A stretch of DNA of 34,214 nt from Candidatus Omnitrophota bacterium (lineage in GTDB: Bacteria; Omnitrophota; Gorgyraeia; Gygaellales; Profunditerraquicolaceae). The position numbers and the translations under genes were made by a program. Location: NCBI GenBank assembly GCA_041648875.1, contig JBAZOE010000001.1, positions 1-34,214 of the forward strand, written 5' to 3'. This document shows, piece after piece, positions 1 through 34,214 of the stretch. Positions within the stretch are counted from its first letter, which is position 1; the number at the start of each line of letters is the position of its first letter. The notes beneath the pieces were generated by a model, which made no database searches, was not told the origin of the DNA, and saw only the letters and a list, made by a program, of their open reading frames with translations.

Positions 1-120
1 GAATTTCTGAAAAAGATTGGTTCGAACTGTATTTTAAAAGAGCGCCGCCTCAATTTTTCGACGGAAGGTACCTTCCGTCCTGTCCTTGAAGCAGCCCCCT
101 ATCACTCTTGGTGGAGCTGA
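1..120 (+). CDS. possible 3' end of a plus-strand CDS entering from the left edge (partial, family unknown)
   Basis: Frame 1 is open from base 1 to TGA at 118-120 (EFLKKIGSNCILKERRLNFSTEGTFRPVLEAAPYHSWWS*). No family recognised. The last 12 nt overlap tRNA-Ala on the opposite strand, so it may be spurious. Confidence 0.25.
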   Translation, partial: EFLKKIGSNCILKERRLNFSTEGTFRPVLEAAPYHSWWS

Positions 121-184
121 GGAGGATTGAACTCCTGACCCCTTGCATGCCATGCAAGTGCTCTCCCAGCTGAGCTACAGCCCC
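109..184 (-). tRNA. tRNA-Ala (anticodon GGC), CCA encoded
   Basis: Reverse complement reads GGGGCTGTAGCTCAGCTGGGAGAGCACTTGCATGGCATGCAAGGGGTCAGGAGTTCAATCCTCCTCAGCTCCACCA. It folds as a full cloverleaf with a 7-bp acceptor stem carrying the G3:U70 alanine identity pair. D arm is GCTC/GAGC; anticodon stem is CTTGC/GCAAG with loop ATGGCAT; T arm is AGGAG-TTCAATC-CTCCT. Confidence 0.95.
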
Positions 185-220
185 AAAAAATATAAACTTT
201 AGTTTATTAAAATTAATCTA

Positions 221-249
221 TTGACCTTTGCTATTTTAGAATATAAAAT
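221..249 (+). promoter_or_regulatory. sigma70-type promoter candidate for tRNA-Leu
   Basis: TTGACC (221-226), exact 17-nt spacer, TAAAAT (244-249), 25 nt upstream of the mature tRNA 5' end. Confidence 0.55.
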
Positions 250-274
250 AGACGACGTCAACCTAAAAATTCCT

Positions 275-357
275 GCCGAAGTGGTGGAATGGCATACACG
301 TCGGTCTCAAAAACCGATGAGGGCAACCTCGTAAGGGTTCAACTCCCTTCTTCGGCA
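275..357 (+). tRNA. tRNA-Leu (anticodon CAA), class II with long variable arm, no encoded CCA
   Basis: GCCGAAG-TG-GTG-GAATGGCATA-CAC-G-TCGGT-CTCAAAA-ACCGA-TGAGGGCAACCTCGT-AAGGG-TTCAACT-CCCTT-CTTCGGC-A. Acceptor strands are complementary, the variable arm forms GAGG/CCTC, and the anticodon loop CTCAAAA gives CAA. Confidence 0.95.
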
Positions 358-367
358 TAATAATTAT

Positions 368-2650
368 TTAGAACCTGCCTCTGCCCAGGAGTAATACTAT
401 TAAGACAGAAAAATTTATAGCCGCGATTATGAAACAACTCCAGGCTATCCCAAGGACAGGAATCAAGAATATCCCGCTCAATAACGCCCCGAGGCAAGAA
501 CCTGACAAATCAATCCCATAGGTTAATCCGGCAGCCTTGCCTGTCTCCTCTTGCTTATTAGCCGAATATATTTTATTCACGATAGGAAATTGTGCGCCTG
601 CAAGCAAGCCTGCGGTAACCGACAATAACGGAAAGATAATTCCTGATCCTGCCTGGGATACAATTTCTTTACCGGAAGCTGATAACCAAAAAAATAAAGC
701 GGGAAGCCCTAACAAAAAGATACAAAACAGGGAATTAAGCCTTATTAAATTATCGAATGGTTTATTAAACTTCCCCACCGAGACTATCATCCAAAAACTA
801 CCCGCGGCTAAACCTGCCATAAAAATTGTAAGCAGGATTCCGATCTTATAAAAAACATACCCGTAAATAATCTGAAAGGCCAGTAATATTATTATTTGGA
901 TAGCCATCGCGGAAAAGCCCGAGCACATAAGAGCCATAAGACTAGCCTGTTTACAAAAATCTTTGTTTTTGCGTATCCCGGCTAGGCCCGCCAAAATAAT
1001 CAAGATACAAATACCGGATACGGCGGTAATGACCTTGTTGAAACTGGCTGCTTTAAGCATCTTCTTAAAAACCTGCCCTCCAAGGCGCTTGGCCCAAAAA
1101 GTCATATTGTAATAATAAGTGCTCGGCCGGAAATCGTAATTCAGCTTCACCTGGCCTCTTTGCAGGAGCGCCTTTTCAGTATAAGCAAGAAGCTGCGGGG
1201 ATAATTTAGAGGATAGATAATATTCGCGCACGTATTTTAAATCCAAGTTCCTTTCTTTTGCCCTATCCATCAAAATATTATAATTAGAAGTTAAGATGCC
1301 TGCTTTATCAGAAGCCAAGAAATACGCGGTGTCTCCGGGTATAACTAATACATCTCTAAACACTTTTCTTAGCCCGAAGTAAACAGAACTTAAATATTCT
1401 CCCAGTTCAGGGCTGATGTAGCTTTCCGAAGAACTTAAGGCGAAGGAAAAGATCCCGCCTTCATTTAAAACATTCTTTACTTCTTTAAAAAATTCAACGG
1501 TATAAAATCTGTTTAGCTGAGCAGTATAAGGATCCCCAAGGTGCGTAATTACACAATCATATTTTTTTTGCGTGCTTTTAACAAAAAACCTGCCATCCAG
1601 ATTATAAATCGATACTTTTGAGCTCCTTAAAGGCTCATACTCCTTTACGGGAAGGTATTTTTCAGCCATTTCTATAATTACAGGATCAAGCTCGAGGTAA
1701 TCAACGCTCTTTATCGGATACTGAAGCATTTCTCCTATCAAGCCCCCCACGCCGCCTCCTACCAAAAGTAAATCCCGGGGGTTATTGTGTTCAAGCATCA
1801 CAAAATGCACAGCCTGCTCGCAAGCCATCTTATCCGGAACACTGTAAAGATGCAGTCCGTTATCAAAAAAAGAATACTGGTTATCCCTTTTTGTTATCAT
1901 GATATTGCCATAAATTGAATTCTTATCTTCCAGGATATCATACCCCTGCCACTGTCTTTTACGCGAATATTCATCAAGGCTTCCCCATCTTCCAGAAACC
2001 CATAAGACACAATCCGCAATCAAAATAAACAACGCTATCCCCGCCAACAGCGCACTTGTTTTCCTTGTTTTTGCCTTCCACTGTAAACATAAGGCTGCGA
2101 AAACATTCAACCAGCCAAGAATGACAACAGTAACAATTGCATTCAAAAAACGCATAAGGACAAAACTTAACAGCGCCCCGCCAAGCAGGGCGCCGGCAGA
2201 CTCCCAGGCATAAACCAGGCCGATGTTTCTGGCTGTCTCAGCGGGCTTGGCTTGATATATCCGGCAGCCCAAAGAAAACATAAACCCCAGAAGCATGCAG
2301 ATTGGCGCAAGGATAATAAAACTGGATATAATCATCGGCATGAACCCGGAAATCTCTCCGGGCGCAAGACTGAAATATAATTTTATTGACCTGACTGCCA
2401 AGATACTTAATACCAAAAAACAGCTTAAAACAAGCTGGCTGACCGAGAATAAAACCAGTTTTGATTTAGCTTTATCGGCAAGCCTGGCTAAAGACCAGCT
2501 TCCCAGTGCTCCCCACATAAACCAGCTGCCAAAGATAAAACCAATGGATATTTCGCTGCCGTAAAAAACAATCAGGAATTCGCGCATGATAACAATTTGC
2601 GCTGACATAGCGGTAAAACCGATTAAAAAAATAGAAAATAAAACTGCCAT
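368..2650 (-). CDS. fused polytopic membrane / spermidine synthase-like (class I SAM-dependent aminopropyltransferase fold) protein
   Basis: 760-aa ORF. Blocks of hydrophobic helices at both ends flank a soluble core with a SpeE-like signature (LLLVGGGVGGLIGEML, VDYLELDPVIIEMAEKY, ITHLGDPYT). Confidence 0.75.
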   Translation of the reverse strand: MAVLFSIFLIGFTAMSAQIVIMREFLIVFYGSEISIGFIFGSWFMWGALGSWSLARLADKAKSKLVLFSVSQLVLSCFLVLSILAVRSIKLYFSLAPGEISGFMPMIISSFIILAPICMLLGFMFSLGCRIYQAKPAETARNIGLVYAWESAGALLGGALLSFVLMRFLNAIVTVVILGWLNVFAALCLQWKAKTRKTSALLAGIALFILIADCVLWVSGRWGSLDEYSRKRQWQGYDILEDKNSIYGNIMITKRDNQYSFFDNGLHLYSVPDKMACEQAVHFVMLEHNNPRDLLLVGGGVGGLIGEMLQYPIKSVDYLELDPVIIEMAEKYLPVKEYEPLRSSKVSIYNLDGRFFVKSTQKKYDCVITHLGDPYTAQLNRFYTVEFFKEVKNVLNEGGIFSFALSSSESYISPELGEYLSSVYFGLRKVFRDVLVIPGDTAYFLASDKAGILTSNYNILMDRAKERNLDLKYVREYYLSSKLSPQLLAYTEKALLQRGQVKLNYDFRPSTYYYNMTFWAKRLGGQVFKKMLKAASFNKVITAVSGICILIILAGLAGIRKNKDFCKQASLMALMCSGFSAMAIQIIILLAFQIIYGYVFYKIGILLTIFMAGLAAGSFWMIVSVGKFNKPFDNLIRLNSLFCIFLLGLPALFFWLSASGKEIVSQAGSGIIFPLLSVTAGLLAGAQFPIVNKIYSANKQEETGKAAGLTYGIDLSGSCLGALLSGIFLIPVLGIAWSCFIIAAINFSVLIVLLLGRGRF

Positions 2651-2662
2651 TTTAAAACATCC

Positions 2663-3313
2663 TTAGAATATAAGATCCAAACCCAATAAAATTAAAAGCA
2701 ACGCGCAGGAAATGCGGAAAATCAACAAGCTTAGATTTGATTTTAGAATTTTTCCCGGCAGCCGGCTGATTATTCCCGATAACCCGGCGATAATCACGAA
2801 ACCCGAAATAAATGTGCCTAAGCCGAACGAAAGGACGCAAATCAGACTTTCAAGCGCGGTCTTGGAAATAATTGTAATTTCAAAAAGCAGCGCCAAAAGC
2901 GGTGCGCACGGGGATATTCCGATTGTAAAACCCAGGATAAACAGGCTGCCTAAAGTTAACGCTTTATTCGCCGAGAGCTTACACCCGCAATAACCCGGAT
3001 CCCTGTTAAACATGATGAAGATCCCCAGGAAAATGATAATTACTCCTCCCAAGGGCTTTAAAAATGAAGTAAAATTGGAGTTTCCGAATTGCTTAAGCAG
3101 GGTTGCCGAAACTCCGGCAATGAATCCTAAAACAAGGTAGGCGAATAACCTGGCGGAAAGAAATATTAATGCTTCTATTAATCCTTGGCCCCATTTAAGT
3201 TTTCTTCCTGCAAGATATGTGATAAAAACAGGCGTGCAGGATAAGAAACACGGCCCTGAAAAACCAAAACTTAAACCAATGCCAAAAAGCTGAAGATAAG
3301 TTAGAAATCCCAT
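2663..3313 (-). CDS. DsbD_2/CcdA-like thiol-disulfide transfer membrane protein (cytochrome c biogenesis transmembrane-region family)
   Basis: 216 aa with about six hydrophobic helices. Cys motifs lie within helices (GPCFLSCTP near the N-terminus, ISPCAPLLALL mid-protein), as in the CcdA/DsbD core. The start overlaps the upstream gene by 13 nt. Confidence 0.6.
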   Translation of the reverse strand: MGFLTYLQLFGIGLSFGFSGPCFLSCTPVFITYLAGRKLKWGQGLIEALIFLSARLFAYLVLGFIAGVSATLLKQFGNSNFTSFLKPLGGVIIIFLGIFIMFNRDPGYCGCKLSANKALTLGSLFILGFTIGISPCAPLLALLFEITIISKTALESLICVLSFGLGTFISGFVIIAGLSGIISRLPGKILKSNLSLLIFRISCALLLILLGLDLIF

Positions 3314-4425
3314 CTGCCGGATATTTTTTTACCGCAGAAAACACATTTTCCGTTTTTAATGTTATTCTCTAAAATCTCATATCCTATTCTTTTTACGGCA
3401 ATTTTTCCGCATTCCGTACAATATGTGCTTTCCGCCGGATGGCCGGGGACATTGCCTATATAAACATATTTTAACCCTGCGTTTTTGGCGATTTTATATG
3501 CTTCTTCGAGTTTTTCAAGAGGAGTAGGGGGAAGATTCATCAATCGAAAAGCCGGCATAAAGCGGCTGAAATGAACCGGCACATCAGCCCCCAGGTTTTC
3601 CTTTATCCACACACACATTTCCTTAATCTTAGCAGTTTCGTCATTTAAACCCGGAATGATCAGGCAGGTTATTTCAAGCCAAACCCCTGAGTTTTTGATT
3701 GTTTTAAGGGTTTCCAAAACCGGCTCCAGCTGCGCCATCTCGCCGATTTTAGCGTAAATCTCACCGGAGAAGCCTTTAAGGTCCACATTAACCGCATCCA
3801 TATATTTAAGCAGCTCCTTTAACGGTTCCTGGTTTATATAGCCGCAGGTATGCATTGTGTTTTTTAACCCTCTGGCGCAAGCCAGTTTTGCGATATCAAG
3901 CATATATTCATAAAATACAGTCGGCTCGGTATATGTATAAGCGATAAAACGGCAATTGTTTTCTATAGTCTGATTAACCGCTTCAAAAGGAAGGAGGTTG
4001 TAACTTTGGGCTTCATCCGGCCTGGACTGGGATATCTGCCAATTTTGACAGAATACGCAACGCATATTGCATCCGGCTACGGCAAGGGAATAGACTGAAG
4101 AACCGGGAGAAACATGAAAAAAAGGTTTCTTTTCAATAGGATCAATATGGATAGCTACCGGGTTAGCGTATCCAAGACTATAAAGCTTGCCTTCCTTGTT
4201 TATACGCACGGTGCAGACACCGCGCTGACCGGGAGCAAGAATACATTTACGCGGACACAAAAGACACTGTAAGGTAGCCTCTTTTATAACCTGCCAATAA
4301 CTGGCGGGGTGTAATAGCGGCTTGGAAGATTCTTTCGCCTGCGCGTCTACAAGAAACACACCCAGGCAAAACAGAACTACCATTATAATTTTATTTTTTT
4401 TAAAATGTGGAAATTTATCGCGCAT
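3301..4425 (-). CDS. AmmeMemoRadiSam-system-type radical SAM enzyme (AmrS / PflA-like activase family) with extra N-terminal signal-anchor
   Basis: Radical SAM motif CNMRCVFCQNWQIS. N-terminal Cys cluster CLLCPRKCILAPGQRGVCTVR and C-terminal CTECG...CVFCG match this family. About 38 extra N-terminal residues contain a hydrophobic helix and an AQA motif. Confidence 0.75.
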   Translation of the reverse strand: MRDKFPHFKKNKIIMVVLFCLGVFLVDAQAKESSKPLLHPASYWQVIKEATLQCLLCPRKCILAPGQRGVCTVRINKEGKLYSLGYANPVAIHIDPIEKKPFFHVSPGSSVYSLAVAGCNMRCVFCQNWQISQSRPDEAQSYNLLPFEAVNQTIENNCRFIAYTYTEPTVFYEYMLDIAKLACARGLKNTMHTCGYINQEPLKELLKYMDAVNVDLKGFSGEIYAKIGEMAQLEPVLETLKTIKNSGVWLEITCLIIPGLNDETAKIKEMCVWIKENLGADVPVHFSRFMPAFRLMNLPPTPLEKLEEAYKIAKNAGLKYVYIGNVPGHPAESTYCTECGKIAVKRIGYEILENNIKNGKCVFCGKKISGRWDF

Positions 4426-6585
4426 TTAACTCGGTTTAATTTTATATATGAAAAAAGGCGTCCCGCTTATTAAAGCTCTTAAATATCCGGCTGCCAATGT
4501 TCTTTTCTTATGCTGCGCAAAAACTATTTTCAATATATGGTTATACTCATCCAGCGCTAAGCGGGATGTTCCCGGGGGAAAAATATGGGAACTGTATTTG
4601 GCTTCTTCATATTGTTGCGCAAATCTCAAGAACAAATTATCCTTTATGGCATATTTTCCATCAGCCAAACTGGCTAAAAACAATGGCGGCATATAAAACC
4701 TATGCTGTATACCAAAAATGGAGACTATTTTGCTAAGGTTCATGTAAAGAGCGATAGTTAAATCTCTAGGGCTGGAATATAAGCTAAGAATATCCCGCTT
4801 AGATTTTTCAGTCAATATATAAAAATAAGAATAAGACAAAAACACGGCTAATAATAAAAAAAGCAGTATTTTTAAAATAAGCTTAAATAACCAATGCTTC
4901 TCATGCACCACCTCTGCTTCCACCGGAAGGCTGCGCATTCCTAAATATTCAGCAAATATCTTTGTCCGGCCAACCCCTGCGGGCCAAACTTTGTTTTTAT
5001 CCATCTTCACTATGTCTGAATCAGCGCATACCCAGCTGACTAAAGAGGTAATATCCCTATGTGAAGAGTCGCCAAAATGCCCTTCCGCTTCCAAACATAA
5101 ATGTTCCCCCTTAGCTATCATCAATTTAGCCGGAGAAACTGCCATAGAAATCAATCTTGCTTCTCTTACGATAACCGGGATGCATTGGTTTTCTATGTTT
5201 TTATATTTGACGCATACTTTTGTATCTCCCGGTGCAATCGCGTTAATTAACCCATTCTTTACATCAGCAAATTTACCATCAATAATCTTCCAGTTGGCCA
5301 ATATAGTTATATCTTCTTCTAAATTATCCTGCCGCAGGCCGAAAGCGGAAAACTGCTTTTGAGCCCCTGCCGGAATATCGCAATAGTCTGGAGATATTCT
5401 TATGTTCTTAAACTTTTTTTCTTCGGTAAATTTACGGGTTAAATCTTTTATATTGACTTTAATATCATCAAACGAATCCTCAAAATAATTTTTTTGTTTT
5501 TCTGCTTTTTCTACCCAGGCCTTAATAACGGGGGAATCCGAAACAGCCACTTTAACGGGTAAGCTGCGTAAATTATCCAACACGCCCTGCAGTTCGGTTA
5601 TCCCGACAAATTTAGCGGCAAAAACATTATCTGACACTCTTTCTAAGATTTCCGTATCTTTAATAACCCAACCTATTCTTTTAGAGACCTCTTCTACCCT
5701 GTTGTCCCCATAAGTAGCAAAAGCATAAAAAGATATACTGCTCTGGTTGGTTACGAAGACATCGGCAGGAACAATAGAAATTTGCTTTAAAGAACGACTA
5801 AGCTGGACAGGGATCTTAGCTACCTCAATATCCTGAGAGATACCCTGTAATCCTTTATGCCTGCAAAATACTTTATACTTTCCAGGGAATCGTAATACGA
5901 CTTTTGAATCTTTAATTTTCAGGGCCTGGCCGTTTTGTTCACTAAACCATTCTGCCTGCCGGGTTATCTCTCTTACCGTATAACGACCTTTAAAAACAAA
6001 TGTCCCAAAAGCCTGAAAATAAACTGTGGTATTTTGATCCACATAAGGCTTATATGGGAAAATATCTATGTTAATTAACCTCTCTTCTGTACCAGGATCT
6101 TCTTCTGCCTCGGCTACAGAGATAAAACTTGCATTGCTATAACAGCCTTTATATTTGGCTATAATTTGATAGTCGCCGGGTTTTTTAGGTACCAAAACTC
6201 CTTGCCCGGATATAGTAAAATTGCCAGGGTTACTTAAAAGCAGCTCAACCTTAGACGTTACATCGGTTATTTCTTGCGGGCCCGCCAACACCTTTAACTC
6301 CAAAGGGAAATCTACATATCCCTTAATGAAACGAGGATAAAGGTATACTTCAAGCGGTTCATCCAAATAAATATATAATTTTCTTAAACCATTATAACAC
6401 CATATATTCCCTTTTATAGATGCGGGTAATCCGTATTTATTAAGCGCTTCTTCCTCCCTCATGCCAAATATAATTTTCCCCTGCGGGATTGTCTTTTCTT
6501 GGTATGTTTGTTCCGCATAAACAAACTTACAGTAAGGAAGGCTGATTAAAAAAATCAATAAAAAGAGTTTCTTTATTTTCATCAA
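4426..6585 (-). CDS. signal-peptide protein with Big_2-like Ig repeats, one TM helix and a C-terminal DUF4129-like domain
   Basis: 719 aa. N-terminal signal peptide MMKIKKLFLLIFLISLPYCKFVYA. Long beta-rich region with Ig-like repeats (e.g. VSWVCADSDIVKMDKNKVWPAGVGRTKIFAEYLG). TM helix LILKILLFLLLAVFLSYSYFYIL. The helical tail (FAQQYEEAKYSSHIFPP...) resembles DUF4129. Confidence 0.55.
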   Translation of the reverse strand: MMKIKKLFLLIFLISLPYCKFVYAEQTYQEKTIPQGKIIFGMREEEALNKYGLPASIKGNIWCYNGLRKLYIYLDEPLEVYLYPRFIKGYVDFPLELKVLAGPQEITDVTSKVELLLSNPGNFTISGQGVLVPKKPGDYQIIAKYKGCYSNASFISVAEAEEDPGTEERLINIDIFPYKPYVDQNTTVYFQAFGTFVFKGRYTVREITRQAEWFSEQNGQALKIKDSKVVLRFPGKYKVFCRHKGLQGISQDIEVAKIPVQLSRSLKQISIVPADVFVTNQSSISFYAFATYGDNRVEEVSKRIGWVIKDTEILERVSDNVFAAKFVGITELQGVLDNLRSLPVKVAVSDSPVIKAWVEKAEKQKNYFEDSFDDIKVNIKDLTRKFTEEKKFKNIRISPDYCDIPAGAQKQFSAFGLRQDNLEEDITILANWKIIDGKFADVKNGLINAIAPGDTKVCVKYKNIENQCIPVIVREARLISMAVSPAKLMIAKGEHLCLEAEGHFGDSSHRDITSLVSWVCADSDIVKMDKNKVWPAGVGRTKIFAEYLGMRSLPVEAEVVHEKHWLFKLILKILLFLLLAVFLSYSYFYILTEKSKRDILSLYSSPRDLTIALYMNLSKIVSIFGIQHRFYMPPLFLASLADGKYAIKDNLFLRFAQQYEEAKYSSHIFPPGTSRLALDEYNHILKIVFAQHKKRTLAAGYLRALISGTPFFIYKIKPS

Positions 6586-6590
6586 TTTGG

Positions 6591-9290
6591 CTATATTCCT
6601 AATTCACTTTTGATAAAGGCAAACTCCCGCTCGGGGATTGTTGCAACTACCGTGACTTTGCATCTCCTGCTTACCAGACCCCCGTACCGACAAGTTATCT
6701 CAGCTTCGCCTATGCCTCTGGCATAAACCAAGCCAAACTGATTGACAGAAGCTATGGAAGAATCTGAAGAAGACCATTCCAGTTCAGGAGAAATTTCTTT
6801 AACAAAATTATCGTAAACTGCTACGCTTTTTAAAGAAATCCTTGATTGTAGAGGTAAAATAACGTAACCGGGCAACAGGTCGATTTTCATCCGCCCTAGC
6901 TGCCTGCTACGGTCGGACATCTCTGAAAATTCATCTGATTCAAATTCTTTTTCAAACTGCTTTGATTCGGATAATTCTTTAAGCGCGCTTGCGTTCTTTA
7001 ATAATTCTTGCTCGGTCTTACTCCCCCTTAGTTTATTTAATCTACTTTCTAATAAAGCTGCTTGTTGCGGCAATCCGCTCTTTAAGACTTCAATCTCTTT
7101 GCGTAAATTACAACTCTCTTTTTCCAGTATAAACATCTTTCTCTCTTCAACTGCCTGTTGTACGAACTTTTTTATTCTTTCGCTGTCTCTGGCTTCGCCT
7201 TTTCTAGCCAATGCATCTATTTCTTCATTAATAACCTCAGACACATCTCCGGCTTGAGATATTGTTTGCGCATCCCCCAGCTTATCCACCAACTTTTTTA
7301 TCCGTTCTTTCTGTTCATCCCCTGAAGATAAGTTCTGCAAAAATTTAGCTGCCTTTTCCTTGTAATCCAAGGGGATATCCTTATTCAGAGCCCTTTTTTG
7401 CCTACCCATATTTGCCAATTCTGAACTTACGGTAAAAAACTCCTCTATTTTTTTAGTTTCTCCTACTAAATTATCCACGGTCTCTTTAGTAATGCTGCCT
7501 TGCTTGTAAAATACCTCTAATGCTTTCTGCATCTTCGCGGAAAGAACAGTTATCTTATCTTTTGTCCGTTCAGAGTCCATGGCTTTTAAGTCTTCTAACA
7601 GGTTTTCACCGGAATCCGCAAGGCCACTCTCCTGAATTTTATTCTTCAAGGCATCTGCCGCTTCTCTGGCTAAGCTTTCTATCTTTGCCTGCAATATATC
7701 TCTTGCTCCCCGGGGGATCTGAAAGTAACTTTCCTGACGCATGCGTTCTGTAAGCTTGGATATTTTTCTCAAAATCTCCCGGGGATCCCCGGATTCCTCA
7801 GCGGCATTAAGCGCTTCCTCAAGTTCAGGCGGCTTATCAATCGATTGCCCGGAATCTTCTAATTCCCTACGCAGTTGGCTGACTTCTTTTAAAGCGATCA
7901 TAACCTTCTTTAATTTAAGTAAATCCTCTGCCTTATCAATAAGTTTCTCGTCTTCTAAAAACGATCCCTGGCTCATCTTTTCAATCAACTTATCCACCTT
8001 GGCAGAATCAGGAACCGTATTTACATCACGGATTTGCTGGGCTAGTTTATTAAAACCTGATTTTCTGTCTTCATCCAAATTATTAATTTCTTTTTGAAAA
8101 GAATCGAGCTTTCTGGAATAAACCTGGTAAGCCTTCCACTCTCTAAGCTGTTTATCAAGCTGTTTTAACTTCTTCCTTGCTTCATCAGAAATCAAATCCT
8201 CATTAACTGCGCTACGCAACTGCTCGCTATTTTTGTTGATTTCCTCCAAAGAATTGCTATATTCTAGTTTATTGGCTGAACTTAATAGAGAAAACCTTTG
8301 CCGTAAACCAATATGGTTATCGTCAATAATCTTGCTTATAGAATCCTTTATCCGAGTTAAATTATTTAATATCTTTTCCCCCATATACGCTTTAATTGAA
8401 TCGCTTAATTCTTTCACTTTCACCGCCTCCTGGGCTAAAGCGGGATTACTAAATATCTCCGCAATATCTCCTCGGGCTTTATCAACTTCAAGCGCAAACG
8501 GTTTTTCTTTAACCAATAAATCCTGGATTGCCGCCAGCACCCGGTACATTTCATCGGTGGAATAAAGTCGGAATGTCAAGCTAGTCAATTCCTTCTGAAT
8601 CTGTTCGCCTGTCAAAGAAACGCCTTTTCCTTTTGCCTGCCCTTCTGTCGAATTTAAACCTTCCTCCTTTAGATACCCCAATATTTCAATTTTTCCCAGA
8701 GGCAAATTAATAAAGAATACCCATGCTGATAGTATCGATAAAACAAGTACGATAATGAAAAAAATATTTATCCCTTGATATTTTTCCCGTGCTTTTTCCG
8801 GATTATCAAAAAGAGCGTGCAGCCTTATCCTGGCCAGTGCCAATAAATTAAAAGTAAACAATGAGGTAAGGAACAGGGAAAAATTATTATATCCCCTGAT
8901 CAACGCGCATAAGCAGAGAAATAATAGAATACTAAAAATCTGCATGGAATTTAAGCAGCCCTGCAGGCATGAACCAAAACTATGGACCACTATTAAAAGC
9001 GACAGGCTTTTGATACAGATAACAATTACCTCTCTATAAAGAAAGGCGGATTTAAATACAAAATAAACTGTCGCTGTCAAAATCAATATGCTAGCCGCCA
9101 AGATCACAAATTTCTTAAAAAGATAAAGCTGGTTGCGGCTGATATAAGCAACACTAGAGCCTAAAATTATGCCACCAACGAAAAAAACACGTAGAGCTGT
9201 TGCTTCTTGGGGAAATAATAGCAATAGCGGCAGAAAAAGCAAAAACGTCAGAAAATACTCTAGATGAAAATAGGGATCTTTGTTTTCCAT
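6591..9290 (-). CDS. polytopic membrane protein with ~600-aa coiled-coil region and C-terminal Big_2-like Ig domain
   Basis: 899 aa. About six TM helices in the first ~200 aa, then a very long K/E/L/Q-rich heptad-like sequence. The C-terminus carries EWSSSDSSIASVNQFGLVYARGIGEAEITCRYGG (Ig-like). No transglutaminase core motif seen. Confidence 0.5.
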   Translation of the reverse strand: MENKDPYFHLEYFLTFLLFLPLLLLFPQEATALRVFFVGGIILGSSVAYISRNQLYLFKKFVILAASILILTATVYFVFKSAFLYREVIVICIKSLSLLIVVHSFGSCLQGCLNSMQIFSILLFLCLCALIRGYNNFSLFLTSLFTFNLLALARIRLHALFDNPEKAREKYQGINIFFIIVLVLSILSAWVFFINLPLGKIEILGYLKEEGLNSTEGQAKGKGVSLTGEQIQKELTSLTFRLYSTDEMYRVLAAIQDLLVKEKPFALEVDKARGDIAEIFSNPALAQEAVKVKELSDSIKAYMGEKILNNLTRIKDSISKIIDDNHIGLRQRFSLLSSANKLEYSNSLEEINKNSEQLRSAVNEDLISDEARKKLKQLDKQLREWKAYQVYSRKLDSFQKEINNLDEDRKSGFNKLAQQIRDVNTVPDSAKVDKLIEKMSQGSFLEDEKLIDKAEDLLKLKKVMIALKEVSQLRRELEDSGQSIDKPPELEEALNAAEESGDPREILRKISKLTERMRQESYFQIPRGARDILQAKIESLAREAADALKNKIQESGLADSGENLLEDLKAMDSERTKDKITVLSAKMQKALEVFYKQGSITKETVDNLVGETKKIEEFFTVSSELANMGRQKRALNKDIPLDYKEKAAKFLQNLSSGDEQKERIKKLVDKLGDAQTISQAGDVSEVINEEIDALARKGEARDSERIKKFVQQAVEERKMFILEKESCNLRKEIEVLKSGLPQQAALLESRLNKLRGSKTEQELLKNASALKELSESKQFEKEFESDEFSEMSDRSRQLGRMKIDLLPGYVILPLQSRISLKSVAVYDNFVKEISPELEWSSSDSSIASVNQFGLVYARGIGEAEITCRYGGLVSRRCKVTVVATIPEREFAFIKSELGI

Positions 9291-9298
9291 AACCTAGA

Positions 9299-10525
9299 CT
9301 AAAATTTCTCCTCTAAATTATCTTTACAGGCGATATAAATAGGATTAAGGTTTATATTCTCAGATATGCCAATAGCATAATCTTTAACCTCTTTATGCCC
9401 GGAATGAGTTTTAATAAATGTCGAAGATTTAAGAATTATGGGCACCAGAGATACGTTTCTGACCCCTAAAGAAAGCATCGCGGGTAAAAATGACTTATTT
9501 TTATCCGTCATTACAACAATCAAGCTTGAATCTTCTAAAATATTGCGCTGAAAGTTAGCAAAGAGCTCAAATAATGTCACCCTGCTCTCTGCTTGCGCGA
9601 CAGTCAAAAACTTAAGGATTTCCTCAAGATGGCCCTCCCCTTTATTAAAAGGAATATGCACCACCTCTCCTGCATGAGAAATAATCTCAATGGATACGCC
9701 TAAATTAATAAGGTATTTGGCAACTGAAGCTACAATTCTTATGGTGTATTCCGCGACGGATTCTTTGCCTTCCCCAAGATTATCTTCTTTTTCCAGATTA
9801 AACATTATGGTTGCTCTAAAGAAATCTTGGCGTTGGAATTCTTTTACAATCAGCTGATTTTTACGTGCAGAAACCATCCAATGTATTTTCTTTAACGGAT
9901 CCCCTCTTTTATATTCCCGCACCCCAAAAAATTCGTCATCATCGCCGCTCACGCGCGATGTTTCGACACCAAGCCATGGAGAGATGCCTTTGTTTAAAGC
10001 TGGAAACTTGCGGATATGAAAAATCCGGGGATAAACATATGCTTCCGAATACAGCGGATACGTTTTTTTAAAATAAAACAAACCCAAGGGATCAAAAAAA
10101 TAAACAACCAATGGGCCTATTTCATATCTGCCTCTCCGGGGGCAAAAACAACGGTAGGTAAACTTAACAGCTGACTTAGGCATTAAAAAGCTCAGCATAA
10201 TAAACTTCTGCTTTTCTTGCGCATACGCGCAACTTAAATGATCTTTCAATATGGCATCGGAAACAGGAAGAAAACCTCTATTCTCTATTTCCAGAATAAC
10301 CTCCAAAGCATCATCCTCTTCTATTTTCAGTGTTATTTTACGTTCCAGATGCAACCTCTGGAAAAAATAGATTAAAACCAGCCATAGAGAACTTATTGTC
10401 AAAATAGACAGGAGGATCCAGAAGAAAAAATAGAAGATAATAAAGGGGGTCTTCAGGCTCATAAAAAGGCTGAAACCCAGAAGAACCAAGAATAGAATCC
10501 ACTTTCCCAGGAATTTCTTATACAT
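9299..10525 (-). CDS. DUF58 domain-containing protein (MoxR-associated, vWA-like)
   Basis: 408 aa with two N-terminal TM helices and the DUF58 hallmark GDDDEFFGVREYKRGDPLKKIHW. Lies 8 nt downstream of the MoxR gene. Confidence 0.85.
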   Translation of the reverse strand: MYKKFLGKWILFLVLLGFSLFMSLKTPFIIFYFFFWILLSILTISSLWLVLIYFFQRLHLERKITLKIEEDDALEVILEIENRGFLPVSDAILKDHLSCAYAQEKQKFIMLSFLMPKSAVKFTYRCFCPRRGRYEIGPLVVYFFDPLGLFYFKKTYPLYSEAYVYPRIFHIRKFPALNKGISPWLGVETSRVSGDDDEFFGVREYKRGDPLKKIHWMVSARKNQLIVKEFQRQDFFRATIMFNLEKEDNLGEGKESVAEYTIRIVASVAKYLINLGVSIEIISHAGEVVHIPFNKGEGHLEEILKFLTVAQAESRVTLFELFANFQRNILEDSSLIVVMTDKNKSFLPAMLSLGVRNVSLVPIILKSSTFIKTHSGHKEVKDYAIGISENINLNPIYIACKDNLEEKF

Positions 10526-10532
10526 GCTTAAT

Positions 10533-11459
10533 TCAAGAAATTGGGATTTTTTTTAATATATTGTCGATGACCAGATCGGGGGTCATTCCGGAAATCGTTG
10601 CCTTCGGATGTAATATTATCCTGTGTTTCAAAACATGGGGCAAAAGCTTAATAATATCATCGGGTATAACATAATCCCTGCCCTCAATGAATGCCCAGGC
10701 ACAGCTAGCTTTCATGATGGCGATTGATGCGCGCGGACTGGCGCCATGTTTTATTACATCGGAGTTACGGGTTGAGGATACCAATTTAACGATATACTCC
10801 AACACCTCGGGAGAAACTTGAACTCTTTTTACCTTTTCCTGCAGCTTCAAAACATCCTCAAGAGCCATAACCGGCATAACGCTTTCCACAGGATGCTTAA
10901 TCTTTTGTTCAGAGATAACCCTTATCTCTTCAGCCAACGATGGATACCCTATGTTGATCTTCATCAGGAACCGGTCTATCTGCGCTTCAGGCAAAACATA
11001 CGTCCCTTGGTATTCAATGGGGTTTTGCGTAGCAATAGTCATAAAAGGAGCCGGCAATGGATATGTCAAGCCCTCAACGGTAACCTTATATTCCTGCATG
11101 CATTCCAGGAGCGCAGATTGCGTGCGCGGGGTAGTCCTGTTAATTTCATCCACCAGCAGGATATGCGCGAACACCGGCCCCTTTTTAAAATCGAATTCTC
11201 CGGTCTTAGGGCTATAAACAAACCCACCGGTAATATCCGTAGGCAACAGATCCGGAGTAGCCTGAATCCTTTTAAAATCTCCGTTTATAGATTTGGCTAA
11301 CGTCAAAGCCAGCATTGTCTTTCCCACGCCGGGGATATCTTCAATCAAAATGTGGCCGTTAGTCAATAACCCTATAACCAGCATTTTTACTGTTTCAGTT
11401 TTACCCACAATAACTTTCTCAATGTTGGCAACTAATTTATAGATATCCTCATTAGCCAT
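10533..11459 (-). CDS. MoxR-family AAA+ ATPase
   Basis: 308 aa. Walker A is DIPGVGKT and Walker B is LLVDEINR, with MoxR/AAA_3-like length and layout. AGGAGGA lies upstream of the ATG. Confidence 0.9.
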   Translation of the reverse strand: MANEDIYKLVANIEKVIVGKTETVKMLVIGLLTNGHILIEDIPGVGKTMLALTLAKSINGDFKRIQATPDLLPTDITGGFVYSPKTGEFDFKKGPVFAHILLVDEINRTTPRTQSALLECMQEYKVTVEGLTYPLPAPFMTIATQNPIEYQGTYVLPEAQIDRFLMKINIGYPSLAEEIRVISEQKIKHPVESVMPVMALEDVLKLQEKVKRVQVSPEVLEYIVKLVSSTRNSDVIKHGASPRASIAIMKASCAWAFIEGRDYVIPDDIIKLLPHVLKHRIILHPKATISGMTPDLVIDNILKKIPIS

Positions 11460-11530
11460 TATCGTCCTCCTGATTTAACCGCTTTATGCGGACAAACAAA
11501 TGGAGCCCCTAAGATTAAGGTATCATTTGT

Positions 11531-11559
11531 ATTATATAACAGTTTTTACGCAACTCCAA
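11531..11559 (-). promoter_or_regulatory. sigma70-type promoter candidate for the MoxR operon
   Basis: On the minus strand: TTGGAG (11559-11554), exact 17-nt spacer, consensus TATAAT (11536-11531), about 72 nt upstream of the MoxR ATG. It sits in the only sizeable gap (158 nt) of this region. Confidence 0.5.
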
Positions 11560-11617
11560 ACCAAAATAGCATATCAATAATATAAAGTTTATTATAATAA
11601 TCTTAGAAAGGGAATAA

Positions 11618-13345
11618 TTAGCGGATAGCAAAATTAAGCAGGGTCCCGGTAACCAAGGCAACCAAGCACATAATCAAAGCGGCCTTGAGCAAATCCTTTA
11701 AACCCAGCTCTTTGAAAAATACGAAAAAAGTGGCAGCGCAAGGAAAAGATACGGCCAAAAGCACGGCAGCTATAAATAGTTGTTTGACGCTTAAAGCCAG
11801 AGGCATAAGCATGCCCACTGCCACATCCTTCCTGAATAAACCCATAACTAAAGCAACCACCGATTCTTTGGGTAAACCAAAAATCCCGTTTACTACCGGG
11901 GCGAATAAGCCCGTGAACAAATCAAACAATTTAAAATATAAAAGCACGTTGATTACTAAAACCCCTAATAAAACCAGCGGTGCGGCTTCAATTATAAACC
12001 CCTTAATACGCAGGAATAACTTTTTACCCAAAGTCGACAATGCGGGAAGCCGGTACGGAGGGATCTCGACCAAAAGCTCCGGGCTGTATCCTTTAACCGT
12101 ATGGTTAAGGATTACCCCTAAAACCACCCAGACAACCAACAGGACCAAATATACCCCGGAAACATAAAAACCGGAAAACTTACCCAGCAAACCAAAGATC
12201 ATCGCCTGCAAGGCTACACAGGGCACGCCAATAGAAATCAGTGTTGCGGCAATAAACCGTTCTCGCCTGGATTCTAAATTACGCGTAGCTAGGATACCTG
12301 GAACATTACAACCCAAACCCAAAAGCACCGGGATAATCGCAAAACCATGCAAACCGATATGATGCAAAAGATTATCTAAAAGCATTGCCAGACGCGGGAG
12401 GATACCGATATCTTCCAGCAGGCCTAAAACAAAATAAAAAGCAATGATGTAAGGCAGAACCATGGCAAATTCGATATAGGGAGCGGTAGTCAATAAACCC
12501 AGAGACTGCTTAAAATCAATTCTACTATTAATCAAATCCCCGATTAATAAATGATGGAGAAAGCTCTCCTCCCCCAGAATCGAACTTAATTTAACTAAGA
12601 GCGGCTGATAAAAATTAAGAAATATGGGATCGGCTATCCTGCTGATTAAACCTTCGCCGATAAAACGCACAATTTGAAAAGAAGCCAGCATCAGGCCAAT
12701 GGCAATGAGCGCCCCGCTAAACGGCCTCACCGAAGCATCCTCTAAAACCTCCCGTAAACTGTGGTGCCGATGCGTTAAGCGCTGCGCCTGCTCTATGATT
12801 AAGCCGATCGCCTGCCAACGGTCCCTGTGGCTTGGTTTCTCCCTGGGCTTGCTTTTTACATCCTTTATTTTCTCAACCAGGGTCTTTATTCCTGAACCGG
12901 TTATGGCGCAAGTCGGCACAACCGCAACCCCGAGAAGTTTCTCCAATTTGTCTATTTCAATACTTACGCCATGATGCTTTGCTTCGTCGCACATATTCAG
13001 GCAAACGATTACCGGAAGGCCTGCCTCAAGAAGCTGCAAAGTAAGGTAAAGATTGCGCTCCAGGTTAGTAGAATCGACTATGTTGATTACCGCTATTTCT
13101 TCCTTGGCAGGCTCGTTTAACAATGACACCACAACCTCTTCTGCTTTAGAGGACGGCTCAAGCGAATAGGTACCCGGGAGGTCTATGACTTCAATCTCCT
13201 GGTCCCCAAGCTTGAGGGCCCCGCGCATAATCTCAACAGTAGTGCCGGCGTAGTTAGAAGAGATAACCTGCACTCCCGTAAGGCGGGAAAAAACTACGCT
13301 CTTACCGACATTAGGATTACCTACCAAGAAAACCTTCTTAATCAT
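11618..13345 (-). CDS. feoB: ferrous iron transporter FeoB (G-domain plus membrane permease)
   Basis: G1 motif GNPNVGKS, G-domain, then a polytopic C-terminal region. I prefer ATG at 13345 (MIKKVFLVG, overlapping the feoA stop) over the TTG at 13354 in the ORF track. Confidence 0.9.
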   Translation of the reverse strand: MIKKVFLVGNPNVGKSVVFSRLTGVQVISSNYAGTTVEIMRGALKLGDQEIEVIDLPGTYSLEPSSKAEEVVVSLLNEPAKEEIAVINIVDSTNLERNLYLTLQLLEAGLPVIVCLNMCDEAKHHGVSIEIDKLEKLLGVAVVPTCAITGSGIKTLVEKIKDVKSKPREKPSHRDRWQAIGLIIEQAQRLTHRHHSLREVLEDASVRPFSGALIAIGLMLASFQIVRFIGEGLISRIADPIFLNFYQPLLVKLSSILGEESFLHHLLIGDLINSRIDFKQSLGLLTTAPYIEFAMVLPYIIAFYFVLGLLEDIGILPRLAMLLDNLLHHIGLHGFAIIPVLLGLGCNVPGILATRNLESRRERFIAATLISIGVPCVALQAMIFGLLGKFSGFYVSGVYLVLLVVWVVLGVILNHTVKGYSPELLVEIPPYRLPALSTLGKKLFLRIKGFIIEAAPLVLLGVLVINVLLYFKLFDLFTGLFAPVVNGIFGLPKESVVALVMGLFRKDVAVGMLMPLALSVKQLFIAAVLLAVSFPCAATFFVFFKELGLKDLLKAALIMCLVALVTGTLLNFAIR

Positions 13346-13574
13346 GGATTTCAATCACTATTTTATTAGCTACACCATGGCCCAATACTAGAACGCTTCT
13401 GCCTACTTTAATCGCTACCGGCCCCCTTAGGCCAATATGGCTAATTTTTGTAATTTCCCTGCCCTTATAAATGCCCATACTCATAAACTTATTCTGTAAA
13501 CCAAGCCCGCCGGATATCTCCAGGATAATTCCTTTTTGATTTCCTTTCATTTGATTTAAGCTTATTTTCTTCAT
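13338..13574 (-). CDS. feoA: FeoA family iron transport protein
   Basis: 78-aa SH3-like small protein immediately upstream of and overlapping feoB. Sequence pattern (GIILEISGG...MGIYKGREITK...GPVAIKVGRSVLVLG) is typical of FeoA. Confidence 0.85.
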   Translation of the reverse strand: MKKISLNQMKGNQKGIILEISGGLGLQNKFMSMGIYKGREITKISHIGLRGPVAIKVGRSVLVLGHGVANKIVIEIHD

Positions 13575-13588
13575 TTTAAAGAAAACCC

Positions 13589-14197
13589 CTATTTAATATA
13601 CCTGGATATTGCCTTATGAACCCGGCTGGCTATAATCTTATACCCTCGCGCGTTAGGATGGAAAAAATCGCTCTTCATCGCCGGGTTGGTAATAATCTTA
13701 TGCAAAACTACCGGGATAAATATCGCTTGCTTTTCATCGCAGAGTTTCTTAAAAGCCGTTCTATACTCCCTGAAAAACATACCCGCGCTTATATCCACCA
13801 AGGCCACCATTATTCCCTTAGCCTGGATACGGTCAATAATTTCGCTTAAATTATTTACCGTTGTCTCTTTTGGTATCTTTTTCAGGAAATCATTCCCGCA
13901 GAATTCCACAATAACTAGCCGGGGATTTTTGCTTAAAACATCCTGCCTCAGGCGTTCTAAGGCGGCAAAGCTAGTATCCCCGTCTACGCCCGCATTAATT
14001 ACCGGAATCTTAACCATGCTGCCTAAGACCGCAGGATAATCCTCTCCAGGATTTACCCCATACCCAAAAGTAATACTGTCTCCAAAACAAATGATGCCGC
14101 TGCCTTTTGCGTCAAGATTCTTGATTTCCTGCTTTAGGCACCCGGATAAAACAATACCCAGAACAATTACTAAAAATCCCAGATTAATCCTGTTCAT
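13589..14197 (-). CDS. SGNH/GDSL-family hydrolase (TesA/arylesterase-like), lipoprotein
   Basis: Lipobox VLSGC. SGNH blocks are FGDSITFGYG (Ser), GVDGDT (Gly), EFCGNDF (Asn), and a C-terminal DFFHPN (Asp/His). Confidence 0.8.
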   Translation of the reverse strand: MNRINLGFLVIVLGIVLSGCLKQEIKNLDAKGSGIICFGDSITFGYGVNPGEDYPAVLGSMVKIPVINAGVDGDTSFAALERLRQDVLSKNPRLVIVEFCGNDFLKKIPKETTVNNLSEIIDRIQAKGIMVALVDISAGMFFREYRTAFKKLCDEKQAIFIPVVLHKIITNPAMKSDFFHPNARGYKIIASRVHKAISRYIK

Positions 14198-15257
14198 ATT
14201 TTAACCTCAATTGCCCGCAGGCGGCATTTATATCCCGGCCGCGCTCTTTTCTTAATGTAACATTAAGTCCGGCTTTAAACAAATAGTCCTTAAACGAGAG
14301 CACCTCTGTTTCAGAGGGCGGAATAATTTTAGATTTGGGGGTTGGATTAACCGGGATCAGGTTAACCTTAGCTAACCTTAAATTCTTTAAAAGCGCGGCC
14401 AGTTTTTGCGCAGAAGACAAATCAGAATTCAGGTCCCTGGCTAAAATATACTCAAAGGTAATCTGGCGGTTTGTCTTCTCAATATACTCCTGGCAGCATT
14501 TAATTAAATCCCCTAAAGGATACTTCCGGTTAACCGGCATTATTCTTGAACGCAGCTTATCATCGGCAGTATGCAAAGATATGGAAAGCTCCACCTGCAG
14601 ATCTTCCTCCTGCAGCCTTTTTATGCCCGGGATAACCCCGCAGGTAGAGATGGTAATGCGCCTGGCGCCGATATTAAAAGCATCGGCAGAATTAATTATC
14701 CTGATAGCCTTTAAAAGGTTATCGTAATTATCCAGCGGTTCGCCTGTGCCCATAAATACAATATGGTTAAGCTGGGCATCCCTCAGGTTATTCTTTAAAT
14801 AAAGCACCTCATCCAAAATCTCGCCGCTGGTCAAATTGCGTTTAAATCCTTTAAATCCGCTTGCGCAAAACTCACAGCCAAATTTACATCCTGCCTGCGA
14901 GGAGATGCATCCGGTAACTGCGCAACGGCGCGCAACGGCCTCTCCGCTAAGGCCGGGTGCCCGCCTGGCCATAGGGATATTCACCGCCTCAATCAAGTTG
15001 CCGTCATTTAACTCAAACAGGAATTTAACTGTACCATCAACAGATTCTTTTAGATCCGCCAGGCTTAAGCCCAAAACATAGAATTCATCCGCCAGGATTT
15101 GCCTTAAGGCCGCCGGTAAATCGCTCATACTGTTAAATTCATATGAACCCTTCTGATAAATCCAGGCGAATATCTGTCTGGCATGATATTTAGGTTTCCC
15201 TAAGGAAAGCAATTTTTCTTCCAGTCCCCTTAAACTTAATTCTTTAATGTCTTGCAT
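14184..15257 (-). CDS. rlmN: 23S rRNA/tRNA (adenine-C2)-methyltransferase RlmN, radical SAM
   Basis: 357 aa. Radical SAM motif CKFGCEFCASG, GTGEPL motif, and a C-terminal conserved Cys (NAACGQL). N-terminal YHARQIFAWIY is typical of RlmN. Confidence 0.9.
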   Translation of the reverse strand: MQDIKELSLRGLEEKLLSLGKPKYHARQIFAWIYQKGSYEFNSMSDLPAALRQILADEFYVLGLSLADLKESVDGTVKFLFELNDGNLIEAVNIPMARRAPGLSGEAVARRCAVTGCISSQAGCKFGCEFCASGFKGFKRNLTSGEILDEVLYLKNNLRDAQLNHIVFMGTGEPLDNYDNLLKAIRIINSADAFNIGARRITISTCGVIPGIKRLQEEDLQVELSISLHTADDKLRSRIMPVNRKYPLGDLIKCCQEYIEKTNRQITFEYILARDLNSDLSSAQKLAALLKNLRLAKVNLIPVNPTPKSKIIPPSETEVLSFKDYLFKAGLNVTLRKERGRDINAACGQLRLKYEQD

Positions 15258-15266
15258 GATGGTATT

Positions 15267-16805
15267 TCAGGAGCGGATTCTAAGCTTTTCTTTATCAATC
15301 TTACCGGTGCGGTTCTTGGGAAGCTCTGCGCAAAATTCAAAATAATGCGGGATCTTAAAATGCGCCAGGTGTTGGCGTAAGAAAAATCGCAAATCCTCCT
15401 CCGGGATACCCCTGCCTTCTTTAGCCACTAAAAAAGCCTTTGGTAACTCTCCCCGCAGTTTATCAGATACCCCTACTACCGCGGCTTCTGCAATATCCGG
15501 ATGCCTCAATAAAACCGACTCTACCTCCGGCTCAAAAACAATCTCACCGCCAACCTTAATCATCTCTTTCTTCCTGCCGACAATATAAAGAAAACCTTCC
15601 GCGTCAAACCTGCCCAGGTCTCCTGTATAAAACCAGCCATTACGGATAGTCTGACGAGTCAATCCTTCGTCTTTAAAATAACCGTCGGTAACCACCCAGC
15701 TTTTTACCACAACCTCGCCGACTTGTCCTATAGGCAATTCTTTCTCGGCATCATTTCCGCCGCAGGCGGATCCGCCTTCGGCGGAAAAAACTTTTACTTC
15801 AATCCAGGGAGCCGGCCTGCCTACGCTCTCTATGTTCTTAGAGCCCATAGGCAAAACTACTGTCGGAGCATTTGTCTCGGTTAAACCCCAGCCGTTTAAA
15901 AGATTGGCCTTAGGGCAAAACTGATGGAACCTGCGCAGGGCATCCGGAGAACTCGATGCCCCAAAAGTAACAATCCAACGCAAGCTGGATAAATCAAAGG
16001 TTTCAAACTCCTTTAGTTGCAGCAGCGCGTAATACATCGAGGGCACAATCCAGAAAAAATTAATTTTATAATTCTGCACATTCCTTAAGAAATCCAGGGG
16101 CATAAAACGTTCCATCAACACGAGGCTTAGCCCAAAAGTAATTGCATTCTGGATATAGATTAAGCCGCCTAAGTGAGAAAAGGGCAGGGCGCAAAGAGCG
16201 GTATCTTTGAAACTTAAATCAGCATTCACAAAAAAAGCCATTGATTTTGGAGGAGCATCCAGCTGGAGATAATTAATTAAAACGCCTTTTGGTTTACCGG
16301 TTGTACCGGAGGTATAAAAGATTATGGCGTAATCTTTTTCCCTGACCGCTGAATCAGGAGCACTGATTGAGCTCTCTGCCAATAACTCTTCAAAGTTTAA
16401 GGCCTCCTTCTCTTTTAAACGACAAGAGATAATATGCTTTAATGAAGGCAAACTTTGCTTAAGAAGGGAAAGCGAAATGTTGGCTTTGTGTTTAGTGATA
16501 AGAATCTTGGCTTCGCAATGGCTAAGACAAGAAACTATCTCGTCTTCGGTAAGCATAAAATCCAAAGGTACGCCGCAGGCGCCGATGGACCAGACAGCCA
16601 GATAGCTGTAAACATATTCCGGCCAATTAGGAAGATAAATAGCAACCTTATCCCCGCGTTTTACTCCAAGCTTAAGCAGGCCCTGGGCAAGAGAAAAGAC
16701 TTTATCTTTGAGCCCGGCAAAAGAAACCTGCTCTTGGCCAAAAATAAGTGCCGGCTTTTGCGCATATTCTTTTGCGCGCTTCTTTAAAATATCAACTATA
16801 TCCAT
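15267..16805 (-). CDS. AMP-forming acyl-CoA ligase (ANL superfamily, medium/long-chain type)
   Basis: 512 aa. AMP-binding motif YTSGTTGKPKGV, plus GWGLTET, YTGDLG and the C-terminal catalytic Lys region (NRTGKIDK). Its start overlaps the ALDH stop (TAATG). Confidence 0.85.
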   Translation of the reverse strand: MDIVDILKKRAKEYAQKPALIFGQEQVSFAGLKDKVFSLAQGLLKLGVKRGDKVAIYLPNWPEYVYSYLAVWSIGACGVPLDFMLTEDEIVSCLSHCEAKILITKHKANISLSLLKQSLPSLKHIISCRLKEKEALNFEELLAESSISAPDSAVREKDYAIIFYTSGTTGKPKGVLINYLQLDAPPKSMAFFVNADLSFKDTALCALPFSHLGGLIYIQNAITFGLSLVLMERFMPLDFLRNVQNYKINFFWIVPSMYYALLQLKEFETFDLSSLRWIVTFGASSSPDALRRFHQFCPKANLLNGWGLTETNAPTVVLPMGSKNIESVGRPAPWIEVKVFSAEGGSACGGNDAEKELPIGQVGEVVVKSWVVTDGYFKDEGLTRQTIRNGWFYTGDLGRFDAEGFLYIVGRKKEMIKVGGEIVFEPEVESVLLRHPDIAEAAVVGVSDKLRGELPKAFLVAKEGRGIPEEDLRFFLRQHLAHFKIPHYFEFCAELPKNRTGKIDKEKLRIRS

Positions 16806-18292
16806 TAGAATCCATACCAGTAATTGACCAGCGGCTTGCCTTCGTTTGATTGATCTAATATTACATTTTTCAGCCGGCTATACTCCAGAAACCCCTCCCT
16901 GCCTAATTCTTTACCAAAGCCGCTCTGCTTAAACCCTCCGTAAGGAAGCTGGTTATAAAACATGCCGTAAGTATTAATCCAGACAATACCGGCATTTATT
17001 TTTTTAGCTAATTCCTGCGCCAGGGATAAATCTTTGCTCCAGATACAGGCAGCCAAACCAAAATCTACGCTATTGGCTAAAATTACAGCCTCATCAGAAC
17101 CTGAAAATTTATTAATTAAAACTACCGGGCCAAACACCTCTTCTTTAAATATATGCGAGTGCGCATTCACATCAACTAAAACCGTGGGCTCAAAGAAATA
17201 ACCATTTTTTAAATCCGCGCCTTCCGGAATCCTGCCGCCGCAGACAAGTTTAGCGCCTTCGGCTTTTGCTTTTTCGATATAGGCTATCACCTTTTTGCGC
17301 TGCGCGTCATTGATCAATGGCCCCATCTGGGTTTCAAAATCATCCGCTAAGCCCAGCTTTATACGCTTTGCCTTTTCTACAAAATCAGCGAGAAACTTAT
17401 CGTAAATACTTTCCTGCACGAAAATCCGGGACATAGCCGTGCACATCTGCCCCTGATTCAGGAAAATGGAGGCCAAAGAGCTGTTCACCGCCACCCCCAC
17501 ATCAACATCATCAAATACAAGGCTGGCAGATTTGCCCCCCAATTCCATAATCACCTTCTTCACGTTCCTTGAAGAATATTGCAGGATCTGTTTACCCGTC
17601 TCATTGCTGCCGGTAAAAGAAATCATATCCACGCGCTTATCCACGCAAAGCTCTTCCCCTATTTTTGAACCGCTGCCGTTAACAATGTTCACTACTCCGG
17701 CAGGAAGGCCGGCGGCATGGATAATCTTGCCCAGCTCTAAAGCAGTAACCGGAGTCATACTGGAAGGTTTTAGAATAACCGTGTTGCCGCAAGCTAAAGC
17801 CGAAGCAAGTTTCCAGCAGGTAATTAAAAGCGGATAATTCCAGGGTACGATTAATACTACCACGCCCATGGGCTCACGGATTAAACGCGACTTCGCATCC
17901 TCGGAAACACTTAACTCTTCATTCGTCAAATAACTCATAAAATTATTAGCCGCAAACTCAAAAGTCTTGGCACTGGAGGGGATATCCATAAAAGTAGTTT
18001 CTTTAATGGGCTTACCTGTATTTTGTGTTTCTAACTGCGCTAAAGCGGCGGCGTTATCCAGGATGCCCTGGGCAATCTTAAAAATAAAATCTTTCCGTTG
18101 CAGCAGGGAAAATTGCGTCCAGGGCCCGGAATCAAAGGCCTGTCTTGCTCCTGCCAAAGCCAGGCCCGTTTCTTTTAACGAGGCCAGCGATGCTTCGGCA
18201 ATTACCTTACCCGTGGAAGGATTGATAATATTCTGCTTTTCCGAAGTCTCAATAAACTGGCCATTTATATAGAGCAGATATTTTAAACTCAT
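16805..18292 (-). CDS. NAD(P)-dependent aldehyde dehydrogenase
   Basis: 495 aa. Motifs PWNYPL, catalytic Glu in MELGGKS, catalytic Cys in NQGQMCTAMSR. ATGA overlap with the upstream aldolase gene. Confidence 0.9.
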   Translation of the reverse strand: MSLKYLLYINGQFIETSEKQNIINPSTGKVIAEASLASLKETGLALAGARQAFDSGPWTQFSLLQRKDFIFKIAQGILDNAAALAQLETQNTGKPIKETTFMDIPSSAKTFEFAANNFMSYLTNEELSVSEDAKSRLIREPMGVVVLIVPWNYPLLITCWKLASALACGNTVILKPSSMTPVTALELGKIIHAAGLPAGVVNIVNGSGSKIGEELCVDKRVDMISFTGSNETGKQILQYSSRNVKKVIMELGGKSASLVFDDVDVGVAVNSSLASIFLNQGQMCTAMSRIFVQESIYDKFLADFVEKAKRIKLGLADDFETQMGPLINDAQRKKVIAYIEKAKAEGAKLVCGGRIPEGADLKNGYFFEPTVLVDVNAHSHIFKEEVFGPVVLINKFSGSDEAVILANSVDFGLAACIWSKDLSLAQELAKKINAGIVWINTYGMFYNQLPYGGFKQSGFGKELGREGFLEYSRLKNVILDQSNEGKPLVNYWYGF

Positions 18293-19284
18293 TTTACCTT
18301 TACTGCTTTAAATAAAGCGAACAAACGCGTAAAAGGGACGTACCACTTGGAAAGCTGGCCTAATTGGCCGCTTAACTTCATTTTACCCTGTGTAACTGCC
18401 ACAAAACAATCCAACTTCCCTAAAAACACCTGCTCCCAAACAGGAGCCGGCGCCGATATTACAAACGGCGCATCAGCGTCAAAATCCAATTTTACGATTC
18501 TCCCTTTTTCAAAATTAAATTTAAAAACCTCGGCACGCTCATCCATCCGGATAGCCAGTTTCAAAGTCAAATCCAACTCTTTCCCCTTTTGGCCGATAAA
18601 TTCATCACGATTAACCAAATCCACGATTGCTTGGATATGCTCCCGGCTAAACATATTATAAGCTGGCTCGTTGCGTTTCAAATCCTCCCTTAAGGCAACA
18701 TCTAAGCTATCAAGAATATCTTTATCGAACAAACGGGCGCATGCGGCGCTCTTAACCGCTTCTTCCAAAGCCTCAGTAATGCTTAAGGCATCTTCAAACT
18801 TATCCGCAACCGCTATTGTGCCGTGGTTTTTTAAAACCACCAGGTTGTTTATCTTTAAGGCGGCGATAACCGGCTCAGGCAAAGTTACCGTCGGAGTCTC
18901 CTGGGGGATTACGGGGATATCTCCAAGATAAAACTTAGTTTCAAAGCTCATCGCTTTTAGTGTTTTGGCAACCGCAAAATACCCATTAATTAACGGCGGG
19001 TGACAATGAATAACTACTTTGGCGGGAAAGTATTTATAGACCAGGCTATGCAAAGACAACTCCGAACTTGGTTTAACTCCAGCGCTAAACTTTGCGCTGG
19101 CTAAACTTACCTTAACAATATCCTCTTCTTTAATCTGGCCCAGGAATGTACCGCTGGCGGTAATCAGGATATTTTCTTCATCGAGCCTGGCGCTCAAATT
19201 ACCGGATTTAGCTACTGCCAGGCCGGCGGAATAAACGCGCCTGCCGGTTTCAATAATCTCAAGTTTCAAATCTTTCTCGGACAT
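18289..19284 (-). CDS. class II aldolase/adducin-domain protein fused to a C-terminal SCP2-like domain (MTRu-1-P / 5-deoxyribulose-1-P aldolase or dehydratase candidate)
   Basis: The N-terminal ~195 aa carry class II aldolase motifs (SGNLSAR, ITASGTF, VIHCHPP, LKNHGTIAV). The C-terminal ~105 aa resemble SCP2 (FVISAPAPVWEQVFLGKLD...GKMKLSGQLGQL). Confidence 0.7.
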   Translation of the reverse strand: MSEKDLKLEIIETGRRVYSAGLAVAKSGNLSARLDEENILITASGTFLGQIKEEDIVKVSLASAKFSAGVKPSSELSLHSLVYKYFPAKVVIHCHPPLINGYFAVAKTLKAMSFETKFYLGDIPVIPQETPTVTLPEPVIAALKINNLVVLKNHGTIAVADKFEDALSITEALEEAVKSAACARLFDKDILDSLDVALREDLKRNEPAYNMFSREHIQAIVDLVNRDEFIGQKGKELDLTLKLAIRMDERAEVFKFNFEKGRIVKLDFDADAPFVISAPAPVWEQVFLGKLDCFVAVTQGKMKLSGQLGQLSKWYVPFTRLFALFKAVKVK

Positions 19285-19286
19285 GC

Positions 19287-20204
19287 TCAGACTCCCAAAT
19301 AAATATGCCTGGTAATTAAATTTGCCGGCGTAACATCAAAAGCCGGATAATACGCCTTGACCTCTTTCGGGGCAAGTAATAAACCCTGATAGGTCTTAAG
19401 CTCGCTATCCGGGCGTATCTCGATCTTGATTTCTTTACCGCTTTTTAATTTTGACGCAGGAGGACATAAAACATAGAAAGGAACCTTAAAATATCTTGCC
19501 ACCACCGCGATCTGATAGGTCCCGATCTTATTGGCAATATCCCCGTTTTGGGTTAAATGGTCTGCGCCTACAATTACCTTAGTCACCTTCTTTAAAGATA
19601 ACAAATAAGCCACCATATTATCGGTAATAATCGTTACCGGGATTTTCGCACGCATAAGCTCCCAGGCGGTTAAACGCGAACCCTGTAGATATGGCCGGGT
19701 CTCGGTAACATAGAAACTTATCTTTTTCCCCTGCTGTTTAGCGAATTCGGCGATCAATGGCATTGACCCGCTGACATTGCAATGCGTAAGAATTACATCC
19801 CCGTCTTTTAACAGCTTAGCCATATCCTTAGCCTGTTTTAGGCGGGCAGTTTTAAGCGCCTCCAGGAAACCTAAAATACTTTTTTCTAACGGTGCCTTTC
19901 CTTTATCCCAACTCAGAACCATATCTGTTAAGACTTTGAACGCCAGTGTCGGACGCGTGGCATTAATGGCTTTGGCCACCTTAATTAAATTAACATTCTG
20001 CCGCTTACTTAAAATAAAAGTATACATCACCAAAAGTACCTGGCCCACAGCGCGGGTTTTCATCTCCTTGATGGCCTTAGCTGCCTCCAGGTAATTTCTC
20101 GCCTTTATACAAACTTCCTTTTGCGGCAGCTTAGTTTCATCAAGGATGTAAATAACGTTGCCTTTTAACTGAATCGACCAAAAAAGCGGCGAAAATCTCA
20201 TCAT
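19287..20204 (-). CDS. mtnA: S-methyl-5-thioribose-1-phosphate isomerase-like protein (MtnA / eIF-2B family)
   Basis: 305 aa. Motifs ILTHCNVSGS (catalytic Cys context), TETRPYLQGSRLTAWEL, VGADHLTQNGDIANKIGTYQIA (catalytic Asp context). The N-terminus is shorter and more divergent than canonical MtnA. Confidence 0.7.
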   Translation of the reverse strand: MMRFSPLFWSIQLKGNVIYILDETKLPQKEVCIKARNYLEAAKAIKEMKTRAVGQVLLVMYTFILSKRQNVNLIKVAKAINATRPTLAFKVLTDMVLSWDKGKAPLEKSILGFLEALKTARLKQAKDMAKLLKDGDVILTHCNVSGSMPLIAEFAKQQGKKISFYVTETRPYLQGSRLTAWELMRAKIPVTIITDNMVAYLLSLKKVTKVIVGADHLTQNGDIANKIGTYQIAVVARYFKVPFYVLCPPASKLKSGKEIKIEIRPDSELKTYQGLLLAPKEVKAYYPAFDVTPANLITRHIYLGV

Positions 20205-20207
20205 AGA

Positions 20208-20957
20208 TTATTTGCCTTCCATTTTCTTGACCGCCTCCAGGGCAATCTTAATCAGGTTGCTTTCCGCCATATAATAAAGCGGGTTCATAAAACCCATCTC
20301 TCCTGTGACCACATTATCGCTGACCGCAAGTATTGAACCAGCCTTGATCTTATATGTTTGACAAATAGTTAGCAGGGTTGAGGAAACCATATCTACCGCC
20401 CGAGCCCCCTCCTTACGTTTAGTTTCCACAATCTGGCGAGTTTCACGCAATAATGCGTCAGTTGTCCAGGCCTTTCCGCGATGGACATTTAAGCCCATAC
20501 CCTTAGCAATCTCAAATAACAAATCAGATATGCCCTTATTGCTGAGAGTCTTAAAATCCTTATCCACATAATAAGGAGTAACCCCGTCCCCGCGGATAAC
20601 CTCATCCACTATGAACAAATCCCCCACCTTAATATTCTCATCAAGTGAGCCGCAAGTGCCTACACGGATGATGTTCGGAATCCCGGCATTGCACATCACC
20701 TCTGTGGTAATAGAGGTATCCGTAGAAAATCTGCCTCCGTTTATCGCGGTTACCTTAATCCCCTCAAAGGTGCCGGTATACATGGTATATTCCATGAACG
20801 AGAAATTCTTTACGGGATTTTCGATCTTCTTCATCAATGCTTCCAGGCGATCCCTTGGCCCGGGAACAATGGCATATTTACCCACATCCTGCGGCCTAAG
20901 CTGCACCATATCCGTTAAATCTTTACCTGTTAAATGAACATCCTTCTGCATCTGCAT
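20208..20957 (-). CDS. nucleoside phosphorylase, PNP/UDP_1 family (MTA / 5'-deoxyadenosine phosphorylase candidate)
   Basis: 249 aa with a DeoD/Udp-like layout (VPGPRDR..., IRVGTCGSL, AVDMVSSTL). Lies immediately upstream of the MtnA-like gene (3-nt gap). Confidence 0.65.
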   Translation of the reverse strand: MQMQKDVHLTGKDLTDMVQLRPQDVGKYAIVPGPRDRLEALMKKIENPVKNFSFMEYTMYTGTFEGIKVTAINGGRFSTDTSITTEVMCNAGIPNIIRVGTCGSLDENIKVGDLFIVDEVIRGDGVTPYYVDKDFKTLSNKGISDLLFEIAKGMGLNVHRGKAWTTDALLRETRQIVETKRKEGARAVDMVSSTLLTICQTYKIKAGSILAVSDNVVTGEMGFMNPLYYMAESNLIKIALEAVKKMEGK

Positions 20958-20979
20958 ATTAATTATCTCCTATTTTACT

Positions 20980-21309
20980 TTAAGCCCGGTACATAATCAC
21001 GTTTGCTTTCTCAAGGGTAATCAACCCCTCTTTAACCATGGCATCGAGTTGCGGAATAAACTGATTAATCTTTTCTTCGCTATCCACAATTTCAATAACA
21101 ATCGGCAAATCCTCCGATAACCTCAATAGTTTAGCGGTATGCATATGGCTTTTACAGCCAAACCCCATAAAACCCTTTATTGCGGTAGCTCCGGCCATTC
21201 CGCTTTTCTTGGCCAAAAGGACAATCTCTTCATAAAGCGGTTTTCCATTCCATTTATCCGCCTCGCCGATAAAAATCCTTAAAAGCTTGCCATCTGCGGG
21301 AATTTTCAT
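20980..21309 (-). CDS. DUF190 domain protein (PII-like, CrcB-associated)
   Basis: 109 aa. LLRIFIGEADKWNGKPLYEEIV...GATAIKGFMGFG is typical of DUF190. 4-nt overlap with crcB. Confidence 0.8.
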   Translation of the reverse strand: MKIPADGKLLRIFIGEADKWNGKPLYEEIVLLAKKSGMAGATAIKGFMGFGCKSHMHTAKLLRLSEDLPIVIEIVDSEEKINQFIPQLDAMVKEGLITLEKANVIMYRA

Positions 21310-21686
21310 ATTAGCTCTCCTATAAAAGTACCTGCCCTAAATAAAACAAAACCCAATATTACGCTGGCAAAAATATTAACAGAAGCCCGTATTGCCTGGC
21401 CACTCCTGACTAAATTATCAGTCTCGAATATCAAAGTTGAGAATGTAGTAAATGCCCCGCAAAAACCGATCATCAACAACAGGCGCGCATCCGGGCTAAA
21501 CATGAATTTCTTATCCGATAAAGAAACCAAAAATCCCAGGATAAAACAACCGCTGATATTTACGATCAGCGTTCCATATGGAAAACTTGTTCCCATTATC
21601 CGGTAAACTGCCCCGGCCAGAAAATACCTGGCAATCGTCCCTGCCGCGCCTCCAATAATCAAATTAATTAATTTTATCATAGCCAA
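21306..21686 (-). CDS. crcB: fluoride channel CrcB/FluC
   Basis: 126 aa with four TM helices and motifs GGAAGTIARY and GFCGAFTTFSTL. Confidence 0.9.
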   Translation of the reverse strand: MAMIKLINLIIGGAAGTIARYFLAGAVYRIMGTSFPYGTLIVNISGCFILGFLVSLSDKKFMFSPDARLLLMIGFCGAFTTFSTLIFETDNLVRSGQAIRASVNIFASVILGFVLFRAGTFIGELI

Positions 21687-21689
21687 ATT

Positions 21690-22019
21690 CTACGGCGAAA
21701 TTGCTCCCTGCCCCGATAGATAAGAGATCACAAAAAAACTCGCTATTCTCGCCCAACAAAAAAGGCTTAACAATAAAAAAAATATCTTCGGGAACCCTTC
21801 AAAAGCAAAAATACAGGCCGCGGTCCCAATAGCGAATATTACCGTAAAGACTGTGAAGAGCACGCTGTTAAGCCCCGGCGGGTTAAGAAACCGCAAAACG
21901 GAATATAGAATCGAATCTTCATTCTTTAAATTTACCCACCCGTCAAAGTCTACCGCGAAGACAAAACCTGAGCTGAATAAAAAGATGATTAAAAACAACA
22001 CCAAAGTTTTATTCCACAT
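21690..22019 (-). CDS. small membrane protein, unknown function
   Basis: 109 aa with an N-terminal hydrophobic signal-like segment plus two further TM helices. 3-nt gap to crcB. No family recognised. Confidence 0.5.
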   Translation of the reverse strand: MWNKTLVLFLIIFLFSSGFVFAVDFDGWVNLKNEDSILYSVLRFLNPPGLNSVLFTVFTVIFAIGTAACIFAFEGFPKIFFLLLSLFCWARIASFFVISYLSGQGAISP

Positions 22020-22063
22020 ATTTTTTCTCTTCCTTCGCGCGGCTCAATGCGTTTCGCCAAGAT

Positions 22064-22975
22064 TTAAAGGGCAAAAATGTTTTTTAAACTCACACCCAGG
22101 ATATTTTCCTTATCCTGCTGGGATATATCAAGATTATTGACGGCTTTAATACCTGCGGCAACATCTTTCTTTGCCGGCCAGTCGCTGCCCCACAAAATAT
22201 GTTTCGGCCCCATAAGCTCAAGAGCCAGCATAAAGTTAGCTTTGGTGGCATCCCCGCTTGTATCCACGTAAATATTCTTAAAATACTCCGAAGGATTGGC
22301 CTGCAGGTCCTTGACGAAGTTTATTGAGCGCAACATGGCATAGGTTGCGTCAAAACGCTGCTTAAGATAGCAGACCGCCCCGCCAAAATAGGCAAAGATA
22401 AATTTTACCTTAGGGTACTGCCTAAGGATATCTGACATTAAAAGCTTACCTGCTGAAATCGTGGTATCAAAAACATACTCTACCACCGGAGTAAGCAAGG
22501 GGTCTTTTACCCGCTCAAAACCTATTGGGTTAACGATCTGGGAATGCACAAAAACCGGTATATCCTTCTCTTGCGCTTCCTTATATATAGGTAAGAACAT
22601 CTTATCATCCAGATAGATGCCATTATAACTTGAGGCAAGAGAGATTCCCTTAAACCCCAACTCATTGGTTGACCGCTTTAACTCTTCAAGCATATCAATA
22701 GAATTATCTACGGGCAAAACCGCAGCCCCGATAAATCTTTCGGGATAACGCTTCAGTATTTTTGCGACATTATCGTTATAAATATGGGCGACCTCGCTGA
22801 TACTGCCTAATTTCAAATGCGCATCTGATGTAGGATAACTTAAAACAGCTGCGGTAATGCCTGCCTCATCCATCATCTTCAGCTGGGCTTCAATATCACC
22901 CCACCCCTTATGAAAAAAATGGGCATTTGTGATAATCTCTTCCGGCAGCCAGTGGCTGTGCGCATCTATCAACAT
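22064..22975 (-). CDS. amidohydrolase_2 family metal-dependent hydrolase/decarboxylase (ACMSD/LigW-like)
   Basis: 303 aa. N-terminal IDAHSHW (HxH metal ligands), an internal FVHSQ His and C-terminal ILWGSDWP Asp, as in PF04909-type TIM-barrel enzymes. Confidence 0.7.
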   Translation of the reverse strand: MLIDAHSHWLPEEIITNAHFFHKGWGDIEAQLKMMDEAGITAAVLSYPTSDAHLKLGSISEVAHIYNDNVAKILKRYPERFIGAAVLPVDNSIDMLEELKRSTNELGFKGISLASSYNGIYLDDKMFLPIYKEAQEKDIPVFVHSQIVNPIGFERVKDPLLTPVVEYVFDTTISAGKLLMSDILRQYPKVKFIFAYFGGAVCYLKQRFDATYAMLRSINFVKDLQANPSEYFKNIYVDTSGDATKANFMLALELMGPKHILWGSDWPAKKDVAAGIKAVNNLDISQQDKENILGVSLKNIFAL

Positions 22976-23388
22976 TAATGCTCCGTGCTTTTTAAAATAC
23001 GCCCGGTCATTTCTTTTTCATAAAGAGACCTGATTTCTTCCAATCCCCTTCTGCCCAATTCCTTAACAATCACCTTTTCAACGGCGTCCAGTTTTATCTC
23101 CGAGAAAATAAACTCCGGGTTTGTCTTTTTCCCCTGGTCCCTTAATTCCGAACAGGCCCTCTCTTTATCTTCGATATATCTTTGAAAATCGTTAATATAT
23201 TTCTGCAGGGCGTCTTTTTCATGAGGAAGATACACGCCCAAGAGTTCTTTTTCCATTTCAGCCAGGATATCATTATCAATATCCACCTGGGTAAACTTGC
23301 GCTCGTATTTATCAAAAGTTTCCTTGGCTGTTTTATAGAGCCAAATAAAATAACGTTTCTTTAAATTCTTCTCATCCTGTTTATTCAT
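22975..23388 (-). CDS. hypothetical helical protein
   Basis: 137-aa charged, helix-prone ORF. Its stop overlaps the start of the downstream amidohydrolase_2 gene by 1 nt. No family recognised. Confidence 0.5.
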   Translation of the reverse strand: MNKQDEKNLKKRYFIWLYKTAKETFDKYERKFTQVDIDNDILAEMEKELLGVYLPHEKDALQKYINDFQRYIEDKERACSELRDQGKKTNPEFIFSEIKLDAVEKVIVKELGRRGLEEIRSLYEKEMTGRILKSTEH

Positions 23389-23401
23389 CAGCGCACCGCC
23401 T

Positions 23402-24013
23402 TTATTGTTTTACTAATTCTACCGTATCAAAATATAATGTGCCCTTGGACTCAGAAAGCGGCTCAAACTGAAAGATCTTGATCGGAAAATCAAGCTGGAG
23501 GTTTTTATCGGCGCTCTCCGGCTGCCAGTCATCGCGTACCACAAATTTGTCAAAATTGCAGACCACCCTTTTCCAGCCCTTAAAATCATCCTCTGTTACA
23601 AAACGCCAAATCTCGCCGCCATTATCTTTAATATCAAAAGCGATTCTGGCCTTAGAATCTGTCCCGTAAACATAGAAAGATATAGCATTATACTCTTCCC
23701 ATTTTATGTCCGATGGGTTAATGTTCCAATTGGCATTCTTAGCATCAAGGCCGGTACCGCGCGACACATAAATATACCCTCCTCCAACAGCATCATAAAC
23801 TACCTTCATTGCTTTATTACCGCTGTTTTTGATGTCAGTAGACTCAATTACCTCAACGCTTGAACCGTTGCCTGCGCCAAAATCAACCGTGCCATCAGGA
23901 CCTCCGGTAATTGCGATCTCAAAATCATCAACCAATAGATTATTCCCTTCTGCCAAAACAATCCCCTCGGCGGATAAAACCGCCAGTACCGCCAAAAAAA
24001 ACACTTTTTTCAT
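23402..24013 (-). CDS. secreted beta-sandwich protein, CBM11/CIA30-like (galactose-binding-like fold) candidate
   Basis: 203 aa. Signal peptide MKKVFFLAVLAVLSAEGIVLA. Beta-rich body starts LLVDDFE and ends LYFDTVELV, a pattern I associate with CBM11/CIA30-type domains. GGAGG RBS upstream. Confidence 0.4.
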   Translation of the reverse strand: MKKVFFLAVLAVLSAEGIVLAEGNNLLVDDFEIAITGGPDGTVDFGAGNGSSVEVIESTDIKNSGNKAMKVVYDAVGGGYIYVSRGTGLDAKNANWNINPSDIKWEEYNAISFYVYGTDSKARIAFDIKDNGGEIWRFVTEDDFKGWKRVVCNFDKFVVRDDWQPESADKNLQLDFPIKIFQFEPLSESKGTLYFDTVELVKQ

Positions 24014-24034
24014 TTTTCCTCCATTACTTTCCCG

Positions 24035-24057
24035 GGTGCTGCGCAGAAGCGCGCACC
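24035..24057 (-). other. GC-rich RNA hairpin without U-tract between the SDR and the secreted-protein genes
   Basis: Minus-strand GGTGCGCGC-TTCT-GCGC(A)GCACC forms a 9-bp G/C-rich stem with one bulged A and a 4-nt loop. It is followed by CGGGAAAG, not a U run. Confidence 0.4.
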
Positions 24058-24068
24058 GTCCATTCCGA

Positions 24069-24842
24069 TCAAGACGGGTGCTGCTGTTTAAACGGTATTA
24101 CCGGAGCAGTCCAGGGAGTTTGTTGATTAATTACCGCTATCTCTAAGGGACAAACATTAGCCGGTACAGTCAAGGCAAAACGTACGGCATTCTCAATGGC
24201 CTCAGTAGTCATCAGTCGCGAGGTATCATTAGTAATCTCCTGTAATTTACCGGTTAAATCCGTGTCTGTAACTCCGGGCAATATAGAAGTTACCTTGATC
24301 CCGTGATCGCGCAGCTCCCAAAATAATCCTTTGGAAAATGCCCTTAAGCCGACTTTAAGCGAGCTATAAACAATAAAGTTCCTGGGCAGCGGGTCGCATA
24401 AAGTTGAACCGGAAACCATATTGATGATCGCCCCGCTCTTATTTTTGATCATATCATTAATTACCAGCCGGATTAGCCGGACATACCCCAGGTAATTGGT
24501 GTGGGCTAACCTTTCAAAATCCTCAATTGGCTGCTCCTGAAAAGGATATTGGCTGGATACTCCGGCATTATTAATCAATATATCAACTTTACCGAACTCA
24601 TCCTTTGCGCTTTTAACCAGGTTTTCCAGATCCTCTAATTTTGTCACATCACAAGCTACCGGCAAAACCTCAACTTTAAATTTACCGGATATTTCTTCCG
24701 CGGTTTCCTTTAAAGGACCGAAGTTGCGGGCGCCAATAACTAAATTTATCCCTAAACCCGCAGCGGTACAGGCAAGGGCCTTACCAATACCGCGGCTGGC
24801 TCCGGTAACAATCGCTGTCTTTCCTTTTAGCTCCAAACTCAT
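24069..24842 (-). CDS. SDR-family oxidoreductase (FabG-like ketoreductase candidate)
   Basis: TGASRGIGKA cofactor motif, NNAG, and catalytic S...YSSLK. I prefer the ATG at 24842 (MSLELKGK), preceded by GGAGGAG with a 4-nt spacer, over the upstream ATG at 24863, whose codons read through that RBS. Confidence 0.85.
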   Translation of the reverse strand: MSLELKGKTAIVTGASRGIGKALACTAAGLGINLVIGARNFGPLKETAEEISGKFKVEVLPVACDVTKLEDLENLVKSAKDEFGKVDILINNAGVSSQYPFQEQPIEDFERLAHTNYLGYVRLIRLVINDMIKNKSGAIINMVSGSTLCDPLPRNFIVYSSLKVGLRAFSKGLFWELRDHGIKVTSILPGVTDTDLTGKLQEITNDTSRLMTTEAIENAVRFALTVPANVCPLEIAVINQQTPWTAPVIPFKQQHPS

Positions 24843-24929
24843 AGTTCTCCTCCTTACCCACAAAGGGGGTACACGACGCAGAGGCGTCGCACTTGTTTCT
24901 CAAATAAAACAATGTGCCGGCCACTACCT

Positions 24930-26060
24930 TTAAGTCCGGGTACTGTTGCCACTTGCCAAACGGCTTACATATAATAAAATTAATAACCCCAAACCAAAAA
25001 CCAAAAAACCCAGGACAAAACTCTTTTGCATAATTAAACCACCAAGACATACACCAATGCCTCCGGAGATAAAACGCACCCCGCTGTTTAAGCTGGCTGC
25101 CTCATTTAAAAATTTCTCCGGCAAATCCGTAAGTATCGTAGACAAACCCACATGATTAAATGCCCAGCCTAAACCCCAAATAACCATTACCAAAACAAGT
25201 AAGCCTAAGGGTAGTTTTACCAAAAGCAAAAAAACACCTAATACCATAAAGGCGATACCTAAATTCACCACTTTTAAACGACCTATTGAATCCGCAAGAC
25301 GCCCTCCCCAAACCTCTCCGAATATACCACTTAAACTAGTCAGAGTGATCAACATGCTAATAGTGAATTGGCCTAAGTTTAACTGGGTTGAGAAAAAAAC
25401 TCCCAGCCACTGCTGCACCGCATGATAAATTAAACTAATAAAAAAGATATAACTGAATATCTTTACAACTTTCTTGTTTCTAAAAGCCTCTAAATAACCC
25501 AAGCGGAAATTCTCCGTTTTTTCTTTAAAACTGGGAAGATGAATATACATAAACACCCAGAGTATAAAACCGCTTGCCGCCGGGATAATAAACATCAACC
25601 TCCAGTTAATTATCCCGCTAAGGAATAGCCCCAATAGAGATGCTACAAATGTAGAGCCAAAAAATAAACCTATATAACGGCCGCGCCTTGTTTCATCCAG
25701 GTGTCTGGCGATTAAAATAAGGCCAAGCGGGATAACCGATGCGCCAAATAACCCCATCATAAACCTAGCAACAAAAAGCGTAGAAATATTCTGTGATATG
25801 CCTGCTTGAAGATTAGACAGGGAAAACAAAAATATGCAGAATAGTTCAACCTTGCGGGCATCAAAGGCGCGCACCAATGGGCCATAGAAAAATGCCGCCA
25901 CCCCATATGGAATCATATAGAACCAGATTATTTTGCCTACTACAAATTGAGAAAGAACAAAGTCAGTTGCGATAGACGGTATTAACGCCGCGGATGCGGC
26001 TACATTAAAAGATAAAACCGCCCCCTCTAAACAAAGAATAACAAATGTGGCTGTATTCAC
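24930..26060 (-). CDS. MFS transporter
   Basis: 376 aa with about 11-12 TM helices. The loop motif (DETRRGRYIG) sits in the MFS-typical position. GTG start in a GTGA overlap with the upstream gene. Confidence 0.8.
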   Translation of the reverse strand: MNTATFVILCLEGAVLSFNVAASAALIPSIATDFVLSQFVVGKIIWFYMIPYGVAAFFYGPLVRAFDARKVELFCIFLFSLSNLQAGISQNISTLFVARFMMGLFGASVIPLGLILIARHLDETRRGRYIGLFFGSTFVASLLGLFLSGIINWRLMFIIPAASGFILWVFMYIHLPSFKEKTENFRLGYLEAFRNKKVVKIFSYIFFISLIYHAVQQWLGVFFSTQLNLGQFTISMLITLTSLSGIFGEVWGGRLADSIGRLKVVNLGIAFMVLGVFLLLVKLPLGLLVLVMVIWGLGWAFNHVGLSTILTDLPEKFLNEAASLNSGVRFISGGIGVCLGGLIMQKSFVLGFLVFGLGLLILLYVSRLASGNSTRT

Positions 26061-26497
26061 CTGGCCGCTTCTTTTTCAATAATCTCTTTAAAGATTTTCA
26101 GGTTATGCTGCGAGCCTTCGTTGATAAAACCTTCAACCTGTTCATCATTAAACTTGGCCTTATCATCCATATGGAAATGCTGAATCCAGGTCAACTCGAC
26201 ACCTTCGGGCTTAGGCGTATAAAGCCAGATAATCTTCATATATTCAAAGGGGAACATTGGTTCCTGGCGCTGGGCATAAGCAAAATAATTATCTTTAAAA
26301 AGTAGCCTCCAGGACTGCCACGACTTATCATCTTCATCCGTCAGGCGGAATATAATTTTATTGGCCTCTTTTTTAACCACTTCTGCTTTTTTATATTCCT
26401 GGCCGAATAATTCTGTCCAGCGCGGGATATTATTGGATATATCGAATACTAAATCATAAGGCGCATTAATAATTATTGAATTGCAAGTATGCCCCAT
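26057..26497 (-). CDS. SRPBCC-superfamily polyketide cyclase/dehydrase-like protein
   Basis: 146 aa. The N-terminus (SIIINAPYDLVFDISNNIPRWTELF) and overall length match the Polyketide_cyc/cyc2 helix-grip fold. Confidence 0.65.
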   Translation of the reverse strand: MGHTCNSIIINAPYDLVFDISNNIPRWTELFGQEYKKAEVVKKEANKIIFRLTDEDDKSWQSWRLLFKDNYFAYAQRQEPMFPFEYMKIIWLYTPKPEGVELTWIQHFHMDDKAKFNDEQVEGFINEGSQHNLKIFKEIIEKEAAR

Positions 26498-26510
26498 CTA
26501 TTCCTCCTTA

Positions 26511-27311
26511 TTAATCTAATATAGCCACTACCCTGGCCCAAGCTGCCCCGGTATTCTTTATCCGGACCGGAAAACAAATAACTTTAAACCCAAAATCAGG
26601 AAGCTTCTCCAAATTAGCTAATCTCTCTATATGGATGAATTCTTTCTTGCGGCCGTAAAAATGCGCCGGGTAAAATGTTTTAGGGTCTTTTGTCTTTAAA
26701 AATTCTCCCAACATAAATCTATAAGGCCGGTCAATACCCATGGTATCTACCCCGAAAATCTTTACTCCGCAAGCCAGCAGATAATCTATGGCCGAGACGT
26801 CAACACCCGGATAATCTGAAAAATATCTGGGGCCGCCATAAAGCTTATCCGCGCCGGTCTGCAATAATACAATATCCAACGGCTTAAGCCGGTAATTTAT
26901 TTTATCAAGCGCTGATTTTATATCGTGCGCATTAATTGTTTCATCGGGTTTCTTATGTACCAGATTCAACTTTACGCCGTTTTGATAACAACATTCCAGG
27001 GGGATCTCATCCGCTGTTTTTGAAGAACGGCCCTCTGACCTTGAACCGTAATGAAAGGAGTAATCCAGATGTGTTCCTATGTGTACCGGGGCATGCACAA
27101 TCTCCAAAGACAAGAATTCTTCGTCAGGCAGCTGCTCCTTTTTTATAATACGCATGCCCAAAGCGTATTTTATTTTGCCCAAGACCGTCTTCCCCATGAT
27201 TACACGGTTAAACTTGGCAACCCCGGCCTTATGAGATATGCGCTCGATATCCACCTTGTGCACTTCAAAGGCCTTTTCGTCAATAGGCAAACTTAAATCA
27301 ATAATTTTCAT
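26511..27311 (-). CDS. cyclase-family protein (PF04199 'putative cyclase' / arylformamidase fold)
   Basis: 266 aa with the signature HxGTHxDxxxH (HAPVHIGTHLDYSFHYG) and GVDTMGID. ATGA overlap with the ACP gene. Confidence 0.75.
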   Translation of the reverse strand: MKIIDLSLPIDEKAFEVHKVDIERISHKAGVAKFNRVIMGKTVLGKIKYALGMRIIKKEQLPDEEFLSLEIVHAPVHIGTHLDYSFHYGSRSEGRSSKTADEIPLECCYQNGVKLNLVHKKPDETINAHDIKSALDKINYRLKPLDIVLLQTGADKLYGGPRYFSDYPGVDVSAIDYLLACGVKIFGVDTMGIDRPYRFMLGEFLKTKDPKTFYPAHFYGRKKEFIHIERLANLEKLPDFGFKVICFPVRIKNTGAAWARVVAILD

Positions 27312-27538
27312 TTCACTAATTTTGACTGGATATTGTTTGCGATATCGCTTATTGTTGAATTCTTGGTTATTTCTTTAACGTTAAGCTTTACGCCGAATGA
27401 TTTCTCCAGGGCAATCACTGATTCCACCATTTCAGTGGAATCAACCCCGATGCTGTTTTGTAAAGAAACATCATCTTTCAACTCTTCGATCTTTACCTTC
27501 AATAAATTCGACAATACCTCTTTAACTTTATCCTTCAT
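27308..27538 (-). CDS. acyl carrier protein
   Basis: 76 aa with the phosphopantetheine attachment motif GVDSTEMVE and a four-helix ACP-like pattern. AGGAGG RBS upstream. Confidence 0.85.
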   Translation of the reverse strand: MKDKVKEVLSNLLKVKIEELKDDVSLQNSIGVDSTEMVESVIALEKSFGVKLNVKEITKNSTISDIANNIQSKLVK

Positions 27539-27546
27539 CTATCCCT

Positions 27547-27578
27547 CCTGCATTCTATATACTATATTATACCTACTG
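27547..27578 (-). repeat. conserved intergenic block, copy A (upstream of ACP gene)
   Basis: Minus strand CAGTAG-GTATAAT-ATAGTATATAGAAT-G-CAGG. It shares CAGTAG, a 14-nt identical core and CAGG with copy B at 29083-29107. Confidence 0.7.
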
Positions 27579-27581
27579 CCT

Positions 27582-29042
27582 TTATATCTGCACTTCACCC
27601 TTTGTCGCGGCCGCTTCCCATTTATTAATACCATTCATGACATCCTGGAAACAAAGCTTTGCAAGCGGGTCAAAATTACTCTCCATAATACGGTTAATTC
27701 TGCCGGGCTTTGAAAAAAACTCACGCATACACCATGAACCCAGCCTACCCAGATCTTCCGTAGAGAGATGATCGGTAGGGATTACCGGATGTAAGAAATC
27801 CCATTGGCTAAAATCCACCTCTTTGGGATCCATCCAGTGTTTTTTTAATGCAATCCTCCACATAGGTGAATTCGGGGCAGGGGTAACATAACCTACCCAC
27901 AGGACATCCGGATCCACCTGATCAGTGAACTCAAAACGCTGTTTGATAATTTCTTCGGTATCATAATCAAAACCCATCATGATATCGGCAACGATAGCGA
28001 TATCATTCTTACGGAACATCTCAATGGTCTTTTTGATCTGATCAATAGTAATGCCCTTGGCAATTCTCTTAAGCTCCGACTGCGTGGTAACCTCAATGCC
28101 GAAAACACCCATAAACAAACCGTTTTCTTTCATAAAGGGGAGGATTGATTCACAATTGACCCAATCAATAGCGCGGCCTAAAGATACCCATTTAATCGGA
28201 TTATTGGATGCCTTTTTAAGTTCGCAGAATTTCTGCACTCTTTTAGGGTCTACATTAAAATTATCATCCTGGATAACTACAACCTTAACCCCATATTTTC
28301 TATGCAGAAGGTTCAATTCTTCCATTACCCTTTCCGGAGACTTTGCCCGCCATTTCAAAAAATCCGATGGTGAGCGTGGGTCAAATTGGTCCCATTCATA
28401 ACAAAAGGTACACGCTGAAGGGCAACCGCGGGATGTAACCATATCTACAAACGGCTTCCAATAAGTATGCCCTACATATTTATCCATCGGGAATAAATCA
28501 TACGCCGGCAAAGGCAGTTTATCCAGATCTTCCATAAGAGGCTTATGCGGCCCCATAACAATTGCGCCATCAATGCGGGAAGTGACCCCGCCTACATCCT
28601 TAAGCGGTTTGTTCTTATCTATTGCCTCAACTAAATCCCCGAAAGACTCCTCTTCACCCATAACTACAAAATCAACTGCGGGATTCTCCTCCAGTGTAGG
28701 CACAGGCATCGCCGAATACCATAATCCACCGAGGATTATTTTTGTCTTAGGCAAAGCTTTCTTAATCCCGATAGCCGCCTCTTTAAAATGACGTAAAACT
28801 CCATAGCCGCCGTAACCATGCAGTTGCTCACCCATGACCACGATATCAGGATTTTTAAGCTTAACTTGTTCGATCAACTGCTCCATAGGTATTTGATCGG
28901 CCTTGCCGTCGATAACAGCTACATCTTCATAGCCTCTTTCGCGTACATACGCTGCCCAATGCGCGTAAAGCTGGTTTGGAGATCTATGTATTCCATGAGT
29001 TGCCCAGGCTCCGACTTTCGGCATAACAAACAATATCCTCAT
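27582..29042 (-). CDS. B12-binding-domain radical SAM enzyme (class B)
   Basis: N-terminal Rossmann-like cobalamin-binding domain (RILFVMP...DIVVMGE...KIILGG). Radical SAM motif SRGCPSACTFCYE. I prefer ATG at 29042 (MRILFV), preceded by AAGGAGAGG, over the GTG at 29063 in the ORF track. Confidence 0.85.
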   Translation of the reverse strand: MRILFVMPKVGAWATHGIHRSPNQLYAHWAAYVRERGYEDVAVIDGKADQIPMEQLIEQVKLKNPDIVVMGEQLHGYGGYGVLRHFKEAAIGIKKALPKTKIILGGLWYSAMPVPTLEENPAVDFVVMGEEESFGDLVEAIDKNKPLKDVGGVTSRIDGAIVMGPHKPLMEDLDKLPLPAYDLFPMDKYVGHTYWKPFVDMVTSRGCPSACTFCYEWDQFDPRSPSDFLKWRAKSPERVMEELNLLHRKYGVKVVVIQDDNFNVDPKRVQKFCELKKASNNPIKWVSLGRAIDWVNCESILPFMKENGLFMGVFGIEVTTQSELKRIAKGITIDQIKKTIEMFRKNDIAIVADIMMGFDYDTEEIIKQRFEFTDQVDPDVLWVGYVTPAPNSPMWRIALKKHWMDPKEVDFSQWDFLHPVIPTDHLSTEDLGRLGSWCMREFFSKPGRINRIMESNFDPLAKLCFQDVMNGINKWEAAATKGEVQI

Positions 29043-29082
29043 TTCCTCTCCTTTTTTAACCACTTAACTAGATTTTATTTTC

Positions 29083-29107
29083 CCTGTATTCTATATACTA
29101 TCTACTG
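29083..29107 (-). repeat. conserved intergenic block, copy B (upstream of radical SAM gene)
   Basis: Minus strand CAGTAG-ATAGTATATAGAAT-A-CAGG; same block as copy A minus the 7-nt GTATAAT insert. Confidence 0.7.
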
Positions 29108-29111
29108 TTTT

Positions 29112-30341
29112 TTATGGTTTTTCAACTACCAAAGCTGAATTAATACCACCACGTCCGCGTGAGATAATCAAAGCTTTATTTACTTTACATTCCCTGGCCT
29201 GCTTAGCCACATAATTTATATCATTTAAAACCGGAGTATCCAGATTTAATGTAGGTGGAATCAGGCTATGCTCCATAGACAAAAGCGCGATAATCATATC
29301 CAGCGCGCCGCTTGCCCCCAACAGGTTACCGAACATGGATTTCGGGCAGCTTGCCGGAATATTTTTCAGGGCATCTCCAAAAACCAGCTTTAAGGCCTTA
29401 ATTTCAGAGTCGTCCCAAAGATCAACCGCAAGCCCATCCAGGCTGATGTAACCGATTTCTTCAGGCTTGGCTTTAGCGTCATTAAAAGCCATATTTATAG
29501 CCCGGGCCAATTCCTTGCCGTCGGCAGCAGGATTAATCCTATCCACTCCGTCGCAACTTGTGCCGTATCCGCTGACATAGCCTAAAATGTTTGCCCCCCT
29601 ATCCTTAGCCCTCTGAATGTTCTCCAACACCACAATACCTGAACCCTCGCCAATAACAAAACCACTGCGGCCTTTGTCAAATGGCCTATATGCAGCCTGA
29701 GGGTCTTCATTGCGCGTAGAAAGCGCCCCGTATGTATTGCAGCATAATAATGCATAAGGAGTAACCGGCGCCTCCATCCCTCCGGCTAAGATCATATTCA
29801 ATTTGTTTTTATATAAAACTTTCCTGGCATACCCTAATGCCATAAGCGAACTTGCCCGGTCGCTGACCACGGTTTTACTAAAACCTTTTATACCGTAATA
29901 GATAGATACCTGGCCCTGAGGGGCAGCGGGAAACCAGGCAGAAGCCATATAAGGGGAAACACCCTCCCTGCCTTCTAAATACAAGTCCCTTAACTCTGTT
30001 TCGGCATAAAGCCAGCCGCCAATGGCATTACCCAAGAAAATACCGACGAGGTTCGGATCTTCATTTTTTATATCTATGCCCGCATCCTGCAAGGCAAGCT
30101 CTGAAGCAACCAGCGCCATATGCGAAAAGGCGTCAATTTTCTTGAGCAGTCTTTCGGATATGTGGCTGTATTTTTCCAGGTCGTCAATCTGCCCTGCTAT
30201 ATGCGCAGGGTATTTTGAAGCATCAAAGCGCGTGATCTTTTTAATAAATGAACGACCGCTTTTAATATTTGCCCAAAACTGCCGTTTACCGATGCCTGAC
30301 GGGCTGACTACCCCTATCCCTGTAACTGCTATCTTTTCCAT
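29112..30341 (-). CDS. ketosynthase-beta / chain-length-factor-like protein lacking the Cys-His-His triad
   Basis: 409 aa, collinear with the upstream KS. At the KS positions C (TGCTAG), H (NAHGSS) and H (IGHPL) it reads R (SDRASS), D (SLDGLA) and N (FGNLL). TAATG coupling with the KS-alpha gene. Confidence 0.8.
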   Translation of the reverse strand: MEKIAVTGIGVVSPSGIGKRQFWANIKSGRSFIKKITRFDASKYPAHIAGQIDDLEKYSHISERLLKKIDAFSHMALVASELALQDAGIDIKNEDPNLVGIFLGNAIGGWLYAETELRDLYLEGREGVSPYMASAWFPAAPQGQVSIYYGIKGFSKTVVSDRASSLMALGYARKVLYKNKLNMILAGGMEAPVTPYALLCCNTYGALSTRNEDPQAAYRPFDKGRSGFVIGEGSGIVVLENIQRAKDRGANILGYVSGYGTSCDGVDRINPAADGKELARAINMAFNDAKAKPEEIGYISLDGLAVDLWDDSEIKALKLVFGDALKNIPASCPKSMFGNLLGASGALDMIIALLSMEHSLIPPTLNLDTPVLNDINYVAKQARECKVNKALIISRGRGGINSALVVEKP

Positions 30342-31603
30342 TATCCACCGAACCTTTTTAAAATTAGCGAGGAGTGTATCCCGGAGAAACCGCTGCTGGT
30401 TTTAATAATCATATTCACTTTTTTCTCGATTGCCTGATTGGGAATATAATACAAGTCGCACTGCGGATCTTTTTCCTCCTGGTTTATTGTAGGAGGAAGG
30501 ATATTTTTTTCAAAGATCATGCTGGCGATGGTCATCTCAATAGCGTTTGCCGCAGCCAAAGGATGGCCGATCATGGATTTAAATGAACTGATGGGCAGCT
30601 TATAAGCGTACTCCCCAAAAATCGCCTTATAAGCATTGCTCTCAAAAATATCATTCATACGCGTGCTTGAACCATGGGCATTGATATAATCAATATCCGC
30701 CGGTTTGACATTAGCATCTTTTAATGCCAGGCCGATACAGGTTTCCATGGCTTGTCCGTCGGAGGGAAGATCAGTCATATGAAAGGCATTGCAGCTGGTG
30801 CCAAAGCCTAAGACCTCGCAATAAATCGGCGCGTTACGTTTTAAGGCATGATTTAATTCTTCCAAAACCAAGATGCCCGCCCCCTCCCCCAATACAAACC
30901 CATCCCGCTTATTGTCAAATGGCCGGGATGCTTTTTGCGGCTCATCATTATGCACAGATAAAACATTCACCACATCAAAAGCGCCAAAGGTAATCGGAGT
31001 AAGCGGCGCCTCCGCCGCACCGCAAATCATTACATCCTGTTCGCCGTCCTGGATAGTCTCCAGGCCAAACCCCAGGGAATCCGTGCCGGCAGTGCATCCC
31101 GTAGAAATAGTATTGCAAATTCCTTTTAAACCGAAACGCGCGCTGATTTCTATTGAAGGAGTATTAAACATCGCCGCGTCATAAAGATCAGGCCGCACCA
31201 GTGACGGGTCAATTGGTTTCTTGCCGTCTTCAGTAACTAAGGCAAACTCTTCCTCCATATATTTAGTACCACAGATAGCGTTTGCCAGGCAAACCCCCAA
31301 GCGCTCAGGGTCTTCTTTTGATAAATTCAACTTGCTGTCTTCAATTGCCATTTTGCCGGCGGCTACCCCAAACTGAACATAACGGTCCATGCGCATAGCT
31401 TCTTTATGGTTCAAGCCCAGTTTAAAAGGGTCAAAATCACTGACCTGAGAGGCAATCTTGGTGTTAAAAACCGACACATCAAAACCTTCAACTAAGCGTA
31501 CTCCGGATTTTCCGCCTGAAAACCCCTCCCAAGCGTTTTTTTTACCTATGCCGTTAGGAGAGATTACCCCTATGCCGGTAATAACCACTCTGCGTTTAGA
31601 CAT
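30341..31603 (-). CDS. beta-ketoacyl-ACP synthase, KS-alpha type (FabF/type II PKS-like), catalytically intact
   Basis: 420 aa. N-terminus RRVVITGIGVISPNG, active-site Cys in STGCTAGTDS, His in INAHGSSTRMND, and His in SMIGHPLAAA. Confidence 0.85.
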   Translation of the reverse strand: MSKRRVVITGIGVISPNGIGKKNAWEGFSGGKSGVRLVEGFDVSVFNTKIASQVSDFDPFKLGLNHKEAMRMDRYVQFGVAAGKMAIEDSKLNLSKEDPERLGVCLANAICGTKYMEEEFALVTEDGKKPIDPSLVRPDLYDAAMFNTPSIEISARFGLKGICNTISTGCTAGTDSLGFGLETIQDGEQDVMICGAAEAPLTPITFGAFDVVNVLSVHNDEPQKASRPFDNKRDGFVLGEGAGILVLEELNHALKRNAPIYCEVLGFGTSCNAFHMTDLPSDGQAMETCIGLALKDANVKPADIDYINAHGSSTRMNDIFESNAYKAIFGEYAYKLPISSFKSMIGHPLAAANAIEMTIASMIFEKNILPPTINQEEKDPQCDLYYIPNQAIEKKVNMIIKTSSGFSGIHSSLILKRFGG

Positions 31604-31606
31604 GAA

Positions 31607-32212
31607 TTATTTATTCTCCTCTATTCTTCTAACCTTGAAAATAATATTCCCGCCGTCAGGACAGGTAACCGTATCAATAGAATCAGGATTGTCCATGAAG
31701 AAAAATTTCGCCCCGAAGTTCAGGGCAAATAATGCCGGGAATGCCGTATGGAATGCCGCCCCGCAAAAACCAGGGATGCATTTTAAACCTTGAGTCTCCC
31801 ATTTATCGCCAACCTTATACCCGAAGCTGCATTTACCGGATGCCCCGACTACCTCAATAATCATCTTTTTAGGATTCGGGCCTTTATGTTCCGGGTCGCG
31901 GGGGACAACATCCAGCTTTCCTGTCTTATCCAAGATCTCAGCTTTAAACTCCAGTTTACCTCCGTCAGGGCAAGTAACTAAAAGCGAACGCTGGTTGTCG
32001 CGGAACCCGAATTGCGCCCCAAAACTCAAGGCATATATGACCGGGAAAAGCGCGTGCGCCAATCCTAAGCAAAAATACTGAGGCGCGTGGGTAAAATCCT
32101 CGAGATAAATTTCATCTCCAATCTTATACCCATGGTAACATTCACCAAAAACCTGCGTAACCGTAAGTTTTAGTTTTGGAAATGGAGTATTTACCTTGCT
32201 ATTTTGGCTCAT
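31607..32212 (-). CDS. tandem-duplicated TIGR04076-like protein (two ~90-aa Cys/His-containing modules)
   Basis: 201 aa. The halves align: G.C..GYK.GD...FC...H..FP...AL.FGA.F.F.DN..S...VTCPDGG...FK. The module resembles my memory of the uncharacterised TIGR04076 family. ATGA overlap with the upstream gene. Confidence 0.55.
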   Translation of the reverse strand: MSQNSKVNTPFPKLKLTVTQVFGECYHGYKIGDEIYLEDFTHAPQYFCLGLAHALFPVIYALSFGAQFGFRDNQRSLLVTCPDGGKLEFKAEILDKTGKLDVVPRDPEHKGPNPKKMIIEVVGASGKCSFGYKVGDKWETQGLKCIPGFCGAAFHTAFPALFALNFGAKFFFMDNPDSIDTVTCPDGGNIIFKVRRIEENK

Positions 32213-33222
32213 TTTAACTGGACAACTTCTTGGATTTTCTCAAACATTTCAAGTTTGCTATAAAACCTGTTATTCTTCTCAACCTGGTGCACTAAATCAA
32301 CCAAAGCGCTATTTAACGGCGCGCAAACATTGTTCTTTTCGGCAAGGCGCATGAATTCACCGTTAATATAATCAATCTCGGAGCTGCGGCCGCGCATAAT
32401 GCTTTGCAGGACAGAGCCGTAAAGCGGCTCCTTGCTTAGGTTTTTCATGGTTTGCGAGAAAATAGCAGCTGCTTGAGCGGCTGGCAAAGAAACTAATTTG
32501 GTAATGTTTTCCAAGGGAAAACCCGGCAAAGAAACTAATTTTATACCTGCCTTATCAATAACCTCAAGAGCTTCTTTCCAGATAGCAATGCTTATCCGGC
32601 TTATATCCAGATCGCTAAAAACCTCCTGCATGCTTTTGCCCAATATCGCCGGCAGACAGTTATTGGCATTAGCGAATATTTTTAAAAACTTCATACCGGT
32701 AATATTCTCGGCAACTACAACAGGGAATGCCTTGCCTAAAACATGGCTTAGGCTTAATAATTTCTCCGGCCCTTGCTTATCAAAAGGCCAGCCTATTATC
32801 CAGGACCCCTCAAAATTATGCACTAACTTGGCCGGCTCTAAATAAGTAGAGCCGAACATAACAATACTAGATACTATGTTTTCCCTGGGCAGGTATTTAG
32901 CAACAATATGATCCGCCTGCACGCCATTTTGGATAGTTAAGATTACCGCGTTGCGAACCAAACTGATATTATCTTTTATGGCATATTCGATATCCTGGGT
33001 TTTAGTGGCCAGGATAACTAATTCCGGGAAATAATTAAGCTGCTCGGAAATCTTAATTTCAACCTTAAAGCTACCCCGGGCCCCCGTTATTTGCAGCCCT
33101 TTTTCCCGGATCGCCTTTACCGAATCCGTCCGGCCGACCAAAGATACATCCTGACCCTCTAATTTAAGATAGGCTGCCACAAGGCAGCCAATCGCCCCTG
33201 ATCCAATAACCCCTATACGCAT
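32209..33222 (-). CDS. 2-dehydropantoate 2-reductase family (ApbA/PanE-like) NAD(P)-dependent oxidoreductase
   Basis: 337 aa. N-terminal MRIGVIGSGAIGCLVAAYL Rossmann motif. C-terminal domain with SVLQSIMRGRSSEIDYINGEF, typical of the KPR family. Confidence 0.75.
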   Translation of the reverse strand: MRIGVIGSGAIGCLVAAYLKLEGQDVSLVGRTDSVKAIREKGLQITGARGSFKVEIKISEQLNYFPELVILATKTQDIEYAIKDNISLVRNAVILTIQNGVQADHIVAKYLPRENIVSSIVMFGSTYLEPAKLVHNFEGSWIIGWPFDKQGPEKLLSLSHVLGKAFPVVVAENITGMKFLKIFANANNCLPAILGKSMQEVFSDLDISRISIAIWKEALEVIDKAGIKLVSLPGFPLENITKLVSLPAAQAAAIFSQTMKNLSKEPLYGSVLQSIMRGRSSEIDYINGEFMRLAEKNNVCAPLNSALVDLVHQVEKNNRFYSKLEMFEKIQEVVQLK

Positions 33223-33224
33223 AG

Positions 33225-33491
33225 TTAACTCTGATTTTTCGGAAAACCGTATTTCTTGTAATCAAAGCCGCTTTGCTCCAAAAGACGGACCATCATGCCG
33301 TAAAAAGGCGAAGGTACGTCGGAAAAAAAAGCGGCAATTACATCCTGCTCTTCAACCTGGGTGGATTTACGTAAAAGCGCGTTATTTTGCGCCTGTTGCA
33401 CAACCACTGATTCGGTAATCCGGCGGTGAAATACAGGAATCCTGGATATCAACGCCTTAAACTTCTCTTCGGTTTTAGTTTCCCAGATCAT
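33225..33491 (-). CDS. small PCP_red-like (protochlorophyllide reductase subunit B C-terminal-like, PF08369) domain protein
   Basis: 88 aa. W-x2-x-EEKFKALISRIPVFHRRITESVV...QVEEQDV resembles the W..eAe..l..iP.FvR pattern of PF08369. First gene after the promoter. Confidence 0.45.
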   Translation of the reverse strand: MIWETKTEEKFKALISRIPVFHRRITESVVVQQAQNNALLRKSTQVEEQDVIAAFFSDVPSPFYGMMVRLLEQSGFDYKKYGFPKNQS

Positions 33492-33539
33492 TAGCTAACC
33501 TCATTAATAATAGAAAGCTGAATTTAAAACATAAACCCT

Positions 33540-33563
33540 AATATAGTAAAATTTTACTATATT
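33540..33563. promoter_or_regulatory. 24-bp perfect palindrome, candidate operator (PadR?)
   Basis: AATATAGTAAAATTTTACTATATT equals its own reverse complement. It starts 10 nt downstream of the -10 hexamer of the cluster promoter. Confidence 0.6.
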
Positions 33564-33573
33564 TTGTTTTATT

Positions 33574-33602
33574 ATTTTATTATTTAAGAATGCCCTTGTC
33601 AA
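33574..33602 (-). promoter_or_regulatory. near-consensus sigma70 promoter of the PKS-like operon
   Basis: Minus strand TTGACA (33602-33597), exact 17-nt spacer, TAAAAT (33579-33574). Located in the 188-nt gap between padR and the first cluster gene. Confidence 0.65.
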
Positions 33603-33679
33603 GTAAGAAATCAAGCACCTTATAGCTTTTATCCAGCGCAGTCCTTGATCGAGCGATAGCGAGATCGAGGATAAAGGAT

Positions 33680-34195
33680 TTAAATTTCCTTAAGCAACGT
33701 ACTAAGAAACTCCGACTCTGCCTGAAGCAGGCAAAGATTGTGCTCAAGTATTCGCAATAAAGAGATTGAATTCTTAAGCTTCTTGGCTTTAAGCGTCTCT
33801 TCTATGCTAGAGGATATCTTCTTTAATATTGTAAGCCTGGCAGCCAGTCTGCGCCGGCTTAAGGCGGGCTTTAAATAATCAAGGAAATAGAGGCTTAAGT
33901 CTAAGCTGAATTGCGGACGCTTAAAATTAAGCAGGCTTTTATTCAACAGCTCGTCAAAACGGGCCTTACCTTTTTTAGTAAGGCTGTAGACAAACCGCTC
34001 CGGCCTCTTTCCTTCTTTGCCGACATACTTGTCAAGCAAGCCTTTTTTTTCTAAAACTTTTAAGGGATAATATATTGATTTTAAATCAACGCCGGCAAAA
34101 AGTGAGAGGATCTGCCGTATCCTGATTTTAATTTCATAACCGTGTTTGGGGCTTTGGCGCAATAAACCTAATAACAAAAACTCCTGTTCAATCAT
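33680..34195 (-). CDS. PadR-family transcriptional regulator
   Basis: 171 aa. N-terminal winged-helix pattern LLGLLRQSPKHGYEIK...YYPLKVLEKKGLL...VYSLTKKGKARF, with a C-terminal helical extension. Confidence 0.85.
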   Translation of the reverse strand: MIEQEFLLLGLLRQSPKHGYEIKIRIRQILSLFAGVDLKSIYYPLKVLEKKGLLDKYVGKEGKRPERFVYSLTKKGKARFDELLNKSLLNFKRPQFSLDLSLYFLDYLKPALSRRRLAARLTILKKISSSIEETLKAKKLKNSISLLRILEHNLCLLQAESEFLSTLLKEI

Positions 34196-34214
34196 CCGGT
34201 AATACCTATGTCTC

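Follow-up and report, generated by a model that had tools for sequence, protein, structure and literature searches.

An operon of MoxR, DUF58 and a probable TgpA derivative without transglutaminase, divided between two polypeptides, in a Candidatus Omnitrophota bacterium

In Pseudomonas aeruginosa, the MoxR gene PA2875 is co-transcribed with the DUF58 gene PA2874 and with PA2873 (tgpA) (PMC3507681). The transglutaminase domain of TgpA, annotated as periplasmic (PMC3507681), is represented by the structure PDB 6g49, and tgpA is essential in PAO1 (PMC3507681). MoxR-DUF58-TgpA operons are widespread in bacteria and archaea, and work on them has so far centred on the transglutaminase; the operon as such is known, but unexplained. 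In this study, we examined a stretch of 34,214 nucleotides from a Candidatus Omnitrophota bacterium (GCA_041648875.1, contig JBAZOE010000001.1; hereafter the window), in which MoxR and DUF58 are followed by two large proteins of 899 and 719 residues. What are these proteins, and what has become of the enzyme? An earlier note on this DNA, made from the sequence alone, had proposed that a TgpA architecture was split here and its enzyme core replaced. New, in relation to the known operon, is this split, transglutaminase-less variant.

The four genes lie on the minus strand in the order MoxR, DUF58, 899-aa protein, 719-aa protein, and their open reading frames are tightly packed, with gaps of 7, 8 and 5 nt, as had been read from the sequence. 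If translation of the 719-aa protein in fact begins at the ATG at 6582, the last gap measures 8 nt, and the length of the protein would then agree with that of its 718-aa homologues. The features are as follows.

11531..11559, minus strand: promoter-like site (TTGGAG, 17-nt spacer, TATAAT), read directly
11465..11470, minus strand: ribosome-binding site GGAGGA, 5 nt ahead of the MoxR ATG
10533-11459, minus strand: MoxR-type AAA+ ATPase, 308 aa (AAA_3 and AAA_lid_2)
9299-10525, minus strand: membrane-anchored DUF58 protein (vWA-like), 408 aa (PF01882), with two N-terminal TM helices, MIDAS lost
6591-9290, minus strand: 899-aa protein, whole open reading frame
8706..9290, minus strand: its residues 1-195, seven-TM domain, the membrane half of TgpA_N (DUF3488) (Pfam, hhalign)
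6897..8609, minus strand: its residues 228-798, all-alpha, charged and conserved, predicted periplasmic (AlphaFold)
6645..6890, minus strand: its residues 801-882, Big_2 Ig-like domain (Pfam in the family, Foldseek, PDB profile)
4426-6585, minus strand: 719-aa protein, whole open reading frame
6514..6585, minus strand: its residues 1-24, Sec-type signal peptide (KIKK, hydrophobic core, VYA-EQ) (sequence, AlphaFold)
4906..6303, minus strand: its residues 95-560, five Ig-like domains of Big_2 type, helical linker at 364-384 (AlphaFold, Foldseek)
4816..4893, minus strand: its residues ~565-590, single predicted TM helix
4429..4803, minus strand: its residues 595-719, helical tail, predicted cytoplasmic, divergent DUF4129 (alignment, hhalign)

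The promoter-like site that had been pointed out ahead of MoxR is indeed present. Its -10 element is a perfect TATAAT and its -35 element matches at only 3/6 positions, for which reason it escaped a promoter scanner; such sites occur in the region no more often than in shuffled sequence (24 found, 26.5 expected). The best support for the site is its position, as it lies in the sole sizeable intergenic gap, a stretch of 158 nt that follows feoB. At the other end of the module, a radical-SAM gene begins at 4425, immediately past the stop codon of the 719-aa protein, so that the transcription unit may continue beyond the four genes. The downstream radical-SAM, DsbD_2 and SpeE-like genes were considered as members of the module and rejected: they trail it in the closest relatives only (loci L044-L048) and are missing downstream of both L049 and L043, the latter a copy with 74% identity.

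The first two genes are readily identified. MoxR matches AAA_3 (1.4e-60, 203 bits, cutoff 27) and AAA_lid_2 (7.9e-23, 80 bits), and its translation contains the Walker A (GVGKT) and Walker B (LLVDE) motifs. The DUF58 protein, with TM segments at residues 6-24 and 34-52, matches PF01882 (3e-14, 53 bits, cutoff 23.4) across profile positions 2-142 of 216 only. Within the same phylum and class, Candidatus Kaelpia (genomes G031 and G191, loci L009 and L081) has a canonical MoxR-DUF58-TgpA operon. The MoxR of the window is 48% identical to that of G031, and its DUF58 protein matches the G031 counterpart, which has the same TM-anchored architecture, over the full length (E 1e-22); from these two relationships we derive the orthology of the operons. 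The third genes differ, since Candidatus Kaelpia has a single TgpA of 1312 aa comprising TgpA_N, Transglut_core (4.4e-19), an acidic insert of ~650 aa and DUF4129.

A second known setting for MoxR and DUF58 is the Bat (aerotolerance) operon, MoxR-DUF58-BatA-BatB-BatC-BatD, which begins like the module of the window and differs from it in its vWA (BatA/B), TPR and BatD partners. The genome under study carries a separate, canonical Bat operon on another contig (C53), with a soluble, MIDAS-bearing DUF58. Together with the operons of P. aeruginosa and Candidatus Kaelpia, this bears out the statement in the earlier note that MoxR-DUF58 pairs sit beside TgpA or Bat proteins. Comparison of the DUF58 proteins brought a further, new observation. 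Where the MIDAS-type DxSxS motif would be expected after the first vWA beta-strand, DMSPS is present in the DUF58 of the Bat operon and DSSSN in that of the TgpA operon of Candidatus Kaelpia, whereas the protein of the window and its whole subclade read NLEKE, with G or T in a few members. Judged by sequence, this clade has a DUF58 partner from which MIDAS was lost, and the adaptor may work differently here.

Neither large protein shows a trace of the enzyme. Transglut_core (PF01841) has no Pfam match in 43 family members of the two proteins, nor is there a transglutaminase match by PDB profiles, where the positive control matches 6g49 at 2.6e-13, or by Foldseek; a search by hhalign for a remnant of the core gave 0.4%, versus 99.9% for the positive control. 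No transglutaminase was found anywhere else in the genome, which is 74% complete. BatA-type or other added vWA proteins are likewise missing from the module by Pfam, PDB profiles, Foldseek and hhalign. The domain searches, AlphaFold models and Foldseek comparisons by which the earlier note had proposed to probe the two proteins thus brought up no cryptic transglutaminase or vWA domain, and both absences that it had reported hold.

The 899-aa protein starts with seven hydrophobic segments across residues 8-194. Pfam TgpA_N (PF11992) matches this region over its membrane half (positions about 2-186) at 18-21 bits, below the cutoff of 30, and exceeds the cutoff in relatives (37.7 and 30.6 bits); the second half of TgpA_N is absent from the proteins of the window. 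Against 24 diverse true TgpAs, hhalign aligned the N-terminus over 186 columns (92.8%, E 3.8e-7), supporting the DUF3488-like character ascribed to it previously. Controls for this comparison and for that of the DUF4129 tail described below were all ≤1.5%. Sensitivity depended on the reference set, and significance for both the N-domain and the tail was reached only with the 24 diverse TgpAs: against two in-phylum TgpAs only, a profile of 27 N-domains gave no hmmsearch match and 0.5% by hhalign, and the tail profile an E of 0.27. With a true Omnitrophota TgpA as query, BLASTP matched neither of the two large proteins, for which NCBIfam also yielded nothing useful. It counts against the assignment that weak TgpA_N matches are common in the phylum (97/401 genomes at E≤0.01).

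Behind the membrane domain, AlphaFold predicts an all-alpha region of ~570 aa with ~20 helices of 10-42 residues each (pLDDT mostly 70-90), 37% of whose residues are D, E, K or R. It has no PDB fold match by Foldseek (hits to importins and dynein tails, with probabilities <0.4, were ignored) and no similarity to the periplasmic region of TgpA by hhalign. The earlier note had read this protein as a polytopic N-terminus, a coiled coil and a Big_2-like domain; the first and the last of these stand, while a coiled coil is not specifically shown, the heptad signal among the many helices being modest (z 2.7 at period 3.5; 2.1-2.4 at 3.6 and 4.0). The Big_2 domain is present in 20/21 family members and matches LigA by Foldseek (rmsd 1.2-1.4 A) and the Big_2 domain of a teneurin-like protein by PDB profile (1.3e-8).

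It could be asked whether the transglutaminase was succeeded by a new domain with a catalytic or ligand-processing role, be it the all-alpha region or the small domain that lies between the signal peptide and the Ig-like domains of the 719-aa protein. The helical region does match no known fold, and an alignment of 21 sequences, down to 38% identity, contains many invariant columns. The invariant positions are, however, mainly occupied by Leu, Lys, Glu and Gln, which is what helix packing would lead one to expect; a papain-like fold with a conserved set of Cys, His and Asp is lacking; and in the fused relatives described below (451-1222 aa) the middle region is variable in length and partly deleted, unlike a catalytic core. 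We therefore regard a replacement enzyme as improbable.

For the 719-aa protein, the predicted order of signal peptide, Ig-like repeats, TM helix and tail was recovered (AlphaFold mean pLDDT 79), the repeats resolving into five domains. Foldseek matches these to LigA (TM 0.77; rmsd up to 2.8 A), S-layer proteins and NUP210, and a PDB profile search to LigA (2.8e-21). Big_2 (PF02368) is found in 22/22 members of the family (best 5.9e-14); the two proteins of the window themselves score 20.5 and 20.8 bits, just below the cutoff of 22.8. The helical tail extends over residues 606-707, with a DUF4129 core at ~618-681 and an invariant motif, [FY]EEAKYSxH. Pfam DUF4129 (PF13559) matches neither the 719-aa protein nor its 21 close relatives. 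The tail is nevertheless 37% identical to that of a fused relative (L075), which itself scores 33.5 bits on Pfam DUF4129 (cutoff 24.8); 18/38 of its most distant library matches are DUF4129 proteins; and hhalign against the tails of the 24 diverse true TgpAs gave 90.3% (E 1.5e-6). It is thus solely by transitive and profile evidence that a late TM helix followed by DUF4129 is recognised in this protein, and the DUF4129-like tail named in the earlier note was a lucky but correct guess, Pfam being blind to it.

Evidence that the two proteins belong together comes from relatives in which they are one. Instead of a single TgpA-like polypeptide, the window has two genes after MoxR-DUF58, but 69 single-protein representatives carry both ends in one chain, and each fused relative mapped in detail joins the N-terminal part of the 899-aa protein to the C-terminal part of the 719-aa protein, directly after MoxR-DUF58. 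From this we conclude that the two proteins make up one unit. Four such proteins (L072, 856 aa; L075, 816 aa; L078, 716 aa; G037, 539 aa) have the same seven-TM domain and the EEAKYSxH tail as the window, and some of the fused relatives carry the last two Ig domains. Apart from being one polypeptide, they differ from the window in lacking the second half of the 899-aa helical region and its Big_2 domain; of the 719-aa protein, the signal peptide, the N-terminal domain and the Ig domains one to three are missing from them. The survey of synteny that had been suggested showed the four-gene order to be kept in all ~20 loci with enough upstream sequence, down to 23-35% identity. In five loci, the 899-aa homologue seemed to be interrupted a second time; these interruptions were discounted, since the records contain stretches of masked N there and no biological break. 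In the MoxR-DUF58 tree, the module shares a clade with the fused transglutaminase-less relatives (support 92-96). This tree does not put fission and fusion in order: with groups named after its inspection, the AU test gave p = 0.060 when the split forms were taken as a single clade and p = 0.056 when the fused forms were.

These data also bear on the simplest alternative, namely that the two large proteins are common components of the envelope or cell surface, similar to adhesins or S-layer proteins, which happen to lie downstream of MoxR-DUF58 and have neither a functional nor an evolutionary connection with TgpA. Their best Foldseek matches are adhesins and S-layer proteins (LigA, SbsC, EA1, Sap), and Pfam on its own sees no DUF4129 and only sub-threshold TgpA_N in the proteins of the window. 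But the joining of both proteins' ends in one chain right after MoxR-DUF58 in the fused relatives largely refutes this explanation, hhalign ties both ends to TgpA, and the gene order persists at low identity; moreover, a predicted C-terminal TM helix would tether the Ig array to the inner membrane of a diderm, against surface display. We consider it most improbable. Taken together, the proposed division of a TgpA architecture, with membrane N-terminus and DUF4129 tail on separate proteins, agrees with the data, as does the exchange of the enzyme core, in whose place all-alpha and Ig-like domains are found with no transglutaminase remnant. Very probably, then, the module is a derivative of the MoxR-DUF58-TgpA operon, in which TgpA is without its transglutaminase and is present as two polypeptides.

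As to distribution, the module is found in 34/401 sampled Omnitrophota genomes and in 8/17 congeners, with one copy per genome; it is accessory and dispensable, and even among congeners its occurrence is patchy. Omnitrophota are considered to depend on hosts. Both points, along with the variable periplasmic domains, would suit a MoxR-vWA-type conflict or defence system in which the Ig and helical proteins are sensors or effectors against phage or host. PADLOC, however, returned no significant match for any of the four proteins (the MoxR-IetA match, E 0.004, is non-significant, with no stretch passing), domain searches turned up nothing typical of a nuclease, protease or toxin, the neighbours, for example feoB and the radical-SAM gene, are housekeeping genes, and neither the single copy per genome nor the loci examined, which bear no mobile-element signs, speak for such a role. 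A defence function thus seems very unlikely to us, and we continue with the TgpA derivative.

Where would the altered TgpA be placed, and what could it do? A periplasmic location of its middle parts is suggested by the signal peptide of the 719-aa protein, by the K+R count of 8 to 3 in the 899-aa protein, which favours an N-in, C-out topology, and by BamA and LptD, both encoded in this genome, as in a diderm cell. The conserved chassis of MoxR, membrane-anchored DUF58, seven-TM domain and TM-plus-DUF4129 tail would work as in canonical TgpA operons: MoxR as the cytoplasmic ATPase and DUF58 as a vWA-like adaptor would act on the cytoplasmic tail and loops, and the object assembled, held or remodelled would be, in place of an enzyme, a non-enzymatic structure of helices and Ig-like domains within the diderm periplasm. 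As a whole, this explanation, an enzyme-less split TgpA with a non-enzymatic periplasmic structure, is the one that we favour, with some reservation; its mechanistic part, a periplasmic scaffold driven from the cytoplasm, is put forward tentatively and falls short of being probable. The idea in the earlier note of a structural or adhesive client system for the MoxR chaperone likewise stays conjectural. An array of five Ig domains would have roughly the length needed to span a periplasm. More speculatively still, and with considerable doubt, the chassis as a whole might form a general inside-out actuator that transmits cytoplasmic ATP hydrolysis to a periplasmic payload, of which transglutaminase would be one of several; here, the payload might be an Ig/helical strut that spans the periplasm and braces or shapes the envelope of very small cells, with an adaptor link that is independent of MIDAS.

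Set beside the operon of P. aeruginosa, the window agrees in having MoxR and DUF58, then a multi-TM TgpA_N domain, a periplasmic part, a late TM helix and a DUF4129 tail. It differs in lacking the transglutaminase core and the second TgpA_N half, in the all-alpha and Ig-like nature of the periplasmic part, in the split of the protein in two and in a DUF58 without MIDAS; further, the module is accessory, in contrast to a tgpA that is essential in PAO1. The PFNA cluster of Bifidobacterium (pkb2-fn3-aaa_atp-duf58-tgm) also combines MoxR-DUF58 with a membrane transglutaminase-like protein and a separate Ig-like (FN3) protein (PMC8430577). Unlike the window, it keeps the transglutaminase, has the FN3 protein, described as secreted, upstream, and includes a Ser/Thr kinase (PMC8430577); we set the FN3 protein beside the 719-aa protein by description, not by homology.

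The module offers several handles for further work. Its natural fused and split forms are ready constructs for mapping which parts touch, the [FY]EEAKYSxH motif is a concrete site for mutagenesis in an otherwise undescribed DUF4129 domain, and the correlated loss of MIDAS in DUF58 is a testable clue to what the adaptor binds. For the family at large, this clade shows that MoxR and DUF58, together with the seven-TM domain and the DUF4129 tail, can stay linked and conserved when the enzyme is dropped entirely. That these four parts are kept although the enzyme is lost suggests that they form the core on which the function depends, with an interchangeable periplasmic domain, and so suggests that the transglutaminase is an exchangeable payload of the machine and not its core.

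The 899-aa and 719-aa proteins are very probably the two halves of a split TgpA unit without its enzyme, judging from sequence comparison and predicted structure. The genome is that of a Candidatus Omnitrophota (1.22 Mb, 74% complete), and its contig C1 carries the four minus-strand genes of the module, whose open reading frames have exactly the coordinates read by the earlier note, with gaps of 7, 8 and 5 nt.

Genes of the module in the window
10533-11459, minus strand: MoxR-type ATPase, 308 aa (AAA_3, 1.4e-60; AAA_lid_2, 7.9e-23)
9299-10525, minus strand: DUF58 protein, 408 aa, two N-terminal TM helices (DUF58, 3e-14)
6591-9290, minus strand: 899-aa protein (open reading frame, AlphaFold model)
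4426-6585, minus strand: 719-aa protein (open reading frame, AlphaFold model)

The 719-aa frame opens with TTG-ATG (window 6582-6585); since most homologues are 718 aa long, translation probably begins at the ATG at 6582, in which case the spacing from the 899-aa gene is probably 8 nt. The promoter-like site reported at 11531-11559 is present, with a weak -35 (TTGGAG), 17 nt, a perfect TATAAT and then a GGAGGA ribosome-binding site. Such sites are not enriched in the module region, and what mainly supports this one is its position after feoB, in the sole real intergenic gap (158 nt). At the downstream end, the ATG of a radical-SAM gene abuts the 719-aa stop codon with zero gap, so transcription may run on. 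This AmmeMemoRadiSam-like gene (window 2663-4425) is overlapped at its end by a DsbD_2 gene. We rejected both as module members because the pair trails the module solely in the closest relatives (loci L044-L048) and is absent after L043 and L049; co-transcription with the module is likely, a functional link doubtful.

AlphaFold modelled the two large proteins with mean pLDDT 71 (899 aa) and 79 (719 aa).

Predicted features of the two large proteins
899-aa protein, residues 6-195: seven TM helices
899-aa protein, between the TM helices and the helical region: disordered linker
899-aa protein, residues 228-798: about 20 helices
899-aa protein, residues 801-882: beta-sandwich, then a short terminal helix
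719-aa protein, in order: signal peptide, small N-terminal domain, five Ig-like domains
719-aa protein, residues near 565-590: TM helix
719-aa protein, residues 606-707: helical tail

These models bear out the polytopic N-terminus and Big_2-like domain first read in the 899-aa protein, whose beta-sandwich alone found matches, to Big_2 domains of LigA, intimin and a teneurin-like protein (Foldseek and PDB profile search). Its middle had been called a coiled coil; this region is indeed all-alpha (and 37% charged), but a coiled coil as such is not shown, the heptad signal being modest and non-specific for period 3.5. The proposed order of signal peptide, Ig-like repeats, TM helix and tail in the 719-aa protein agrees with its model, and its matches (LigA/LigB, S-layer proteins and NUP210; Foldseek, PDB profile) are all chains of Ig-like domains. 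As the earlier note had anticipated, Pfam, Foldseek and PDB profile searches detected neither a transglutaminase nor a vWA domain in either large protein.

A canonical MoxR-DUF58-TgpA operon occurs within the same class, in Candidatus Kaelpia imicola (G031). Its MoxR is 48% identical to that of the window, its TM-anchored DUF58 protein matches the window copy over the full length (E 1e-22), and its 1312-aa TgpA has TgpA_N, Transglut_core and DUF4129. BLASTP found no match between this TgpA and either large protein, and small in-phylum profiles likewise gave no link between these proteins and Omnitrophota TgpAs. In relatives of the module, Pfam TgpA_N passes its cutoff (37.7 bits in genome G037, 30.6 bits in G378), always at profile positions 2-186, which correspond approximately to the TM-helix-bearing first ~180 residues of P. 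aeruginosa TgpA (PMC3507681). The tail at locus L075, 37% identical to the window tail (E 1e-18), also passes the Pfam cutoff, for DUF4129, with 33.5 bits; tails of this type carry an invariant [FY]EEAKYSxH, plus PPL..A and YN. A soluble-tail profile retrieved 405 proteins at E<=0.001 from 1.84 billion representatives; among the best 150, the 38 most distant contained DUF4129 in 18, TgpA_N in 9 and Big_2 in 13 (Pfam), and Transglut_core was not among the 25 families listed for these 38. Against 24 true TgpAs from several phyla, hhalign linked the clade to TgpA through the N-domain at 92.8% (E 3.8e-7, 186 columns) and through the tail at 90.3% (E 1.5e-6, 81 columns), with reversed, column-shuffled and cross controls at <=1.5%. 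On this evidence, both ends are of the TgpA type suspected earlier. The enzyme core has gone from the middle, as was also proposed: hhalign found nothing left there of the periplasmic region of TgpA (0.4% vs 99.9% for the positive control).

That the two proteins form one unit is supported by fused relatives. The 719-aa family was found at 38 loci, nearly all from Omnitrophota MAGs, and the order MoxR, DUF58, 899-like, 719-like is intact wherever upstream sequence sufficed (~20 loci), down to 23-35% identity. In family f7 and at nine further loci, DUF58 is followed by just one protein, which begins with seven TM helices, has a shorter middle part and, after one late TM helix, ends in the same tail as the 719-aa protein. 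By family-profile mapping, each is a clean fusion of the 899 N-part with the 719 C-part, at a junction that varies among lineages (e.g. 476|360, 559|572, 395|566). Fused forms made up 69 of the best 150 library representatives; the N-domain profile matched 69/69 and a transglutaminase core was present in 0/69. The split takes another, shorter form in genomes G378 and G285. There (L040:6571-9139 and L041:4933-7946, respectively), a seven-TM protein of 594 or 664 aa precedes one of 263 or 315 aa, which lacks a signal peptide and carries 117-156 N-terminal residues, one TM helix near mid-chain and the tail. The 899-aa homologues at L046, L047, L048, L055 and L056 appear as two ORFs broken near residue 700; we rejected gene decay, since each break coincides with a masked run of N in the stored record and is thus a record artefact.

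We also rejected the module as a degraded Bat operon. Contig C53 of the same genome (L005:741-8452) has its own MoxR-DUF58 pair, which already heads a canonical Bat operon (MoxR, DUF58, TPR-PPIase protein, unknown protein, BatA, BatB, TPR protein, BatD, running off the contig end), making the window module a separate system. The C53 DUF58 protein is soluble, scores 266 bits for DUF58 and matches VWA_2 too. The TPR protein with its PPIC-type rotamase, beside a 316-aa protein without a Pfam match, is an insert that the textbook Bat operon lacks. PADLOC gave no defence-system match for the module.

The closest known system is the P. aeruginosa PA2875-PA2874-tgpA operon (PMC3507681). Compared with TgpA, the window module has neither a transglutaminase core nor a single polypeptide, and is therefore a TgpA derivative, not TgpA. 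The Bifidobacterium PFNA cluster likewise unites MoxR-DUF58 and transglutaminase with a separate FN3 protein (PMC8430577). The Candidatus Kaelpia TgpAs (L009:4926-8864 in G031; L081:4896-8855 in G191) are ~1310 aa long. Between their transglutaminase core and late TM helix lies an extremely acidic, E/D-rich low-complexity insert of ~650 residues. In the literature searched, enzyme-less TgpA relatives are not described and DUF4129 is mentioned in just two papers.

When MoxR and DUF58 were combined in a tree with the Bat pair as root, all transglutaminase-less modules formed one clade (support 96; 92/84 in a second run) distinct from the TgpA modules of Kaelpia, so a single loss of the enzyme is probable in this lineage. 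The main subclade contains a polytomy of split and fused forms; AU tests of a single origin of the split or the fused form gave p 0.060 and 0.056, respectively, clearly rejecting neither, for groups named after the tree had been seen. All split members share homologous split-specific segments, and the fused junctions are lineage-specific; from both together we tentatively favour a single fission and several later in-frame re-fusions. Among 32 aligned DUF58 proteins, the Bat copy has a complete DxSxS MIDAS (DMSPS) and the copy beside true TgpA a nearly complete one (DSSSN); only the Asp is left in the basal enzyme-less subclade, and the motif is gone in the window subclade (NLEKE; window copy 9299-10525). 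In this small sample, loss of the metal site thus appears to go together, stepwise, with loss of the transglutaminase. By tail profile, the module occurs in 34/401 sampled Omnitrophota genomes, all of the window's class, and in 8 of 17 other congeneric genomes, although these are ~89-96% complete; it is accessory. Some module contigs are labelled Margulisiibacteriota, Patescibacteria or Planctomycetales: L078 (DATJPP010000150.1), L080 (DATJPV010000035.1), L045-L047, L052, L056, L070 and L071. In the tree, L045, L047, L052 and L080 nest among Omnitrophota copies, and transfer seems a less likely explanation than mis-binning or mislabelling.

As to topology, the Sec-type signal peptide of the 719-aa protein and the basic residues behind its TM helix indicate that the Ig array should lie outside the cytoplasmic membrane and the tail inside. 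In the fused forms, the seven-TM domain and the late TM helix flank homologous Ig domains, which places the middle of the unit outside the cytoplasm, and the K+R count of the 899-aa loops, 8 to 3, is consistent with an N-in, C-out orientation. This predicted topology matches that annotated for P. aeruginosa TgpA (PMC3507681). The window genome encodes BamA and LptD, which makes the cell a diderm, so the helical and Ig-like domains are most likely periplasmic. We tentatively suggest, as one possible mechanism, that the DUF4129 tail and the seven-TM domain might be the targets of cytoplasmic MoxR and membrane-anchored DUF58, which in this clade would assemble or remodel a non-enzymatic periplasmic scaffold of helical and Ig-like domains.

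Follow-up and report, generated by a model that had tools for sequence, protein, structure and literature searches.

Organization of the locus

The window, that is, the whole 34,214-nucleotide stretch of Omnitrophota DNA analysed here, carries five consecutive minus-strand open reading frames with the predicted products listed in Table 1. The five-gene arrangement given in a preliminary description was confirmed, as were its junctions: a 3-nt gap lies between the phosphorylase and isomerase genes (TAA-TCT-ATG) and a 2-nt gap between the isomerase and aldolase genes (TGA-GC-ATG), the aldolase and aldehyde dehydrogenase (ALDH) genes overlap at ATGA, and the ALDH and ANL ligase genes overlap at TAATG. 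The profile hits of the window's open reading frames likewise bore out that MtnC, MtnD, MtnW and MtnX are absent from the 34 kb, and the three radical SAM genes claimed for the window were all located. Close spacing is weak evidence of coupling because the entire window is a single co-directional, densely packed gene array. The coupling of the five genes rests not on spacing but on synteny that is both conserved and rearranged.

Table 1. Features of the window and their best domain matches.
Feature	Coordinates	Strand	Length	Domain match or remark
PNP-family phosphorylase paralogue	20208..20957	-	249 aa	PF01048 (PNP_UDP_1), 114 bits
MtnA-like isomerase paralogue	19287..20204	-	305 aa	PF01008 (IF-2B), 201 bits
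Class II (Zn) aldolase::SCP2 fusion	18289..19284	-	331 aa	PF00596 (Aldolase_II), 122 bits
Aldolase domain	~18715-19284	-		within 18289..19284
SCP2 domain	~18292-18672	-		within 18289..19284
Non-acylating NAD(P)+ ALDH	16805..18292	-	495 aa	PF00171 (Aldedh), 550 bits
ANL acyl-CoA (or acyl-carrier) ligase	15267..16805	-	512 aa	AMP-binding + AMP-binding_C
rlmN (radical SAM)	14184-15257			
Radical SAM gene	3301-4425			
B12-binding radical SAM enzyme (B12-rSAM)	27582..29063	-		B12-binding + Radical_SAM; context partner
Operon head: PadR, PanE-like reductase, TIGR04076 protein, KS + KS-beta pair	29112..34195	-		
CrcB fluoride exporter + DUF190	20980..21686	-		variable insertion, outside module

Phosphorylase and isomerase paralogues

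The top NCBIfam matches of the phosphorylase are uridine phosphorylase and DeoD, each far under its cut-off, and the same profile search gave no match to the MTAP model; the matches to the HpnG and futalosine-hydrolase models are weak and also far below cut-off. The family invariants are R37, R98, T/S101 and S213-D214-N215, which holds the purine-type SDN aspartate, together with H8, which may be a 5'-OH-binding histidine. In addition, R48 is replaced by M55, and the ribose-binding motif E-M-E has become D-M-V, in which an invariant valine takes the place of the ribose-binding glutamate. The objection that the enzyme might be a strict uridine phosphorylase is answered by the invariant SDN aspartate and by the missing Q166/R168 insert, which indicate that it is not a canonical member of that type. 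We classify it from its sequence as a cluster-specific, divergent paralogue of the hexameric NP-I type with a predicted purine-type catalytic aspartate.

The isomerase scores 228 bits against TIGR00512 (cut-off 279), passes the subfamily model TIGR00524 only, and is 36% identical to the canonical MtnA of the same genome. The catalytic cysteine (THCN) and aspartate (GAD) are retained, and two deletions are common to the paralogue family, one of the RGAP motif and the other of 8 residues directly after the catalytic cysteine. Profile models place the protein nearer MtnA than R15P isomerase (241 vs 133 bits), and it is a predicted MtnA-like aldose-1-phosphate/ketose-1-phosphate isomerase of the IF-2B family, divergent from its canonical paralogue.

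The source genome encodes a canonical MtnA (427 bits against a cut-off of 271) and a canonical MTAP at other loci, as do four relatives. Because these enzymes are already present, the substrate of the cluster should not be housekeeping MTA, and the general MTA/5'-deoxyadenosine (5'-dAdo) salvage role first proposed for the cluster is not upheld. The genome check suggested for the remainder of universal methionine salvage found no ARD, enolase-phosphatase or RuBisCO-like gene in five related genomes. No Pfs-type nucleosidase was seen in the four relatives, each of which has two PNP_UDP_1 genes.

Aldolase fused to an SCP2 domain

The preliminary description recognized the class II aldolase fold and missed the C-terminal SCP2 fusion; it also asked whether the protein is an aldolase or an MtnB dehydratase. 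The residues N29, E75, H93, H95 and H154, the full FucA-type catalytic set, are invariant. FucA-type aldolases and DrdA match the family profile over the full domain at 80-94 bits (DrdA itself at 80 bits), whereas human MtnB reaches just 25 bits over the N-terminal part only, and Aquifex aq_1979 matches the N-terminal half. The MtnB models match the aldolase in part and below cut-off (PRK09220, 78 bits, residues 4-97; TIGR03328, 67 bits). A fold search returned YgbL (6VOQ), FucA-type aldolases and DrdA (6BTD/6BTG) at TMt 0.77-0.84, with 0.80 for DrdA. By its profile scores and fold matches, the protein behaves as an aldolase, and it is the one class II aldolase in the source genome, as is the case in each of the four relatives.

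The SCP2 profile PF02036 matches 25 of 26 diverse family members, and the AF2 model of the domain (pLDDT 92.6) has a TM of 0.82 to the Thermus thermophilus SCP2 structure 2CX7. Profile and fold thus both identify the C-terminus as a genuine SCP2 lipid-carrier domain; SCP2 domains can also serve as structural or docking modules. In the tree, unfused aldolase orthologues nest within fused clades in at least four places, and the SCP2 domain was lost along with the cluster in at least four independent lineages. Relatives without the cluster keep an unfused aldolase only, and the catalytic residues of the unfused proteins are kept. Residue 131, at or adjoining the FucA aldehyde-pocket residue F131, is proline in 106/106 fused aldolases and V, L or I in 7/8 unfused ones.

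Aldehyde dehydrogenase and ANL ligase

The ALDH has Glu250 in ELGGK and Cys284 in GQMC, scores under every equivalog cut-off, and has betaine/aminoaldehyde and phenylacetaldehyde dehydrogenases as its nearest solved structures. Its gene directly follows the aldolase gene at most of the examined loci; several have an insert between the two or no ALDH. The ANL ligase has both the TSGTTGKPKG motif and a C-terminal motif with the catalytic lysine, its top-scoring models are medium/long-chain, MenE-like and 4CL-like ligases, and a glycine occupies what we take to be the position of the pocket-limiting tryptophan of acetyl-CoA synthetase. These features point to a medium/long-chain or aryl type rather than an acetate ligase, and this assignment argues against the acetate activation that had been proposed. 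Acetyl-CoA or methylthioacetyl-CoA is a possible product, but this is the less likely reading. The proposal that the ALDH and the ligase belong to the unit was sound: both are kept through four operon rearrangements, and the ligase gene adjoins the PNP gene or stands at the operon head in all four architectures.

Operon context and co-occurrence

The module usually lies within a PadR-controlled type II polyketide operon with the B12-rSAM gene. Four operon orders retain the ANL ligase, PNP, isomerase, aldolase::SCP2, ALDH and B12-rSAM genes together, and one of the four has no PKS and ends, after the ALDH gene, with an MMPL lipid exporter. In the rearranged operons, whether or not a PKS is present, the B12-rSAM gene is found beside or among the genes of the module. 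Its product scores highest against the NCBIfam models BchE (211 bits) and HpnJ (157 bits), in each case far under cut-off and indicative of a weak resemblance only.

The fused aldolase occurs in 132 of 401 sampled genomes and the PNP paralogue in 133, of which 127 also have the fused aldolase. The KS orthologue (KS420) is present in 122/401 genomes, and the fused aldolase accompanies it in 118 of these 122. Where an unfused aldolase orthologue is present (n=15), the KS is found in 0/15 genomes and the PNP paralogue in 1/15. All of this evidence comes from one phylum, Omnitrophota, in which related genomes are not independent and synteny among close relatives partly represents shared ancestry.

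The genes flanking the module on either side are incidental neighbours. The adjacency of rlmN, to which attention had been drawn, is local synteny that does not extend to the operons of type 2 and type 3, which are more distant. CrcB/DUF190 is found at this junction in only ~20/80 close loci and is absent from the rearranged operons. No fluoride riboswitch is present, and the fluorinase/chlorinase family PF01887, which occurs in only 3/60 high-quality genomes of the family, has no member in this MAG.

Interpretation of the gene cluster

We give an even chance to the reading that the five genes are a version of the DHAP shunt dedicated to this cluster, set within a PadR-controlled B12-rSAM/type II polyketide (lipid-like) operon, and that their substrate is a 5'-substituted adenosine of a non-canonical and probably hydrophobic kind. 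From the observed gene set, conserved catalytic residues, paralogy, SCP2 fold and joint inheritance with the genes for the B12-rSAM and the PKS, we infer every substrate and reaction of the following route. The phosphorylase paralogue would phosphorolyse a 5'-substituted 5'-deoxyadenosine and so release the purine base (adenine), the MtnA-like paralogue would turn the resulting ribose-1-phosphate derivative into a ribulose-1-phosphate derivative, and the Zn aldolase would split the latter into DHAP and an aldehyde with C4', C5' and the 5' substituent. The ALDH would then oxidise this aldehyde to an acid, which the ANL ligase would activate as a thioester. The substrate nucleoside would most likely be made by the co-travelling B12-rSAM enzyme, and a bulky or hydrophobic non-sugar half, held by the aldolase-fused SCP2 domain, is probable. 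The likeness to a DHAP shunt that was first proposed stands with respect to the enzyme order, the identity of the aldolase and the lack of universal salvage genes; it does not stand as housekeeping salvage.

In a reading that follows the preliminary description, the module would degrade 5'-dAdo, and perhaps MTA, released by the B12-rSAM of the operon and other radical SAM enzymes, yielding adenine, DHAP and acetaldehyde or methylthioacetaldehyde and then acetyl-CoA or methylthioacetyl-CoA; co-regulation with the radical SAM enzyme would relieve product inhibition. We consider this disposal role possible but doubtful. The enzymes come in the same order as in the MtnP-type DHAP shunt (PMC10986504), the module is always accompanied by a radical SAM enzyme, the four relatives show no Pfs-type nucleosidase, and plain 5'-dAdo recycling accounts for the co-travel with less novelty. 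However, the same genomes already have canonical MTAP and MtnA, the ligase is without acetate-ligase features, and operons without a PKS have an MMPL lipid exporter after the ALDH. Disposal also leaves unexplained the SCP2 fusion, its repeated loss with the cluster and the remodelled pocket residue P131.

Ordinary catabolism of purine-nucleoside ribose is an improbable alternative. Ribose-1-phosphate would pass through ribulose-1-phosphate to DHAP and glycolaldehyde, and the latter through glycolate to glycolyl-CoA; this would parallel the haloarchaeal non-carboxylating pentose bisphosphate pathway but need neither a kinase nor a phosphatase. The DeoD- and uridine-phosphorylase-type affinities of the phosphorylase and its invariant H8 fit such a route, and the aldolase does match the haloarchaeal ribulose-1-phosphate aldolase model NF053831, but at 61 bits against a cut-off of 300. 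Moreover, the isomerase resembles MtnA more closely than R15P isomerase, the ribose-binding glutamate has become an invariant valine, and both the SCP2 domain and the strict B12-rSAM/PKS linkage are left unexplained.

Reversibility is established for class II aldolases and purine nucleoside phosphorylases, and the pathway might run towards biosynthesis, with the aldolase joining DHAP to a polyketide- or lipid-derived aldehyde and the isomerase and phosphorylase then building a lipid-linked ribose-1-phosphate or nucleoside. An SCP2 domain and exporters would suit a lipid-linked product. We consider this direction less probable still: the aldehyde substrate would be destroyed by the non-acylating ALDH that comes straight after the aldolase, no reductase that could form an aldehyde from the ANL product is present, and the gene content follows catabolic logic. 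Very improbable, and largely refuted, is the reading of the cluster as the opening steps of universal methionine salvage with the aldolase-fold protein as an MtnB dehydratase; it draws on the partial MtnB-model and aq_1979 matches, and these weak, part-length scores, the 25 bits of human MtnB and the lack of ARD, enolase-phosphatase and RLP in five genomes tell against it. The least credible reading, in which a halogenated 5'-deoxyadenosine is processed as in Streptomyces cattleya with CrcB/DUF190 handling fluoride, has in its favour the enzyme order of the fl/nob pathway (PMC3999930) and the position of crcB and DUF190 directly upstream of the phosphorylase gene, but it is effectively refuted by the absence of PF01887 from the MAG, the variability of CrcB/DUF190 and the lack of a riboswitch.

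Comparison with known systems

The first comparison for the module is with the DHAP shunt itself, which is MtnP-MtnA-Ald2 in Rhodospirillum rubrum and Rhodopseudomonas palustris and Pfs-MtnK-MtnA-Ald2 in ExPEC E. coli (PMC10986504). In both the shunt and the proposed route, base removal to a ribose-1-phosphate derivative is followed by an IF-2B isomerase and a class II aldolase that yields DHAP and an aldehyde; neither is accompanied by the later genes of universal methionine salvage. However, the module differs in having a hexameric DeoD/UP-like phosphorylase in place of the MTAP-type MtnP, a shortened isomerase paralogue whose active-site loops are altered, an SCP2-bearing aldolase, and the ALDH and ANL ligase as fixed members; furthermore, it is embedded in a B12-rSAM/type II PKS operon with canonical MTAP and MtnA elsewhere. 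The Bacillus 5-deoxyribose route (DrdK/DrdI/DrdA) shares the class II aldolase fold and DHAP-forming cleavage, but it begins with the free sugar via a kinase, uses another isomerase family, and is without SCP2, ALDH, ANL ligase and a link to a biosynthetic operon.

The fluoroacetate pathway of Streptomyces cattleya and Nocardia brasiliensis comprises FlA, FlB, an isomerase, an aldolase and fluoroacetaldehyde dehydrogenase (PMC3999930). Its order of phosphorylase, MtnA-like isomerase, aldolase and aldehyde dehydrogenase is identical, and, as proposed here, a SAM-derived, 5'-substituted 5'-deoxyadenosine is used for biosynthesis. However, no fluorinase/chlorinase homologue occurs here, FlB is MTAP-like, and that route has neither SCP2 nor a CoA ligase.

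In the MqnE/MqnB (futalosine menaquinone) and HpnH/HpnG (hopanoid side chain) pathways, a hydrophobic substrate receives 5'-deoxyadenosyl from a radical SAM enzyme before a PNP_UDP_1 enzyme strips the base. The likeness of the module lies in the weak, far sub-cut-off matches of its phosphorylase to HpnG and futalosine hydrolase and of its radical SAM enzyme to HpnJ, but enzymes of the MqnE and HpnH types are lacking here. To our knowledge, the trimming of an adenosyl-radical adduct by an isomerase and an aldolase has never been described. In the salinosporamide chloroethylmalonyl-CoA pathway (SalL/SalT), a SAM-derived 5'-deoxynucleoside is converted via a phosphorylase into a polyketide building block. 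Although its downstream steps (dehydrogenase, dehydratase, decarboxylase and CCR) differ and it is chlorinase-dependent, this pathway represents a precedent for a SAM-derived 5'-deoxynucleoside feeding polyketide synthesis through a phosphorylase.

Gene content of the cluster

Every gene of the 34-kb window lies on the minus strand. The five-gene set of the preliminary description was confirmed, and the junction sequences (TAA-TCT-ATG, TGA-GC-ATG, then ATGA and TAATG as overlaps) agree exactly with the spacing given there. On the upstream side of the phosphorylase gene are DUF190, crcB, an orphan ORF of 109 aa and an Amidohydro_2 gene; the orphan ORF is kept in few close relatives only, and Pfam and NCBIfam searches with it gave no match. 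The source genome is a MAG of an uncultured Candidatus Omnitrophota member (1.22 Mb, 132 contigs, completeness 73.6%). Genes are packed tightly throughout the window, so that spacing by itself says little about coupling, which must be tested comparatively. A scan of 13-28 kb of the window was uninformative, with promoter-like counts near those of shuffled sequence and a modest excess of terminator-like ones (24 vs 16.9 expected, sd 3.5). Elsewhere in the window, a 760-aa protein with a spermidine/spermine synthase domain is a likely source of MTA in the organism.

Coordinates of features in the window and in the Omnitrophota genomes (G; G000 is the window's own MAG), contigs (C) and loci (L) compared with it
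Feature	Location	Strand	Domain or remark
Phosphorylase (PNP)	20957-20208	minus	Pfam PNP_UDP_1
Isomerase	20204-19287	minus	Pfam IF-2B
Aldolase	19284-18289	minus	Pfam Aldolase_II
ALDH	18292-16805	minus	Pfam Aldedh
ANL ligase	16805-15267	minus	Pfam AMP-binding + AMP-binding_C
rlmN	15257-14184		after ANL gene
crcB/DUF190 pair	20980-21686		directly upstream of phosphorylase
109-aa ORF	21690-22019		upstream of crcB
760-aa protein	368-2650		spermidine/spermine synthase domain
Canonical MtnA	G000:C25:375-1445 (L085)
Canonical MTAP	G000:C51:7883-8596 (L086)		cut by contig end
Aldolase match	G330:C28:36260-36901		one in-frame TAA
Aldolase match	G336:C19:10478-11104		one in-frame TAA
Aldolase match	G301:C42:3777-4406		one in-frame TAA
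Small ORF, ~155 aa	L091:10525-11013		between isomerase and aldolase
Small ORF, ~155 aa	L103:9035-9511		between isomerase and aldolase
Small ORF, ~155 aa	L113:10511-10966		between isomerase and aldolase
Divergent Amidohydro_2 and class IV aminotransferase	L103:6427-8146		also L051, L053, L056
MMPL-family exporter	L113:5690-8074		794 aa, after ALDH
Two extra genes of one family	L100:7160-8023, L100:11473-12096

Phosphorylase and isomerase

The cluster phosphorylase belongs to the hexameric NP-I group. It scores best with uridine phosphorylase and DeoD models, yet far under all of their cut-offs (114 bits for TIGR01718, uridine phosphorylase, cut-off 280); the MTAP model TIGR01694 gave no match, and the protein is essentially unrelated to the genome's own MTAP (23% identity over 132 residues). 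It differs from uridine phosphorylases in that the uracil-binding Gln166/Arg168 insert is missing from its alignment to the E. coli and S. pyogenes enzymes. Where DeoD-type enzymes have their purine-protonating Asp, Ser-Asp-Asn is invariant in 80 orthologues; the phosphate ligands R37, R98 and T/S101 are retained, the inter-subunit Arg48 is replaced by Met, and the ribose-binding Glu-Met-Glu has become an invariant Asp-Met-Val. Because of the Ser-Asp-Asn motif, the retained phosphate ligands and the changed ribose motif, we regard the protein as a predicted phosphorylase-like enzyme of the purine type whose sugar site is unusual. A replacement of the 5'-OH-binding His by Met17, read from the S. 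pyogenes alignment, was withdrawn: the family alignment has an invariant His8 within a DV-HL motif, as in the E. coli uridine phosphorylase.

The cluster isomerase has both catalytic residues of MtnA, Cys (THCN) and Asp (GAD), and falls under both MtnA equivalog cut-offs (228 vs 279 and 241 vs 271 bits). Two active-site loop deletions, one of the RGAP motif and one of the eight residues directly after the catalytic Cys, are kept across the isomerase paralogue family. A second gene of the same genome encodes a canonical MtnA (357 aa; score 427 bits, cut-off 271), to which the cluster isomerase is 36% identical, and a canonical MTAP is also encoded; both genes are unlinked to the cluster. Each of four relatives likewise encodes a pair of IF-2B proteins, a pair of PNP_UDP_1 proteins and a single class II aldolase. 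Because canonical MtnA and MTAP genes occur elsewhere, the phosphorylase and isomerase of the cluster are, judging from sequence, specialised paralogues and not housekeeping enzymes. Lined up with the canonical MtnA gene are thiL, an Npun_F2552-family gene, tatD and metG; the canonical MTAP gene adjoins ileS.

Distant families have a small ORF between the isomerase and aldolase genes, and one of three such ORFs has a weak likeness to half of the IF-2B fold (PF01008, 33 bits). It does not occur in the window, where the isomerase-aldolase gap is only 2 nt.

A canonical MtnA scoring over the equivalog cut-off was found in 346 of 401 sampled Omnitrophota genomes, and such genomes far outnumber those with any orthologue of the cluster aldolase. 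MtnA is therefore independent of the aldolase in this phylum, and the idea that the aldolase core serves a housekeeping MTAP/MtnA shunt is weakened, since most MtnA-bearing genomes are without an aldolase orthologue. According to a preprint on genomes of the phylum, MTAP is common in the main class (10.64898/2026.06.07.730766). Most sampled genomes with canonical MtnA are without a known downstream enzyme (aldolase, MtnB, RLP or ARD), and this near-universal MtnA raises a question about methylthioribulose-1-phosphate metabolism in Omnitrophota.

Aldolase and SCP2 domain

Residues N29, E75, H93, H95 and H154, the counterparts of FucA N29, E73, H92, H94 and H155, are invariant in 19 aldolase sequences with identity down to 33%; the FucA numbering was checked against named FucA mutant structures. 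The family profile scored 84-94 bits against FucA-type aldolases and 80 bits, over the full domain, against the 5-deoxyribulose-1-phosphate aldolase DrdA (6BTD), but 25 bits against human MtnB (4M6R), in the N-terminal part only, and MtnB models were matched only partially. The fold of an AF2 model (pLDDT 87) matches YgbL, FucA, the T. thermophilus aldolase and DrdA. By fold and residues, the third enzyme is predicted to be a DHAP-releasing class II Zn aldolase, and it does not group with MtnB, in line with the preliminary description.

Residues ~205 to 331 of the fusion form an SCP2 domain. PF02036 matches 25 of 26 diverse fusion proteins (best E 8e-9); for the fusion encoded in the window the score is 21.9 bits (cut-off 21.3). 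A separate model of the domain (pLDDT 92.6) matches T. thermophilus SCP2 2CX7 with a TM of 0.82 and an rmsd of 2.3 Å, and also UbiJ-SCP2, the MFE-2 SCP2 domain and alkylsulfatase C-terminal domains. The profile match and the alpha/beta SCP2 fold are thus both present, and the domain is a putative lipid carrier.

The 401-genome sample contains 15 genomes with an orthologous, unfused aldolase of ~200 aa; a ketosynthase occurs in 0 of these 15 and the phosphorylase paralogue in 1. Five of them that were examined in the window's own family (93-96% complete) each have one canonical MtnA and one MTAP-type gene, and the isomerase/phosphorylase paralogue pair is absent from them; the unfused aldolase adjoins rlmN-GDSL in the four window-family genomes whose locus was examined. 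In the aldolase-domain tree, the unfused forms nest within fused clades in at least four places (families f1, f28, f30 and f33). All catalytic residues are kept in them. Position 131 is Pro in 106 of 106 fused aldolases, but 7 of 8 unfused aldolases have V, L or I there. Pro131 aligns at or beside FucA Phe131, and the invariant Phe114 of the fused type aligns with FucA Tyr113; these two FucA residues belong to the aldehyde-side pocket according to the mutant structures 1DZW and 1DZZ. Since the unfused forms occur without the cluster and show the Pro131 change, the presence of SCP2 and the form of the aldehyde pocket track the cluster, and a bare aldolase can persist without it. In three cluster-less genomes (G330, G336 and G301), the aldolase match contains a single in-frame TAA stop and extends up to query residues 209-215, which is consistent with decay of a former linker/SCP2 part.

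ALDH and acyl-CoA ligase

Catalytic Glu250 and Cys284 are present in the ALDH, as are the adenylation motifs in the ANL ligase. The ligase resembles medium/long-chain, MenE-like and 4CL-like ligases, and it has Gly at the position aligned to the acetate-pocket Trp of acetyl-CoA synthetase (Acs). About ten close loci have 2-5 kb between the ALDH and ANL genes (L048, L050, L054, L057, L058, L064-L066, L074 and L076); the three annotated inserts (L048, L054 and L058) hold unrelated genes (PlsC-like acyltransferase, PurU-like, DUF748, HSP20 and DUF362). The ANL gene is missing in L068 and L080, where rlmN follows the ALDH gene.

Operon architectures and distribution

In 80 close loci (aldolase identity 61-92%), the order is KS, KS, B12-rSAM, cyclase, SRPBCC, (MFS), SDR, (CBM11-like), hyp137, Amidohydro_2, (crcB, DUF190), PNP, isomerase, aldolase::SCP2, ALDH, ANL, rlmN, GDSL. 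When distant families (aldolase identity 35-45%) are added, four types of operon can be distinguished.

Gene order in the four operon types
Type	Order
1 (window)	PadR, PanE, TIGR04076, KS, KS, B12-rSAM, ..., PNP, isomerase, aldolase::SCP2, ALDH, ANL
2	PadR, ANL, PNP, isomerase, (small ORF), aldolase::SCP2, ALDH, B12-rSAM, PanE, TIGR04076, KS, KS, cyclase, SRPBCC
3	ANL, PNP, PanE, TIGR04076, KS, KS, ..., SDR, B12-rSAM, Amidohydro_2', class IV aminotransferase, isomerase, (small ORF), aldolase::SCP2, ALDH
4 (no ketosynthase)	PadR, ANL, B12-rSAM, PNP, isomerase, (small ORF), aldolase::SCP2, ALDH, MMPL-family exporter

In one genome, the B12-rSAM gene even lies between the isomerase and aldolase genes. 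Because the order changes and the set stays together, the comparison is strong evidence that the five module genes and the B12-rSAM would function together. The ALDH and ANL genes, which the preliminary description had counted in the unit, are kept with the set through these rearrangements and are thereby shown to belong to it. Its observation that rlmN directly follows the cluster holds for the window and the close loci, but the adjacency is not kept in type 2 and type 3 operons; rlmN is still within ~6 kb in the PKS-less loci.

In type 3 operons, the two genes directly before the isomerase encode a divergent Amidohydro_2 protein and a class IV aminotransferase (BCAT/ADC-lyase-like). That the aminotransferase had replaced the phosphorylase in this subclade was rejected, since a whole-genome search showed that the phosphorylase gene had moved with ANL to the operon head. 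The exporter of the PKS-less operons has a sterol-sensing-like domain and suggests a lipid-like product. In the family of L100, a DeoC/LacD-type class I aldolase gene follows the ALDH gene, and the isomerase gene has a SAM methyltransferase gene as its neighbour.

The 401 sampled genomes are related, and the counts are descriptive and not a statistical test: 132 genomes have the fused aldolase, 133 the phosphorylase paralogue (127 with the fused aldolase) and 122 a ketosynthase orthologue (118 with the fused aldolase). Omnitrophota are widespread, mostly uncultured and have small genomes, yet about one third of the 401 retain the operon, whose conservation is stronger than that of rlmN. A family-alignment scan of 185,579 species genomes found 304 relatives, the best 80 of which are all Omnitrophota, and all of the comparative evidence comes from this one phylum.

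Interpretation

We consider that the module probably serves the B12-rSAM/polyketide pathway and not general salvage, because canonical paralogues are encoded elsewhere, because the aldolase carries the SCP2 fusion and the pocket change, because of the ligase type and the MMPL exporter in the minimal operon, and because the module is strictly co-inherited with the B12-rSAM and PKS genes. On these grounds, the general role in MTA/5'-deoxyadenosine salvage first proposed for the cluster is not borne out. Paralogy, SCP2 fusion and the changed pocket residue, all read from sequence comparison, argue for a substrate other than MTA or 5'-deoxyadenosine. We give about an even chance to the reading that we prefer, in which the B12-rSAM step yields a non-canonical and probably hydrophobic adenosine with a 5' substituent, and the module is devoted to processing it.

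The chief rival, which we think unlikely, is that 5'-deoxyadenosine, the by-product of radical SAM enzymes, is recycled to acetyl-CoA, as originally suggested; this is the simpler reading, but it accounts for neither the SCP2 domain nor the paralogues. MqnE and HpnH attach 5'-deoxyadenosyl to their substrates. It is conceivable, if quite improbable in our estimation, that the B12-rSAM would likewise attach the 5'-deoxyadenosyl group of SAM to a lipid or polyketide intermediate and that the adduct would then be trimmed to a two-carbon extension. Adenine would be removed by phosphorolysis, C1'-C3' would leave as DHAP while the SCP2 domain held the hydrophobic part during cleavage, and the remaining formylmethyl extension would be oxidised to carboxymethyl before its activation as a thioester. 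Against this scheme, the B12-rSAM is only weakly like BchE and HpnJ. If the scheme is true, it represents a new anaerobic two-carbon homologation, and an adenosylated lipid or polyketide substrate would mean that SAM serves as a carbon donor in a new way.

The sequence and synteny comparisons indicate that enzymes of the DHAP-shunt type have been duplicated, remodelled (SCP2 domain, aldehyde pocket and isomerase loops) and wired into a radical-SAM/polyketide pathway, which makes the module a concrete and testable example of how secondary or lipid metabolism can take over salvage enzymes.

Comparison with known pathways

A literature search found no PKS cluster with an MtnA-like gene. The haloarchaeal non-carboxylating pentose bisphosphate pathway uses an R1P kinase, an R15P isomerase, a RuBP phosphatase and an aldolase equivalog, whereas the module has no kinase or phosphatase gene and scores far lower than the cut-offs of NF053831 (ribulose-1-phosphate aldolase, 61 bits vs 300) and TIGR00511 (133 vs 314). 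The fluorometabolite (fl) pathway has a SAM-dependent fluorinase/chlorinase (PF01887), which is absent from the MAG and was found in 3 of 60 high-quality family genomes. A fluorine link through the crcB/DUF190 pair was rejected: no fluorinase-family gene accompanies it, no fluoride riboswitch was found at the pair, and it is a variable insertion, present at this junction in ~20 of the 80 close loci.

Universal methionine salvage (MtnA-B-C-D) differs from the module in its MtnB, enolase-phosphatase and acireductone dioxygenase. In five genomes, the window's MAG and four relatives of 1.5-1.9 Mb, PF03079 (ARD) and PF00016 (RuBisCO-like) gave no match at E <= 0.001, and nothing exceeded the cut-off of TIGR01691 (enolase-phosphatase), the best being a 20-bit HAD-type match; the check for the rest of methionine salvage, suggested at the outset, thus did not refute the initial reading. 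The DHAP shunt (MtnP-MtnA-Ald2) uses an MTAP-type MtnP, or Pfs with MtnK, and differs in this step from the cluster phosphorylase. It shares with the cluster a class II Zn aldolase, as predicted here at the level of fold and residues. In its overall logic, the module matches the MtnP-type DHAP shunt (PMC10986504) and, with the ALDH, also the fluoroacetate route (PMC3999930).

Follow-up and report, generated by a model that had tools for sequence, protein, structure and literature searches.

A probable anaerobe-type type II polyketide operon conserved among uncultured Omnitrophota

The locus examined here raises the question of whether a pair of ketoacyl synthases (KS), surrounded by enzymes of unusual kinds, belongs to fatty acid synthesis or to a polyketide pathway, and if the latter, what the accessory genes contribute. 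The locus lies on a whole contig of 34,214 nucleotides from a Candidatus Omnitrophota MAG, referred to below as the window. A preliminary description reported a PadR-linked promoter followed by eleven tightly coupled genes resembling a type II PKS or FAS cluster, and this observation is confirmed: all eleven minus-strand ORFs, the promoter and the sequence motifs given for their products are present. The junctions are also as described, consisting of a 2-nt gap, ATGA, a 3-nt gap, TAATG, 48 nt, 43 nt, ATGA, 13 nt and GTGA; the last gap is 87 nt if the SDR starts at the ATG at 24842, or 66 nt if it is measured from the upstream TTG. As also reported, no MCAT, hotdog dehydratase, thioesterase or PPTase domain was found anywhere in the window. 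The label "PCP_red-like" for the 88-aa protein (s88 here) is only weakly supported, as all 17 family members examined hit DUF2621 (best E 4e-7), whereas 10 of 17 hit PCP_red (best E 3e-5). The end of the unit was placed too early, at 24069, as the operon continues downstream.

The two KS proteins are of the type II PKS kind. In a neighbor-joining tree they fall in the KS-alpha and CLF clades, together with the Nitrospirota, Clostridial, AntD and classical KS-alpha/CLF sequences and apart from FabF-like proteins, and both score below the fabF equivalog cutoff. Their nearest relatives outside the phylum are in Nitrospirota and in Clostridium beijerinckii, the species known to make clostrubin.

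The operon is larger than the eleven genes first described. It continues through a CBM11-like protein, a 137-aa protein and an Amidohydro_2 enzyme, and it is linked to a five-gene block encoding a nucleoside phosphorylase, MtnA, an aldolase::SCP2 fusion, an aldehyde dehydrogenase and a CoA ligase. In other lineages this block sits under the same conserved palindromic operator as the PKS genes. The features of the locus are collected in Table 1, in which individual loci from the comparison of genomes are denoted by L numbers, and counts out of 39 refer to the Omnitrophota loci with enough flanking sequence.

Table 1. Features of the polyketide locus and the evidence for each.
Position	Strand	Feature	Evidence and occurrence
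33680..34195	-	PadR-family regulator (171 aa); its ATG overlaps the stop (ATGA) of an upstream ORF cut by the contig end, which in relatives is accA	Pfam PadR E 3e-13; accA-PadR overlap seen in L001; next to the operon in 24 of 39 loci
33574..33602	-	Sigma-70-like promoter, TTGACA-17-TAAAAT	11 of 12 positions match, the best hit in the region
33541..33562	.	Perfect 22-bp palindrome ATATAGTAAAA|TTTTACTATAT just downstream of the -10 box; putative PadR operator	16-bp core TAGTAAAATTTTACTA recurs at the head of the operon in 63 loci (61 of them Omnitrophota species genomes) with at most one core mismatch; moves with the operon head in L087, L044 and L070
33225..33491	-	s88, 88-aa all-helical protein without cysteines, DUF2621/PCP_red-like; proposed adaptor or substrate-binding partner of the oxygen-independent tailoring enzyme	39 of 39 loci; a homologous domain is fused to the C-terminus of a Peptidase_U32 protein in Nitrospirota clusters
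32209..33222	-	Ketopantoate-reductase-family (KPR) NAD(P)H oxidoreductase (337 aa)	Pfam ApbA plus ApbA_C; TIGR00745 168.9 bits (cutoff 141); conserved at this position in Omnitrophota and Nitrospirota clusters at 46-51% identity
31607..32212	-	Tandem TIGR04076 protein (201 aa), each half with an invariant Cys-x21/22-Cys-x4-His-x28-Cys-x-Asp signature; proposed metal-binding PKS accessory subunit	TIGR04076 98.7 bits (cutoff 33) in two stretches; 39 of 39 loci, median identity 84%; AF2 model pLDDT 72, no PDB fold match
30341..31603	-	KS-alpha (420 aa), intact Cys/His/His triad	Best PDB hits AntD (6smo_B, 377 bits) and Act KS (1tqy_A, 370 bits), against FabF at 356 bits; KS-alpha clade
29112..30341	-	KS-beta/chain-length factor (CLF; 409 aa), Arg/Asp/Asn in place of Cys/His/His; translationally coupled to KS-alpha (TAATG)	More than 120 protein clusters (90% identity) at 82-95% identity to it, every one that carries a source name being Omnitrophota; CLF clade
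27582..29063	-	B12-binding radical SAM (rSAM) enzyme of the BchE/HpnJ-like branch; true start probably the ATG seven codons downstream of the listed GTG	Pfam B12-binding plus Radical_SAM; CxxxCxxC at residues 214-221; BchE 210.7 bits (cutoff 481), HpnJ 157.5 bits, class B methyltransferase models 114 bits or less; best-conserved protein of the cluster, median 90% identity
27308..27538	-	Acyl carrier protein (76 aa), GVDSTEM	Pfam; motif
26511..27311	-	PF04199 cyclase (266 aa), HxGTHxD motif (HIGTHLDYSFH)	Pfam; 46% identical to the C. beijerinckii cluster cyclase
26057..26497	-	Single-domain SRPBCC (TcmN-type) aromatase/cyclase (146 aa)	Pfam; 40% identical to the Clostridium orthologue, 53% to Nitrospirota and 74% to L091
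24930..26060	-	MFS transporter of the DHA efflux type (376 aa); variable member	31 of 39 loci
24069..24863	-	FabG-like SDR ketoreductase; probable start the ATG at 24842	39 of 39 close loci; absent from L091 and the Nitrospirota clusters
23402..24013	-	CBM_11-like beta-sandwich protein (203 aa) with N-terminal signal peptide; variable member	Pfam CBM_11 E 9e-18; hydrophobic N-terminus; 26 of 39 loci
22975..23388	-	137-aa charged protein, helical as judged by eye from its sequence, without family assignment	35 of 39 loci
22064..22975	-	Amidohydro_2 enzyme (303 aa), a family that includes non-oxidative aromatic-acid decarboxylases; overlaps the previous gene (TAATG)	38 of 39 loci; orthologues in the C. 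beijerinckii and Bacillota clusters at 35-36% identity
20208..20957	-	PNP_UDP_1 nucleoside phosphorylase, first gene of the five-gene block	Adjacent to the PKS genes in 34 of 39 loci; upstream of the PKS genes in the same array in L007, L044, L070, L087 and L091
19287..20204	-	MtnA-type (5-deoxy- or methylthio-)ribose-1-phosphate isomerase	TIGR00524 208 bits (cutoff 186)
18289..19284	-	Class II aldolase fused to a C-terminal SCP2 lipid-binding domain	SCP2 detected in 12 of 12 orthologues, best E 1e-10
16805..18292	-	NAD(P)-dependent aldehyde dehydrogenase	Directly upstream of the s88 gene in L044, L070 and L087
15267..16805	-	FadD/MenE-like acyl-CoA ligase	PRK06187 423 bits, acetate-CoA ligase model only 225 bits; heads the 18-gene array behind the operator in L044, L070 and L087; directly upstream of s88 in L067, L079 and L085

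The arrangement is not due to chance. Relatives of the CLF were found in 484 GTDB species genomes, of which the best 80 are Omnitrophota (some titled Planctomycetales or only "bacterium") at 77-95% identity. In 39 of 39 Omnitrophota loci with enough flank, the ten genes from s88 to the SDR, the MFS apart, are present and syntenic, and the core persists in L007 and L091, in which CLF identity falls to 61-67%. The SDR, MFS and PadR genes are variable parts of the system, while the genes of unknown function form its conserved core. Outside the phylum, three Nitrospirota-type loci (two titled Nitrospirota) have s88, AFOR, KPR, two single TIGR04076 genes, KS, CLF, ACP, cyclase and SRPBCC, but lack the rSAM gene. 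The C. beijerinckii and Bacillota clusters have KS, CLF, a TIGR04076::ACP fusion, cyclase, SRPBCC, a second TIGR04076 gene and Amidohydro_2. The KS, CLF, ACP, both cyclases, Amidohydro_2 and the TIGR04076 domains of the Omnitrophota operon have orthologues at 34-47% identity in the C. beijerinckii cluster, which is very probably the clostrubin cluster, an identity inferred from the species. Aerobic relatives instead carry ABM, Anthrone_oxy and P450 genes and no TIGR04076. Two of these observations are new, namely that TIGR04076 domains with an invariant Cys3His accompany this PKS clade and are fused to the ACP in Clostridium, and that the s88 domain is fused to a U32 enzyme in the Nitrospirota clusters without the rSAM gene. 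Clusters of this kind have been flagged in surveys (as "ladderane"), but none has been characterised, and no paper characterising this one was found in the literature library searched.

The interpretation offered in the preliminary description, that of a modified polyketide or lipid, methylated or cross-linked and possibly cyclised, that is exported by the MFS and repressed by PadR, is partly supported. A type II PKS-type cluster, as opposed to housekeeping FAS, is borne out, as is strong synteny in other genomes, and PadR control is backed by the conserved palindrome. The statement that the gene combination matches no characterised pathway is too strong in view of the Clostridium orthologues. 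Methylation is not the favored guess, as the rSAM enzyme aligns almost end to end with BchE and HpnJ, far better than with methylase families. The analogy drawn to ladderane gene sets fails, as TIGR04072 scores 67 bits against a cutoff of 360 and cyclases are present.

The explanation favored here, with fairly good confidence, is that of an anaerobe-type type II (aromatic) polyketide synthase operon that is a conserved trait of Omnitrophota. What the sequences themselves establish is the presence of a KS-alpha/CLF pair, a dedicated ACP, a TcmN-type SRPBCC cyclase and a PF04199 cyclase, their co-linearity with the tandem TIGR04076, KPR-family, s88, rSAM and Amidohydro_2 genes, and a palindrome at the promoter next to a PadR gene; the pathway that follows, including every catalytic, export and regulatory function, is inferred from sequence alone. 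In this view, KS-alpha/CLF would build a poly-beta-keto chain on the ACP from malonyl units, with malonyl-CoA supply possibly linked through the upstream accA and with MCAT and PPTase borrowed from elsewhere in the genome. The SDR and/or the KPR would reduce a keto group, the two cyclases would fold and aromatise the chain, and Amidohydro_2 would remove the terminal carboxyl. The rSAM enzyme, helped by s88, would then perform an oxygen-independent C-H functionalisation, with oxygenation of a benzylic or anthrone-type carbon to a quinone or phenol being favored and methylation the alternative. The five-gene block would dispose of the 5'-deoxyadenosine (or MTA) released by this enzyme, recycling it to DHAP plus an acyl-CoA. 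The MFS would export the product, and PadR would repress the operon until a phenolic ligand binds. The TIGR04076 pair is proposed to be a metal-binding (Cys3His) subunit working at the ACP.

Oxygen-independent tailoring is supported by the resemblance of the rSAM enzyme to BchE and HpnJ, by the fusion of s88 to Peptidase_U32 where the rSAM enzyme is missing, and by the ABM, Anthrone_oxy and P450 genes that aerobic relatives carry instead. U32 is the family of UbiU/UbiV and TrhP, which are oxygen-independent hydroxylases, and a weak TrhP hit was also obtained. However, the rSAM enzyme scores far below the BchE cutoff, so its chemistry is a guess, and class B enzymes are most often methylases. 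Chain initiation is also left unexplained, as the CLF has Arg where canonical CLFs have the Gln thought to prime the chain, and no KSIII or other priming enzyme is obvious. A role for the five-gene block in handling SAM by-products is suggested by its frequent adjacency to the PKS genes or inclusion in the same array, by its absence from the rSAM-less Nitrospirota loci, and by the DHAP shunt being an established salvage route for radical SAM by-products (PMC6079011, PMC10986504). On the other hand, a plain 5'-deoxyadenosine shunt predicts neither the SCP2 lipid-binding domain of the aldolase nor a ligase that is FadD/MenE-like rather than acetyl-CoA-synthetase-like, and the Nitrospirota clusters keep an aldehyde-oxidising enzyme (AFOR) without any rSAM enzyme, leaving the possibility that an aldehyde/acid step belongs to the pathway itself.

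The operon is kept almost gene for gene in at least 80 species of uncultured Omnitrophota, together with unstudied accessory proteins that a Clostridium polyketide cluster also carries. Its sequence conservation is as high as that of the neighboring salvage-type genes, which fits a core physiological role better than that of a classical antibiotic.

Every sizeable ORF in the 34,214-bp contig of this Candidatus Omnitrophota MAG lies on the minus strand. All eleven genes listed in the preliminary description are present where it had placed them, with the tight junctions it described, and the best sigma-70-like site of the region is the promoter it had named. Profile searches confirmed the families as PadR, a ketopantoate-reductase-family (KPR/ApbA) reductase (TIGR00745, 168.9 bits, above its cutoff), a tandem TIGR04076 protein (98.7 bits, in two stretches), two ketoacyl synthases, a B12-binding radical SAM (rSAM) enzyme, an ACP with the phosphopantetheine-attachment motif GVDSTEM (PP-binding E 4.5e-11), a PF04199 cyclase (HIGTHLDYSFH), an SRPBCC cyclase, an MFS transporter and a FabG-like SDR. 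The label "PCP_red-like" given to the 88-aa protein (here s88) is only weakly supported, as all 17 family members examined hit DUF2621 but only 10 of 17 hit PCP_red. As had been stated, no MCAT, hotdog dehydratase, thioesterase or PPTase domain was detected anywhere in the window. The observation is thus confirmed. The interpretation attached to it, a type II PKS/FAS-like cluster for a modified polyketide or lipid, is supported in part: the PKS assignment holds, whereas a class B methyltransferase as the default reading of the rSAM enzyme was demoted, though not excluded.

KS-alpha retains the Cys/His/His triad, as judged from alignment to the AntD and FabF structures and from the triad columns of the multiple alignment, while the adjacent KS-beta (chain-length factor, CLF), translationally coupled to it through a TAATG overlap, has Arg/Asp/Asn at those positions. 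KS-alpha scores best against AntD (6smo_B, 377 bits) and the actinorhodin KS (370 bits), with the best FabF at 356 bits. Nesting of the pair within housekeeping FabF, next to a fab operon, had been named in advance as the outcome that would overturn the PKS reading, and it was not observed. In a neighbor-joining tree of 33 sequences, the window KS-alpha groups with KS-alpha proteins of other Omnitrophota, Nitrospirota, Clostridium, AntD and two classical aerobic clusters, the window CLF groups with the CLFs of the same clusters, and FabF-like proteins with an ACA/His/His site lie outside both groups. Canonical CLFs carry an active-site Gln that decarboxylates malonyl-ACP for priming, and this feature is absent here: Arg occupies the position, as it does in the Clostridial CLFs of the same clade, the Nitrospirota CLF has Ser, and the wider family often reads "DRA". 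The CLFs of the two classical aerobic clusters read "EAA" where the canonical Gln was expected, which may reflect a one-column shift in the alignment. The alignment to the Act CLF is too distant for chain length to be predicted from CLF gatekeeper residues.

The window CLF has more than 120 protein clusters (90% identity) at 82-95% identity, and every one that carries a source name is Omnitrophota. A scan of one genome per GTDB species found 484 genomes with a CLF relative, of which the best 80 are Omnitrophota at 77-95% identity, although some are titled Planctomycetales or simply "bacterium". The window proteins were compared with these loci by tblastn, and the counts that follow are restricted to the 39 loci with at least 4 kb upstream and 7.5 kb downstream of the CLF. 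The 88-aa protein, KPR, the tandem TIGR04076 protein, KS-alpha, CLF, the rSAM enzyme, ACP, both cyclases and SDR are present in 39 of 39 loci, Amidohydro_2 in 38, the 137-aa protein in 35, the nucleoside phosphorylase in 34, MFS in 31, the CBM11-like protein in 26 and PadR in 24. Median identities across the loci are 90% for the rSAM enzyme, 84% for KS-alpha, 84% for the tandem TIGR04076 protein and 82% for the CLF, against 84% for the neighboring phosphorylase; synonymous sites are saturated at these distances. These genes are therefore as constrained as their salvage-type neighbors.

The operon does not stop at 24069, the end assigned to it in the preliminary description. A CBM_11-like protein bearing a signal peptide, a 137-aa protein and an Amidohydro_2 enzyme follow with short gaps or overlaps and are syntenic in relatives. 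Beyond these, a 109-aa membrane ORF, crcB and DUF190 (fluoride-export-type genes) are inserted ahead of a five-gene block encoding a PNP_UDP_1 phosphorylase, an MtnA-type isomerase, a class II aldolase, an aldehyde dehydrogenase and a FadD/MenE-like CoA ligase. Only 9 of the 39 loci have crcB and DUF190 at this position, and the close relative L001 has a response-regulator gene instead. The CBM11-like protein and the crcB/DUF190 genes were considered as biosynthetic parts and rejected, the former because it is variable and secreted and the latter because they are an insertion in so few loci. Family searches returned no assignment for either the 137-aa or the 109-aa protein. In three related loci (L044, L070 and L087) the five-gene block lies upstream of the PKS genes, in one same-strand array headed by the operator. 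In L007 and L091, two divergent loci whose CLFs are only 61-67% identical, the order is ligase - phosphorylase - MtnA - aldolase - aldehyde dehydrogenase - rSAM - s88 - KPR and onward. The deep core of the system in Omnitrophota is therefore the five-gene block, rSAM, s88, KPR, the tandem TIGR04076 protein, KS/CLF/ACP, the two cyclases and Amidohydro_2, while SDR, MFS, the CBM11-like protein, the 137-aa protein and PadR are later or variable additions. In L091 a second B12 rSAM gene, 36% identical to the first, lies right after Amidohydro_2 and is followed by a three-subunit xanthine-dehydrogenase-family molybdenum enzyme, another oxygen-independent hydroxylase type.

On the far side of the CoA ligase, a bona fide RlmN (370 bits, above its cutoff of 290) follows with a 9-nt gap and is overlapped by a GDSL lipase gene; the flanks of the related loci end before this point. 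Further along are FeoA and FeoB, and a MoxR AAA+ ATPase, a DUF58 protein and an 899-aa TgpA_N/Big_2 protein that form a typical MoxR-associated operon. The far end of the contig encodes a 760-aa protein with a spermidine-synthase domain (an MTA-producing enzyme type), a DsbD_2 membrane protein and another radical SAM enzyme (Radical_SAM plus Fer4_12), which are further sources of MTA and 5'-deoxyadenosine near the salvage block. One of two tRNA genes at the contig end is the only plus-strand gene recognized on this contig, every family-assigned ORF and the other tRNA lying on the minus strand, and GC skew is negative throughout.

Positions of features in the window and in related loci
Sequence	Position	Feature
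Window	34177-34214	PadR start and end of the upstream ORF cut by the contig end
Window	33602-33574	Sigma-70-like promoter
Window	33541-33562	Perfect 22-bp palindrome
Window	23402-24013	CBM_11-like protein
Window	22975-23388	137-aa protein
Window	22064-22975	Amidohydro_2 enzyme
Window	20980-22019	109-aa membrane ORF, crcB and DUF190
Window	15267-20957	Five-gene block
Window	18289-19284	Class II aldolase with C-terminal SCP2 domain (residues about 200-331 of the product)
Window	13589-15257	RlmN and GDSL lipase
Window	11618-13574	FeoA and FeoB
Window	6591-11459	MoxR AAA+ ATPase, DUF58 protein and TgpA_N/Big_2 protein
Window	368-4425	Spermidine-synthase-domain protein, DsbD_2 protein and radical SAM enzyme
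Window	275-357 (+)	tRNA
Window	112-184 (-)	tRNA
L001	5195-6654	Corresponding region in which the ORF upstream of PadR is accA
L091	15606-21233	Second B12 rSAM gene and three-subunit molybdenum enzyme
L008	1-2573	Two FAD amine-oxidase / phytoene-desaturase-like genes
L092	64-2969	Two FAD amine-oxidase / phytoene-desaturase-like genes
L089	10001-11242	CLF reading "EAA"
L090	10001-11233	CLF reading "EAA"

The palindrome lies just downstream of the -10 box. Its 16-bp core, TAGTAAAATTTTACTA, recurs in 63 loci (61 of them Omnitrophota species genomes) with at most one core mismatch, about 70 bp upstream of the 88-aa gene. Where the five-gene block heads the array, the palindrome lies upstream of the CoA ligase instead, and in L087 it sits directly after a PadR gene. 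Such conservation in non-coding DNA, across species whose proteins differ by 20% or more, marks a functional operator, of which PadR is the obvious partner, its binding being inferred. A PadR gene beside a palindromic operator at the promoter is the arrangement expected of a PadR-regulated operon. The PadR start codon overlaps the stop (ATGA) of the truncated upstream ORF, which in L001 is accA (acetyl-CoA carboxylase carboxyltransferase alpha); the regulator of the PKS operon therefore appears to be co-translated with a malonyl-CoA supply gene. An Rfam search found no riboswitch, including any fluoride riboswitch, in the leader or anywhere else in the window, only the two tRNAs.

A search of 50%-identity representatives showed that the Omnitrophota CLFs collapse into one cluster (representative 59% identical), with the next relatives at 39-45% identity sharing a "DRA" motif at the lost Cys. 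A profile built from these retrieved a Clostridium beijerinckii protein, Nitrospirota proteins and others, in four kinds of context. Three uncharacterized Nitrospirota-type loci (L005, L008 and L092) have the order s88 - tungsten-type AFOR - KPR - TIGR04076 - TIGR04076 - KS - CLF - ACP - cyclase - SRPBCC - FMN_red, matching the window, AFOR and FMN_red apart, at 43-60% identity. They have no rSAM enzyme, no five-gene block, no SDR, no MFS and no Amidohydro_2 in view. In L008 and L092 the array is preceded by a Peptidase_U32 protein and an extra SRPBCC-like protein; the C-terminal 80 residues of the U32 protein are homologous to s88 (DUF2621, 30.7 bits, above its cutoff), and two FAD amine-oxidase / phytoene-desaturase-like genes precede this U32::s88 fusion. 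The C. beijerinckii locus (L004, GCA_013296325.1) and a Bacillota relative (L006) have KS - CLF - TIGR04076::ACP fusion - cyclase - SRPBCC - PPTase - CMD - DUF362 - DUF169 - TIGR04076, followed further on by Amidohydro_2 - ACP - hydrolases - KSIII. Two classical aerobic clusters (L089, from Ktedonobacteraceae, and L090) have ABM, Anthrone_oxy, P450, TcmI-type cyclase and MCAT genes and no TIGR04076, and the divergent locus L007 lacks a recognizable TIGR04076 protein.

All TIGR04076 domains in these clusters share an invariant Cys...Cys-x4-His...Cys-x-Asp signature, which points to a Zn or Fe-S site. There are two domains per cluster in the three Nitrospirota-type loci, the two Clostridial loci and the Omnitrophota tandem genes, and the fusion to the ACP in Clostridium argues that the pair acts at the carrier protein. 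The literature searched on this family holds only annotations and guesses. An AlphaFold2 model of the tandem protein (pLDDT 72) gave no PDB fold match with E below 0.2, and a sequence search of PDB with the same protein found nothing. The 88-aa protein has no cysteines and is predicted with low confidence to be all-helical; the single-sequence model was poor (pLDDT 63) and gave no fold match, and a profile search of PDB returned only noise. It is linked to three different redox enzymes, the rSAM enzyme, U32 and AFOR, which fits an adaptor or substrate-binding role.

The rSAM enzyme has the CxxxCxxC motif and an N-terminal B12 domain, and a PDB search found no close relative. It aligns nearly end to end with the models of BchE, the anaerobic Mg-protoporphyrin monomethyl ester cyclase (residues 9-438), and HpnJ (residues 46-461), but its scores are far below the equivalog cutoffs (210.7 bits against 481.35 for TIGR02026, and 157.5 against 578), so that BchE is the closest family only. 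Class B methyltransferase models score 114 bits or less. BchE installs a keto oxygen from water at an activated methylene without O2, and the U32 proteins UbiU/UbiV and TrhP hydroxylate without O2. The 88-aa partner resembles the PCP_red domain of another chlorophyll-pathway enzyme, and its domain is fused to a U32 protein in the sister clusters. Orthologous PKS clusters thus carry a BchE-like enzyme (Omnitrophota), a U32::s88 fusion (Nitrospirota) or Anthrone_oxy/ABM oxygenases (aerobes), and this is the basis for the tentative proposal that the enzyme performs oxygen-independent oxygenation of the aromatic polyketide. The substrate would then be a polyketide, not a tetrapyrrole, hopanoid or quinone precursor. 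This is inference, with methylation or another radical rearrangement as the alternatives.

The phosphorylase, the MtnA-type isomerase (TIGR00524, 208 bits, above its cutoff of 186) and the class II aldolase are encoded together in conserved order, and match in order and enzyme type the DHAP shunt, which removes 5'-deoxyadenosine and MTA, the by-products and inhibitors of radical SAM enzymes (PMC6079011, PMC10986504, PMC12632272). Within this sample the block occurs with the rSAM enzyme and is absent from the rSAM-less Nitrospirota and Clostridium loci, which supports a dedicated salvage role, although its activity on these substrates is inferred from family membership. Here the trio is extended by an aldehyde dehydrogenase and the CoA ligase and is co-operonic with a PKS. 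Three features are left unexplained by a plain salvage role: the aldolase carries an SCP2 lipid-binding domain in all 12 orthologues checked (best E 1e-10), a fusion not expected for 5-deoxyribulose-1-phosphate cleavage; the ligase is FadD/MenE-like rather than acetyl-CoA-synthetase-like; and the Nitrospirota clusters keep an aldehyde-oxidizing AFOR beside s88 and KPR.

The closest characterized relative is the clostrubin-type cluster. C. beijerinckii is the clostrubin producer, and L004 is very probably the clostrubin (clr) cluster, an identity that is inferred. The dendrubin paper places ClrB and WexB in an "ancestral" C20 clade of non-actinomycete CLFs (PMC7693217), while the paper on the wexrubicin host gives no cluster detail. 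Seven components are shared with the window at 34-47% identity: KS-alpha (47%), CLF (44%, also with Arg at the Cys position), ACP (34%), the PF04199 cyclase (46%), the single-domain SRPBCC cyclase (40%), Amidohydro_2 (35%) and two TIGR04076 domains. Both clusters come from anaerobes and both lack oxygenase genes. The Clostridium cluster differs in fusing one TIGR04076 domain to the ACP, in having KSIII, a second ACP, two PPTases, CMD, DUF362, DUF169 and two FrsA-like hydrolases, none of which was found in the window, and in lacking the B12 rSAM enzyme, the 88-aa protein, KPR, SDR and the five-gene block; the products are therefore expected to differ. In enzyme types the operon also resembles the anthraquinone clusters of Photorhabdus (AQ-256, ant) and Dendrosporobacter (dendrubin, den), with which it shares a minimal PKS, a ketoreductase, an SRPBCC aromatase and an OxyN-type cyclase. 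The aromatase of ant and den is, however, a TcmN-TcmN didomain whereas here it is a single domain. Neither a TIGR04076 protein nor a radical SAM enzyme is listed for den; neither cluster is known to have those or a KPR or DUF2621 protein, and the ant-specific AntI lyase and AntG/AntB have no known counterparts here. A CLF catalogue lists Candidatus Omnitrophica among phyla with KS-CLF hits but gives no analysis (PMC10132072), and no description of the gene set, of the TIGR04076-ACP link or of the s88-U32 link was found in the literature searched. Taken together, the gene content, order, conservation and phylogenetic placement rest on sequence comparison and show every feature of a type II aromatic PKS examined here except the CLF Gln, whereas the production of an aromatic polyketide, the chemistry of the rSAM enzyme, the salvage activity of the five-gene block and the binding of PadR are inferred.

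Two other readings of the KS pair find little support. Housekeeping fatty-acid synthesis with coincidental neighbors could be entertained because fabF (TIGR03150) is the top NCBIfam hit of both proteins and accA lies upstream, but it is contradicted by the evidence: both scores (460.9 and 379.8 bits) are below the cutoff of 493.75, one partner has no catalytic triad, both fall outside the FabF-like group in the tree, no fabD, fabG, fabZ, fabI or fabH genes are nearby, and the neighbors are conserved across three phyla. A ladderane-like or other highly reducing type II FAS/PKS lipid cluster, the label that antiSMASH-style rules give to KS plus radical SAM clusters in Omnitrophota MAGs, is very unlikely. 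In its favor are the KS pair, the dedicated ACP and the B12 rSAM enzyme, reports that "ladderane" BGCs are present and expressed in Omnitrophota MAGs (PMC9902471), and the KS/CLF-like heterodimer formed by anammox FabF2/FabFmut, in a cluster with a dedicated ACP and radical SAM genes (bioRxiv 10.64898/2026.05.19.726425). However, the rSAM enzyme scores 66.9 bits against the ladderane model TIGR04072, whose cutoff is 360, two aromatic-polyketide cyclase families are conserved in 39 of 39 loci while the anammox cluster has no cyclases, and no FabZ/FabA dehydratase or enoyl reductase is present in the window. The gene order here is KS-alpha then CLF, with Cys replaced by Arg, whereas the anammox pair has the mutant gene first and Cys replaced by Val or Thr, and KS-alpha scores only 282 and 213 bits with the 9s5h chains, KS entries that may be the anammox pair.

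The remaining alternatives concern the product and the five-gene block. It is possible, if on balance unlikely, that the product is not a secreted antibiotic but a core redox-active molecule, a polyketide quinone or quinol serving as a membrane electron carrier or redox shuttle and made without oxygen, in which case the operon would be primary metabolism for Omnitrophota; this would refine rather than exclude the aromatic polyketide reading. The operon is kept in at least 80 species genomes with protein identities (rSAM, KS-alpha, TIGR04076) equal to or above those of neighboring salvage-type genes, it is embedded among accA and SAM-salvage genes, and MFS and PadR are dispensable. The Nitrospirota versions carry FMN_red, a family that includes quinone reductases, oxygen-independent hydroxylase families are associated with the cluster, and an SCP2 domain, used by UbiT and UbiJ to hold quinone intermediates, is fused to the aldolase. 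Against this, no prenyltransferase or other membrane-anchoring enzyme was found in the window, an efflux-type MFS is usually present, and PadR-type repression suggests inducible rather than constitutive expression. More doubtful is the suggestion that the five-gene block makes the PKS starter unit or trims a pathway intermediate rather than disposing of waste. In this view a 5'-substituted 5'-deoxyadenosine would be dismantled by phosphorolysis, isomerization, aldol cleavage to DHAP plus X-CH2-CHO, oxidation to X-CH2-COOH and CoA ligation, where X could be methylthio (from MTA) or a hydrophobic group attached by radical adenosylation, as HpnH/HpnG or MqnE do, and the resulting acyl-CoA would prime the Gln-less KS/CLF. 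The block shares an operator-headed array with the PKS in several lineages and its CoA ligase lies directly upstream of s88 in others, the ligase type and the conserved SCP2 hydrophobic-ligand domain are in keeping with this, no KSIII is present, and AFOR in the Nitrospirota clusters holds the position next to s88 and KPR that the aldehyde dehydrogenase occupies in L044-type arrays. On the other hand, the cluster has no HpnH- or MqnE-type adenosylating rSAM enzyme, B12-binding rSAM enzymes are not known to adenosylate, the block is missing from the Nitrospirota and Clostridium clusters although their CLFs also lack Gln (Ser and Arg), and the gene trio matches the well-established DHAP shunt (PMC6079011).

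A more far-reaching possibility, regarded as improbable but compatible with the data, is that Omnitrophota, and in a second version Nitrospirota, make a polyketide quinone or phenol entirely without oxygen through a pathway with three undescribed elements. A Cys3His metal-binding TIGR04076 heterodimer would be an obligatory, ACP-associated subunit of anaerobe-type type II PKSs, present also in the genetically tractable clostrubin producer. A DUF2621/PCP_red-like adaptor would deliver the planar polyketide to interchangeable oxygen-independent oxygenases, either a BchE-like B12 rSAM enzyme or a U32 enzyme. A DHAP-shunt-derived block with an SCP2-fused aldolase would be wired into the pathway, processing the 5'-deoxyadenosyl-derived unit into an acyl-CoA that feeds or primes the PKS rather than merely detoxifying it. 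The product would then be a core redox cofactor of these nanobacteria rather than an antibiotic.

Type II PKSs have been studied almost only in aerobic actinomycetes, and how strict anaerobes prime, oxidize and tailor aromatic polyketides is largely unknown. The comparisons made here correct the automatic "ladderane" label that surveys give to such clusters in Omnitrophota MAGs, and turn two families of unknown function into candidate PKS components that can be tested: TIGR04076, fused to the ACP in a culturable Clostridium, and the DUF2621/PCP_red-like domain, fused to a U32 enzyme in Nitrospirota. They point to interchangeable oxygen-independent oxygenation modules and provide a concrete hypothesis for how anaerobes may oxygenate aromatic polyketides. 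The operon is an anaerobic version of such a system that is deeply conserved across the sampled species genomes of an uncultured phylum of very small bacteria, which suggests a physiological role and not an occasional antibiotic.
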